Position numbers and translations under genes: made by a program
Assembly (NCBI RefSeq): GCF_963676685.1
Contig: NC_092345.1
Location: 4,526,001-4,590,000 of the forward strand
Origin: Mytilus edulis
Lineage: Eukaryota
DNA: 64,000 nt
Direction: 5' to 3'
Shown here: positions 1 through 64,000 of the stretch, one piece after another
Layout of the letters: each line of letters opens with the position of its first letter
Position numbering within the stretch: position 1 is the first letter of the stretch
Notes under the pieces: model-generated
Told to the model about the DNA's origin: nothing
Databases searched by the model: none
What the model saw: only the letters and a program-made list of their open reading frames with translations

Positions 1-185
1 GTTTATTGTAAAGGACTGTCGTAACTTGGTTACCACTCAACAAGGGCCAATACTTGTATGATAATTAATGCCTTATACTTTGACATGAAGTTAACAGAAA
101 TGGGAAAGAGCGACAGAATAATCATACGGACCTCTGATACGGGTGTGACTGTTCTGTGTCTTCACTACTACAAACGGATGACACA

Positions 186-535
186 TAAAATTCAGAATTG
201 AAATGGGGAATGTGCCAAAGAGACAACAACCCGACCATAGAAAAAAACAACAGCAGAAGGTCACCAACAGGTCTTCAATGTAGCGAGAAATTCCCGCACC
301 CGGAGGCGTCCTTCAGCTGGCCCCTAAACAAATATATACTAGTTCAGTGATAATGAACGCCATACTAATTTCCAAATTGTACACAAGAAACTTAAATTAA
401 AATAATACAAGACTAACAAAGGCCAGAGGCTCCTGACTTGGGACAGGCGCAAACATGCGGCGGGGTTAAACATGTTTGTGAGATCTCAACCTTCCCATAT
501 ACCTCTAGCCAATGTAGAAAAGTAAAAAGTAAACA
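186..535 (+). repeat. interspersed repeat starting TAAAATTGAGAATGGAAATGGGGAATGTG
   Basis: Other copies or fragments at 10203-10322, 34658-34725 and, on the minus strand, 51283-51972. Confidence 0.75.
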
Positions 536-639
536 TGCATGCTAGTTGTAGGTGCAGATGGGGAACATTAGCAGTATAAAAAATAGTTAAAGATTTTTTC
601 CCATTCACCAACTACGTGCTTGCTTTTCCCCAACTGTAA

Positions 640-765
640 CATCTAGAAATTAAAAATGAGGGTCGGTTGAAAACAAAAATTTACGACAAAAGAGATGATT
701 TCAGCTTTCGAAGTGAACTTTCCATTTCTAAGTAGCAACATTCCCTTCGTAAATTTTACGGACGC
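640..765 (+). mobile_element. short Penelope-like RT 3' fragment
   Basis: Encodes GRLKTKIYDKRDDFSF and VNFPFLSSNIP, homologous to 20595-20685. Confidence 0.7.
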
Positions 766-1199
766 TTTTATAGCTTGCCTTGTCTGAACTGTTATGAAGT
801 AAAAAATATTTAGAAAGACACGAGTGTTTATAGATTGTGTGTATTTGAAAACATCAATTCTACAAATGAAAAAGAAGATTATTTTTTTTTACATATCTTC
901 TATTGCTCTATGTGTTTTTTATACTAAAAAACACAAAAGAAGTCAAAGCTGAATCCAAACATGTTGATGATACTATTTTCAGAAATGCTTCACAGAATAT
1001 ATAACAATGTATTCATACTATTTTAAATATGCGTGTTTATCAGCTTTACATCTAGTCCCAATGGGATATGGAAAATACTAAGGATTTTGTATCCAAGACA
1101 TAGATTGCATTAGCCATACTTGGCATCAGATTTGGAATTTTGAGTCATCAATGCTCTTCAACTTTGTACTTGTTTCGCTGTATAACTATTTTGATCTGA

Positions 1200-1243
1200 G
1201 CGTCACTGATGAGTCTTATGTAAACGAGACGCGCGTCTGGCGT
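1200..1243 (+). ncRNA. degenerate hammerhead motif in the same repeat family (about 1075-1279)
   Basis: CUGAUGA is intact, but GAAA is changed to GAGA and stem II has a mismatch. Confidence 0.65.
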
Positions 1244-1920
1244 ACTTAATTATGAGCCTGGTACCTTTGATAACTATTAATTGCAGTTATTTATATTATA
1301 CTATGGTTTAAATCTTTGAAATTTAGAAAGAACACAGATAGCACAATTGCAAAAACGAGATTCCACGAAGAGACAACGCGTTCTTTAAACCACTTAAAAG
1401 AAAACCAGGACTGACCAACAAGACCCTAGTAAAACATCTCACATGATCCGTACAGATAAACAAAAAAACAACTAGTCGTGTTACAAGATTGTACTATTTG
1501 GTTAACAACGAATTCGATAATATAACTTTCGAGTTAAAAAAAAATAAACGGAGTTGTGGGAACGTCAATTGATACCTTGTTAATTTCACCCATTGTGTCT
1601 CTTTCACAATTGTAACATAATAACTGATTGTGGATTCACAAGGCAGGTTGTCAATGTATAAAAAGAAAAGCTTTTGCCGTCAAAACACACGTTTGAGGTC
1701 AATTTTAGCTCATTGGATTCCGATATTTTGTTACGCTGAATTGTTTTCTTAATGTATTGATGACATATGAATCTTGATAAATTACTTTTGCATTCATTTT
1801 TAATAGGTTTTTTTTCGTTTGAATGTATGTATTTTAAGTTTTATAGGAATAAGCAGGACCAGACTATGATTTACAAAGTCCTTAAGTATCAAAAACAATG
1901 AACGGTATTTTTATCCATAC

Positions 1921-2115
1921 TTGACACATCGGTTCTCTGTGTTGATACAAGAGGAACCATTTCGTTTTCTGTGGTCATTGGTGTAGAGCTTATGTCGTTT
2001 TCTGAAGTTTGTAAACCCAAAGGCGATAAGCTTGTTATATCATCTGTGGATGTCTGTGTGGATGTACTCTGTTTCACTGTAGGTTCTGACTTCGGTTGAC
2101 TTGATAATCCAGCAC
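1921..2115 (-). CDS. C-type lectin gene, exon 5 (duplicated mucin-like stalk exon)
   Basis: Acceptor tacag, donor AA|GTATGG. 195 nt, phase 1-1. Paralog of exon 4 (AGLSSQPKSEPTVKQSTSTQTST...ENDISSTPMTTENE...TDVS). Read-through stop at 1889-1891 (ORF 1889..2173). Confidence 0.7.
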
Positions 2116-4033
2116 CTGTATATGATAAAAAGAATACAAGTAGTGATGGGATATAATGTAAACCAACAGTCACAAAATGATATCACATTTCATAAAGATT
2201 TGTTCTCAGCAGCATGGACAATATTGAACTATTACTGAAATATTTAATTGGCAGTACCTTTTTCAATGTCAGAAATGGCAATGTGTAGTCTTTATTCCGA
2301 CTGAAAAGAAAGTGGCGCGAAATGTTATAGCAAATAATTCAAGATAATCAATTGTATGTTGTCAACTGGTCTCTGGTGGAATGTTGTTCTCATTGACAAT
2401 GATTATACAACTTATTTGTTCAATTATTGAACGCGATTCATTTAGGTAGATACGGTTGTTTAAAAATTATGCAATGCATCCTCAATACACGTTCTTCGAT
2501 CTTAATTCGAAAACATCAATTGAACAAATAAAAATTTAAAGAAGATATCTTTTTAAGAAGCTTAGGATAGATTTGGTTTTGTCCAAATTGTTTTCATAAG
2601 GTCAAAAACGAAGCATAAAAGAGATCAAACATGGTCGCAGTATAAATAAATAACCGGGAGTTAACAGTTTTCCAACTATATTATGTATATTTATTAGCTT
2701 GACCCTTTATTCAAATTGGATACGTCTGTTGTAACTATTTCTATCATATTTTAAAAGGCTGGCTCATCACAGGTGCCACCACAATTGTGAGAAATACACT
2801 GATTTTGCGTTTGACATCTGTTTCTCCATGTTGTGGTTATGAAACATAAAAGAAGACTGAAAGTAAAATATTTGATTTTTCGTTTGATGGCTACTCTTAA
2901 CTCAAAACAAACTGCAAGTCGGGTGTAAGTGGTTGATGTTCTCCATTGTAATGTGGGATATTTTTCGTAGTATCCGTTTTTATGTGTTATACAACCCAAA
3001 ATCATGCCATTTGGAGTGCCACCGAAAAATTGGATAAACGTTAAGGGCAGTACTTTGTCTTACAGCAGACTCTTCGGTTCGTCAAAATTCAAGGACCAAA
3101 ACATTCATGGGGTTCTTGTTGCTTATTCTTTAGTTTAATATGTTGTGTCATGTGTACTATTGTTTGTCTGTTTGTCTTTTTCATTTTTAGCCATGGCGTT
3201 GTCAGTTTGTTTTAGATTTCTGAGTTTGATTGTCTCTTTGATATCTTTCGTCCCTCTTTCACATTTAACCAATCCTGACAATTTTCTGTAACAGTTCATA
3301 CAGCTTTGTGTACGCATATTCACTGGTGATATTCACCCTAGTCTTTGTAGGGTTCATAGTGCTTAGTCTTTGGTTTTCTATCTTGTGTCGTGTGAAAAGA
3401 CAAATGAAACTTTGTAAATTTTATTTATTATGTCCCTTTCCGGATTGAAACATTTTCACTGAGTGTTGATTCAGAAGGTTAGAGATGCTTTCGCCGTCAA
3501 CACACTCTGTTTAGATCAATTTAAGCTCCTTCGATTTTGATTTTCATCTCCCACCTTTATTAGTATATGTTTGCTGGCCTCTGTGTCTGTTCGTCTGTTC
3601 GTCCGTTCATTCGTCCGCCCGTCTGTTCCGCCACAGGTTGAAGTTTTTGGTCATGGTAGTTTTTGATAAAGTTGAACTCAAGTCAACTGGAACTTAGTAC
3701 ACATGTTCCCTATGATATGATATTTATAATTTCAATGCCAAATTAAAGAGTTATCCCGACTCAATGGTTCACTGAACATAGACAATGATAGTGTGAGTGG
3801 GGCATCCGTGTCTTATAAACACTTTTTTGTTGGTTATTTCGTTGAGTTTTCTTCTAAAGCGATCAAAAAGATCCAAACATTGATATACTAATATTGCCCT
3901 AATGTTGTCCTATTTATTCTCTGTTTTAGTTTATTTTATTCTGTGTTTTGAAGGAGTAAGCAGGACCCCAATATTATTTTACAAAGTCATTTTAAAAGTA
4001 TTCAAAAACGACGACAGGTAATTATATGCATAC

Positions 4034-4198
4034 TTGAAACGTCTGTTTTATGTGTTGTTACGGGAGGAAAGGTTATCTTCTCTGTGGTCATTGGTGTAGA
4101 ACTTATGTCGTTTTCTGTACTGTGTTTAATTGTCGGTTCTGACTTAAGTATTTCTGTGATTAATGGTTCAGAAGTCGGTTGACTTGATAATTCAGCAC
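4034..4198 (-). CDS. C-type lectin gene, exon 4 (Ser/Thr/Pro-rich mucin-like stalk)
   Basis: Acceptor tgcag, donor AA|GTATGC. 165 nt, phase 1-1. Translates GAELSSQPTSEPLITEILKSEPTIKHSTENDISSTPMTTEKITFPPVTTHKTDVS. Read-through would stop at TGA 4002-4004. Confidence 0.7.
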
Positions 4199-4343
4199 CT
4201 GCACATGATCAAAAGAACAGAAATAGTGATGTTATACAATTCAAATAAACAGTTACAAAATGATGTCACATTAATAAAGATTTTTTACAGCAGCATGGAC
4301 AATGACTTTGTATTTGTTTGGCTTTTTAACTGTTTTGATCTGA

Positions 4344-4387
4344 GCGTCACTGATGAGTCTTATGTAGACGAAACGCGCGTCTGGCAT
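4344..4387 (+). ncRNA. minimal type I hammerhead ribozyme motif
   Basis: GCGUCA-CUGAUGA-GUC(uuaugua)GAC-GAAA-CGCGCG-UC-UGGCAU: intact core, 3-bp stem II, palindromic stem III, GUC cleavage site. Confidence 0.85.
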
Positions 4388-7304
4388 ATTAAATTATAAT
4401 CCTGGTACCTTTGATAACTATTGAACTATCACTGAGAAAATGAAATAGGGAGTTATCTTTTCCAATGTCTGAACTATCAACGTGTCTTCTTCATTCCGAT
4501 TAAAATAAAGTCGCGCGAAATGTTAAAACAAATAGTCAAGTCAAGATGATCATTTGTATGTTGTCAACTGGTCTCTGGTTGAATGTTTTCTCATTGGCAA
4601 ATATTAAATACACCTAACTTTTACAATTATTGAAGGGATTCATTTAGGGTGTTTATAAATTATGCAATACATCCCCAATATAACAAATGCGATTTGGTAT
4701 GATTTCAAATGAGACAACTCTCCAAAAGAGTCCACATTGACACAGAAATTAACAACTATAGGTCACCGCACGGCCTTCAAAAATTAGCAAAGCCCATAAA
4801 GCATATTCAGCCGTAAAAGGCTCCGAAATGAAATGTAAAACAATTCAAACGAGAAAACTAATGGCCTTTTTTATGTACAAAAAATGAACGAAAAACAAAT
4901 ATGTCACACATAAACAAACGACAATCACTGATTTACAGGTTCCTGACTTGAGACAGGCACAAACATACAGAATATGGCGGGGTTACACATGTTAGCGGGA
5001 TCCCAACCCTCCCCTAACCTAGGACAGTGGTAAACTTGTATTTCACATAAAATCGAACTATAATAATCAGTTAAAAAAGGCTCAACTCATCATATGAACA
5101 AAAATACAAGTGGACGGGGCCGGATAATTGTACACCCAAACAGCAAAAAGACACTAGGTACAAATCTGAGAGTTAATTGATGTATAATTGATGCCTGTAC
5201 CAAGTCAGGAATATGACAGTTCTTGTTCATTCGTTTTTCATGTGTTTTGTCATTCAATATTTTTGTGATTTTACTTTTAACTGACAGCTAGTTCAAAGCC
5301 ACTAACAACTAATAAAACAAAATCATGCATCTAAGACTAAATTATCAAACCGTACACATCCAACATCCACTGGATTAAGTGTAAAGACGTCATAACAGTC
5401 AGAGAAAATGCATATGCATATATAACATACTAGTAATATTTAGCTTGCTTGTAATTTACTGACAACAAAATCAATATTGATACCAATAAATACAATAATC
5501 AATGATCTTATTACAGTATTGAATTGGTAACCTTTTAGAATAAGTTTATAGAGAACTTGTAGGATAATTCTAAACAGAAAGTCCCTTAGGAAATGGTAAC
5601 TTCAAAAGCTTAACGTATGAAACGAATAGATGAAAACTATCATATTCCTGACTTGGTACATGCATTTTGTTATGCAGATGATGGTGGATTATACCTGGTT
5701 ATATAGCTAGATAAACCTCTCACTTTTATGAGAGCCGTATAAAATGTTATTATATTGACAATAATATGCAATCAAAACAAACAGAAATGATAGGTAAAAA
5801 TGTAAAAAATAGGGATAAACCAGACAACATTGTGTTATATCAACATAGAAAAACATAAAGGAATATAGACAAAGTTCATTAGCAAAAACGAAAGACAAGA
5901 ATTTAGACATTTACCATAGCAAAATAACACAATGAAGGAATGTATCAAGTACCAAGCCATGTCAAATTGATATTACCAAAAACCGACTAAACAGTTAAAG
6001 TAATACGGTAATTTCCAAAGACAAATAAAAGAATACTCTTACACGTTATTCAGATTATAAACATCTTCAGTTCCTAGAATTTAGACGTGTATTTTTTAGT
6101 TGGTACGGAATATTTATCAACAAGCTCTTTTTATCTTCCGATAAACTTTTTTTTAAGAAATGGACGAAATTTTTGACATACTCCTGCTTTCACAACTTTC
6201 GGCTTAGACACTGGAAACAAAAGAAAAACAAAAACAAATATTACAGACATGAACCAATGACCAGCGCAAAATTACCGGATCGAACTGTTGACCGGAACAG
6301 ATATATAATGGTGTTTGATATCACCAAACTTCCTCCTAACCTGGGCAGTGGTATACAAATACAACACATAAACACACTATACTAATCAGCTGAAAAAAAA
6401 GCTTAAATAATCAGATCTATACAAAGCAGAAACACATCTTACATAAGACACAGACCGGACTTGGCAAGGTATTTGCATACATTTCCCACAATAATTAAAG
6501 ACAAAAATCACAAATCACAGATCACAGATAAGAGTTAACTCGCTGCTAGTTCCAAACCAATAACAACAAACAAAATAACATGTATTGATGACTGGAATAA
6601 ACAGTACACAATTCAAACATATTAAGTGTAAAGTCTTTTTTTTTTTTTTTTTTTTAACACTTGAATATAAATTTATTGCACTAAAGCTGTTAACAATAAC
6701 CTTACCGCTACAGCTTAAACTGTAAGTGTAAAGTCATTAACAGTCCTAGAAAAATATGATTTTGTGCATTTGATATTAAAAAGAAGATGTTGCATGAGTG
6801 TCAAGTCAGGAATATGACAGTTGTTGTCCTATTTTTTAATGTGTTTTATCATTTGATTTTGCCATTTAATTATGGACTTCCTCGAAGTTCAGTATTTTTG
6901 TTATTTTACTTTTAAGACAACTCTCCATCAAAGTCACAATGTTTTAAAAGTTTACAATTATAGATTAAAGTATGGCCTTAAAACCGAACAACTAATTATA
7001 CAGGGCTCCTAAATGATTTATGTAAACATAGCTATACAAATTATGATGTGATATTAGAATAAAAAGATATGGTATAATTTGCATTGAGACATTTTATTCC
7101 TTTTGAAATAAGGATTTATTTTTGCATATCTATGGAAGAATTTAGTAAAGGTTTCACAAAATCCTTGACTTACTTACTAATTTACCAGTAAAACATAGTT
7201 TACACTCAGTAAAATATAAAATGTTACTACAGACACGGATAATTCGAACGAGCTGAGATAACAATTTCATAGACAATTGGTAATACTTTGTTCCAGAATC
7301 TTAC

Positions 7305-7522
7305 CGTTATCAGAACAAAGAAAATTGCGTTTTGTGTCACATTCATCACTTTCGAATTCCCTCAAGTCTTTTGATAAACGAAAGCAACGGTATGTCTCCG
7401 TGTTCATTGGCTGGTCGATGCCCCATCTGTCATACGTAAGAAGGGTGCCGTCTGTCCAAAGAAAAGCGTCTTTTCCAATATCGTAATATAATCCGATGAA
7501 TATTTTTATCTCAAGTGATCCA
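7305..7522 (-). CDS. C-type lectin gene, exon 3 (C-terminal half of the lectin domain)
   Basis: Acceptor ttatag and donor ACG|GTAAG. 218 nt, phase 2 to 1. Translates IGSLEIKIFIGLYYDIGKDAFLWTDGTLLTYDRWGIDQPMNTETYRCFRLSKDLREFESDECDTKRNFLCSDN, with FIGL, WTDG and three conserved Cys. Confidence 0.9.
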
Positions 7523-10066
7523 CTATAATATAAAAAGAATTGGTGATACTTTAACTGTTTAGCATGGATATTCTATGTAAATTGATTTCACTATATATTG
7601 CATACTGATGTGATTTGCTTTTATGCCCCGTGGTCATAATGTTTTCTGGTCTGTGCGTTCGTCTGTCCGTCCGTGCGTCCCGCTTCAGGTTAAAGTTTTG
7701 ATTAAAAAGTTTTTGGTCGAGGTAGGTTTTGATGGAGTTGAAGTCAAATTAACTTGAAACTTAGTACACATGTTCCATATGATATGATCTTTCTACTTTC
7801 TAATTTTCACGCCAAATTAGAGATTTTCCCCCATTTTCACGGTCCACTGAACATAGAAAATGTTAGTGCAGATGGGGACACATTGTTGTTGTATTGTATT
7901 TTTGTCTTTTGTGTTGATGTTGTTGTTTTTGTTTGTGTGTTGTTATGTTGCTGTCCGATCGTCTAATACTTTAAACATCACCCATGGCATTTGATTTTCT
8001 ATTTCATTCATAAGCTTTCAATTTATAAAAAGACTGAGTCTGTGCTGACATTGATAAATGACTTCATGTTTAATAGAATATAACAGAAGATACCGAAGGG
8101 ACTATACAAATTGAACGTCGAAAAAAGTACTAGCGCTAATATAACTTAAAAAGAAACACGACTAAAAAACCAATAACAAACAACAAAACATAAATCAAAA
8201 ACTATTTTAGCAACACGAATCCCATGAAAAAACCTGAGAAGTCTTACCTACTTCATGATTGTTTGATTGAAAAACATACGTGTCCTTAACGGTTACATAA
8301 ACGTGAAGAATGAAAAAAATCAATATCATTTTAAATTGTCCATCACACCCCTTGATAACCTGCCTGCTTATGAAGTTGATACTGATTTTAAGTTATAAAT
8401 ATTTGGTGATTAAGTTATGAGTATTGAAGAAAATATTCAGATAGTTAAGGCTGTTAATGGGTAAAGTAGTAGTAGTTTCTCGCTATTCAATGGTTATGAA
8501 ACATATCAGGGTCGCAAGACAAAACTGATCGAAACACATCAACTCTCAGAGGAAAATAACGGATTAACGGAGACACTGAATCAAACAAAAACAAACATCA
8601 ACATACATCAACATACATCTAAACAAAATATAAAATCTGCTATATTCCAGATGTGGTACAAGACATTTTAAGAAAAAAAATGGTTGTTTGAACCTAGTTT
8701 TATGGCTAGCCAAACCTTCCACTTATAAATACATAATAAAAAAAAAATTTAGATGTATAGTGAAAACTTTTTTTAGTCTGAAACTAGCTGAACTTGCTTC
8801 TTTCTATATGTGTTTTTTTAAATTTTATATTGAAATTCTGGCCCAAACTGGCTGAAAAGTAGACAAAAGTCATTGATTGATTGATGGTTACTTAGCGTCA
8901 AATGGCAAAGATAAAATTGAAGAAAAAGATGGAAAAATAAAAGACAATCATTGATCTTTAAAAAAGCTAATAAATACTCCACTGTTCTATATCATTCAAA
9001 CTACCGTTTATTTGTTTGTCATTGGAACCACTATTTGTTTGTTTGTCTGTTATATTTTTAAAGTATATTCTTCATTGTTTTTTCTCAAACTTAAATGAAT
9101 CAATTTGGTTAACTCACTTGCGTTATTCCTGTAGTGCGATAAATTATTAAGTACGTGCATGATACCAATTATGTTGTTTTTGCAAAAAAAAATTACTTAT
9201 TAAAAAATGATATGTACCAGCTGACAGTTTCACGCTTCTTAATCAATATCGGAGTTGGTTACTTGAAATATTAGAAGATTTGATTTTTTTCAACTATTAG
9301 AAGCAATTTCCCGTCTGCAATGAGGTAGATTTAAATTGAAGAAATTTTGTATTTTCAGTATAACTCTGTGTGTGTGTTATTTTGTTTGAACGTAATATAT
9401 TGTGTTCCTTAGTTTAAATGAGAGGGTTAATTAGCTTTGCCTGTTGCCTGATCCATGCAGTTCTTTTTTTTTTTTAAATAAAATTAACTAAATAAAAAAA
9501 AAAAAAGAGGATTGTTTCGAGTGCTCTTAAATGCCAACGTTAATGGTAACCATTTGTTCCCTTCAGTTGATTTCCTTCAAAGCTGAACTAAACACATAGA
9601 AATACATGTTAATATTGAAATGAAATATACCAATGATACATTGCATATTCTGAAGCCAATTGAGACATAAACGATAGACGATTTACGTAGGCAATGCATT
9701 TAAATGAAATATTTTTAAAACTGTAATTAAACCAAACACTTATTTTCATTTTCAGTTTTCCTCGAGTGAGGATAATCGTTATAAGGTATGGCGAGTAATC
9801 TTGCTAAAACGATGGAAAATAAATCCGCATGCATTATTCGTTTCATCATTAAACAAAGATTCGATCAAATGTAACCAAACATGTTATCTGTTTGAACATT
9901 TAAACAGAAATTTATATTCTCAAAAATCAATGTATCAAATCCTCTTCTTTTGAAGAAGTTGAGGTAGGCTGGAATAACGGTGATTTCGACGTCAAATATG
10001 TAACAAATAAAGGCAACAGTAGTATATCGCTATTCGAAATTCATAAATCGATAGAGAAACAAAAAT

Positions 10067-10838
10067 GTGTCCAAAGTACACAGATGCCCCACTTGCATTG
10101 TCCTTTTCCATGTTCCATGGACTGTAAAAATTGGGTAATAATCAGGTTTGGCATTAACATTAGAAAGATTATACTATAGGGAACATATGTACTAAGTTTC
10201 AATAAAATTGAGAATGGAAATAGGGAATGTGCTAAAGAGACAACAGCCCGACCATAGAAAAAAAACAACAGCAAAAAAACAACAGCAGAAGGTCACTAAC
10301 AGGTCTTCAATGAAGCAAGAAAGTTGATCGGACTTCAATTTCATCAAAAACTACCTTGACAAAAAAAATTAACCTGAAACTCCCACTTTCATTTTCTATG
10401 TTTAGTGAAAAGTGAATTTGGGATCAAAAGTCTAATTTGGCTTTTAAATTAGAAAGATCATATCATAAAAAACAAGTGTACTAAATTTCAAGTTGATTGG
10501 ACTTCAGCTTCATCAAAAACTACCTTGACCAAAAACTTTAACCTGAAACTCCCACTTTCATTCTCTATGTTCAGAGGACCGTGAAATTGGAGTCAAAAGT
10601 CTAATTTGGCTTTAAAATTAGAAAGATTATATCATAAGCAACAAGTTTACTGAGTTTCAAGTTGATTGGACTTCAGCTTCACCAAAAACTTTAACCTGAA
10701 CGGACGCACAGACGAACGGACAGACGGACGGACGGACGCACAGATGAACGGACAGACGGACGGACGGACGAACGAACGCACGAACGAAGGCACAGACCAG
10801 AAAACATAATGCCCCTCTACTATCGTAGGTGGGGCATA
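10067..10838 (-). mobile_element. Helentron-associated / pearl-like non-autonomous element with GTCY microsatellite and tandem core repeats of about 170 bp
   Basis: Terminal atgcccc...ggggcat hairpin, (GACG/GACA)n tract at 10700-10795 and repeated cores at 10322/10491/10660. Shorter copies lie at 3565-3830 and 7620-7880. The family assignment is structural inference. Confidence 0.7.
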
Positions 10839-11607
10839 AGAACAAATCCGACTTACAAACTTAAATTGAGGGAAACGTATCAAATATAAGAGAACTACGA
10901 CACAACAGAAACACAACATTAAAATGTAAACACACACAGAAACGAGCTTTAATATAACAATGGCCATTTATCTTTTAACACAAATATTATTGTGAAAGCA
11001 TTAGTTTCCCCATTATAATGATATGGTTTAGCTTGAATTTTATGAATCATAGTTACAAAACTGTGTGAAGGTGTATTACAGTTATTAGTTTAGTCTCCTT
11101 TATTTGTGAAATATCCGTTTATGTTTTTAATTACTTACAAAATTATAAAAAAAAACCAGAGCAGGTAGATGAAAAATAAACTTGTAAAAATGAAACGATT
11201 TCAAAGTAATTCACAATATTTCCTCAAAACAAATGGTACCATACGATTCAAATTTATTGTTTTGTGTAATTCGGCATGTTTGTCTAAAAATTAGCCCGAT
11301 AATAAAACAGGTTAAACTAAAACAAACAATGCAAGTGATCAGTATGCTGGAGTATTTATTGAATTTTTAAAGTAACTCTTTCCATTTGGTTGTCGGCATT
11401 CCTATGGGTATTAGCTGTGTATCTCCTTTGTTTTTGTATTCATGGAATTGTGTTTCTTTTGCTTGTATCAATTTTAACATGGCAAGTTATTTAATCATTG
11501 TGTGTTGTTTTTGTTGGACGTTCCTGGTTCGGGTAGATGCAATATGTTCTACAGGGTGGATTATTTACCCTTTTATTTATATTTTACTCAATTTGTACTT
11601 TATAGGA

Positions 11608-12165
11608 AAATAAAGGCAACAGTAGTATAACGCTGTTCGAAATTCATAAATCGATTGAGAAAAAAAAACAAATCCGGGTAACAAATTAAAACTGAGGGAA
11701 ACACAAATATAAGAGGAACACTATGACACAACACAACATTAAAATGTAACACACACAGAAACGAACTTTAATATAACAATGGCAATTTTCATGACTAGGT
11801 ACAGGACATTTTAATAAAACAAAAATGGTGGGTTGAACCTGGTTTTGTGGCATGCCACACCGCTCGCTTTTATAGCAATGTTAAATATAACATTAAAATG
11901 ACAACATTACTTGAGAGGACTACAATACAAATAAATGGGAGAACATGTAGGACAGAGAAACACACGAATAATAGCTAACAAAAGCTACTAGGTTTAACAT
12001 TTAATACGCCAGACATGGGTTTCGTCCACACAAGACTAAACAGTGATGCTCTGATGAAAAAAGTTCGAAAGTCAAAACAAGTACCAAGTTGAAGAGCATT
12101 GAAGACCAATAATTCCAAAAGTTGTGCTCAATTCGGCTAAAGTTTTCTGCTTGGGAAAAGAATAT
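11608..12165 (-). mobile_element. interspersed repeat ending GAACAGCGGTATACTACTGTTGCCTTTATTT, with a decayed hammerhead at 12006-12049
   Basis: The same terminus recurs near 10005, 16893, 22836, 33484, 35262, 46592, 47611, 48893 and 63872. This long copy has a hammerhead-like GAC-GAAAC...GUC-UGGCGU with a mutated core. Confidence 0.7.
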
Positions 12166-12693
12166 CCCCAGAAAAGTGTTTACTATATACTGTATGAACT
12201 ATCAACTACAAAAACATTTGTTAATGACGACATTGTCAAATTTACTATCAACTACAAAGTTTTTCAGCTGGATCTGAATAATTGTCACATTATCCAAAAA
12301 ACATTTATAAAATACTACCAAAACAAATTAATTAAACAAAATCCCATTCATAAACTCAAATAAAAGAATATAGATGATAAATAAAACACAAACAAAAAAG
12401 ATTAATGTTAACTTGTATTTATTTTTACAAATTTTAAAGAAAATGCTAGACGTTTACAGACAAAGTTTTATTTAACAAAAAAAAAAGATATGGTGTTATT
12501 TACAAAAAACATAAAAGGATATGGAAGTAACTATAGGTCACAGTTCGGCGTTCAACAATGAGCAAAACCAATGTATAATAGTAAGATATAAATAGACAAT
12601 GCATGACAAATGAAAATAAAAAAATAATAAACAGGCTGCAACTAACTAAATGAAAAATCCTGACTTATAGAAATACAAATCTAATATACTTAC

Positions 12694-12829
12694 ATTTTAC
12701 TTGCAATATAATCTTTGGCCTTGGTGTAATCTTGCTCTGTTTTCAACACAGCAAGGGACATCCCTTGATCAGAACATTTAGTTTGAGCCTCATCCCAAGT
12801 AAGTATTATGTCGTCATACAAATAAAATG
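12694..12829 (-). CDS. C-type lectin gene, exon 2 (N-terminal half of the lectin domain)
   Basis: Acceptor tttcag and donor GTAAGT. 136 nt, phase 1 to 2. Translates AFYLYDDIILTWDEAQTKCSDQGMSLAVLKTEQDYTKAKDYIASK, the typical TW-EA-C-G-LA pattern of C-type lectins. Confidence 0.88.
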
Positions 12830-13077
12830 CTGAAATAGCAAAAGGGTACTATCATATATAAAACCAATGCAGCTTTAAACAGTTTTGTATTTAACGAAAC
12901 CACAATTGGTAACCGGGTTTAATTGTTTTAATTGAATTTTGTAATTATTTTTTTTAGGGGGGAGGGGAGATTTTTGAATTTTAGATTTTGATCTTTTTTA
13001 GTGTACGATGAATTAGATTTAAAAATTATTTTTTAACACGACAAAATACAATTAAACTTTAAATTGAAATATCTTAC

Positions 13078-13135
13078 CTGCTTTAGAACAAACCATGAAT
13101 GTCATTAATAAGAATAAAGAATGGCCCATTTTCAT
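13078..13135 (-). CDS. C-type lectin gene, exon 1 (signal peptide MKMGHSLFLLMTFMVCSKA)
   Basis: ATG at 13135, 19 codons plus 1 nt, then donor CAG|GTAAG. Hydrophobic signal-like peptide. Phase 1 matches the next exon. Confidence 0.8.
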
Positions 13136-13182
13136 CCCAACTTGGGATGTGTTTTAATGTAAACGGAAAAGTGTTTGCTGTC

Positions 13183-13190
13183 TTTATATA
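13183..13190 (-). promoter_or_regulatory. candidate TATA box of the C-type lectin gene
   Basis: TATATAAA on the minus strand about 50 nt upstream of the ATG. The AT-rich background weakens this call. Confidence 0.35.
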
Positions 13191-14256
13191 TTCTTAAATT
13201 TAAAAGAAGACAAAAATAGCTCTCCCTTATGTGAATTTTATCAATTCTGTCTATGGAATTCATATCATTTGTTTATTTAAACCAAAACGGATATGCTAAA
13301 CAACTTTGCATTCTTACATTGATCAATGTAAAAGTGCTCTAACAACAGAATTTTATGTCATCATCGAATTTTAATAGACATATATTATAATGCCGAAGAA
13401 TAAACAGCATTGTATGCTATATATGGTTTTATGAGTCAAAAACTACAAACAAAATAAAAAGTTTGGACTTTTTTTGAGATAGTATGTCCTTATTTGAAGA
13501 CCGTACTTTGACCTATCATTATCTACTTTTTACAGATTGAGACTTGGATGAGGGGTTGTCTCATTGGAACTCACAACATTTCTTATTTCTTTTTATTGTT
13601 TCTTCATTGCAACACAATTTGTGATAAACTCATCAATGATACTGGCATCGCAATTTAGCTGACTTATTTGTCACATATAAAATTAAATTGAAACGTGTAT
13701 GTAGATTAGGATTTTGTTTTACTTTATTACTTAGACCTCCAAGAACCCCATAGTACATGGATAAATATTGTTTCTTTGGACTGTTACAGCGAACTGAGGG
13801 TAATATACAATATACTAATGAAATTCTGGGTAACTTATTAGTCCAGCGTAACTTTGTAACTAGAGGTTTTTATTATGATTCAAATGAAATACGTCCTTAT
13901 AGTAAAACAAAAGATAATGGTTTCTAAGAGCATCATATTTCCATAGATTGGGTCTATTTCTAGTGATCTGTTCCGTCTTCCAAAAAAGAGTATACGTGAT
14001 AATTGAACTGACAATGAATATGCAATACCATATGAATGTTGACTTCAAAATATACTAAACGACTTTAGAAACGCAACACCTAAATAAATCAGACTTTATC
14101 AAATAAAATAAATGGTATATTACACAAATTCATGGTATATACGAATATTTAATCAATCTTTCAATGTTACAGACAAAATTAACTGTCAATCGAGAAACCA
14201 ATGACGTAATGTTTGATGTCGAGGTAATGAGGTACACATGTAAATCATGTAAATCA

Positions 14257-15240
14257 TCAGTATCGGTTGTGGCCACCGTTGTTTCGTAGAACAGCTTCTA
14301 ATCTTGTTCGCATTGATTGACAAAGGTTTCTTACTGTTCTGCGTGGGATGTTTTGCCGTTCCGGTTGTAGTTGTAATGCGATACCAAATTCAGCCGGGGT
14401 AGTCGGCGGATTCGGAAGAGAACGAATGCGTCTGCCTAACTCATTCCACATGTGTTGAATGGGATTTAAGTCTTCGAAAGAGCAGGTCATTCAAGAATAT
14501 CTACTCCATCCAAATTCAAAAAGTTTTGAGTCAATCTATCGGTATGCGCACGTTATCATTATCATGTTGGAATGTCAATTGATTTAACTGTCTATGACGT
14601 CGTAACTCTGGAACGACAACTGGCTGCAAAATTTCATCAATACAGCATCTAGCTGTTAATGTACCATTGACAATAACCAACCGCGTCCGAAAATTTGTGT
14701 TAATAGCACCCCATACCAATACACCTCCGCCATCAAATATGTATCAAAGTATATTCTTGTTCTTCCGTCTGCAAAACTGACATTGAACCGTGATTCATCG
14801 GAAAACACCAAGTGATTCCAGTTTCTCCGCTGCTGTTGCCTGGCTCATTGCTGTCGATTTCGTCTATGACGTGGAGTCAAAATCATTCCTTTATAGGGTC
14901 TCCTACAGCAAATTTGACGACGTCTAAGGATACGGGATACTGTTTTGGGATATATTGATCTGCCATGGTGTCCAATTAAATCGTTTGCGGTTGACGTCGA
15001 CGTCGTGAATCGATTTCGCAAATGACGTAGTCTAATGGCATTTTGTTGGCGTGGCGTCGTTACTTGTGGTTGGCCGGGTCTCGGACGATCTTTTGCTGTT
15101 CCTGTTTATCTGTGGCGTTGAAATAAACGACTGATTGTTGAGTTGCTTACATTAAAATATCTTGAAACAGCACGTTGACTCATTCCTGCCTGTAACATTC
15201 CGATAGCTTGATTACGTCTTTCATCACTGAGTCGCGGCAT
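14257..15240 (-). mobile_element. Tc1/mariner transposase pseudogene
   Basis: N-terminal MPRLSDERRNQAIGMLQAGMSQRAVSRYFNVSNSTISRL (HTH), then VFSDESRF, VWGAI, FQHDN and DLNPIQHMW motifs. Broken by stops and frameshifts. Confidence 0.92.
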
Positions 15241-17513
15241 TGCGAAATCCAGAGAAGTTAAATTGATTAAAAGAAGGCAAAGAAAGTAACGCATCTTTAA
15301 GATTAGAAAAAAAAACGGTTTGGATTGGGCAACAAGCCCTCTCCACAAAGCAATGTACACTATTTTACATTCAAACAAAGCAACACATACACAGACATAA
15401 TGACAACACATAATTAATTTTTACAAAATACCTCTTAGCTGAGTGGAATGAGAGGTTTAGCGCTATAACCAGGTTTAATCCAGCATTCTACATTTAAAAA
15501 TGCCTGTACCAAGTCAGGAATATGACAGTTTTTGTCCATTCGTTTTTTATGTGATTTGTTATTTGATTTTGCCATGTGATTATGGACTTTCCAAATTGAT
15601 TTTCCTCCGAGTTCAGTATTTTTGTGATTTTACTTTTTTCAACTGAGGTTAAAAGTATAACTATTTTAAGAATGCTTCAAATTGTAAACTAAGAATTTAT
15701 TTATTTTTTAAATAAAAAAAATAAAAAAATGAATTAAAGATGAAAAAAGTTCTCATATTCTAGGTAATAAACTCCAACATTGATTTGGAGGTCTCACAGT
15801 AAATTAAATGGTCTACAGTCAGCTATTCAAAATAATAAATTTAATAGCTCATTTATAAAAACAACATGTTTGATATCATGTACTTTTTTTTGCTAAATTG
15901 TTGCACCTGAAGAATAACGACAGTGAGTAATAACCAAATTGATACATTAAAGAATCATAATGATATAAAAAGAATTTAGAATGTTAATAAGAAGAAAAGA
16001 AAAAAGAGATTTAAGAAACTAAGGATATACAAATTGAATATAGAAATAATATAGAAATAAAGGTGCAGTTATTAGTTTTTATTTTTTATGATATTAATTT
16101 CAATGTACTGTCCTTTGATTTTTAACTTTTGTTTCAATTTTTAATTATTTTTCAGCTCGTTTGGGTCTAGGAGCTTAAATATAAAATATAATACAGACAT
16201 ACAAAGTAAAATTTTATTTTGTTTTGGACTATAAAGTACATTTCATTATACAAATCTCTCTGAATGTTTTAGGTATTCATGAGCAGCCATAACTATCTGC
16301 ACATTGTCTTCAATACTCATATCTTGATCATCAAAAAGTATTAACTTTAAATCAATATCAACTCCATTGGCAGACAGTTTATCAAGGAATGTGATCCTGT
16401 CAAAAGTGTATGATGGACAATCGAAAAAATAATGTTGATTGTCTTCACATTTATATAAACATTTAGGACAGGATTAGGTGGTTCTATTGTCGTCTGCATG
16501 GTGTTGTTTTTGTGTTTTGTTTTTGCGGTTGTGGTCTGTTTGGCAGCATTTCATGATTGGAGACGATCCAATAACGTTATTTCGTACGCATGCAATTTAA
16601 AAAGTGTTGTATGTTTATTTTATACTCCAATCCATTATTTGTAAAGCATATCTGTACATTTCAGTTGATGTGAACTCTTGAGAAGTTCTTCTTACAAAAA
16701 GGAAAAAAGACTCTGTTTTATGAAAGAGAAAGTCGATAAGTTTATTTATGTTTAAATGTACATCTTCATTTAACGAACCACAACCTAGTAAATACTTTTT
16801 AATGACCAGGGCAGCGTGTTTTGAAATGCCTTCATCACTTGTCAAGCGAATCCGTAATAGTACAAAAATGTCACAATTTTAATACGACATTAATAACGGC
16901 AGCAGTAGTTAACCGGTGTTCAAAAGTCATTAACCGATTGAGAGAAAACAAATCCGGGTTACAAACCTGAACCGTGCGTCACACATCAAATAGAACAGGA
17001 AAACAAAAAAACAACAGGAACACAGAATTTACATATGAAACATCTATTTTGCTAAATACAGATATAAGACCGTCAAACATTTCGCGTTTAAGTTGACACA
17101 AAGACATATTGTATTTGTCCACACAACTACGATGGTGACTGTAAAATGTATGTAGTGTTAATGTCAGTCGTGGTAAGTGTCTTGAGCACGAAATACTAAT
17201 ATCATTATAGTATCGAAAGAAAGTTGGCCTATGAAAAAAAAACTAAATCCGGAGTGTTATTAAGCTTACACACCCTGGTACTCTTTCTTTTGTTTTATCC
17301 GAATGTTTAAGGTCGTAGATCTTTATAAAGACACAAATGTCTAAACATCGCTGACATGTTCGTATCAACCATAGCATTCAGGAACGCAGTTAAGTGAAAT
17401 ATTCGAAAGCCAAGAAGGATTATGAACCTTAATCAGTTAACAAATAGGTCAAAATGATGTCATATGAGACACAACAGATATTGAATATTTATCGAATTCT
17501 GCTGAGTTTTAAA

Positions 17514-17960
17514 TAGAATGAAATTCAAAACAGTGTGGCTGTGGCCATTGATTGACACATTAAATTTATCCATTGACTGGGACAATTTAGGTGAACGTTT
17601 GTATGTAACGACCACTGCTCACTATGTACTTTTTAAAGACACTTAAACTATGGGGTCACCAAAGGTTCTCCACACCTTAATAAAGTAATTCGAAAAAATA
17701 ATCAGAAATAACACGATGTTTTGATTTATATCAATTATATAAATCAAAACCTAAAGGTTATTCCTGATTAATTTTTAGTATTATTTTATAATTAAAGGCG
17801 TTAAGAAACCTTTGGTGACCCCACAGTTTAAATGTCTATCGTAGGTACGTCGTGAACAGTGGTCGTTACAGACAAACGTTCACGTAAATTGTCCCAGTCA
17901 ATGGATGAATTTAATGTGTCAATCAATGGCCACAGCCATACTGTTTTGAATTTCATTCCA
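17514..17960. mobile_element. foldback/MITE element, palindromic over almost its whole length of about 447 bp
   Basis: Left arm gaatgaaattcaaaacagtgtggctgtggccattgattgacacattaaatt...ggggtcaccaaaggtt is mirrored on the right. The centre gttttgatttatat/atataaatcaaaac is also inverted. Confidence 0.9.
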
Positions 17961-18899
17961 TATACAACAAAATTATCAACAAAGATGATCAACAAAGATG
18001 ACAAAACATCGGAAATACTTTGATGAACAATGTTTGAAAATATTTAACAGTAAAGTCACGTTTACGTTTAATTGAGGGATGGTAATCGATTGACTTTTTT
18101 GTAGGACAAAAACAAAATTTAAATAGTTCAATGTTAAGTAGCAGCTCATGGTACTAGAAATACTTTTTTGAAATACGCAGTTTTGTAAATATACAGAATA
18201 CTTAGGCCTCACTTAACAGATCAATTTAGTAGGGCAAAGAATAATTTATTAGCGTTTTATGAACACAATAAACATTTCTTGACAAATCTTACGACCAAAA
18301 TCTACGACCGTGGTCTACATGTATAATGCAAAAACGTATTATTCAGGTGTCCTTTTATATATTATACATCACGCTTGATTGATAATAAAGAAATTACTGT
18401 TTATTGTAGACTACTTTATACGCGTGTCATACTTACCAAAAGGTCACATACAAAGACAAGTTATGTAAACAAGCATATTTTCATCATAATTTTTTTTTTA
18501 CTGCATACGATTGATGTCACTGACGAGTCTTATGAAGAAAAGATAACGCACGTCTGGTGAATCGCAGTTTAAGCCTAACTATATACGCTCAATGTTATAT
18601 TAGTAAAAACTGCAAAGAAACTTTAATGTCGTTATACATGCATAAAGCATGGGAACTATACCATAACAACAGCTACTACTACCGCTTCTACTAGCCTTTA
18701 TTTTACTACTCCTTCTACTATAATGAATTGATTATGATATAAGTATAATTATTATAAGAGGTAACATTATTTTAGCATCGTTATATCATTACATCTGTAT
18801 CTAATTACCGTTTTCTGATAATTAAAACTATAATTTTAGCAAATTATTAAAAAAAAAATATTATTTCGAAAAAAGGATTCGACTGCTACATGATACAGC

Positions 18900-20830
18900 T
18901 GCTGTAAGGAAGATATTTATGTGATTCAGCGAAGTTAAGAGCATTTGTCATTTGTGTATTCAAGCTCTTTAAAAACTATTATTTCCAATAATGAGGAAAA
19001 ACGTTAATTTTTTAAGGTAGAATTCGCCAATAAAGGTTTAGATGCGGTAAATATTAGCAATATTTTCCATCAAAAATCTATACAAAAAACCTGATTACTT
19101 CAAAAGTAAAGCTACATCTGTTATTTCTTATACTTACACCAAGTCTATTGAATCCAAGATTTTCAACCACAAGAGAGTTTTAGAGGCCTTTAACCTCAAA
19201 GATACGAAGTCCAAACCTCTGGATTGCTCCTGTGCATCGTCACAATACAATTATAGTCCAGCTGGTCATATTATTACTGGTGACCTTGGCATCGTTACGA
19301 ATGAACAACTAAGAGAGTTATTAGCCAAGGGACCAAAATATAGAATTCTCCAGCCCATCAACTGGAAAAAGAATTTCAAGTTACAGATGGATGCAGTTGA
19401 GGACTAAGCAAGAAAATGGGTAAAGCGCGAACCAGACCTGGACACTTTGTTCTGAATGGATCATGCATTCAGAGGCGCATACAAAAATTACGATGTAATA
19501 TGACTACAAAGGTTACTAGCCCTTTCAAGAATCCAGATGTTGTGGATGCTTTATCCTCTTTGCATGACAACTATGTCGTTGTTCCAGCAGATAAAGCCTC
19601 CAATAATATTGTCTACATATGTAAAAAACATTACTTGCAATGTCTCACAACAGAGGTTGGAAAAAATAAAACTACTGGTAACCCTACATATTCTTTAACA
19701 TCATTTACCAATGACGAAATTTTACAAAATCATAAATCTGTCCTTCTTTCTTTTGATATCAACATCAAAGAAAATGGAGAAAATTTACCTTCATTATACT
19801 GGATACCTAAATTACACAAAACTCCATATAAAGAACGATACATAGATGGGTTGTCAAAATTTTCGACTAAACATCTTTCTTAAGTTCTAACTACTATTCT
19901 TTCTACAGTTAAAGATGGGCTTCAAAAATATTGTGATGAATATATTCTACCAGTGGTGTTAACCAGATGTGGATTCTCAAAAATTCGAAAAATCTACTGC
20001 TTAATCTTCGATCACAATCTATGCAATTTTGCAGCAACATAACGTCTTTTGATTTTTCTACGCTATACACTACTATTACCCATGCTCAGTTGAAAGATCG
20101 ACTTCACCATCTCATATCAAAACAGAGCTTTTTCTATAAAAATGGGAATCGTAGATACTAATTTCTTGTTTTGGGTTACAATAATTCATTTTTTTCTGAA
20201 GAATCACACTGAATCTTCCAGAAAATGTACTGAAAATGATATTATCAAAATGCTGGACTTTTTGATCGACAATATATTTGTTGAATTTGGAGGATTTATA
20301 TTTCAACAGACAGTAGATATTCCAATGGGTACTAATTGTGCACCCCTGCTGGCGGATATGTTTTTGTACTCTTATGAAGCAGAATTCATTCAGAACCTTC
20401 TAAAAGACAAAAAGGAAAGGCACCTTGCTTAATTACTTTCCGATATATTGATGATGTTCTATCTTTGAATAACCCATATTTCAGCCAATACTTACATCTC
20501 ATCTATCCCAGGCCAGCGAACTTGAAATTAAGGATACTACTGATACTATAAGGACTGCTTCATACCTTGATCCTTTTCTCAATATTTACGCAGATGGACG
20601 ACTTCACAGAAAAATCTACGATAAACGGGACGATTTCAACTTCCTAATTATCAATTTCCCATTTCTCAGCAGTAACATACCCTCTGCCCCTTCGTATCGT
20701 GTTTACATATCACAATTGATACGTTATTCTCGTGTTTGTTTACACTATACGGACTTCATATACAGGAGTGTGCTCCTTGCACAGTTAACCAAACTTTTTG
20801 ATGAGATGCGATCAAGACTGTCGACACTAC
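18900..20830 (+). mobile_element. Penelope-like element reverse transcriptase, decayed
   Basis: Frameshifted fragments with VVPADKASNN, LYWIPKLHK, SFDFSTLYT, IPMGTNCAPLLAD, FRYIDD (about 20437) and YDKRDDFNF...SNIP. No GIY-YIG endonuclease was seen. Confidence 0.88.
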
Positions 20831-21253
20831 AGAATAAAACAGAATCTGGCATATGTCTAGTACAAAAATAACAGAAAGAATACCCTTTGCTGGTATCTGG
20901 AGGTTTTCATGTTTGTATACAACTCTAAATATATGTACATCTATTGTTACAACTATAACACATATGAATATAAAGAACGTTATCTGAACACACTTAACCG
21001 CAATATATGTATCCATTTCTTCTAATGGATAATATCCTGAGTATGTAACATTGCAGTAGGTACTATTAGTACTACACACATCCATGGCTACACATGTAAT
21101 GAAGTTATACACACATCTATGTATTATACTTCAAATGTCATGAAAAGAATTAAAAAAAGATTCTGAACTCCAATGTAAATTAAAAAAATCCATAAAAATG
21201 ACTCAATCAAATGTGAGACGTTATCAACCAACGACACAAACGGAAAACAACAA

Positions 21254-21328
21254 CCATCAAATCAGAACTTAATTACGGCCATCAAATTAGAACTTAATTA
21301 CGGCCATCAAATCAGAACTTAATTACGG
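21254..21328 (+). repeat. 25-bp tandem repeat, 3 copies
   Basis: CCATCAAATCAGAACTTAATTACGG three times. Confidence 0.9.
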
Positions 21329-21571
21329 CGTTTTTTAATAACTGTCATTTCTATTATGTGGAAATAACTTACATAAACGTAGACCGCACAATATCGTGAC
21401 TTTTCTCTTCTATTGAATACAAGCGATAATATACATAAATAATCAATGTGTATAATGCAAACTAAATGCTTTAACACCTATCGGATTTGGAATGATCCGC
21501 CTTTTATGTAAAATTAAGGAGGTAATTATGTTTGATATTTCTTGTTGCTGCTACTTGGCAATCAACGTTCT

Positions 21572-21964
21572 TGTAAAGGCCAATTTCTTGTTTAGAATTG
21601 TAACAAATTTCGTTTTGCAAATTTATTGATTTTTGATGAAACTAACCTAGGTACATTGGTTATTTTCCCCATCATATATATTCCCTGAAAATTAAGAAAT
21701 GGGTCACGACAATTGTGTAAAACCTAGATGTTACAATGATTGTTTTCTATATTTTCACACCTATGTTTATATTTTTATGAATGATTTGGACATTGTTATT
21801 GGTATAAATCTTATGATGATTGCATTTTCTTTGTAGTCAGTCTCATCTTACTGTTTATACTTTGGATCCAGTCACTTCACTGTAACTTGGAATATTTTGG
21901 AATAAACTTCAGGCGTGAATTGTGTTATATTCATTACATGTACGACTGATATTAGTGGGAAATA
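21572..21964 (+). repeat. 5' LTR of the BEL element (393 bp)
   Basis: Near-identical to 25587-26178 except for an internal gap of about 200 bp. Confidence 0.88.
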
Positions 21965-24900
21965 TTCATTGACTTATTTGACGAATATGAGCAAGTCACA
22001 CAAGGAAGAACCCAGTCTATTAATGGAATTTGAAAGTGAGGACACAGAAAAGGTTGACCGCAAAATAGATCAAAATATAATTTTGAAAAGTGTGGACACA
22101 GAGTTAGGAGAATTTGTACAACCAGAATTAAATATGGATAAGAACTTTGAAACAAATAAAACAGATGAACAGGAAGAACAGAAGACCTATGAGGCGATAG
22201 GCGGAGCTAGACCAAGAAAGTATACCGATAAAGGTAAAAAATTTAGTGAAGAACAAATAACCAAATCCTATGATGGATTGAAAAGATTAAGTGAAAAAAT
22301 AATAAGACTGATTTCTGATAACGAAACATTCGAGACAATAAGATTGCGGTATGGAAATTGGATGCAGTAATATGAACAATTTCAAGTACGAATCAACAGC
22401 GACAACATGGACAAAAGGTTTCAAATGTATGTGATGTGACAAAAAATGCACATACTGAGATGCGCTGTTCCTATTGTGAAGGTACACATGTTTTAGACAA
22501 ATGTAAACGATTTATAGCTCGTCCACGTGAAGACCGAATCGCTTACTTGAAATCTAAGGGATATTGTTTTGGTTGTCTTAAGAAAGGCCATATGAGTAAT
22601 AAATGCAATAGGAGACTCAAATGCTCATGTATTTGGTTATGATGTTATATTTGTTATTCTCGTGGGATTTTGTCTGTTGCTTGGTCCGTTTCTGTGTGTG
22701 TTACATTGTAGTGTTGTGTCGTTGTTCTCCTCTTATATTCAATGTGTTTCCCTAAGTTTTAGTTTGTTACCCCGATTTTGTTTTTTGTCCATGGATTTAT
22801 GAGTTTGAACATCGGTATACTACTATTGCCTTTATTTATTCATATCCAACATATAATTCATTTTGATAAACTGAATGCCCTTGAGCAGGAAGATTACATG
22901 AAAGTTCATACTACAAGAGATACTTTTCTAATGAACAGTCAATTCAAGATACAATAATATCTCAATGCAAATCCAGTGAAAGTGCAGGCAAGTGTTCATG
23001 GGAGATAAGTAAGAAGTGCGGGCAGCTCAGCAGTATCTTCAAAACGACTTGAAGTCGAGGGAAAAAGGATTGAGCTTGAGGCTAAAAGACAAGCAATGAA
23101 ACGTAAGCGAGAACTTGAAATGGCCAAAATGACATTACAGTTAGATGAAGATGATCTTCAAATGCAAACTGATATAGCTGTAGCTGATGCAAAGGCTATC
23201 ATATACGACAAGTTCGAAAAGGGTGAAATTGACCATGTTGAAACTCCGAAAGTAAAATTTGGAAATGTTGAATTGAAATCAAAACCTTTGCAAAGTACAG
23301 TACAGGCAGCTATCGAAACAGCAATTTTAAATCCGATGGCAAAAATATTTCAACCAGTTAAAAAGAAATCAGATATTTTAAAGGAAACAAGTAACTTAGA
23401 TTATGTGAATCTATCGTCCGTCAACATGATCAAAAACACTTCTAAACTTCCGAAACAAAATGTTCATGAATCTTATGGACCAACCCATATCGACAATACA
23501 ACATCTATGCCGATTCAAAGTTTGACGATAAATCCGAACATTTCTGCAGAAACAGCTTTTCAAAGTATGGTCCAACATTTGAGAAAACCTACGCCTGAAA
23601 TAAGGAAATTTAATGGAAACCCATTGGAATATAGGGAGTTTTTAAGACAATTTGAATCAAAGGTTGTTTTGAACTGTGAACAAGATGATGAGAAGATGAA
23701 TTACCTCGAGCAGCTGACATTTGGAGAAGCGCATAAGGTAGTATCTAGTTACAGTCACCTGCCAGGCGATAGAGCATATAAGGCATCAATGCGTCATCTT
23801 GAAGAGCGATATGGTGATACAGACGTGATGGCCTCAGCCTTTATTAAAAAAGCATAGGATTGGCCAAATATTAAATCAGGAGATATTCAATCTTTGGATG
23901 AATTAGCATTGTTTTTGGTTGAATGTCAGTATGGCACGGAGAGTATTGAAGCCGGACGCGTTTTAGAGTACTCTGAAAATATGAAACGTCTGATGTCAAA
24001 ATTGCCCTTCCATATGCATGATCGCTGGAGAAATGTTGTTTTTCGTGTAAAGGATTCACATAGAACAGTTAAATTTAATGACTTTGTGAGCTTTGTAAAA
24101 GCAGAAGCCAAGAAAGCTACAGATCCGACATATGGCAACATCGCCATGAATTATTCAAATTCTAGAAGTACGAATCAACAGCGACAACATGGACAAAAGG
24201 TTTCAAATGGAAAAGAAATGTCCTCTCAAGATTTCTTCAAAACTAAGCAAACTGGATCCATTCGTCGACAAAGATGGATTGCTTAGAGTTGGTGGACGAT
24301 TGGAGCGATCGGATATTTCGTACGAAATAAAACACCCTATCATCTTGCCTAAGGACTTACCGATATCAAGACTTATTATTGAGAACATTCATCGTTCAAT
24401 TGAACATTTAGGAAAAAATTCAATCTTAGCCATTCTTAGACAAAAATATTGGATATTAGGAGCTAATACTATTATTGAAGGCTTAGTGTCTAGATGCGTC
24501 AGATGTAAGAAATATCAAGGAACATGCGCAAAACAGAAAATGGCAAATCTTCCGAAAGAAAGACTTCAGGCTGATGATCCGCCTTTCACAATAATTGGAA
24601 TAGATTTCTTTGGACCCTTTGAGGTAAAGCAAGGAAGGAGTGTAGTTAAAAAATATGGTGTGATTTTCACATGCCTGACTATTAGGGCGATACACCTCGA
24701 ATTGGCATATTCATTAGACACTGACTCTTGCATAAATGCTATAAGGAGATTTATTTCGAGAAGAGGACAGACAATGGAACAAACTTTGTTGGTTCAGAAA
24801 AGGAACTAGGAGAAGAAATAAAAAGATGGAACTTTAATCAAATACAGGAATTCATGATTCAGAAACGCATTCAGTGGGGGTTTAATCCGCCGTCTGCATC

Positions 24901-25586
24901 ACACTTTGGAGGTGTATGGGAACGCCTTATTAGATCAGTGCGTAAGGTATTCTATTCAGTCATGCATGAACAGAACATTCGCCTCACTGATGAAGGACTA
25001 ATGACTCTATTCTGTGAAGTAGAAAGTATTCTTAATGGACGTCCGATCACAGAAGCGTCAGATAGTATTACAGACTTAAATGTATTGACTCCGAATCACT
25101 TGATACTTCAACGTCCGAGTGAAAGCTTTTCACCTGGTGTGTTCTCTAAGACCGACAGCTATGTCAGCGATGGAGACAAATTCAGTATCTCGCTGATCTA
25201 TTTTGGACTTGATGGCGAAAGGAATACTTACCTCTATTGCAGTGCAGAACAAAATGGACAAAACCGACAAGAAATATGCAAGTAGGAGACATAGTTCTCA
25301 TTTCCGAAAATGCACCGAGAAATTCGTGGAACATGGCTCGAGTGGTTGAACTAATCAAAGACAAGGACAATGTTGTTAGAATTGTCAAAGTGAAAACCGC
25401 AAATTCTGTGTTGATGAGACCAATTGCGAAACTGTGCCTTCTTGTAAAAGTTGACTAAAAAAACCACAGCTGCCACCAAACTCGTGTTCATATGATAGAC
25501 ATTTGAAGAACATTTATGATATAATTGTCTTTTGATTTATTCTTGGTAATTGTGTTCTAGATAAGAACCCAATTTAGGGGCTGTTA

Positions 25587-26178
25587 TGTAAAGGCCAATT
25601 TCTTGTTTAGAATTGTAACAAATTTCGTTTTGCAAATTTATTGATTTTTGATGAATCTAACCTAGGTACATTGGACACTTTCCCCATCATATATATTCCC
25701 TGAAAATTGAGAAATGGGTCACGACAATTTTGAGCCCTTTAATTTTGAATAATATAGAAATATCAGAGTCTAACAAATAAGGTATGTTGATTTTTACATT
25801 TATTATATGCATTTTGTGATAATATGAAAGTAATTTAACTATTTCAATGCCGTTAATGTGAACTTGAGACAATGATAAATATTATCAATCTGATAATTGT
25901 TTATTTTCGAAAATACGAACTTTATTCATTACTTGTGTAAAACCTAGATGTTACAATGATTGTTTTCTATATTTTCACACCTATGTTTATATTTTTATGA
26001 ATGATTTGAACATTGTTATTGGTATAAATCTTATGATGATTTCATTTTCTTTGTAGTCAATCTCATCTTACTGTTTATACTGTGGATCCAGTCACTTCAC
26101 TGTAACTTGGAATATTTTGGAATAAACTTGAGGTGTCAATTGTGTTATATTCATTACGACTGATATTAGTAGGAAATA
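25587..26178 (+). repeat. 3' LTR of the BEL element (592 bp)
   Basis: Starts TGTAAAGGCC after a purine-tract remnant aatttagggg and matches the 5' LTR. Confidence 0.88.
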
Positions 26179-26577
26179 GTTTTTCTTTACCTTATTAACC
26201 TCCTTTTCCTTGTACGTCCATTATTGTAAACTGACCTTAAAATATTTGACAAGAATCGTCGTCTAATAAGTTTTGTCAAAAAGGAAAAGTTGTTGACCTT
26301 AGATAGATCTGGCAATAAGTTTTAGGTCATATAGCTCGTCAGCTGGTTAGGTTCTTGTACATTTTTGTTTTTTAAATATTTAACTTTGAGTATTTCTGAT
26401 GATTATAAATCTTTTTAAAAAAATTTGTCAACTCTAACAGGCGAAGTGACTTTAATTGGATTTGGTAAGTATTTTAACTGTTTTGATTTTTATTAGTCTG
26501 TGGTTTTTAAATGCTCGACAATGGGTGTTCTTGATGGTGTTAAATAGTTATCAAAAGTACCAGGATTATAATTTTAT

Positions 26578-26621
26578 ACGCCAGACGCGCGTTTCGTCTA
26601 CATAAGACTCATCAGTGACGC
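26578..26621 (-). ncRNA. minimal type I hammerhead ribozyme motif (best-preserved copy)
   Basis: Minus strand reads GCGUCA CUGAUGA GUCuuauguaGAC GAAA CGCGCG UC UGGCGU. Stem I GCGUCA/UGGCGU pairs fully, including G-U pairs. Confidence 0.88.
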
Positions 26622-27410
26622 TCAGATCAAAATAGTTAAATCCAGACTTTCTTTAAACTCCTTGATCTAATTAGATGGCTTTTGCTAGCATTTGAGGTCC
26701 TTTTTAGTCATATATTATGACTGTTACATTTCTAATATATCTTGCTTAATATTTGAATTTTCTACTGAAGTTAAATCCAAAGAATAACTTGGATGTAGAA
26801 AATAAAAGTTTTGTCTTTTTCTTTTTTAGTCATGGCATTTCAGTTTATTTTCGACTTTGAGTTTGAATGTCCTTTTGGTATCTTTCGCCTTTCTTTTTGC
26901 ATGAAAGCATTAAAGTCCCTTAGACAACGTTTACCTTCGATTCATTTGGTTATTATTTTAGGTCCTTTTTGGTCATATAGGCCTTCACTGTTTTGTTTAT
27001 TTAAAATACTTGAGTTTTCATGATAAAAATATTGCAGAAAAGGGGCTTCGGAAGTATTCAATTTACAAAATGTTTTCATTTTTACAGTTAGATTTGGTAC
27101 AACGTTTTTGAATTCAAACCTCAACTTCCTATTTTATTTCCAGATGTATTGATCAGAGCGCCACTGTTATATGTAACTTGGATGCTTTTGAATCTCTTCT
27201 CTGAAATATGAGCATATGGAAACTCAACGCTAAGGATTTATAAAAAACAAATGAAACTGCCAAAAAGTACATAGCTAAACTTATCTTAGAAAAAGACAAA
27301 CAAACAATAGTATATGTCTTCATCAGAACGCATTACATCGAATATCTTAAAAGCAAGGATGTATAAGAACCGAAACATTTCAAGATGAATATGACCATAG
27401 AGGACCTTCA

Positions 27411-28000
27411 AATGCTCTTCAACTTTGTGCTTGTTTGGCTTCATAACTATTTTGATCTGAGCGTCTCTGATGAGTCTTATGCACACGAAACGCGCGTCTG
27501 GCGTATTAAATTATATTCTTGGTACCTTTGATAACTATTTAAACAACTGAGTAGATGCCACTGCTAGTGGACGTTTCGTTCCCGATGGTAACACCAGCCT
27601 AGTAGTCAGACTTCGGTGTTGACATGAATATCAATTATTTGGCCTTTTTAACTTTTTTAAATTCGAGCGTCACTGATGAGTCTTTTGTGACGAAAAACGC
27701 GTCTGGCGTATAATAAATTTAGTCCTGGTATCTATGATGAGTTAATTTATATGGTCATTTTTATAAATTTCCTGTATCAAAACTTTAAATTTTTCGAAAA
27801 ACTAAGGATTTTCTTATTCCAGGAATAGATCACCTTAGCCCTATTTAGCACAACTTTCTGGAATGTTTTGTTCTTAATGCTCTTCAACTTTGTGCTTGTT
27901 TGGCTTCATAACTATTTTGATCTGAGAGTCCCTGATGAGACTTATGTAGATGAAACGCGCGTCTGGAGTATTAAATTATAATCTTGGTATTTTTGACTAT
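27411..28000 (+). mobile_element. retrozyme-like tandem hammerhead element (motifs at 27461-27504, 27667-27709, 27926-27969)
   Basis: Direct repeat 27411-27540 versus 27876-28000, with GUC sites 465 nt apart. A related second-family hammerhead fragment of about 112 bp is nested at about 27638-27749. Confidence 0.82.
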
Positions 28001-29635
28001 AAGAATATTGACGACCAAACAAAACACAAACATAAAATGACATCCTTTTGAATTGTTTATGATAAAGCTATATGTAAGGTGGGTACATAAAAGTCAACTT
28101 ATTGGTTAATGTAATGTCAATAACTTGCTTTTGACGTCTCATTTAGATGTTGAATAAGTAGTGTTACCGCATTTATGTCATACCTTGAGAATGATAATTG
28201 GGCTGTCATCCTTTTGATAATCATAACATAAAGGATGATAAATATTCTATTACTTCTGATGATCATTACATTTGTTTTCACCGAATTTTAAGATCCATCT
28301 ATAGTGATTGAATAACAAAAAATAGCTGACAAGTGCAACTTACCCATAAAAAAAACACTTTTGTTATGTTTTATCTGATTTGTTAATACAAGTAAAAATC
28401 ATCCAAAAGGAGGCTGGGTTGTTGGTTGCATAGGATAATTTTCTGGAAAGGAAGAGTGATATTGAAAAATTGTAATTCTCAGTAGATAGCAACCATTGAA
28501 AATTAGCATAATTAATTATATACGTTATCAGTTACGCTCATTATACGTTCACTGTCATCGACATTACAATTTTTGTCATTGATCAATATCCTTCGGTAGT
28601 TATTTGGTGTTGCTCTGTTATTCAAAAGTGTTTGCTCTTTAAAATATATGTTGACCTTGAGCTTTAATGAAAACAATATCATTTTTTTTTTCGAAATGCG
28701 CATCTTGTGGATACCATTTGATTCTGCAATTTGCTTAAGGACATTCCGTTGAGAATTTTCCTCGGAGTTAGTACTAATGTTATATTATTTTTTTCGTATC
28801 TTTTTGTAATATTAGAAATACCAATAAGTCAACATTTGATTACATAATGCAGTTTGGGTTAATTCATTATGATGGTAAGCAAATCGACAATTACAGTCCA
28901 TTGTACTGAAAGATTGATGTATATTAGAGCAAGTTCGTACTTTTCATGCTGCAGGAGTCTCGTAATAGTAAGCTTCTGAGCTCACGTTGCGTGAAAAAGT
29001 ATGATATTCGAAAAAAAACAATTTACAATAGGAAAGATGATTTTAACAAACTCGCGCATACGATATCGTTTGATTTTAAATTTCGTGATTTCATTTCAAT
29101 TACAACATGTACAATGATATATAAAATAAAACAAATTGCCACAAGTTTATACATATTTTCATATTAAATGACTCGAGTTGATATCAAACAAAATCTAACA
29201 AACTAGGAAACATATAATTAGCTTACAGTAAATCGTGATTCATTTTCATGTTGTTCTTAACGAACCCATTATTAAGTATAATAATATACCATAAAAATGA
29301 ATAGAGATATTTTAACGCTTATTAAGTCTTTTATGACGTCAATGACTGATATCTGACTCCATGCCAGTTCTGTATTGTTTAAAATGGATACTGATCTCCC
29401 AATGAGTACACAAATGTCATTTGAATATATGATAGACTGTTGAAAACTTTTTTTTGTAAACTAATATCAACCGATCGAATTGACTTAAAATGGATCCTCA
29501 TTTTTTTGTTTTGGTGTATATAGGTGACATTGTCGATGATATTCATGTTGGAATTGGAATATTCACTGATGATACTTTGTTGTACTAATAGTACTGCAAC
29601 TGACATCGAAAAAGACGCTTAGTTAACGAGTTTAA

Positions 29636-32600
29636 TGGTCCGGAATAACACACGGCTGCAAATTGTTTTAAATGATAGAATAATATCTATATTTTAATAT
29701 CCGTCTGGTCGAAAAAAGTTTCTATGGTTTCTATGGTCACATTTTTGTATTTTATCCCTTTAATCGGGGTACCCCTCAATTTAGGGTTTTGGGTAGTTAC
29801 CTTAAAATCCAAAAACATATTTTTTGGTTAAATTTCCTGCTATTTTCGTGAATATTTTCTATGCACATATCATCAAGGATCATCGGAATGATGAAGACAT
29901 ACAAATGTAACTATAATACCATCCCCGAGTAAAACTTCCAAACTTAAAGTTGGTTGTTTTTTTATATAGAAATTTAACGCGTTTTTATTTGAAAACGAGA
30001 AAACAAATTATTGCGATACTGCATGCAAATTTTGTTGGGCAAATGCCAAACAATTTGGTCAAAAACTCAAAAGTAAAAACATCACTTATACCTTTTTTTT
30101 ATTACGGAAATTTCCAATCCGTCATTCAGCTCCACCATTTTTTTCCCCTTCACAATGAATTTGATAGTTTCGATGTGATTATGTAGATTTTGTAGGAGAA
30201 ATTAATTTGTTTTTCAGTGATTTGAATATATATAGTAGTTCTTTCGTGTATTTTCTTTAAATAAGTTATATTTTTGTTAATAAAATTTTTACTTTTATAA
30301 AAGTTAACCAAATCCTTCGGATAAGAGTTTTTTTCCGGATAATGACTATAGTTGATATGGTGTGAAAATACATTGTATGTCAATGTTTAACCTCAGAGCA
30401 ATTATTATGCATGCAAGTGGTCGGGAGAAAAGTACTATTAAAGTTTCGCTGATATTTGGTGTGTGACAAGGTGATGCTACACCCAACTTCTCTTGATATT
30501 CTGCTTTCCTTGTGCGAATCATCAGTGATGTTATGCCGGAGACTTGCACCAGAAGGCAAAATGGTTGCGTCTTTAAATTAGGTTGATTGATTGATTGATT
30601 GTTGGTTGCTTAACGTCAAGTGGAACATAGTGCATGCATGTTCAGGACGAGAACAAGTTAACAATAAAACAATAGGTAGGTCTTGTCATAATAGAGGCCA
30701 TTCGGGATGATGGTCAGGAAAATTTTGACTGCCATTGGAAAATGATGGTGTACTGGATTGGAACAGACATTTCCATTGCAACAGGCCACCAACGGACCGC
30801 TCAAAGAGTTGTTGCAAGGGTTCTTAACTTGCAAAGAACGTGGCACTCTCTTTACACGAGGCATCGGATTAAACGTCCCCATTCTGACCGGACGTGACTG
30901 CGAACTTGATTCATCCCGCACAGCCAAACGGACGCTCGTTTTACTGCCGGTCGGGAGAAGACTAAGTGACCATATTTCGTTTCCCAAGTCACCCTTGGGG
31001 AACTTTAAATTAGAAACAACAGAAATCCATATATGTGATCAAACTGATCGGAATCTATCCTCACAATCTGACACTTTTATACGATCTCGAGCTCAGTTTC
31101 CGCCTTGTAGTTTGGATATGAAAACAGGTTTTTTATGTAAAAGAAAAACCTTTATAAAAAACCGAAACTACACTAAACTGAGTCCTCTAAACATGTTGAC
31201 ATTCTTTTCAGTTGTGCTAATTAATGTGAGTAATCATTTATCCATGCATTACCAAGTACTTATTGAAGTCAACACCTGTGCAATTAGGTAAAACAGTTAC
31301 TAAAAAATTATATAGAATTTGAACTTGCTGTCAGTTCATTGATAACGATTGTTACTGATGATCTTCCATAAGAAAAAGCTTTTCTCATGTAGCACATCCT
31401 CTACATATACCGATCACTTTTACCCAAGATTGTCTCTGATGCTTACCAAACTGCCAAACTCAAGAACTAACTAGATATTGTGACACCTTACAATTCAGAC
31501 ACAGTGGGGCCAAGGGATATGAAATATAGAGTTTAGCTCTGAACTCAATATAGGGGATGCCATATCTGCTTCAGGAAAATGAAATTCTTTGTTAAGACTT
31601 TCAGAATTACACCTAGATGTGTCTGTAAATATCAAGGATACATTAAAAGAAAAACAATTACTTCACCCTGCCGTCAGTGCTCTTTTGAGCTGTGTCCTCG
31701 TTTTGGTATTTCTATGGACATGATGCCCGCATAGCTTCTTGATAGATATAGGAAGATGTGGTATGAGTGCCAATGATACAACATACCATCCAAGTCACAA
31801 TTTATTAAAAGTAAATCATTATAGGTTACGGTCCGGTATTCAACACGGAGCCTAGGCTCTTAAGTTCATTTGTTAGTTAATTGATGAAAAATAACACAAA
31901 GGCACTTCTTAACCGTATATTGTCCCTAAAGATAACAAAAGTTCGTAAATGTATTGCTATTACAAAATCAATCGTTTCTATAACAACATTCGCCCCATTA
32001 CATTTGGCATTGGCCGTGCATGTATATCATGCATATGCATATGGGAATATGGGTCACGAACATTGATCGAAACTGTGTACTCACATTGGTTTTGTGTTTC
32101 CTATGCATAGGTAAGACTATATCTGACGAGTTTGACCGAATCAAGACGGTATTAATACTCCAGATGGCATTTGTACTCAAAGACTGTGTTTGCTTTGAAC
32201 AAATCCTGTCCTGCGCCGAACTTGTTCTTGTACAACTTTAGAAAATTGGCATTACATTGTGTAATTTTTCATCCTTCCCTTAAAAAATTGATTAGTTCGT
32301 TTTTTTACCAGGATTATCCCACTAAGACAATGTTCATGCACCAAACTGACTTTGTTTTACACTCAACCAAACCCCTTATCAAGGCAAGTAACACTTCTGA
32401 CTTTTTTTAAACGTCGCACTCGCCTCGGGTGACTATGGTATAGTTTGTGTTACAACTGATCTGTCCAGACTTTGCAAATAAACAATATATATTCAGCTAT
32501 AACTAGATACTAGTTTCCACAAAATACACAACTTTTAGATGCAAAATTAAAAACACTGTTTCAGCGCTCGGATTTTGTTTTTTTCAAAGATAGAAAAAAT

Positions 32601-33059
32601 ATTGAAATAATTTGAAAAACTGGTGTTTTATAGTTTAGAAAACAATTCTGTAATATACTGAAGTGAAACAATATACACAATATGAAAGTTTATGGATTTG
32701 AAAAGGTCAAGGCCACTTCTTCTTTTGCTATGTCATACATGGAAAAAAATCAGAAGGTTCCATATCAACGCCATTTTGTAATGGCAGCTCTTCATAGAAG
32801 TAGTCAAATTTGTCGTTTTAACATCTTGTATATCATATGCTTATGATTGAATCGTTTTTGTAGCATTCTATTGAATAAATATCAGAAAATTTCTTCTTTC
32901 TGTCCTTGTAGTTGAAATATTCATATTTTTAGGTCTGACCTTTGACCTCAATTTCACAAAATTGTGACCACTCTGGACATTTACGACCCAACTTTTCTTA
33001 TTGTACACTTTTTCCTCTATCCGTCGATATATAATTCGGGTGTGTGTTCTTCCGGACCA
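29636..33059. mobile_element. 3.4-kb non-autonomous DNA transposon with TTAA target duplication (Kolobok- or piggyBac-type)
   Basis: TTAA|TGGTCCGGAATAACACAC at the left end and GTGTGTTCTTCCGGACCA|TTAA at the right end (17/18 inverted match). No recognisable transposase ORF. Confidence 0.75.
30583..31093 (-). mobile_element. SINE-like element nested in the TTAA transposon
   Basis: GC-richer block with a (CAAT)n tail and a central GGGGACGTTTAATCCG...GCAAGTTAAGAACCC segment that resembles the Meta/MESC SINE core (from recall). Related tail at about 8875. Confidence 0.6.
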
Positions 33060-34159
33060 TTAAAGTTTCAAAAAATGAACTATGGTTGCAGTACTATAAG
33101 TAGGTGATAATCCGACTTAAGTTGATGACATACTTAACAGTGACTTGAGCAAATATATGATTGATCTCAGAAATTGTTTGTACAATTGTAGATAATTTTT
33201 AGGGAAAATCTATAAGTTGAACTTTAAATTTTTAATAAAAAATCTTATTTAAAGAGTTAACATTCTAGAAAAATTAATGTTAATGTTTATTTGAAATAAG
33301 AAAGAAAGTGAAATCATTCATCGTTATATTATAGTTCGTTCCTGTGTGTATTACATTTTAATGTTGTGTTTTTGTTTTGCTCTTATATTTGATGCGATCC
33401 CTCAGTTTTAGTTTGTAACCCGGATTTGTTGTTATTTCTCAATCGATATATGAATTTCGAACAGTGGTATACTGTTGCCTTTATTGATAAATACAAAAAA
33501 TTAAAGTAAAAGATATCGCGAAAAATACCAGAAGAACTTGTTAATAATCTGGATAGTTCTTTCCTGTAACACTAAAATTTTGGAAAACGATACCTTTTTA
33601 AAAGACAATGTGACTCTTTTTTTCGTACCATTTCTTTAATCTAAAATATTACAAATATTCTTAACAGTAAATGCATGAATACAAATACTATAGCGTTGGC
33701 GTACACTATTGGAATGTTGACAGTGTTCCCAGATAGAAGGGTGTACATCTTAATCCATCAAAAGAAAATTTATTTTGTAAGTTTCATCATACCTTTGCAA
33801 ATTATCTAGGATAATATTATACTTGCACCTCCCTATATTGTCTTATGACCAACCAAATACAAGATTGAAATCTTATCCTGTAAAATCGTTTCTTATAACG
33901 TCTATTAATACTAAATTATATTAATGTATGTACATGTACTATATACAGTATTTACACCAATAAATAGAGAGAAACAAGAAGCTGGTGTTAATTAGATAAA
34001 TGAACAATGTTACAATATTTTCAATTATTTTAACCAATGTAGCTTTTTCTTTGAACAAAAAAATTAAGTTCATATTTTAATGAAGACATCAGTTGTGGAG
34101 AATTTGTCTAAAGATGATATTGTTTTAATTTGTCAATTATTTAAAAACGTGATTTTATT

Positions 34160-34464
34160 TCACATATGAACTGACGAAGGAGAAACGGTGTCGTTTTTTA
34201 ACTCCTTTGATAAAGCATCTGAAGTCAACTTTGACTTGGAGATAGTTTCCGGATCAGTATGTTCCTGAATATTTGAGAACTTCTGGTATTTCTTCTCTTC
34301 TTTAAATTTTCTGGCGGTATTTTTGGCATCGATCAAGTAAAAAGGACACAAAACTACCGAAATAGCAAATGCCGTTAAACACATGATACAACCGTAACTG
34401 ATTCTTAATGTTCCCAAGAAATCAGATTTCAAACCTGTTGCAATGGCGATCATCAAACAGTTAA
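34160..34464 (-). CDS. claudin/PMP22-like gene A, exon 3 (end of TM3, TM4, short tail); protein 226 aa
   Basis: Acceptor tttcag. In frame with ORF 34160..34456. TM4 ends VLCPFYLID. Total CDS 681 nt. Confidence 0.85.
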
Positions 34465-35489
34465 CTGAAATTTAAGGAAAAAAACAATAAAACAAATATC
34501 ATATTTATATTACTGAGACATGTGTGGTAAAATTGTTATTGCTAAGATTTTCCCAGTAACTTCACATTTTTATTCTGCTGTTTTTAAAACCACTGGATAA
34601 ATTTATTTATAACAATTAATTAAACTTCATTAGTGATGTTGTTGAACGATTGTCTGTATAAAATTGAGAATGGATATTGGGACTGTGTCAAAGAGGCAAC
34701 AAACCGACCAAAGAGCAGACAACAACAACAAACAATTATTTATCATCATATGTTTATACCAAATCCCCTATTTAGGTAGTTGAATGAAAGGTTAGGCCTT
34801 TTATAATAACCTACATTGTTTGAGAGTTGTTAAAAGCTGCAAGCTTTCCTGTAGTTGCTTACATCTAATTGATGTGTATGTGGTTGATAGTTGTCTCATT
34901 GAAAATCGTATCACAGCTTCCTTTTTAATACTAATGCATGTTTGATAATGCCTTACGTTCAGGGGAAAATAAGAACTATGTATTAAGGACAATATTATGT
35001 AATAAATGCAATATTAAAATACACAAATATGTTTTAGACAAATACACCTGAGTCGTACTAGCTAACATTGTAATAATCAGCTAGACATTCAATAAACCTT
35101 TACTATTTTTTTCTAAATTTCTTGTTTCCCCGTTGTTTGATATAACAGAGGAATGCGCCCCCTCTTTTTTTGACCCCGGTACTTGAGGAACAATCAATCA
35201 AATATTTAAGGAAATTTTATATTTATGACTTTTGAGCAGCGGTATACTACTGTTGTCTTTATTTGTATATCCAAAGTGTTCTTCTTTATATGGCACTGCT
35301 CTTTACATTGTTTTACGAAATTCGATGAAAATTTAAAACATCGGATACATCAACTGTATACATGAAGAGTAAATCATGTATGTGTTTACGCGGGAAAATA
35401 AAGATAAGTGAAGTGACCTTTTAGAAGAGCGGCGGCGCTATCATTTTATCAGGATTATATTACCGTAGCTGTATTGGTATAAATCTAGA

Positions 35490-35722
35490 AGTTTAAGGAT
35501 CTCAATACTTTTTAACTTCCTACTTTATTTGGTCTTTTTCTTTTTTATTTATCGAACTTCACTGATGAGTTTTATTGTGAATGAAACACAGGTAATGCGT
35601 TCAACATTATTTTGGCCTTCTTTTCTTATGTTAATCAAACGTCACTGATGAGTATTTTGTGGACGAAACGTAGGTCTCTCGTACAGCATTTTTGTTAACC
35701 CTGGTATCTATGATGAATTTGT
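35490..35722 (+). repeat. two decayed hammerhead-bearing fragments (second family) in gene A intron 2
   Basis: cactgatgag...atgaaac at about 35560 and gtcactgatgag...ggacgaaacg at about 35641, ending cctggtatctatgatgaattt as at 27724-27743. Confidence 0.6.
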
Positions 35723-35774
35723 TAATCGCGATAGAACTTTCATGAACAATTTTTACCAGATAAGATATACTTAC

Positions 35775-35936
35775 AAGTAATAAGGTCAGCAATGACAACA
35801 AAGAACTTGGTCATTCCGACAGCCCTCGTGCTTTTGATACAACAGGAGCAAAAAGTCATCGATACTATGATGACAAATATGGCATATGCCACTATTCCTA
35901 TTGAGAAGGAGGCTTGGAACAGGAAAAACAATATGT
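35775..35936 (-). CDS. claudin/PMP22-like gene A, exon 2
   Basis: Acceptor tttcag, donor T|GTAAGT. 162 nt, phase 1-1. DILFFLFQASFSIGIVAYAIFVIIVSMTFCSCCIKSTRAVGMTKFFVVIADLIT covers TM2 and the start of TM3. Confidence 0.85.
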
Positions 35937-36859
35937 CTGAAATTTTAAAAAAATATATAGCTTGATGAATACTCTTTTTATTAACTATCCTCGGTTTAAC
36001 GGTGAGTTTGTGTTATTTTTAACATACAAACATAAACCTACCTATTTTCGCGCAAATTTTATATCGCGTTTAGCCCTTTCTTACCGTGGTTCTCAAATTT
36101 ACTTGTTGTTCATGTAGATAGATAAGGAAAAATCCAAGTTTTCTATGTTCGCGTTCCTGATTTATTCTCGAAATTCGCGAAAATAAAATCGCTCACGAAA
36201 GTAAGTTGGTTTACAGTATTCCAATGTCAGTTCCATAATTAAAAGTATTACTCTGGTCCGATATAGGCTTTCGATTTTTATTTTAAAAACATTTATGACA
36301 AGACAAATCTTCATTTTCATATAGCCAGAAGATTTGACGTATTACTTCGTTTTAACTGAGGCTTTAATTTTTCAAGATAATATGACCTACTATTATAAAA
36401 TACAAAGGGAAAAATCTTAACCAAAGAAAAGAAACACATAGTTCGAAGAACAAACTAAATCGAATGTATTAATCATTCAGAAAACTAAAATAACCGACAA
36501 GGGTTGATATACAATGTTTTGATTACTGTTAGTATTTTAAACTGCTATTCGTTCATCACAAAGGTTCCCATTGCCATTCACAGCGGATATTTTACAAGCC
36601 TAGAACTGCTTAACACTGTCAATACATAAAACGTTTACAATTGTCGTATTCAGAGTAAAATTTTAAAAAATACTGAACTCCGAGGAAAATTCAATCGGAA
36701 AGTCCCTGAAAATGAAATATTTTTGACCATAAGATACGTGCTATGTTCAAATGACACAAAAATAATATAAGGTTTTGATTTTGCAGTTTTACAAGACACT
36801 CTCCGTTATGCCTTTCCCCTCTAGTTTGGTTTATTTTTGTTATTTTACTTCTTACTAAC

Positions 36860-37073
36860 CTTTTCCTTGAATATCTCTGCAGTCCCATTCTCCCTCCGAC
36901 TCACGGGCACACATTTTATGTACCCCAAGGTCTCCAGTAACTCCATTATGTCTGAACTTAGTCCAAGCTGGGTAGAAATACGATACAATACAGAGGACTA
37001 AGCCTCCAAGCGACAGCAGAAAGGCTATGATTCTCAAACACGTAGACGCAGGCTTCTGTGGTAAGCAAACCAT
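36860..37073 (-). CDS. claudin/PMP22-like tetraspan gene A, exon 1
   Basis: ATG at 37073, 214 nt (71 codons plus 1), donor AAG|GTTAGT. TM1 followed by PAW...GVHKMC...C, a variant of the W-GLW-C-C loop signature. Confidence 0.85.
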
Positions 37074-38454
37074 TTTCTTTTATTTATCTAGTTCAACAAA
37101 ATTGTTATTAAATATTACTTTCTATATAATTAAACACAATTGAAGCAGTCATGGAAAACATTAACTTAACATTGAAGAATTCAATTGTTTTATTGACATG
37201 ACGTCTATTCAAAACTATAGAGTGAAACAAAAACTAGATAATAAATCAAGTAGAGAACATTTTAGTATTTGATACGTATTTCACTTATTGTTAACTGTCC
37301 CACTTTTACAAAACGTTTGATTATCCAATAAGAAAGCTACGATTGACATGCCTCTTTTAATAACTATATCTCTTTTAATAACTATACATACGTATTTGTG
37401 TTGATGTGACCGGATTTTTATAGAACTACAAATCATTATAATTTTTTTTACTTCATATATTAACGTTGATGCAGGGAGTTCTGTAATCAACTTAAAAACC
37501 GATCTCACATTTCAGAAAATGCAAGCATTTTGTTTGATTCCGTGGCATATTTTTGTTGTTCGTTTGTACTTTATTATAATACCAAATTTATAGTTAAGCA
37601 CTTTTCCTAGATTTTTAATTTATGCACGTTTACGTTCTAAAATACCAGTTTCAGTAGTAAAATATAAAGATATACGTTTAAGTATGTTTGTAGAGTTTTT
37701 TTAGTATTCAAATAGTAAAGGAAAAAAAATTTTTTTTTACTGTCCATGACGTTAAATACTAAACCCTTGGATGTGTTTTAGTTGATTTAAATCGCTGATG
37801 CATGATCTTTTATTCTTTATTGTTTTCAGCTTTTAACTAGCTGTCATTAACTGTGAGTACTCTCAAATTGTACATTCTTGTTAATTTGACCTGTTGATAC
37901 TATTTGAAATGCGTTTTTGTTATGTAATGTTTACTTATTCAGGGTAATATCTCACGATTTTTTAATTTGACTTGTTAATTTATTAATAATTTGTACTTTG
38001 GTATTGAAATATATATATTGTAAACGCACATGCTAGAAAAAAATGACAAGTTGAACAAACGATTGTGACACATTGTTGACTGTTGTATTTTTGACATTTT
38101 TAACCTATTATTTCAGTTTGTTTTATTTGTCAATATAATGGAACTTGATGCTATTGTTATACAAGTGAGAGTTTAAGATAAAATAAACAGGTTCAATCCA
38201 CCATTTTCTACATCAGAAAATGCCTGTACATAGTCAGGAATATACTTGTTACTCATTCGTTTGATGTGTTTGAGCTTTTGATTTTGCCATTTGATTAGGG
38301 AATTTCCGTTTTATATTTTCCTCGGAGTTCAGTATTTTTATGATTTTACTTTTTATTCAGTAATATAACAATGTAAACTAAAAATGACACAATACAGAAC
38401 ACAACATTCAAAGGGAACAATATAACATAAGTCAACCAAACATGAACATAGCAC

Positions 38455-38990
38455 TAACATGTTTAACCCCGCTACATTATGTATGCATGTGCCTGTCCCA
38501 AGTCATGAGCTTGATTTCAGTGGTTGTCGTTTGTTTATGTGTTACATATTAGTTTTTCGTTCATTTTTTGTACATAAATTTATTTTTGTTATTTTACTTC
38601 TTACTAACCTTTTCCTTGAATATCTCTGCAGTCCCATTCTCCCTCCGACTCACGGGCACACATTTTATGTACCCCAAGATCTCCAGTAACTCCATTATGT
38701 CTGAACTTAGTCCAAGCTGGGTATAAATACGATACAATACAGAGGACTAAGCCTCCAAGCGATAGCAGAAAGGCTATGATTCTCAAACACGTAGACGCAG
38801 GCTTCTGTGGATCTCGTTTGAATTGTTTTACATTGTCATTTGGGGCCTTTTATAGCTGACTATGCGGTATGGGCTTTGCCCATTGTTGAAGGCCGTACGA
38901 TGACCTATAGTTGTTAATTTCTGTGTCATTTTGGTCTCTTGTGGACAGTTGTCTCATTGGCAATTATACCACATCTTCTTTTTTATATTT
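38455..38990 (-). repeat. interspersed repeat (AAGAAGATGTGGTATAATTGCCAATGAGACAACT family) hosting the exon copy
   Basis: Uninterrupted homologs at about 4690-5000 (opposite strand) and about 46820-47120. Confidence 0.8.
38579..38810 (-). pseudogene. partial copy of gene A exon 1 (no ATG) inserted inside an interspersed repeat
   Basis: 232 bp matching 36830-37061 with 3 substitutions. It keeps the splice donor but lacks the MVCL start codons. Confidence 0.9.
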
Positions 38991-40125
38991 GATAGTTAGT
39001 TTCATTTCCTATGATACCCTTTCCGAAAGTCCATTTGTCTCCGTACTCCAAGATCTAAAGTATGTGACAAAGTGGTTAGCTTTGCTAAAAGTTTGTACCT
39101 CAATTGTTTAAATTACATTTTCATTTTTGCTGGTGTGTTTTGTACGTATGACTTTTTGTGTTTCTTTGGTACATATGACGTGACTTTGTACTTTTAAAGA
39201 TCCCGCCATTATGTTATTGTTCTATTGTATTTTAATATGTTATTGTTCTAGCGCTATAAAACCAGGTTCAATCCACCATTTTCTACTTTTGAAAATGCGT
39301 GTACTAAGTCAGGAATATGATAGGAGTATTGCCATTTGATTAGGGATTATCGGTATTTTTGTGTTTTTACTTTGTATCTCCATTATGCTTGATCTAAATA
39401 TAGTTAGTATTATAATTTTAATTTGTTGATCTTTGTATCTCTTTTATGATTGGTTAACGTTTGTATCTCATTTGTGCTTGGATAATGTTTGTTGTCTCCC
39501 TGTTGTGATAAATAATATAGTTATAATACCTTATTATATTCTAACCATTCGGTTCCTGTACTTAAATCTTTCAGTCCTCTATGGATTGATTTGACATACA
39601 TAAATAAGAAAGCAATGAATGAGGTTGTTACATTTGGTATATGCCTTTTGTGCTTCTTTGTTTGTTTTATTGTGATAAAGATTATAACACAATGTAGATT
39701 GCTGTACCCCAATTATTGACATTTGTACCTGCTATATCTGTTTTGTCCACGCATCGTTGTCAATTTAATTGAATTTGATGCTACTTTTTTACAAGTGAGA
39801 GATTAAGCGCTATAAAACTAGGTTCGATTCACCATTTTCTACATAAAAAAATGCCTGTACCAAGTCAGGAATATGAGAGTTGTTGTGCATTCGTTTGATG
39901 TGTTTGAGTTTTTGATTTTGTCATTTGATTAGGGAATTTTCAGAGTTAAGTAATTTTGTGATTTTACCTTTTGCATTTCTCTAGCATATATTTTAATGAT
40001 TTTTTTAAGATGGCGTTTTAATCAAATCTAATAAATTGACGTCTTTGAAAATGTGTTTGAACTTGTTACACTATTGATTTATTTTATTAATACAACTCGT
40101 GATCATACTCTAAAACAGTGTATCT

Positions 40126-41372
40126 TTAAAAATCGTCTGTATCTGAATTTTCATCTCGATAAAGCTGTATACAATTTAAAGTTGGTACAGGCAGAGCTGT
40201 TCGTGATGGTTGTTGTTTGTCTGAGGAAATATCATCATCCTTGTCCTCATTATCTTCAAAATGAACAGATTTTCTAGCTGTTAAAGATCCATGACTTTGA
40301 TCGTTGTTAAATTCATTCATGCCTTGGTCCATATTTCTGGTTATCTCATTCTTTTCGTCCATTTCTTCGCTTGTTGTTGATGAGTCGTCTTCGCTCTCGT
40401 AAACTGATTGGTCATGCTTATCGGATGTTACAGATATAGGTGTCGAACATGCTGAACGACCTGACGAACACATTTCATCGTCCTTAAAGAATTCACAATT
40501 CTGTATGGATGGTGAAACGGAAAGTGATGGCGCTTTAATATCAGTCGTATCTTGGTCGGATGCTACAGGTTCACGAGTCAGACATGCATGATCCGGAGAA
40601 TCAAGTTCTTTTTCTTCTATTTCTGTTTCCTGAACATATGGCAGGACGTGGGTTCGAGGTGTTTCTGATAGATTTTCTGGTAGTGGTGTAACTGGTTGTA
40701 AATATCGATCTGAATCTGCTGGCAATAACTCATAAAAGTCATCATCAAAATCAGGAGTAAAGCCTTCATTGGTGAAGTATAAAGATGTTGCAGGTTTAAG
40801 CGGAACTAGAGTACGAGAAGGTTTTAGGTTAATCTCTTCCAATGCCTCGTCATTTTCTAGTTCAGCTATAGCTTCATCGGCTTCCAGCTCTAAATCGATC
40901 AATGTAGGTTCCATCAGAATCGGGGTAGGTTTGTATGGAAGAAGTTTAGGCGATGTACTAGATTCTTCCTCAATAATTTCATTGACACTAGGCTCGCTAG
41001 GTTCACCATGTCTGACGTGTTCACAGAATTTAGTTGTGTCAGACCAAGCAAACGAGTCTTCATGGCGATAGGATTGTGGTGGAGTGTTAGCGGAGAAAGG
41101 TTTGTTTTTCATATTTCGGTTATTATATTTCATTCCGTCCGACCAGGCAAATGTATCCTCGTGCTGATAGGATTGTGGTGGAATGTTTGGTGAGAAGGGT
41201 TTCTTTTTGATATTCAAATCTTTAGCTTTCATTCCATCCAATATATAAAACGGACAGAGAATAAGCGCAATAAATACAGAAATCACTCCAATAATACCAC
41301 TGTATCCCAGGCTAGAATTGTATTCTACCTTGCTCTGAAGAATCAGGAGATGGGCTATTGCAACAAAAGTTC
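40126..41372 (-). CDS. claudin/PMP22-like gene B, exon 3 (TM4 plus long acidic low-complexity tail); protein 533 aa
   Basis: Acceptor ttccag, in frame with ORF 40126..41415. TM4 ends ILCPFYILD. Total CDS 1602 nt. Confidence 0.88.
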
Positions 41373-41880
41373 CTGGAATAAAGGGAAGAGAAGTAAACCG
41401 AGAGGAAGGACACAAACAAAATTCAGTTGTATAAAGATTTTTGGTGAATTTAGAATGTTATTTTTGTATTGATTTGTAGGGGTGGGGTAAAAATAGTGAT
41501 GGTGTAAAATTGTATAAATAGTATCAATCATAATCATATCATATATAATAAAAAAAATATTGAAGGAAAACCCATCATATATACCAGATTGCTTTAAGAT
41601 ATATAGATTTAATCGAATAGTAAAAAATATATCTGGATGAAACGTTTGGTTTTTTTTACCTACGAGAAAATCATAAAATTGAAAATGTCTTTTTGAAATG
41701 ATCTACTTTTTTTTAACGTTGTAGTAAAGAATCTAAAACTGCTGCGATTACCATTATTTTCATTTATTAGAAAATAAAACATATTTACAATTAATTTTCT
41801 TTTGTCGCATACATTTGATTATGATTACAAAACCAATAGTATGTTTGTCCGTTAAAGTGTGGTTGTTAGACAGATCTTAC

Positions 41881-42036
41881 CAGCTGATAAGGCACTGATA
41901 AATGCTAGAAACTTGATTCCTTTCAACATCTTCCATTTGTCTGAACAGAAATGTGCTAGTGAAGCAGATACACAGAAACAAAAGTAAGCAACTAAACCAA
42001 GACATCCTAAAGGTTGGACTGTCCTAAGTATGTTAT
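41881..42036 (-). CDS. claudin/PMP22-like gene B, exon 2
   Basis: Acceptor tttcag, donor CTG|GTAAG. 156 nt, phase 1-1. DNILRTVQPLGCLGLVAYFCFCVSASLAHFCSDKWKMLKGIKFLAFISALSA. Not present in the ORF track. Confidence 0.88.
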
Positions 42037-42588
42037 CTGAAATATTAAAATGATTACTTTTGATATAAAAAAAAAGCGGATTTGTGTTGTGTTATGTAAC
42101 TTAGAATACTAAATGCCAGTACATTAAGTAATTTTACTGCTTTACTCCCCTGCATGTGTAAGAATGATCAATTTATACTATAATATATGTATATCGCTCA
42201 AAAAGTCAAAACTTGGAATTGATGAAACCAAATGGAGTGAAGAGTCTTCATTCTATATTTTGAACTTTCTTCAGCAACTTTAGATATTTCCATTTAGGTT
42301 TATTGTAATGTCATTCCTTGCTGTTCAGTAATGATGACATCAACGTCGGTACATATCACAATTTATATCAAATGTAATCTGTAACCAGACTGAGTTTAAT
42401 TTACTGGCTTTGTAATTGCTGTTAAGCATAAACAGTATATACAAAATTCACGATGTAATCATTGAGATTTTTTTCTTTGTTTTTGTGTCCCCTTTTTTCT
42501 GACAGTTGTGAATATATAGCTTCATACATTGGACCCTTATAAACTATGTCTCATCCTAGTTTACCAGTGCAAATTATGTAAGCCATAC

Positions 42589-42787
42589 CTTTTGCTACCA
42601 AAGCACTACAACCATTTTGACCATCTTCCAGACAAATTTGAAAGAGACCTGATGTTCTCTTTACGATACCATCAGAATACACAATCCATGCAGGTGTAGC
42701 AAAACATGCCACGTATAAAATAAAGCCGACATATGTAGCAAATAATTGGATAGTCTTAGGCCTCAGTAAACGTTTATTACACTCCAT
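42589..42787 (-). CDS. claudin/PMP22-like tetraspan gene B, exon 1
   Basis: ATG at 42787, 199 nt, donor AAG|GTATGG. Contains PAWIVYSDG...SGLFQICLEDGQNGC. Confidence 0.88.
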
Positions 42788-43450
42788 AATATAGCTTCTA
42801 ATAAAATATATATTTTCTTCCGGTATTAAAATAAAGTAAATACGTACTATATAAGGGTCTGGATAAGAGAGGGACCTTCAGTTGCTTATTCTTTAATAAT
42901 TTAGATCATTTTCTCTACTCTTTATTTATTTTGTCTATTATTCTCTATTTTGCACACATTTATTCTCTATTCTTTATTTTATGTTGTTTGTTTTTATGCT
43001 CTATTCTGCATATTTTGAAAATAATTCTCTATTATGTAAACCCCATCCAGACCCTCTTACTTGTGCATTCATAGGAAAATGACTTTGTAATAGGTTTTGT
43101 TTTAAACAATAGTATTAATTATAAATATTTCTTTATTTGTATAGAAAATTACGTGAAATTATTATTATATTGCAAATTAACGGTTATAAGTTACAACAAT
43201 AGTGAATCAACTTCTTTTTAGAATTTTTTTTTATTTTTAAACTATAAACATTTTCAAACTCTTAACTTCCGCTCAGTACCATAGAAATAATTTGTAATGA
43301 AAATGCCCTTGTGCAATTTAAAGAAAGTCAACAAATATTTTGGTTTGGAAGTTTTGCATTACCTATAGAAACCTTATAACAACGGGATATCACATCCTAA
43401 TTTGTAGTAGGATTTTTTGTTGAAAAATCTTTGAATATTGTCTCCATTGA

Positions 43451-44185
43451 TGCTTACTTTGCTTAATCCTGTTGCCCCTTGGTGGAACATAGGCCACTAA
43501 CGAAATTTCTCCACCTTGTTCTGTCTTTTGCTAGCCTCTCCAGACCGTGCCACTTGTACCCTTCTTTCTCCATCTCGGCTGCAACATTCCTTCTCCAGGT
43601 GTATCTTGATCTGCCCCTGCTACGCTTTCCTTGTGGGTTCCACTATAAGGCTTGCCTTGTAATGTTAGTTTTTGGCTTCCTCAGTGTGTCCTATCTATTG
43701 CCATTTTCTCTTTTTAAACTCTTCATCAACTGGGGATTAGTTGGTATTTTCCCAAAGATCTTTGTTTGATATCTTCCCAGGCCTTCTGATATCAAGGATG
43801 CGCCTGAGGCAGTTGTTAATGAAGACTTGAAGTTTATGAAGCAGGTATTTTGCTGTTTTCTAAGTCTCAGCTCTATATAAGAGTATAGTTTTTACGTTTG
43901 AATTGAACAAGCGTATTATGGTCTTAAGCGTGATATTTCGTGCTTTCCAGATTGACCTCATCATGTAAAATGCAGTTCTGGCTTTGCCAATTCTGGTCTT
44001 TACATCTTTATCTGAGCCGCCAGGATTATCCACTTCGCTTCCAAGGTATGTAAAGGATACCACTTCTTCTAATGCTTGGGTGTTAACTATCAGACTTGCT
44101 TGGGACTTTGTGTTTGACTTTATCACTTTGATCTTGTTATGATTGATGGAAAGGCCCGTTTCTGCTGCTCTCTTTTCCATTGATA
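43451..44185 (-). mobile_element. 5'-truncated RTE-clade LINE, 3' end
   Basis: ORF 43860..44180 (GLSINHNKIKV...LEEVVSFTYLGS...RIGKARTAF...IRLFNSNVKTILLY.AET) continues FINNCLRRIL. Short TAAG-like repeated tail. Confidence 0.85.
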
Positions 44186-44219
44186 CTATTGATAATTGAT
44201 TTTTCTTGAAAATAAATTA

Positions 44220-44435
44220 AAAGAGTACGGAAAGAAACAAGATGGACAGATAAATCTTAAATAAACTGTCAACGCCATGGCTAAAACTGAAAAAAGACAA
44301 ACAGACAAACAATAGTACACATGACACAACATAGAAAACTAAAGAATAAGCAACACGAACCCCACAAAAAACTAGGGGTGATCCCCGGTGCTCCGGAAGG
44401 GTAGGCAGATCATGCTCCACATGTGGCACCCGTCG
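44220..44435 (-). repeat. interspersed repeat family (...TTTAGCCATGGCGTTGTCAGTTT...)
   Basis: Copies at 3105-3260 (+), 26810-26897 (+) and 50704-50910 (-). Confidence 0.75.
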
Positions 44436-47400
44436 TAAAGTATGACTAAACAAGTATGACAATATCGTTATGAACACTTTCGATCCTACATCCTATAGAT
44501 ATTTATGTTGGCATTGTAAAAAATCATGCTTTTCTCTAACTGTTTAAGTTTCAAATTCATTTGATGTGATCTAATTGATAGTTAATTTTTAGAAACATGA
44601 CTTATGTATTAGTTATAATTGGCTTTCCACAGTTTTAATAAAGTTAAGTACTATGTTATCGGTTCAATGTGAATTTGTTTTGAATATTTATGAGTTTTGT
44701 TATGTGCGTAGTGTCGATCTGATCAGTTAAACCTTTTCCAACTAACTTTTAAAGTTCGTTCTTGTGTTGTGCTTGTCACAGGTTTGGGGAGAATAAAGTG
44801 TTCACGGACATCTAGAGCCCCGCCACATTATTGGTCTGTTTGTCCCATGCCTGGAGCCAGCATCTTCGCTAGCCAAGGGTACGATCCAGTCCTCTCCTCT
44901 CTGCAAAGATCCGTACCCTTTTATATATGCTAGCAAAGATGGGAGTCTGATATTCAGGGAGATTGGTTAGATGCTGTTTTCCACATTTATTCTACCATAC
45001 TGAACGGTGTCGGTTTTGTTAATCGTTGAAAGTTCGTATTTGTTTGATAAAATTAGGATTCTATAAAGCTGGAAGACATTTGCAACTTTGGATACAATAA
45101 CACGTTTACTATTATAGATTTACATAAGGAAAAGTTAGCTCGGGGTCAGAACATCTCATTAGTGTAGTTTATATAAGAACAGTCTTTTCCCCCTGATTTC
45201 TTTTTTACTCCGTTTAACTATTGACATGATTCATTAATAGCTTTATTATTATTGCTGGCACGATATTAAAGATATATAATTATTGGGGTGTTTTTAATTA
45301 TCCAAAATATACTTATCACCTACATAGCTAACATTGAGGCGAGGCAAGTCTCGCGTTCATATAAACAATCATTTCATTTCATAAATCGGCAAGAATATTG
45401 TTGACACCTTATTAGTAATTTCACTGTAAACTTGTGTTTTATATCAGATTTATTATAATGGCTGGAACAATTTTACCGATATATGATTATTTTTGGTGTG
45501 TTTAATTACGTACACAAAGACACCATCTGTTTAGAATTAGGGCGGGAGAAAAAAAATTGAATAATTGAATTCTTCTACTAGAAAATTTATAATTTCTATT
45601 TATTAAAAAAATTTAACTTAGTACATCTTATTATTATTAGTTCCATATATTACATGCTGATGTTATAGGAATTTTTGTGATTTCATAATCTTTTACATTT
45701 TATTGAATCCTTACCTACATTGTATAAAACATATTCTATTCCGTACAAATGCATTCCAATTTTGATAAAAATGCACTGTGTATGGTGACTGCAAAGATAC
45801 ATGTCTGTCACATTTGTGATCAACTATCATTAATTTAGAAATGAATAAAAGAGTACATAGTTTGCCTTTTCTAGACTTGGAAACTATAAGTCAAGAACTT
45901 GCAAAGCGGTTTGTGTTCGTACCGGCCGACAAAGCAGCCAAAGATATGATGGTGGTATGACACAACTTCCACACGGAAGTTCTAAATAATGAAATTATGA
46001 ATTCTTCTACATTCTTTCAGGTAAGTGCACTTCACAGAATGTCATATAGTAGACAGCCTAATCATTACCACAGTTAAAGGCCCTCGTCTGAACATTTGAA
46101 GGTCCCTAGTATGTAATGATTAACCAAACTAAAACAAATAATTTCCATTCTCAATTTTAATCCTTAAAATATCGTCCCATCTTAGCCTCAAGTTAATGTT
46201 CTATAACTACTTTTTCAGTGATTTTAACTGCTATCATAGAACTTATCACTCTAAAATTTCTTAAGATGTTTCAGACAAAATACGTGCGTGTGATGATGGT
46301 TCTTTTCATTCTGCTGACAGTTTTGACTTTCCAATTCTTTATGCTTCACACAATGTCATGTTTAATCTGACTTTTAAATTTGAACCAAGTCAGAAAATTT
46401 GCAGTTGTTATCTTATAGTTCATTTCTCTAAGTGTTGCATTGTCGGGTGTTTTTGGTTGTTTGTTTTTTTGCATTCAGTGTTTTTCTCTTATAGTTGATA
46501 TGTTTCTCTCGGTTTTAGTTTGTAGCCCGGATTTGTTTTTTTTTAATCGATTTATGACTTTTGAACAGCGATATACTACTATTGCCTTTATTTGATGACG
46601 TCTTTTTTTTTACTAAATTTGTGTGAGATGTTAACTTATGTCTTTGTGCAATGTATAAACTCACTCCTACGTCCGGTCTTGGTTCTGGCAGTTGTTTTTT
46701 CTGCTCTGTATCGATTTGATTAGCTAAGCCTTATTCAACTGATATTTATAGTTTGTTCTTAAGTTGAACTGGTACATCACTGTCTCAGGTTAAGGGGTGA
46801 TTAAGCACGAACAACGAATCTCCGCCATATTCTGTCTGGGATGTCCGAACTCAGGAACCTTTAACTAAGTGGTTGCCGATTGTAAATGTATAACATATTT
46901 GTTTTTCGTTCATTAATTTGTGCTTAAATTAGCCCGTATGTTGTATTTTTTCGTTTGAATGATTGTACATTTGTCATTTTGGGGTCTTTGTAGCTGACTA
47001 TGCATACTATATTGCTCAGTGTTGAAGGCCATACGGCGACCAATAGTTGTTAACTTCTCTGTCATTTGGTCTCTTGAAGAGAGTTGTTCAATTGGCAGTC
47101 AAACCATATCTTCTTATTTACATATATACTATGTTAACTTCTACGTCATCTGGTCCCTGTTGGAGGGTTGTCTCAATTGCAATCTTAATATCTCCTTATT
47201 TCTATATCATATACACATTTAAACGTCTAAATATATGTGAAAACATATATATATATTTGTGCCTCTCTTCTACTTACATCAGTTTGATACTAAAGTTCAG
47301 TTCATAGACCCTTCGCCGCCGAAAAAAATTGTTAAATGTAATCATGGTTAATTTTGTAGATGACGTCCTAACCACACCAGCAATACTATCGAAATAAACA

Positions 47401-49038
47401 GTCACAAACCAATCAACAGTATTTGACCTGATGTTTTTTTCTACAAACCAAGGATCTATAAAATATGTCTTATATATCTTAGTATAGGTGGGATGAAAAT
47501 AACAGAGAATATCATTAACTCAGTGAAAAATACAACTCCCTGACGAGGGTGATATTCAAAAGATATAGGAAGATGTGGTGTGAGTGCCAATGAGATTTAA
47601 AACATGAATTATAAAGGCAACAGTAGTATACCGCTGTTCAAAACTCGTAAATCGATGGAAAAAACAAAATCGGGGTAACAAACTAAAACTGAGGGAAACT
47701 CATTAAATATAAAAGGAGAACAACGACACAACATTAAAATGTAACACACACAAAACGGACTAAACAGTAGACAAAATCCGATGAGAATAACAAATATAAC
47801 ATTAAAACCAAATACATGAATTTGGGATAGAAAAGTACCGTGACACGTTTTATAGTAATGTGATAATAATTATCAGTGTCAGCGACACATATATGAAGTG
47901 ATAGAAATCTGGATTATATCTTTCTGAGGCCTTATCAATTTCCATGTATCACGTGATTTGTTCTGTTTCGTTATAAAGTAAACTATTTGTAATAGAGCCA
48001 TCAAACTAATAAAACCTGGACCATTGATAGAGCTAATCCTACCAGTAAAGAAACAAGTCAGGTACGAGAAAACCAAAAGGCATACCTTAAATCATTAACA
48101 AAACTAATTGAATTATACATATATGATATCTTATACAACATTCACATCCATACACATCCCTCTTGCGACCAATATATGTTATGTTTTCATGCAAACATAT
48201 GTTAAACAACGTATTTATTGTATTGACATTACATGACTTATTATGTGTAATTCATATAGTAAGTTGGTTCATACTAGTTTCTAGGCAGTACACAATTAAC
48301 TTACATTCGAAGCATTACTAGTAAATAAATGTTATGACAGCTACTTTGTTTCTGTTCATTTAAAAAAGCATGTTTTTTAAGTATATTATACAATTATTAG
48401 TTGTTAGTATTTATTCTATATTACCATGATACATGTAGCAACCAAAAATAAACTAAAAGTTACTCCTATAACTGACGTCATATGAAAATGTAAATGCTTT
48501 GTTTACTTGATCATTTACAAATTAATTCCCCAAAAAATTCATTCATATTTGCCTAATTAAGAAACATGGCATCCTGGCCTTTATATATAAGAAACCCTGG
48601 TTGTGAGTCAAAACGGTTATATCTATAAAAAAAATTAATAATAATAATAATAATAAGCTGTAGCCATTTGACAGAGAACATAAAACCAGGTTAAATCCAC
48701 CATTTTCTACATAAGAAAATGCCTGTACCGAGTCAAGAAGATGACAGTTGTTGTTCATGCGTATGCTGTGTTTGAGCGTTTTATTTTGCCATTTGATTAG
48801 GGTCTTCCCGTTCATTATTTTTCCCCGGAGTTCAGTATTTTTGTAATTTTACTTTTTAGTAGTTTGATACTTTCTTTTATATTTCAGAGTATAAACAAAG
48901 GCAACAGTAGTATACCGCTGTTCAAAAGTCATACATTGATTGAGATTCGTCATAACTATGTTTAAATGTTTTCTTGTCGAAATGCGGTGTATCTGAAGCA
49001 GTATAATTAGTGCCATTAATGTTAGTAATATACTTGAC

Positions 49039-49122
49039 AAATTCAAGAAACCCTATATGGGTATATAAATTCTAGAAACCCTATATGGGTATATAAATTC
49101 TAGAAACCCTATATAGGTATAT
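49039..49122 (+). repeat. 28-bp tandem repeat, 3 copies, just downstream of the gene C stop codon
   Basis: AAATTCTAGAAACCCTATATGGGTATAT three times. Confidence 0.88.
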
Positions 49123-49217
49123 TTTTGCTTCTACTTTGTACTTAACATACTTATAACAAGATATGAATTAATTCACTTGAATGTTCAGAGCTAACGTAAC
49201 TTGTTTCGGCAATATGA

Positions 49218-50674
49218 TTACATCTTGTTCATTCTAAATTTGGCAGAAACAACTCTTTGATTAATTGTACTTTTTGGTATAGGTTTTTCTGTAATCTTTA
49301 TATTCTCTTTAGCCGTCGAAGTAGTTTCGGACGCTTGCAATAAGTGGTCAAGGCTTAATTCAGTTGATTCAGGCATTGCTCCGGTTTTATACTTTACTAC
49401 AAAGTCTTCGAAGAAATGTGGGAGTTCATCTTTCTTTTTCTTTTTCTTTTTCTTTCTTTTATCATCTTTTCTTTCGTTTTTATCTTCTATTTTCAATTCT
49501 TCACTTTTGAGTATTTCATTAACTTCGAGTTCTTCAGTAATTTTGTCGTATAATTGTCCTTCTAATTCTGAGGTTTTGTGTTCAACAACCGGTGGAGTTT
49601 CTATCCTTTCTTCTTTTTCATTAGTTTGTTCTGTAATTATCTGATCTGTTGTTTCTTCTTTTGCAGCTGTCTTTTTTTTATGATGTTTCTTCTTCTTCTT
49701 TTTAGTGCCAGTTGACTCTATCATATCATCATTCGTTTGTTCTTCTTTTGGATCTACTTGTATTTCGTGTTCTCTGTCATATTCTTGTTCTTCTAACTGT
49801 GATTTTGCTGCATCAACAGTCTTAGGTTTTTCAATATCAGCTTGTTGATCTTTCTCCTGAGATGGCAGTGTTAACAACGACGATTGGTCTGTACTTGTCG
49901 GATCAATGGTTTCTTCTTTTGCATGTTTCTTTGTTTTATGATGTTTCTTCTTCTTCTTCTTTTTCTTTTTGGCGCCGGTTGATTCTGATTCGTTTATATC
50001 TGCAGTATTGTGCATTTCATTTGAAAATTCTTGTTTTTCATCTTGGTTCTTATCTAATATCTTATTATTGGAATCGTCTTGAGTACCAGATATATCGATA
50101 TCCGTATCACGTATTTCATTTGTTTCTTGATCCATCACATCTGGTTTATTTTCGAAATCATTTTTTTCTGTTAATGTTTGTAAAGCAATTACTTCAGGAT
50201 AAAATAATAGCAATTTATCTGGAGCGTCTCTGCTGTCTTCATTATTTGTTTTATTATTATCTTGTTCTATTACCTTGTCTTCTTTCTTTTCTATTTCTAT
50301 TACTGTGTTCTTGTTTTTGATCATATCAAGAAGTGTTGATGAACGTTTTGTAGACTGTTTAGATGTAGAGGGTCTAGGTTTATTATACACTTTCATTATT
50401 TGCGAGTGGTAGGTCGGACAACGTTCCAAAATAAATGTAGTTTCTGGTGCTAAACCGGGAAGAATCGGTTCTGTTCTGTCCCAACGCTTTTGACGTTTGT
50501 CACGTGGTTTGTCTAGTTGTTTTGTTGTTGTAATACCATCGATTATGTAAAACGGAGTTAATATGATGGCGATTACATCTGCTACAAGTCCTAGGTATGC
50601 ACTATAGCTCAATTTACTTTCTTCGAATGTGTCACTTTGTAACATTGTTAGTGTTGCCATGGCAATAAAAATAC
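49218..50674 (-). CDS. claudin/PMP22-like gene C, exon 3 (TM4 plus long charged, poly-Lys tail); protein 603 aa
   Basis: Acceptor ttccag, in frame with ORF 49218..50660. TM4 ends ILTPFYIID. Total CDS 1812 nt. Confidence 0.88.
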
Positions 50675-52366
50675 CTGGAAAGAAAATAATTGAAAATTAC
50701 ATTAAAAGAGGGACAAAAGATACCAGAGGGAAAGTCAAATTCATAGATCGAAAATAAAGTGACAGCGCCATGGCTAAAAATGAAAAACAAAAACAAACAA
50801 ATAATAGTACACAAGACACAACATAGAAAACTAAAGACTGAGTAACACGAACTCCACCGAAAACTGGGGATGATCTAATGTGCTCCGGAAGGGTAGGCAG
50901 ATGCTGCTACAATTATTATAATTGTTATTCAAATATATAATAGTCACTTTAAAATTAAGTGATAACATTGTTTTGAGATTTGAATAAAAAATAAAGCATT
51001 CGTGGTGTTACAAGATCTTATATGCCAAAACAATATAACAAAAAAAACGAGCTCTGAGGAAAATTATAGACGGAACGTCGCTAAGCAAATGGCAAAATAA
51101 AAAGCTTAAACAAATCAAACAAATTAATGAATATTGTCATATTCCTGAATTGGTACAGGCATTTTCATATGTATAAAAAAAGGTACAAAATGTGAAAATA
51201 GGGGTACAGCAGTCAACATTGTGTTATAATCTAAATCACTTTAAAACAAGTAAATATGTAAACAAATATAAACAAAAAGGCGTTCATTATCACTGAACTA
51301 TTATATATATTTGTTTAGGGGCCGGGCGCACTACGTTTGCGCGCATTTGGGGATTAAAATGTTTTACGTTTGCGCGCAGCTTTCGATTACATTTGCGCGC
51401 ATTCATTTTACAGGTAAACTCAGGTAAAAATATAAATAAAGATTAAATCAAATTGTAATTGACTATATATTATTTTTATTTTCATAATAAATATGACTAT
51501 CAATTATTAATTTTGAAAACATTTCCTAAGTCAAATTATATATTGTTCATTGTGAATATTTCAGGATGAAAAGTGATTCAACTTTTAGTGTTCGTTTTTA
51601 AAATGAGTAAAGTTAATACTTAGTAATTCAAATTAGTTTGTGAAGTTACACAAAGGTACAAACATGGAGTTTCGGCACGTACCGACATGTAAAGTAATGA
51701 ATTTATCAATACTTTTAACTTTATTAAAGATAACAGCTATGTTTTAACATTTTAACATTTTCATATGTATATATTTCTAGGATTTAGTGCTTGTGCATAA
51801 TAAAACGGACTTATCTTGCTCGAAATCCCACTTCAATCTCATCCGAAGGACGCCTCCGGGTACGGGAATTTCTCGCTGCATTGAAGACCTGTTGGTGACC
51901 TTCTGCTGTTGTCTTCTCTATGGTCGGGTTGTTGTCTCTTTGACACATTCCCCATTTCCATTCTCAATTTTATATAGACAAAGCAAATTAGCAACTATAG
52001 CACAATAATCGGATGTATAAGTACTGAGACACGTCAAATGCATATAGCTCAAAATAGACTTAACAGTAAAAATGATAGTTTGCAAAGACGAATAAATTAA
52101 CACTATAACACGTTATTTTAAAAGATGATAAACAACGTCAGTATATAGAATCTATACTTCAAGACCATCGTGTATTATTTGTGAAAGTGATACAGAGTAT
52201 TTATCAACAAGGTTTTGGTACCTTCCGATGAACTTTGTTTTTGTATACAATTGTCACGAAGTTCCTTTCTCGTTTGTATTCAAACTCTTCAATTCTCGAA
52301 ATGTAATATTTTATGCAGAAGAATCAAAGACTGAAAATAGTTTTGTACAGGATATTCATTTACATA

Positions 52367-53399
52367 TGTAGGACTCAAATATATGGCGGGTTCCAAATCT
52401 ATGGCAGATTCCTAATCTATGGCAAATGTGACGTTTCAAACGCCAAGCAACTCAAATCTATGGCAGATTTTTGTTTTCCCCGAATCTATGGCAGATTTAG
52501 GAATTGCGTAATTTTCCGGGAAAAAGAGTAGAATATAACGTCACAATAAAAATAACGCCATATAAGTCGTTGCCGACTTCAGTAAAGTTGTCTCAAGTCA
52601 TCAATGGGGTTGAAGTCATAAAACTTTGCTCAGTGCTCGGAGCACAAAAATCATGCTCGAAACATGAAATCCAGCATTTTGATTGGTTGATTTTGGAGTA
52701 TGAGTACAAAAACTGACTCGAAAGTTTTATGACTTCGTCTTCTGAAATCATGTGTTTAAAATATTTTAACTCAGGAAAACACTTTCCGTTTCCCCTTTAG
52801 ATATTTTGGGAATGGAGTTATAGTACATATTTTAGCGTCTACGTCTGTCAAAGTATTTAAAGTGAGAAAATGAAATTATAGGATACCACCTTGACTCAAA
52901 TCGTCACCAGTTAAAAAAGATCGATTAACGCTAAAATAAATATTATATGTGAAAACTGTTTAAATTCTTTTTGATTAATGGATTTCCATTTTGTAGTTGT
53001 TTTATTTAATGAATTAAACAGGTACAATGCACAGATTAAAAATGCTTATTTTTCCGGGAAAGATCATTTTAGCCTGATTTCTGTATTATGGTATATCACT
53101 TCTACACTCTTTTATGGTTGATTTGGTTCACCATAATGATTATGGAATTTTTGTTTCACAAATGTTTATAGACATGCTCCCGTCGTTTCAACTCAAATAA
53201 GACAAGTCAGTGATTGTATATGAACTGCCTTGTTAAACATTTGCACAAAATCTGCCATAGATTTGGAAGCAACAAAAATCCGCCATAGATTAGGAAATTA
53301 CAAAACTAGCAGGGTTTTAAAAAATCCGCCATAGATTTGGGATGGCATGACGTCATATTTACCATAGATTCGGAACTCACCATAGATTTGAGTCCCACA
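52367..53399. mobile_element. 1-kb inverted-repeat element with subterminal AATCTATGGCAGATT repeats and TA flanks
   Basis: Ends TGTAGGACTCAAAT and ATTTGAGTCCCACA. About five aatctatgg copies on the left and five ccatagatt copies on the right. Confidence 0.85.
52606..52742. mobile_element. small MITE nested in the 52367-53399 element
   Basis: Perfect 16-bp inverted repeat GAAGTCATAAAACTTT / AAAGTTTTATGACTTC (52612 to 52736). Confidence 0.7.
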
Positions 53400-54159
53400 T
53401 ATATGTGTAAGATATTTACATAATAATGTTGTCTTTGGCATTGTCAGTGTGAAAAAAAGCTAAGGTTCATACAGATATATAATGTACGAAATGAACTTTT
53501 GCAATATAATATGTCAAGCCATGAATTTTACACCGTCTTGAATTCACTTTTAAATTGAACTTTAGTTTTGGAAATAAATTTATCGTAGCTACTAGACTTA
53601 AAATCGCCAGAATAAAAAAAAAGTTGAAATGACTTATAAAGCAAGAAGTTGAAGAGCATTAATGTGATTGTCCCTAAATTGGCAGATATTGCATTTCTTT
53701 TATTTCATTCTATAAATAATAGGCGTAACTAAGGTTTTAAGATAAACAATGCTAATATCCTTTATGTCATAAGTTACAAAAAAATGACAAAAGAAATACC
53801 TGTGTCATTCAAATTTTGATGTGAAAAGATTATTATTCAATACATGGACTAATATACAAACAAAAACAAACACAAATGGCTATTTCAGTGTTTTTGTTTT
53901 TTGTTATACTGCCTTTTTACTGCACGGGTACATTTATGGGACAATGTTAAGAATTTCGAAGGCTTTGTATAAGTAGTTTAACACTGATCATTGTAATTAG
54001 ATGTTATTCAGTAGAGTAAACTCACTCGGAGTTCCTCCGAGTTCTGTATTTTTGTGTTTTTACTTTTTTTTCACAATATATTTGCATGCTATATGTATTC
54101 AGAACCTAGCATATGCATATTAAAATTAATATTAATTGTCATCTCCATTCTCTATATAT

Positions 54160-55538
54160 ATACTGTGATACCAGATGCTAGATGTCTTGATACCAGATGC
54201 AAGTTTACAATACCTTCTGTTAGTGTCGTGATACTTGATGCTAATATACACTACTCACTGATAACGCCGTGATACCAGATGATCATTTACAGTACCTGCC
54301 GCTAACGCCACGCTTCCTGATGCACATTTATTGAACCTTCTTATGTTAATACCACGATGCCTGATTCAAGTTAACAGTACTTGTTGCTGGTGGCGTGATA
54401 TCAGATGCAATTTTTTTCAGTTCCTGATGTTAATGCCGTGATACCTGGTGCTTATTTACAGAAACCTTGCCAACGCCGTTTTACCAGATGGAAGCTTACA
54501 GTACCTGACGCTAACGCCATGATACCTGATGTAAGCTTACAGTATCTGCCGCTAACGCCATGATACCTGATGTATATGCCAGCTAACGCCATGATACCTG
54601 ATGCACATTTACAGTACCGGCTGCTAACGCCATCATACTTGATTCAAGTTTACAGTACCGGCTACTAAAACCATATTACCAGACGCAGGTTTACAATACT
54701 TCTGTTAATGCTGTGATACCTGGTGCAATGTTGCAGTACATACTACCGGTGCCATGAAATCCGATGAAAGTCTGTAGTACCGGTGGCTTACGTATTGATA
54801 CCTGATGCCAGTTTACAGTAACGGCCGCTAAAGCCATGCTACATCATGCAAGTTTACATTACCGGAGCTACTAACGCAATGATACCTGATGCCAGTTTAC
54901 AGTAACGGCCACTAAAGCCATGCTACATCATGCAAGTTTACATTACCGGAGCTACTAACGCAATGATACCTGATGCCAGTTTACAGTAACGGCTGCTAAA
55001 ACCATGCTACATCATGCAAGTTTACATTACCGGAGCTACTAACGCAATGATACCTGATGCCAGTTTACAGTACCGGCTGCTCAAGACATGATACCTGATG
55101 CAAGTATACAATACCTGCCGCTATCGTCATATTTCCTGATGCAAATTAACAGGACCGGTTGCAAAAGCCATGCATGATGGCTGATTAAAGTTTACATTAC
55201 CGGTTACTATAACATATTACTAGGTGCCAGTTTACAATACTTCTGTTAGTGCTGTGATACCTGATGTAATGTCACAGTACAGACTACTGGCGCCATGATA
55301 TCCGATGAAAGTGTACAATACAGACTGTTTATGCTGTGATACCAGTATGATATATCATTACCTACCAATAACGCCTTAAAACAAATGTAAGTTTACATCA
55401 ATTGTCGCTAACGTTGTGATACTAGCTGTTCATTCCGGGATACCAAATTTTAAAATATAGTACATGCCGCTAACGCCGAGATACCAGATATCAGATTATA
55501 TTACCTGCCGCTAACGCCGTGATGCCAGCTGTAAGTTT
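54160..55538 (-). repeat. diverged 41-bp minisatellite derived from the gene C exon 2 / intron 2 junction
   Basis: Plus-strand unit TACAGTACCTGCCGCTAACGCCATGATACCTGATGTAAGCT, with period 41 (e.g. 54497 to 54538, 54610 to 54651). It aligns to 55498-55538. About 30 copies, with an 84-bp higher-order unit at 54796/54880/54964/55048. Confidence 0.9.
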
Positions 55539-55660
55539 GATTCCTTTCAGTTTCTTCCAATGTTTGGTCCACATGAACGTCAATGTGGCGGAAACTCCAT
55601 ATGCAGTGTACATAGCAAATCCCAGTGATCCCAAAACTTGGGACATCTTGAAGAGGGAAT
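55505..55660 (-). CDS. claudin/PMP22-like gene C, exon 2
   Basis: Acceptor tcttag, donor CAG|GTAAT. 156 nt (same length as in gene B). DSLFKMSQVLGSLGFAMYTAYGVSATLTFMWTKHWKKLKGIKLTAGITALAA. Confidence 0.88.
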
Positions 55661-57017
55661 CTAAGATAAAAAAAAAATGTAGCATCATCTTTCAATTTGT
55701 TTTACTTTTGTTGCCCTAATTATACCTTTCATTAGATGGGTGGATTTGGTGAATTCAAGTCTAGGTCTTTTTTGTCTTATAGCTCTTAAACTTTTGGGGT
55801 TCTTAATAACCCTTGGATTTCAAATATTTGGTTCTGAGTGAACCTCGTGAAGGTATATCTGGAAAAGCACTTCGGACGAATGAAATTTATAAAATACAAA
55901 AATTTCACTTTTCATTTTTCTCTTTTTGAAGGCTTGTACTTAAAAGATTTGTTTTTTTGTCTTCCATTTACTTCAGATGTCCTGCTATTTTAGGGGTTAA
56001 TGTTCATTATACAGCTGTGTTTAGATTAGTTTGACGCTTGTGGTTAGCATTGAGCTTTAAAGTTCAGACAAAAAAATATGAAGGAGATTAAAGTTTTGAA
56101 CACGTTGACCATCTACAATGACGGGCCCTACAGTAAAATTCACCATTATATACATTACTATTGACATATACTATTATATCTAATCTTCTTTTTTTCTCTC
56201 TATACTATGTATGTCCAATTCTTTCATTATTTAAAGTACTTACTTATGTATTTTAATTTAATAAGGAAAAAAAAACATTTAAAACAGGTATTTTTTAATC
56301 TTTCAACTACATACCATAATACTCTATAATAACAATTACTAAATATATATAAACTTTAAAGTTAATTGATGGAATATGAAACTTTAATGTTTACTAGTAG
56401 TTTACTACCATGTCATTTGAAATTTTTATTGAAGTATGACTTTCAATGCCTTTCCTGCTTCAGTACACCAATTGATATCATATTTTCCTTTACAACTACT
56501 TATAGAATTTGTGTGGTGCTAACGGGTACTAGGTTATAATGTGTCCATGCATCATTTGATTATGAATGTGAAAAAGATATGGTCAATTTCACATGAATTT
56601 TTATCACTCACGAAGTCGAGATCTGCATAGTTTGTATTTATGTTATATTTGTATTGTTTATGCATGCAGAACATCGTTAGCCAAAACAAATGTATCTGTA
56701 TCTAAAAAAAACAAAACATGGATTGCTGTTCGTTTATCTATGGTTACAAATTTTATTTTCTTGTTAATTTTGTTATGAATGCTCAAAGTTGGTCAAAATT
56801 GTAAAAATTGCAGTTAACATTAAATTACTGTAATGCCAGAAACATTGAGATATAACTATACAAAGCCAACAACTGACAAAGTTTCTGAATTTTGGACAAT
56901 ATTTTTTTGTATATTTGTAGATCAATTCTCAATAACTGACTCCTATTTAATCTCTGCTTGTGTTTTGTGTAATGTTTTGTTGACTGTTGTTGGTCTTTTG
57001 GTCTTGTTGTTTTTCAT

Positions 57018-57078
57018 TTTGGTCATGGTCGTCTGGTTTGGTCATGGTCGTCTGGTTTGGTCATGGTCGTCTGGTTTT
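57018..57078 (+). repeat. 19-bp tandem repeat, 3 copies
   Basis: TTTGGTCATGGTCGTCTGG three times. Confidence 0.85.
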
Positions 57079-57833
57079 CTTCGACTTTCAATTGTTGTTG
57101 TCCTTTTGTATTTTCTCACTCTTTATACAGAAAGCAATCTCAAGAAATTTAAACTATGTCCATCATGTCGTCCTCAATGTGATATTGACAGCTGTACAGC
57201 GAAGAATATTTTATAAAGCATCGTCTTAGAAAGTGCAGAAGGCAATTGTGTAATGATAGACTTTTTGAAAGACAGCTTTAGTGTGAAATAAATTCTGAGA
57301 AAATTTATTATCACATCTTTTACGATTTTTTCAGATTTTTAAACAGTGGAAATACATAGCATAGTTTCTATTTGGAAGAAATGAGCCTCTTAGTCTATGT
57401 CATTTGATCTCCGGTGGAGAGTTGCTTCATTGGCAATCATACAGGCTTATCTTCTTAATTTTCAAAATTTGGATTCTTGTTTTATTGGTAACTGAATTGT
57501 ACTGCTTTGATTGGCTAAATTATTAGCTCTCCTTGCAGGCAAAAGTAAGATACCACAGGAACAAGCATGGTGGAGTGGGAGCCCGTAAATATTTTTCACC
57601 CCGCTGCATTTTCTATGTGCCTATTCCAAGTCAGGATATAATGCACATCTTTTATTATTTCTCTACGTGCACTTATCTTCTAATTTTGACGAAATATAAT
57701 AGAATTGGCTTTGAAACTGGGTAATATGTTAACTGTTCAATTATCAGAAGCATCTTAAAGTTTTACATAACATATTGTGATTGTACGTGTCCTACAAATC
57801 AATATCCTGTCAAATTCTAATAAAATAGCAAAC

Positions 57834-58032
57834 CTTTCTTAACATCAGTAGTGCAGTCATTCTCTACGCATGTCAGGAAAAATCCAGCATTATATGTTAC
57901 TGTGTCAAATGTATATGTTATCCATGATGGCGTCACAAATCCAACAAAATATAGAAAACATCCAATATACGTGATGAATAATGCTGCCAATCTTGTCCGT
58001 GTTGTAAATAAACTAGACGTCTTGCAAGCCAT
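57834..58032 (-). CDS. claudin/PMP22-like tetraspan gene C, exon 1
   Basis: ATG at 58032, 199 nt (same length as in gene B), donor AAG|GTTTGC. Contains PSWITYTFD...AGFFLTCVENDC. Confidence 0.88.
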
Positions 58033-58808
58033 GTTTGGCTATGCTTTTTATGAAACGGACATATTTTAAGCCAACTACCATAACATGTGCAGCTATAATT
58101 TGACTTAACGATACTTTTGTTTGTTTGGTTTTAAAGTAACGTTATATGTGTGTGTATGTATACACATCTCAAGGCGTTAAATGTCTTGTTCTTTGTCAAG
58201 TTAAATCACAAATCATTATACTTATTATCTTATGAAAATATCTTAGTTTTAAGGTTGTGTCACAGTTCATGATTTTAAAATTAAAAATTTGTCTAAACGT
58301 GTAAAGTTCATTAAAAATTGCGTTACGGTTGTTAGCAGTGAAAGTTGGAAGGTCAAAACAGTGACGTTTCTAAAATCCAAAACTGTACTTAATGTAGTAC
58401 TCGTCCATGATAACATTACATTTTCCATTTCGTTTCATTCGAATAAGGATTTATAAAGTTATGCCAAACACCAAGCTCTAATAATTAGCTAATGCCATAT
58501 GTATAACATGTACATATAGTAGAACGTATATTGTATAGCTGATATCTCATTCTAAACAATAATCTAGTAAATTCAGAAATGTTTCCAATTTATTTTTATT
58601 ACTGAGAAAGATGTCATAAATATAAAGCCTCGGACTTTTAATTTTAAAAAGTAAGTATTGTGTGTATGCAGCATTTACTATAATCGCAATAATCATTATA
58701 ATCATGCAGCATTTACTATAATCGCAATAATCATTATAATCAATGTCTCATGTCTGTCCATAGCTTAAATATCGCAATAAAAAATATTTGCATATAAATT
58801 CGGCAGCA

Positions 58809-59323
58809 GTCCTTTTGCGCCAATTACTGTTTTTCAGGGGTATCATTTGCGCCAATTTTCGGAACTCATTTGCGCCAATTTACCTGTACACATATCTATC
58901 TATATATTCTTATTTTTGCTTAAAAAATATCATATTTGTTCGAAGATATTTCATCATCCGTATGGACTGAAACTCTATCTACTGCAAGATGTCTCAGTAA
59001 TAGAGCGGATGCATTCCACAGTAATTATCAGTATAAACTGTTTTATGCATATCATCCGGCCTTTAATGATCGTCTTTTTGGACAATAAATGGAAGTTACA
59101 CGCTACTGACATACATTAAATTTGAAGTACCCATGCAGCAGCAGTAAGAAGAAAGCATTTTTCAAAAAAGTAAACATTTGCCATGTAAACTTCCGAAATT
59201 GTATGTTTTATTTTTGGCGCAAATGATACCATGTAATTTTAAAACAGGTGGCGCAAACGTAGAATTGGAGAAAAAAAGTTGTGGCGCAAAAGGACGCATT
59301 TTTGGAGCAAATGGATCTCTCCC
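58809..59323. mobile_element. inverted-repeat element with TTTGCGCCA / TGGCGCAAA subterminal repeats
   Basis: gtccttttgcgcca and gtatcatttgcgccaa on the left are mirrored by ttggcgcaaatgatac and tggcgcaaaaggac on the right. Confidence 0.7.
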
Positions 59324-60476
59324 ATAAATTCTGTACAGTTATGGGCATTGTACAAGATCGCCATTTTCGTCTTCTGTCTTTTGGTTATGTGTGAACGTGG
59401 AAAAAGTCGGGCTAATTTATGTATTTCTTATTTCGGACATTTGAAATTGTTTCTTATATTATTTATAGTTTCTGTTTAATCTTAAAGACAATTTCATTCT
59501 ATTTCAACAGACAATGTGCTTTGATTTGCATTCTTAAAGATCTTTCATGTGTGTCACTTTTTAATCTAAAACTGTGAGAAAAACCATGCAAGTGATTGTG
59601 TTAATTTATGTTACACAACTATTTCATTTCATAATTATATTAATCCGTTACTGTCGTACATAGATAATTCTTTTCAATATCTGTTTTATCAGTTCTTGTC
59701 CAGGACATGTATGATAACAATGACATTAATCCGTTTTTCAATTACGGTCTATTGTTACTTTAAAGTGTTAATTTTATTTTTGTAAAATTTGTCAACTCTA
59801 TTATTATGTAATCTTAATTCTTTGACAACCTGTAAACATTGTCTATCTTTATAATGTGTCGACTGAAGTTAAGTCTTCAGTCGGAGTCAGCCTTTTGAAC
59901 TGACATCATCCGTTCATTAAAGTGAAAATAAAATCCATACTGAAAGTCTTCGTTTGTATTCGCTCTACCAGTTTGTGAGTTAGTTCCGCCAGTGGATTTA
60001 TGTTCAATAGGCAGAGGACCAGTCTTCGGTCACTGTCATTCGTTTCGGCATCTTTGCCAGTTTTGGCAACAGAACCTGTTGCACGGTAACAAACATTCCA
60101 GTAACAATATCGTTGTCACATTTGCATACTGTTTTCTCATTTATGGATACACAATATGTAATATTTAAAAAAAAAAACGAAAATTCTATTGGAAGTATTT
60201 GAAGTATTATATTCTGGAAATAGTCAGAAAACAGTGAAATAGATATATTCATTTCCTTTGGTCTTTGGTATAATTTATTGATAATTTTATTATCACACAT
60301 ATATATAATCTTTACACCCGAAATCATATCAGTTTGGTCGATTTCTAGTTCAGTTTAAATGCAAATGAAAATATCATGTTTTATCTCGTGAGAACTGAAC
60401 CTTTAAGTTTCTATTTACAATTGATATTATGAATATGAATCATAAGATAGTAAAGTAAGTAGATCGGTGCATGTTC

Positions 60477-60573
60477 CACAGGCACTTGTCTCAGATTTTT
60501 TTTTATATATATATATACCTTAATACAAGGTATATAAGGTATATAGGGAAAAATTCTGAGACAAGTGCCTGTG
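60477..60573. mobile_element. 97-bp MITE with an 8-bp TSD (P- or hAT-type)
   Basis: Perfect TIR CACAGGCACTTGTCTCAGA / TCTGAGACAAGTGCCTGTG flanked by GCATGTTC on both sides (60469-60476 and 60574-60581). Confidence 0.92.
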
Positions 60574-60793
60574 GCATGTTCATACTACATTGCAACACAA
60601 ATTAGTCACTATCGTAGTGAAGACAATAGACTTGCTACAATGCTCTTTTTTTTATTTCCATCTTACTAATTAATATGTTTACTGTAAACTGCCATAATGC
60701 TGAATAACCCACTATACAGTTTGCCTATATACATATTGTCTATAGAGGAAGCCTCCATCTGAAGGTGTCAATATAATGGCAATCTCTTCGAAA

Positions 60794-61165
60794 AAAGACC
60801 AGTACCGGTCCATATCTGAGGGTTAAAGACCAGTATCGGTCCATATCTGAGGGTTAAACACCAGTATCGGTCCATATCTGAGGGTTAAAGACCAGTATCG
60901 CTCCATATATGAGGGTTAAAGACCAGTATCGGTCCATATCTGAGGGTTAAAGACCAGTATCGGTCCATATCTGAGGGTTAAAGACCAGTATCGCTCCATA
61001 TGTGAGGGTTAAAGACCAGCATCGGTCCATATCTGAGGGTTAAAGACCAATATCGGTCCATATCTGAGGGTTAAAGACCAGTATCAGTCCATATCTGAGG
61101 GTTAAAGACCAGTATCGGTCCTTTTTTAAGGGTTAAAGACCAGTATCGGTCCATATCTGAGGGTT
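60794..61165 (+). repeat. 31-bp minisatellite, 12 copies
   Basis: Unit AAAGACCAGTATCGGTCCATATCTGAGGGTT repeated head to tail with few substitutions and no spacers. Confidence 0.97.
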
Positions 61166-61482
61166 TGGATGGCATTTACATAATAGAGAATAATTGGCAA
61201 AAATGCTGAACAAAAGGGCTAAACATATTTATATATATAATAGAGAAAAACGGACAAAAAGTAGGATGTTATAATACGAAGAGAGAATATGAGGTTTGAA
61301 AATAAAAATAAATAAGAAAAATATAAGGATGAAAGATTTTGCTCTAATTGTCTTGACTAATCAGTGAAATAACAGAGTCGTCTTTAGAAAAATCTCAAAA
61401 TTCCTACAGAGATCCCTGACATTAAGAAGGTGTAGACGTCGATCGAATCTATTCGACAATGTTATTATTGTACACCTTCGTC

Positions 61483-62540
61483 GGTTGTCGATTGTCCCAC
61501 TTTTTAACATTTTAGAGTTCTGATTGTCCCACATGAAAAGTTCTGATTGTCCCACATTATTTTATGTAGTAAAATGTTCTTAGACAAACAAGGTAACTGT
61601 TGTTTGTTTTGCTAAATAAACAAGAATTAATTATAATTTGCACATTTAATATTAATTTTATAAAAGTATAAAAAAAAAATGTTTTTTAAATCATTAGATT
61701 GATACACTTTTGATTAAAAAAGATAATATTTCTGATTTATGAAATAGATCTTTTAAGGTCTTGAATTAAACTTTTTTTCTTAACCTGATTTTTGGGTTTA
61801 TATATGACTCTAGAAAAATAATTGGTGACGAAAATCATATGGTGGTGCACTTATTTTTGCTACAGTCATTTGAAAGTACCCAATTCTGATGATTTTCTCA
61901 GTTTTCATCAAATGTTATCTATTTTGGGGCTATTATCATGAAAAAAATCACAGTTTCACAATTAAACTTAATTTTTTTTTCATAGTTTCAATAAAGATAG
62001 AGTGGACCAATCTGAATAGATCTAACTAAAAAAAAAACTAGAAGTAGGTGTTAATATAATATATATATATATATATTTGAGAAATTTGATTTTTTTTAAT
62101 ATGGGATGCACATGCTTCTGGTAAAATCATTTCTTGTACCCCCATCTATTTTCTCTAAATTTGCTGCTGTCTAGAATTTTTCCAGATCAGACTTTCCAAG
62201 AATCACTATTAAAGGTTGTTTTTCCAATCTTTTTTTTAAAAGACTTCATATTATATTATATGATACTTCAAATGTACCTACTATGTAAATATTATTATTT
62301 GTTCTTATTTTGTTCATATTTTATAAGTTATATTGATTAGTAACCTTTGATTAACTGCAACACGCTATAAAAACAAATTAATCACTATAAAAACAGTTCC
62401 CAATTGTCCCACATTTAAACTTCCCAATTGTCCCACAAACATATTCCCGATTGTCCCACAAACTTATTCCCGATTGTCCCACAAAATTTCATTACCTTTT
62501 TACCTGTAATTTCAAAAAGTGGGACAATCGGGAAGACACC
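61483..62540. mobile_element. about 1.06-kb element with ATTGTCCCAC repeats and a flanking direct repeat
   Basis: cgattgtcccactttt on the left and aaaagtgggacaatcg on the right. ACACCTTCGTC occurs at 61472-61482 and 62536-62546. Confidence 0.75.
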
Positions 62541-64000
62541 TTCGTCCGAGTTCAAAAAAAATAATGCTTAAAAGTTAATTGAAATAATTAATGGTCAATA
62601 TTTTTATAAAGGATCTTTTGGTATTTAAGGTAAGGTTTGAGCTTAAGCCTGCAACTAAATACAATTATAGTTATGTTTTTCTATTAAAAGAAGCTTTTAA
62701 TATAAGGTCAATATAAGACAATAAATACGTCATTTAAGGGGATAAATGCATAAAAGTACAAATGCAGTTCATGGATTTATAAAATAGCATTATGTTAAAA
62801 TGTAAATTTATCAAATGCCCCATGAATGGTTGTTAAGATCAGTTGTGTATATATGTCCCTGTAAAGTTCAAAACGTATATCACTGTATAGGTAATGTATA
62901 TTATTCTAAATATGTAACAGATATTGGTATATTGTATGTAACTTAAATAATATCCACTAAAGTTGTTATAATTTTCCCGTTCCAAAGACAAGTACAGATT
63001 AAATATCCTGAAAAACTTTTGTTGCAATAAGAGTAATCAATAATGAAAACAACATATCAAATAAAGAAACTGAAGATAATAAGTTTACTAATCATAGGAA
63101 ATTAAAATATTCAATTGTAATAATCATATATTGCTCATGGTTAGTAAAATGTAGTGATTTCTCCATCGATGAAGTCACAATCGAAGAATTGAGAACTAGA
63201 TGGTGGGGAAAATAAATATCACTTAAGATTAGTAAATTAAATCAAAATAGAGCCACAACATATTTAACCGTCTTCTATTCCTAATTTTCCAAAGATAGAT
63301 ACATCAAATAATGTTGGTGTTCATATAAACCTACTATAAATGATATATGAACCTCAGTTACCCAGAAAATTATTTTATTGCACACTAACTCCTATACTTG
63401 AAAATTCAACTAGGGCCAACATTCGGACCTGCACACCTAACACACATGTGGAGTGATACCTTAGTAATGACTAAATGTATCGATAAGTCCTCTTGAAATT
63501 GATACTGGATTTAAGGAATTTCTGGCAAATGTTCAGACTCCTTGTTGGTTTTCTTCCATCAATACAAAGCAAAATGTTTTACCCCATAACACCCATTTTC
63601 TTTTTATATAAGACACTTCAATAGCACACAAAAGGTCACAAAACCAGGTTCAACTGACCATTTTGTCTTACAATATTTTATAACAAGTCAGGAAAATAGT
63701 AGTTGATATCTTATAGTTCGTTTCTTTGTATTTTGCATTGTTGTTTGATTGTTGTTAAACTCGGTGTTTCTGTTGGTTCGTTGTTTCCCTCTTATTGTTG
63801 ATATGTTTCCCATGGTTTTAGTTCAATCGATTTGTGACTTTTGAACAGCGATTTACTAAAGTTGCCTTTATTTACCAAAGTTTAATAAGCAGATTCTTGA
63901 TTTTTTTAATTTGATTTGAGATCCACATTATTCCAATGCAAATACGAGGTATAAGTCATAGTCAGCCTTTTCCTGCCATTTTGTAAAAATCAAATATTTC

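Follow-up and report, generated by a model that had tools for sequence, protein, structure and literature searches.

A mutated hammerhead retrozyme copy in Mytilus edulis and the likely copying of its family by a Naiad reverse transcriptase

Within a 64,000-nt stretch of the Mytilus edulis genome (the window), positions 27411-28000 hold what we interpret as a mutated and likely inactive copy of a 355-nt hammerhead-bearing repeat, interrupted by a nested piece of a related family. The family as a whole is likely copied by the reverse transcriptase (RT) of Naiads, a clade of Penelope-like elements; we give this overall reading a probability of roughly 75%. Retrozymes of this type are already known, and the family-level link to Naiads adds a testable helper and signal. 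It speaks to a question that is open in the literature, namely the identity of the enzyme that copies retrozymes in animals and of the signal from which it does so. The candidate named here is a protein encoded by intact elements of this genome, together with an RNA element of 58 nt and a predicted point at which copying starts. If this is true, Naiads, which are dominant in many invertebrate genomes, gain a defined RT start signal; the question also bears on whether a Penelope-like RT can roll on circular RNA. The locus itself is a passenger and the interest lies in the anatomy of its family.

The locus is a single family A retrozyme insertion on the forward strand with a nested family B piece (Table 1). 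The first-pass annotation, made from the sequence alone, had noticed direct repeats that each carry a type I hammerhead with a GUC site. Indeed, the two cleavage positions (C17) lie 465 nt apart within a 121-nt direct repeat (27411-27531 and 27876-27996, 92% identity, E 1.6e-45). The fragment of about 112 bp that it assigned to a sister family is also there, and is 93% like family B units, with best genomic matches of 91-96%. Its flanks had been matched to positions 35520-35720, where a B-like copy does occur (35606-35719), but this copy is older and only 74% alike, against the 93% of the family B units. Removal of the insert leaves 353 nt, as had been estimated; the remainder is collinear with the 355-nt genomic unit apart from two 1-nt gaps, and shows 87-90% identity to the first unit of every array compared (10 of 10). 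The locus contains no ORF of 90 aa or more and no LTR, the unit is AT-rich (GC below 50%), and a search for a target-site duplication around the family A insertion gave none that was evident.

Table 1. Features of the retrozyme locus and related elements in the window.
Feature	Position	Strand	Remarks
Family A insertion	27411..28000	+	Starts 87 nt 5' of first cleavage site; one full unit; family's fixed 3' end
Left type I hammerhead	27461..27504	+	C17 at 27498; core intact
Bulged hairpin	27546..27603	+	Common to retrozymes B, C and the 5' end of two Naiad families
CATGAA	27623..27628	+	Context matches likely start codon 3' of the hairpin in both Naiad families
Nested 5'-truncated family B piece	27639..27750	+	112 nt; ends at B's fixed 3' end
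Middle (family B) hammerhead	27667..27709	+	C17 at 27703
Right type I hammerhead	27926..27969	+	C17 at 27963
3' tail	27964..28000	+	End equivalent to family +40; internal 3-nt deletion
Short separate family A copy	26540..26638	-	Unmutated hammerhead, 33 bits; same fixed 3' end
Broken Naiad (Penelope-like) ORF fragment	18984..20784	+	91.6% to intact 1007-aa element; outside the insertion
Naiad-1 3' end fragments	11608-12167 (-), 22642-22839, 33320-33490, 47611-47863 (-), others		Same stop position

The catalytic cores of all three hammerheads in the locus still read CUGAUGA...GAAA...UC; however, their stems are broken. The left one has three changes, of which 27466 A>T breaks the core-adjacent stem I pair and 27484 G>C one stem II pair. 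The middle one has lost 1 nt from loop II and carries two changes that break one stem III pair and the palindrome, and the right one has five changes, including the core-adjacent stem I pair and two in stem II (C11.1>U). When the hammerhead models of Rfam were run, as had been proposed, the left motif was reported (24.4 bits, E 0.17, cut-off 34) but the middle and right ones were not at E<=1. The hairpin of this copy is also damaged (4 of 23 pairs broken, z -0.6). The CATGAA that follows it is likely a vestige of the Naiad start-codon context described below.

In the genome searched (1.37 Gb, 14 large contigs), the exact 41-nt core pattern has 6,496 matches for family A and 2,332 for family B, against 0 for the reversed controls, thus these hammerhead families are not a product of chance. 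A search with the locus itself gave 141 matches from the best 40 of 9,327 candidates, covering query positions 1-239 and 337-553 and skipping the middle. The first-pass annotation had staked its case on arrays with a period of about 350 nt elsewhere in the genome. Such arrays exist: among the 30 loci that we retrieved, many are tandem repeats with a 354-358-nt period, running to as many as 7.4 units. Its main inference thus stands, that the locus is a retrozyme copy with hammerheads, now in decay. The units measure 355 nt in family A and 362 nt in family B, which is 83% like A. Rfam Hammerhead_1 was found in all six units of a young array (L010), copies in young arrays scoring 30.6-33 bits. 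Stem III of the young copies has two base pairs and a tetraloop, which is not the form of the minimal Penelope-like hammerheads that require dimers, where stem III is missing or is a single pair, and the earlier remark on minimal hammerheads working as dimers is not needed here. Consistent with this, the majority of type I motifs in invertebrates are described as cleaving in monomeric form (PMC7761336) and a cloned mussel repeat cleaves at about 0.1/min (PMC7229834). The fold of a whole young unit as a circle was not clearly better than 40 shuffles (z -1.07).

The insertions share a 3' end. We surveyed, for each family, the 30 exact core matches that come first along contig C1; 6 of those for A and 2 of those for B were merged with another match in the same insertion. 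Twenty of 24 family A insertions end at +39 to +45 from C17 and 26 of 28 family B insertions at +43 to +52, the 5' ends being scattered in both; pooled, 46 of the 52 insertions stop 39-52 nt beyond the cleavage site, immediately 5' of a hairpin of about 58 nt. Both the family A copy of the window and its nested B piece end at the fixed points of their families. Target duplications of at least 6 nt were found for 3 of 52 insertions and for 13 of 207 shuffled flank pairs, no excess over the control. Terminal tails chosen irrespective of the hammerhead (20 among 30 loci) span C17 by at least 17 nt in 18 cases; the remaining two start at -3 and +9, and none starts exactly at the cleavage site. Since the tails cross this site, the usual template would be a circle or an uncleaved multimer, and not a cleaved linear monomer. 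The window contains other 5'-truncated retrozyme copies (1073-1278, 4305-4422 and 35449-35723), the last of which holds a pair of older B-like pieces whose hammerheads are separated by 83 nt.

The family is expressed. In four RNA runs (raw-read runs bearing the same coded species label, which may come from other animals), one young unit collected 3,114-10,053 reads per run. In two runs, family RNA made up 5,736 of about 8.7 million and 6,476 of about 8.3 million records and covered the whole unit. A strand bias of about 5-fold was seen over the hairpin region in two apparently stranded runs; assuming the usual stranded protocol, the RNA in excess is the hammerhead strand. As in metazoan non-LTR retrozymes, the units carry a type I hammerhead, the tandem units fall within 150-450 bp and are noncoding, and, on that assumption, the ribozyme strand is transcribed. 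Read ends showed no pile-up at the cleavage site in these runs. Head-to-tail junction reads had been proposed as a sign of circular RNA, and hundreds of such joints are present in the RNA reads; they fit arrays as well as circles, since the genomic arrays carry the identical junction, and so they do not serve as proof.

The first-pass annotation had also pointed to a relic of a Penelope-like RT about 7 kb away. The relic is real, lies 6.6 kb from the locus and belongs to the Naiad clade; its distance, however, means nothing because it is broken and is one of many (18,426 first-look candidates, some with open frames of about 1,000 aa). What is informative is its clade and the hairpin in common, rather than its proximity. 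Pfam searches with the four ORF pieces of the relic returned nothing telling, and it was placed by comparison with intact copies. The 1007-aa ORF of its intact relative, which we call Naiad-1, contains GIY-YIG (138-226) and RVT_1 (712-856, the RT under the Pfam cut-off) domains, and CxC and DKA motifs were read in the translation. GIY-YIG, CxC and DKA define Naiads (PMC8557442), and here GIY-YIG is N-terminal to the RT.

All 12 Naiad-1 copies sampled, among those with the longest frames, carry in their 3' UTR a block of about 240-280 nt that is about 71% like the retrozyme and ends at the fixed end of the retrozyme. Its hammerhead core is broken in varying ways, none of the 12 keeping it. Where the sequence 5' of the ORF was reached, Naiad-1 begins with a homolog of retrozyme positions +43 to +110, just before the likely ATG. 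Folding predicts the bulged hairpin of about 58 nt, built of the same helices, in Naiad-1 as well as in families A and B (z -2.5 to -2.9). Its core pattern, with 10,070 exact matches genome-wide, led to a second Naiad family and to a third retrozyme family. Naiad-2, found as a 3,370-nt tandem, has 1000-aa frames that are 59-70% identical to Naiad-1 at the amino acid level and a 3' UTR without the hammerhead block. In both Naiad families the hairpin precedes the likely ATG of an ORF of about 1000 aa with GIY-YIG before the RT. Retrozyme family C (350 nt; L245-L247, L227 and L232) has the same hairpin and end position, and its hammerhead shows compensatory changes in stems I, II and III. Two further loci (L237 and L259) may represent a fourth family that bears the hairpin, its hammerhead-like motif being of another kind.

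In six related sequences (A, B, C, Naiad-1, Naiad-2 and the window copy), 7 of the 23 hairpin pairs have changed on both sides, a count that none of 500 shuffles equalled and that compares with 0-2 in slid controls. We take this covariation as support and not as proof, since the set is small and related and since taking the structure from the fold of one member inflates both controls. A pseudoknot through the ACCA bulge was considered and rejected, as it is not kept in Naiad-2, and a search of Rfam with the hairpin gave nothing at E<=10. In the window, nine 3' fragments of Naiad-1 stop short of the hairpin position by 3-9 nt, with the same offset as in family A. The predicted role of the hairpin is that of a signal for RT binding and initiation.

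Arrays similar to those of the retrozymes are also formed by hammerhead-free derivatives of Naiad-1. One array (L280, G000:C2:95561297-95564100) consists of 279-nt units that join the hairpin, the ORF start and the last 72 nt of the 3' UTR. These mini-Naiads are 98% identical to Naiad-1 and have no hammerhead core; the array contains 10 exact matches to the hairpin, is truncated at its 5' end and closes with the Naiad 3' end. Array formation thus does not require the ribozyme. Two more such arrays (L277 and L281), likewise derived by internal deletion, have spacings of 201 nt and 129-137 nt. Full-length Naiads themselves were found in tandems of 3.4-4.75 kb.

We favour the view that the 3' UTR block of Naiad-1 is a captured piece of retrozyme, although the direction of transfer is uncertain, because the block has the shape of a 5'-truncated retrozyme and Naiad-2 lacks it. 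A search for Naiads with an intact hammerhead of the usual type I order gave nine matches in a Naiad context, of which eight have GAG for GAAA and one is a retrozyme A; among 510 pattern matches, 20 of 20 loci examined look like retrozyme copies and not like hammerhead-intact Naiads. The ribozyme may have been inactivated differently across Naiad-1 subfamilies because cleavage would sever the ORF from the start signal. In two copies (L113 and L117) the 3' UTR looks like a stack of blocks, in which a decayed block of retrozyme, doubled in part in L113, is followed by matches to D13, D15, D16 and D6, which are common repeats of the window.

All together, Naiad RT is the likely helper of the retrozymes, as judged from sequence comparison: the hairpin and the fixed end are common to both, and mini-Naiads form similar arrays. 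A non-autonomous partner of Naiads would have a cis-signal and a terminus in common with its helper, and the retrozyme has the two. The first-pass annotation had named Penelope-like RT as the presumed helper, which thus appears likely, with the clade of the relic now given as Naiad and the hairpin as common to Naiads. The hairpin could, however, reflect ancestry without present use. Among the Penelope-like clades of this genome, the comparison covers the Naiads. We lean slightly towards a broader interpretation, that mussel retrozymes are mini-Naiads: the hairpin would fix the start of the Naiad RT, and every short RNA that bears it would be copied into tandem arrays with or without a ribozyme; the hammerhead would be an add-on that makes stable circular templates, and Naiad-1 would have captured and inactivated a piece of retrozyme.

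The following scheme may be proposed. Arrays would be transcribed on the hammerhead strand, the ribozyme would excise monomers and a host ligase would close them into circles, as published for Mytilus galloprovincialis. The Naiad protein would bind the hairpin and nick AT-rich DNA, and copying would start about 42 nt beyond the cleavage site, a few nucleotides 5' of the hairpin. Naiad RT would then proceed through the tail, over the ligated cleavage site and on around the template, dropping off after a variable length; the window copy corresponds to about 1.3 rounds. A short family B copy would later have been inserted at TTAT in the window copy by the same route. The proposed binding and internal start rest on analogy with Poseidon, whose RT begins at an internal site 3' of the hammerhead and depends on RNA lying beyond that site (PMC11167929). 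The balance tips somewhat towards a circular template, which is not required by the scheme.

The same helper might instead use an uncleaved linear multimer or a re-used template, the hammerhead serving RNA turnover or stability and being dispensable for copying. This is the alternative that we take most seriously, although we consider it the less probable course. The hammerhead-free mini-Naiads with their similarly shaped arrays (279, 201 and 129-137 nt) and the tandems of full Naiads fit it well, and ribozyme-dead Poseidon RNA was inserted as well as the wild type (PMC11167929). The compensatory stem changes between A/B and C, however, argue that cleavage is under selection, and circles are the dominant RNA form in mussel tissues (PMC7229834). 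Moreover, units are 98.8% identical within arrays (46 pairs) against 94.2% between arrays (45 pairs; 10/11 loci), which fits one template read repeatedly, though local amplification fits too.

It is unlikely, in our opinion, that the retrozyme is of old Naiad origin and is now moved by a hammerhead-bearing Penelope, Neptune or LINE, with the hairpin as a relic or in another role. In vertebrates, retrozymes do match pLTRs from Penelope-like clades other than Naiad (10.64898/2026.07.22.740005), canonical hammerheads were reported to be missing from Naiads (PMC8557442), and none of the 12 intact Naiad-1 copies has an intact core in the homologous block. Nevertheless, the hairpin is conserved in three retrozyme and two Naiad families, young copies end at the same place relative to it, and intact Naiad ORFs are present in the genome.

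Family A is likely the retrozyme published from M. galloprovincialis, the two being matched by size, hammerhead type and copy number alone. In that species about 5,000 hammerheads, repeats of about 350-390 bp and abundant circles were described (Cervera and de la Pena 2020, PMC7229834). Type I hammerheads, repeat size, thousands of copies, related families, low GC and expression are alike in the two mussels, and M. galloprovincialis retrozymes are described without LTR, PBS or PPT, LTRs being likewise absent here. In contrast, we find at least three families (355, 362 and 350 nt) where two hammerhead families were described, and the window copy is decayed and interrupted. Target-site duplications do not exceed the control here; they are optional in the published retrozymes, being longer than 4 bp "when present" (PMC7229834). 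The fixed 3' end and the Naiad hairpin do not figure in the accessible part of that description, and a review mentions no conserved motif in metazoan retrozymes that would indicate the helper (PMC7761336). Our intact elements resemble published Naiads (Craig et al. 2021, PMC8557442) in their N-terminal GIY-YIG, CxC, DKA and RT, tandem and 5'-truncated copies and lack of discernible target-site duplications. In the portion of that paper on which we rely, two Mytilus Naiads are listed without comment on a hammerhead, whereas Naiad-1 carries a decayed hammerhead block in its 3' UTR. The retrozyme has the same 5' hairpin and end position as Naiads, but lacks an ORF and has a hammerhead of working type.

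Vertebrate retrozymes have likewise been presented as non-autonomous Penelope-like derivatives, arising from pLTRs (Li et al. 2026, 10.64898/2026.07.22.740005). As far as that account goes, the sequence link was made in Xenopus only, no mollusc was sampled, Naiad was found only in a coral, and no cis-signal or fixed end comparable to ours was described. A mechanistic parallel is the Poseidon element PAc of Anolis (Frangieh et al. 2024, PMC11167929), where an internal RT start 3' of the hammerhead defines the genomic 3' ends, RNA beyond the start is needed and the targets are AT-rich, as would apply here. PAc differs in that it is autonomous, belongs to a clade with a C-terminal endonuclease and has its start site inside the ORF. 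Among the papers listed by our literature search, which ran outside subscription journals and Repbase, none links retrozymes to the Naiad hairpin.

The nested B piece looks younger than its host and thus points to a later insertion, because it is closer to its family (best match 96%) than the host A copy is to its own (91%), among the matches listed. Its origin by a template switch within one reverse transcription event is improbable. The 5' start of the piece does resemble the stretch of host immediately downstream, with 11 of 15 nt alike, a score that only 2 of 362 B positions equal, and at a second locus (L017, G000:C11:38254610-38254914) B is joined to A at the same 3' nucleotide. The age difference argues against a switch, however, as does the exact resumption of the host sequence at the break point. 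Moreover, the second locus was found with a chimeric query, by which recurrence is overcounted, and it is 82% like the window with almost no rare variants in common, so that the two look independent and a common origin of these chimeras is unsupported. The two junctions of B into A involve the same nucleotide and different B 5' ends. An insertion hot spot was also rejected, B being at the site in only 2 of 77 distinct contexts among the loci retrieved, both from chimeric queries. TTAT stands on either side of the piece (27635-27638 and 27747-27750); a 15-nt duplication initially considered there was dropped in favour of this 4-nt microhomology, duplications not being above control.

The window copy is mutated and most likely dead. 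An active retrozyme has two intact hammerheads flanking a unit, and here stems are broken in both. Each chimeric junction occurs once in the genome (left with one mismatch allowed, right exact), indicating that the composite was never copied, and an amplified A/B composite family was rejected on the same count. In the four RNA runs, unique flanks of the locus had zero depth, and 94-100% of the 83-176 reads per run that match the locus at 97% likeness continue into unlike sequence; as the runs may come from other animals, the lack of locus reads is weak evidence of inactivity. Activity of the locus as a new composite retrozyme, with release of a 465-nt RNA or of pieces of 205 and 260 nt, is thus very hard to credit, the three preserved cores being set against broken stems in every hammerhead, a damaged hairpin, the uncopied composite, the missing reads and a 465-nt circle that folds no better than shuffles (z 0.21).

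The window holds further repeats and gene fragments. An LTR retrotransposon relic at 21713-26157, which we take to be of the Bel/Pao type, has 225-nt direct repeats (97%) and DUF1759 and integrase zinc-binding domains. Long inverted repeats, MITE-like, lie at 17506-17968 and at 60474-60576, the latter giving spurious Rfam microRNA matches, and minisatellites of 31 nt and about 41 nt at 60701-61227 and 54179-55541. A transposase-like helix-turn-helix fragment (15109-15420, reverse strand), a C-type lectin exon (7267-7572, reverse strand) and exons that encode claudin-like membrane proteins, which have long tails of low complexity (42551-42877, 40126-41457 and, on the reverse strand, 49218-50696) were also recognized.

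What the first reader, a model, noticed from the sequence alone, without database searches (positions are those of the whole stretch)
54160..55538. A 1.3-kb satellite born from a coding exon's 3' end and its splice donor
Seen: in gene sense, the 41-bp unit AAACTTACATCAGGTATCATGGCGTTAGCGGCAG|GTACTGT corresponds to the last 34 nt of gene C exon 2 (AAACTTACAGCTGGCATCACGGCGTTAGCGGCAG) plus the first 7 intron nt (GTAATAT). About 30 diverged copies start right at the donor. Because 41 is not a multiple of 3 and a stop lies at 55491, the array is not a coding extension. Many units keep CAG|GTAC and also an internal CAG|GTATC, giving dozens of donor-like sites. No such array follows exon 2 in paralogs A or B. 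Inference: a visible de novo satellite birth that may act as decoy or recursive splice sites, or route transcripts to nonsense-mediated decay.
Basis: partly seen in the sequence, partly recalled or inferred. Interest (0 to 1): 0.75.

Follow-up and report, generated by a model that had tools for sequence, protein, structure and literature searches.

The report
Old splice-donor minisatellite in mussel gene
The end of one exon of a mussel membrane-protein gene, splice signal included, is repeated 33 more times in the next intron; the messenger RNA examined uses only the first signal, so this is likely an old, mostly neutral example of a repeat type already known from human and lancelet genes, although one automated gene model hints that a later copy may sometimes be used.

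Summary
Real, but a known kind. A 41-bp unit (34 nt of exon 2 plus 7 intron nt) of a Mytilus edulis claudin-like gene is followed by 33 decayed copies; no second copy was found in the genome. Local origin from the exon is supported: paralogs and an array-free relative share the exon end and donor. It is not a recent birth: copies are 66% alike, and the consensus keeps two residues (A-S) seen in a related mussel protein. The donor claim is overstated: 2 of 33 copies keep CAG|GTAC and no copy matches U1 as well as the true donor. RNA contigs of three studies use only the first donor. This is a 'mirage' minisatellite (lancelet globins; human F7). Such arrays are common here: 7 of 184 control exon ends, and a paralog has independent arrays on both sides of the same exon. 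The scan has noted this kind before in this and other genomes. One open lead: RefSeq M. galloprovincialis isoform X2 begins with an array-type ATG unit joined to exon 3, either real use of a downstream copy or read mis-mapping.

The parts
57834..58032 (-). Gene C exon 1, coding part (claudin/PMP22-like N-terminus)
   Evidence: RNA joint 55660/57834 in X17 and X19; matches P0001; Pfam PF00822 E 0.024, below cut-off
55505..55660 (-). Gene C exon 2
   Evidence: RNA contigs X17, X19, X15; RefSeq XP_071153983.1 = P0001
55498..55538 (-). Founding unit: last 34 nt of exon 2 plus first 7 nt of intron 2
   Evidence: 33 of 41 to the array consensus
55503..55504 (-). Authentic donor GT (CAG|GTAATA, 7 of 9 U1 matches, the best in the array)
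54167..55497 (-). 33 decayed intronic copies of the 41-bp unit (mean pairwise identity 66%)
55491..55493 (-). In-frame TGA in copy 1: any extension of exon 2 into the array ends here
54815..55066 (-). Young higher-order repeat: copies 12-17 as three 84-bp dimers, 93-100% alike
   Evidence: UFBoot 95-98
55149..55314 (-). Copies 6-9, duplicated as a block with copies 19-22 (54611-54773)
   Evidence: identities 0.80-0.90; UFBoot 99, 93, 98 for pairs 6/19, 7/20, 8/21
54289..54651 (-). Distal copies 22, 24, 25 and 30, each at most one base from an ATG-to-donor unit reading MALAAG: candidates for the first coding exon of RefSeq isoform X2 of M. galloprovincialis
   Evidence: candidate only, no junction seen or 21
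49221..50674 (-). Gene C exon 3 (last membrane helices and long charged tail); acceptor at 50674

Best explanation
The array is a tandem amplification of the exon-2 end and splice donor of a Mytilus claudin-like gene (a 'mirage' minisatellite), likely old and likely neutral, and the spliced RNA seen uses the first donor. Shown: the unit structure, its uniqueness in the searches run, the older age of the exon end, first-donor splicing in three RNA studies, internal block duplications, and independent arrays of the same build at other exon ends of this genome. Inferred: a 41-bp duplication across the boundary was tolerated because the first copy leaves exon and donor intact; slippage or unequal exchange then expanded it; point mutation eroded the copies; the first donor wins by position and by being the strongest, as in human F7.
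For: Exon end and phase-1 donor are shared by 6 of 6 paralogous exon-2 loci and by relative L015, which has no array there. One genome match for the array; 6 of 6 pattern matches lie inside it. Copies are 66% alike pairwise, 79% to consensus, against about 1% or less between haplotypes over long contigs (X4 2 in 782, X9 5 in 607). The -2 A of the copied donor is the least conserved column (15 of 33). X17 and X19 show joint 55504-50674; X15 shows the same as a loose end; in X17 and X19 the depth of bin 55220-55520 is fully explained by the spliced contig. 7 of 184 presumed splice ends of P450 and kinase exons carry straddling arrays; paralog L009 has a 47-bp x21 donor array and a 92-bp x5 acceptor array. 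F7: only the first donor is used (PMC1557585); lancelet mirages do not disturb splicing (PMC3087553).
Against: RefSeq isoform X2 of M. galloprovincialis (XP_076091563.1, P0014; 1 of 7 members of its cluster) starts MALAAG where exon 2 reads T at that place, which points to a copy's ATG and donor. RNA evidence is contigs only, which drop rare forms; the one raw-read run did not express exon 2, and 53 joints and 93 loose ends were not shown. The array has persisted and holds 18.6 weak donor-like sites per kb against 3.4 in the rest of the intron. Neutrality itself was not tested.
Confidence: 0.75

Rival explanations
1. A distal copy has been partly exonised: it supplies an ATG and a working donor, giving a 490-aa isoform without the N-terminal membrane helices but with the last helices and the charged tail (either from an intronic start or from a long extension of exon 2).
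For: P0014 is identical to P0013 over its last 489 residues and begins with M where exon 2 has T; copies 24, 25 and 30 are one base from that unit and copy 22 already reads MMALAAG up to a GT; it keeps two hydrophobic stretches (1-19, 26-54). Ebner et al. propose this route for mirages (PMC3087553); proximal copies are used in human 6-16 and CBS (as cited in PMC1557585). That RefSeq alternative isoforms need RNA support is recalled, not checked.
Against: One automated model. The last 14 nt of such a copy equal the true exon end, so short junction overhangs can be mis-mapped. No junction contig from the array in X15, X17, X19; an X17 contig runs through the copy-30 donor unbroken (53799-54461). 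No such isoform among the M. edulis or M. trossulus records returned. I could not see the X2 mRNA or the M. galloprovincialis DNA; a start at the exon's ACG is a further, less likely reading.
Confidence: 0.15
2. The array is a regulator: copies act as decoy donors that send a share of transcripts, all carrying the stop at 55491, to nonsense-mediated decay, or act as recursive splice sites.
For: In-frame stop in copy 1 and 25 weak donor-like sites; NMD-bound RNA would be rare in contigs, so its absence is weak evidence.
Against: No site equals the true donor; donor columns are not better kept than others; best upstream pyrimidine count is 10 of 15 against 12 and 13 at the two real acceptors (read from the sequence); F7 pseudo-sites stay silent even when strengthened.
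Confidence: 0.07
3. Reverse direction: an intronic or dispersed satellite came first and one unit replaced the exon end.
For: The tree cannot place the root among the copies (support under 65 around the exon copy); the consensus matches a relative's residues better than this exon's.
Against: Array-free relative L015 matches the exon unit at 30 of 41 and paralog B at 26 of 41 with the same donor; no second locus in the genome.
Confidence: 0.03

Closest known systems
'Mirage' minisatellites of amphioxus (globins BflGb6, BflGb9, PMC3087553; Adh3 and TnC as cited there and in PMC3902484)
   Same: Tandem copies spanning an exon-intron boundary, some keeping AG/GT, diverged copies with concerted turnover inside the cluster, normal splicing kept; both donor and acceptor sides can be amplified (as in paralog L009).
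   Different: Mollusc, not cephalochordate; more copies (33) and more decayed (66%) than BflGb6 (3-6 units, 81-100%); a RefSeq model hints at use of a distal copy.
Human F7 intron 7 37-bp VNTR (PMC1557585)
   Same: First unit spans the exon end and donor; downstream pseudo-donors; first donor used.
   Different: F7 unit has 4 exonic nt and 5-9 identical copies; here 34 exonic nt and 33 decayed copies that are all weaker than the true donor.
Human 6-16 (IFI6) intron 2 and CBS intron 13 minisatellites (known to me only as cited in PMC1557585)
   Same: Donor-containing minisatellite in which some pseudo-donors are used.
   Different: There the two nearest copies are used; here the only hint concerns a distal copy about 0.9-1.2 kb in, with its own ATG.
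Intron gain by tandem duplication of an AG|GT unit (Rogers model, as described in PMC3087553; human cases in PMC2812944)
   Same: Unit contains CAG|GT.
   Different: No intron was gained: this intron position is shared by paralogs and by array-free L015, and the acceptor lies 3.5 kb beyond the array.

Membership tests
Mirage / F7-type boundary minisatellite | Head-to-tail repeats whose terminal unit spans an exon-intron boundary | tested here: met
   boundary confirmed by RNA joints
Mirage / F7-type boundary minisatellite | Splice signal reiterated in at least some intronic copies | tested here: met
   GT kept in 25 of 33, AG|GT in 7 of 33
Mirage / F7-type boundary minisatellite | Regular splicing at the authentic site is kept | tested here: met
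   3 of 5 RNA runs laid covered exon 2 and all 3 use the first donor; contigs only
Mirage / F7-type boundary minisatellite | Length instability between alleles | tested here: inconclusive
   X9 shows an 82-nt skip and a 35-nt back-jump inside the array; small indels in X4, X7, X9, X15; short-read contigs collapse the 84-bp part
Dispersed satellite or transposon-derived repeat | Copies at other loci of the genome | tested here: not met
   the DNA search skips very common words, the 22-nt pattern search had 6 of 6 hits in the array
Intron gain by tandem duplication | New intron bounded by first and last copies, absent in relatives | tested here: not met
   intron shared with paralogs and L015; acceptor at 50674
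Recursive splice sites | AG|GT preceded by a pyrimidine tract | tested here: not met
   best 10 of 15 pyrimidines before any YAG in the array
Recursive splice sites | Intermediate junction reads or saw-tooth nascent RNA | not testable with these tools
   no raw reads expressing the gene
PMP22/claudin family (host gene) | Pfam PF00822 match over the curated cut-off | tested here: not met
   E 0.0096, 16.3 bits against 26.7, over residues 15-156: claudin-like, not filed as a member

The most novel reading that the evidence does not exclude
A decayed mirage copy has become a working first coding exon: its ATG and donor splice to exon 3 and make a short, tail-bearing isoform in Mytilus, the exonisation step that was only proposed for lancelet mirages; and such arrays gather at splice sites in mussel genomes above the intronic rate (7 seen, 2.7 expected), making them a standing source of new exon ends.
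Probability: 0.15. Interest if true: 0.6.

Novelty: new member of a known kind. Interest (0 to 1): 0.3.

Why it matters
As it stands it is one more mirage, useful as a dated example: the copies seem to preserve an earlier state of the exon end, and the same exon has been amplified independently in a paralog. It would matter more if the RefSeq isoform is real, since that would be a caught case of a boundary repeat turning into a coding exon. It also warns that gene models and junction counts near such arrays can be mapping artefacts; about 4% of sampled exon ends in this genome carry one.

Tried and rejected
Raw-read run X24 and run X20 did not cover exon 2, so they say nothing on donor choice. 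A search for short proteins like the start of P0014 gave 6 candidates and none scored: no independent support for the isoform, and no evidence against it. The first tree had paralog B one base out of register and was discarded; the redone tree resolves only recent duplications, not the root. An apparent share of the exon's present codons by copy 3 is better read as a deletion between the two GGTA words of the unit (my reading), so I do not use it for dating. The consensus is not a clean ancestor: of 8 differences from the exon it agrees with L015 at 3, the exon agrees with L015 at 3, neither at 2, and the ATG may be CpG decay. The metagenome scan gave 1 relative among 359 stretches; DNA of P0004's organism was not obtainable, so the presence of the array there is a prediction. 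Enrichment at splice sites depends on the null: 7 of 184 against 2.7 expected for terminal units (Poisson p 0.02) but below 10.5 expected from plain repeat coverage; I do not claim it. No fold or complex was run: they do not bear on the finding.

Full report
Observation. On the minus strand, gene C has three exons (58032-57834, 55660-55505, 50674-49221) and encodes a protein identical over the searched part to RefSeq XP_071153983.1 of Mytilus edulis. It is claudin/PMP22-like (PF00822 E 0.0096, below the cut-off) with a long charged tail. A wrap-around alignment splits 55538-54167 into 34 units of about 41 bp: the first is 34 nt of exon 2 plus 7 intron nt, the other 33 are intronic. The consensus of the copies matches the exon unit at 33 of 41, against 22 for the best unrelated place in the window. 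The stop at 55493-55491 is in frame. Paralogs A and B have no array there.

Origin and direction. The array has one match in the 1.37-Gb genome and all 6 matches of a 22-nt pattern with up to 2 mismatches lie inside it; the DNA search skips very common words, so this is strong but not complete. The exon end and its phase-1 donor are present in all 6 paralogous exon-2 loci and in an unnamed relative, L015, which has no repeat after the donor. So the exon came first. A tree of the 41 columns does not place the root.

Age and growth. Copies are 66% alike pairwise and 79% to their consensus, while DNA runs of three labelled organisms all carry the array with about 1% or fewer differences on their long contigs. 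Copies 6-9 and 19-22 are a block duplication and copies 12-17 a young 84-bp dimer. The consensus reads A-S where the M. edulis, M. trossulus and M. galloprovincialis proteins read T-A; the more distant mussel proteins P0004, P0018 and P0019 read A-S. The simplest inference is that the array was founded before that lineage split. Against a clean story, consensus and exon are equally close to L015 (30 of 41 each). This is an old array with one young patch, not a fresh birth.

Splicing. CAG|GTAC survives in 2 of 33 copies, AG|GT in 7, the internal CAG|GTATC in 11; 25 sites reach 6 of 9 U1 matches by simple counting, none reaches the true donor's 7. Of 5 RNA runs laid, 3 covered exon 2: X17 and X19 join 55504 to 50674 and X15 shows the same join as a loose end. 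The listed contigs inside the array are wholly intronic and at low depth. These are assembled contigs, which drop rare forms, and part of the joint and loose-end tables was not shown, so minor use is not excluded.

The one contrary lead. Among 7 members of the protein's cluster, RefSeq isoform X2 of M. galloprovincialis (P0014, 490 aa) equals isoform X1 over its last 489 residues and starts MALAAG, with M where exon 2 has T. Copies 24, 25 and 30 are one base from such a unit with a GT, and copy 22 reads MMALAAG to a GT in this haplotype. Either a distal copy works as donor and start, or short junction overhangs were mapped to a copy whose last 14 nt equal the exon end. I could not see the mRNA model or its reads; a search for matching short proteins found none.

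How common. Paralog L009 on another contig has, at the same exon, a 47-bp donor array of 21 copies at 96% with 21 CAG|GTAAG sites and a 92-bp acceptor array of 5 copies; unit lengths and sequences differ from gene C's, so they arose independently. As a control I took 110 P450 and kinase exon hits (70 of 93 P450 matches, 40 of 137 kinase matches, picked for short exons), giving 184 presumed splice ends defined by profile coverage, not by RNA: 7 carry a straddling array and 1 more starts flush at the GT. Left out of that count: 30 mostly intronless or tandemly repeated kinase loci and 30 weak Claudin_2 loci, none of which showed such an array, and 9 family loci. Expected 2.7 by a terminal-unit null (p 0.02), 10.5 by coverage: common, enrichment unproven.

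What is known. PMC1557585 (read: abstract, Introduction, Discussion) describes the F7 VNTR and lists 6-16, CBS, LAMIN B2 and PDGF; only the first donor is used in F7. PMC3087553 (passages) names lancelet cases 'mirages', reports normal splicing and proposes exonisation of a copy. PMC3902484 and PMC2812944 (passages) add lancelet PGBD5 and human duplicated genes. Other papers were seen as search listings only. Five searches (one search listed 20 of 74) showed no paper on such arrays in Mytilus, but the library lacks most subscription journals and I opened no supplements. The scan's own notes list 25 findings of this kind in at least 13 genomes and several in this genome; the word 'mirage' came from there and I checked it in the paper.

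Verdict. A real, locally born, old boundary minisatellite of a known kind, most likely neutral (0.75), with a 0.15 chance that a distal copy has become a working exon. Interest 0.3.

Noticed in passing
L009 (G000:C1:943503-946637): A paralog whose exon 2 is flanked by two young independent arrays: 92-bp x5 copying the acceptor and 47-bp x21 copying the donor, with 21 CAG|GTAAG sites; a sharper test of first-donor choice than gene C. Its expression was not checked.
   Followed up: partly
P0014 (XP_076091563.1), candidates window 54289-54651: RefSeq isoform X2 of M. galloprovincialis begins with an array-type unit joined to exon 3.
   Followed up: partly
L035, L042, L057, L063, L070, L163, L177, L086: Boundary-spanning tandem repeats at P450 and kinase exon ends (4 acceptor, 3 donor, 1 flush with the GT).
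   Followed up: partly
window 36829-37060 and 38578-38809: Exon 1 of paralog A is present twice, 232 bp at 98.7% identity, 1.75 kb apart.
   Followed up: no
window 55491-55633: Run X9 holds a second exon-2 allele with 10 differences in 143 nt, 8 synonymous and 2 giving A-to-V and M-to-I as in the M. trossulus protein, far more than in the neighbouring array.
   Followed up: partly
window 49221-50674: The 603-aa form lacks a block of about 55 residues that P0002-P0005 have in the tail; an X19 contig carries extra letters at 49776-49778, so the tail length looks polymorphic.
   Followed up: no
window 19051-20868, 22000-25300, 43863-44216: Broken reading frames that look like retroelement remnants (reverse-transcriptase-like and integrase-like by recalled motifs), not tested.
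   Followed up: no
window 50700-52800 and 54032-54073: High-copy dispersed repeats in intron 2, one 40-nt piece just beyond the array's far end.
   Followed up: no
P0005 (XP_052093051.1): The M. californianus RefSeq model starts in exon 3 and lacks exons 1-2.
   Followed up: no
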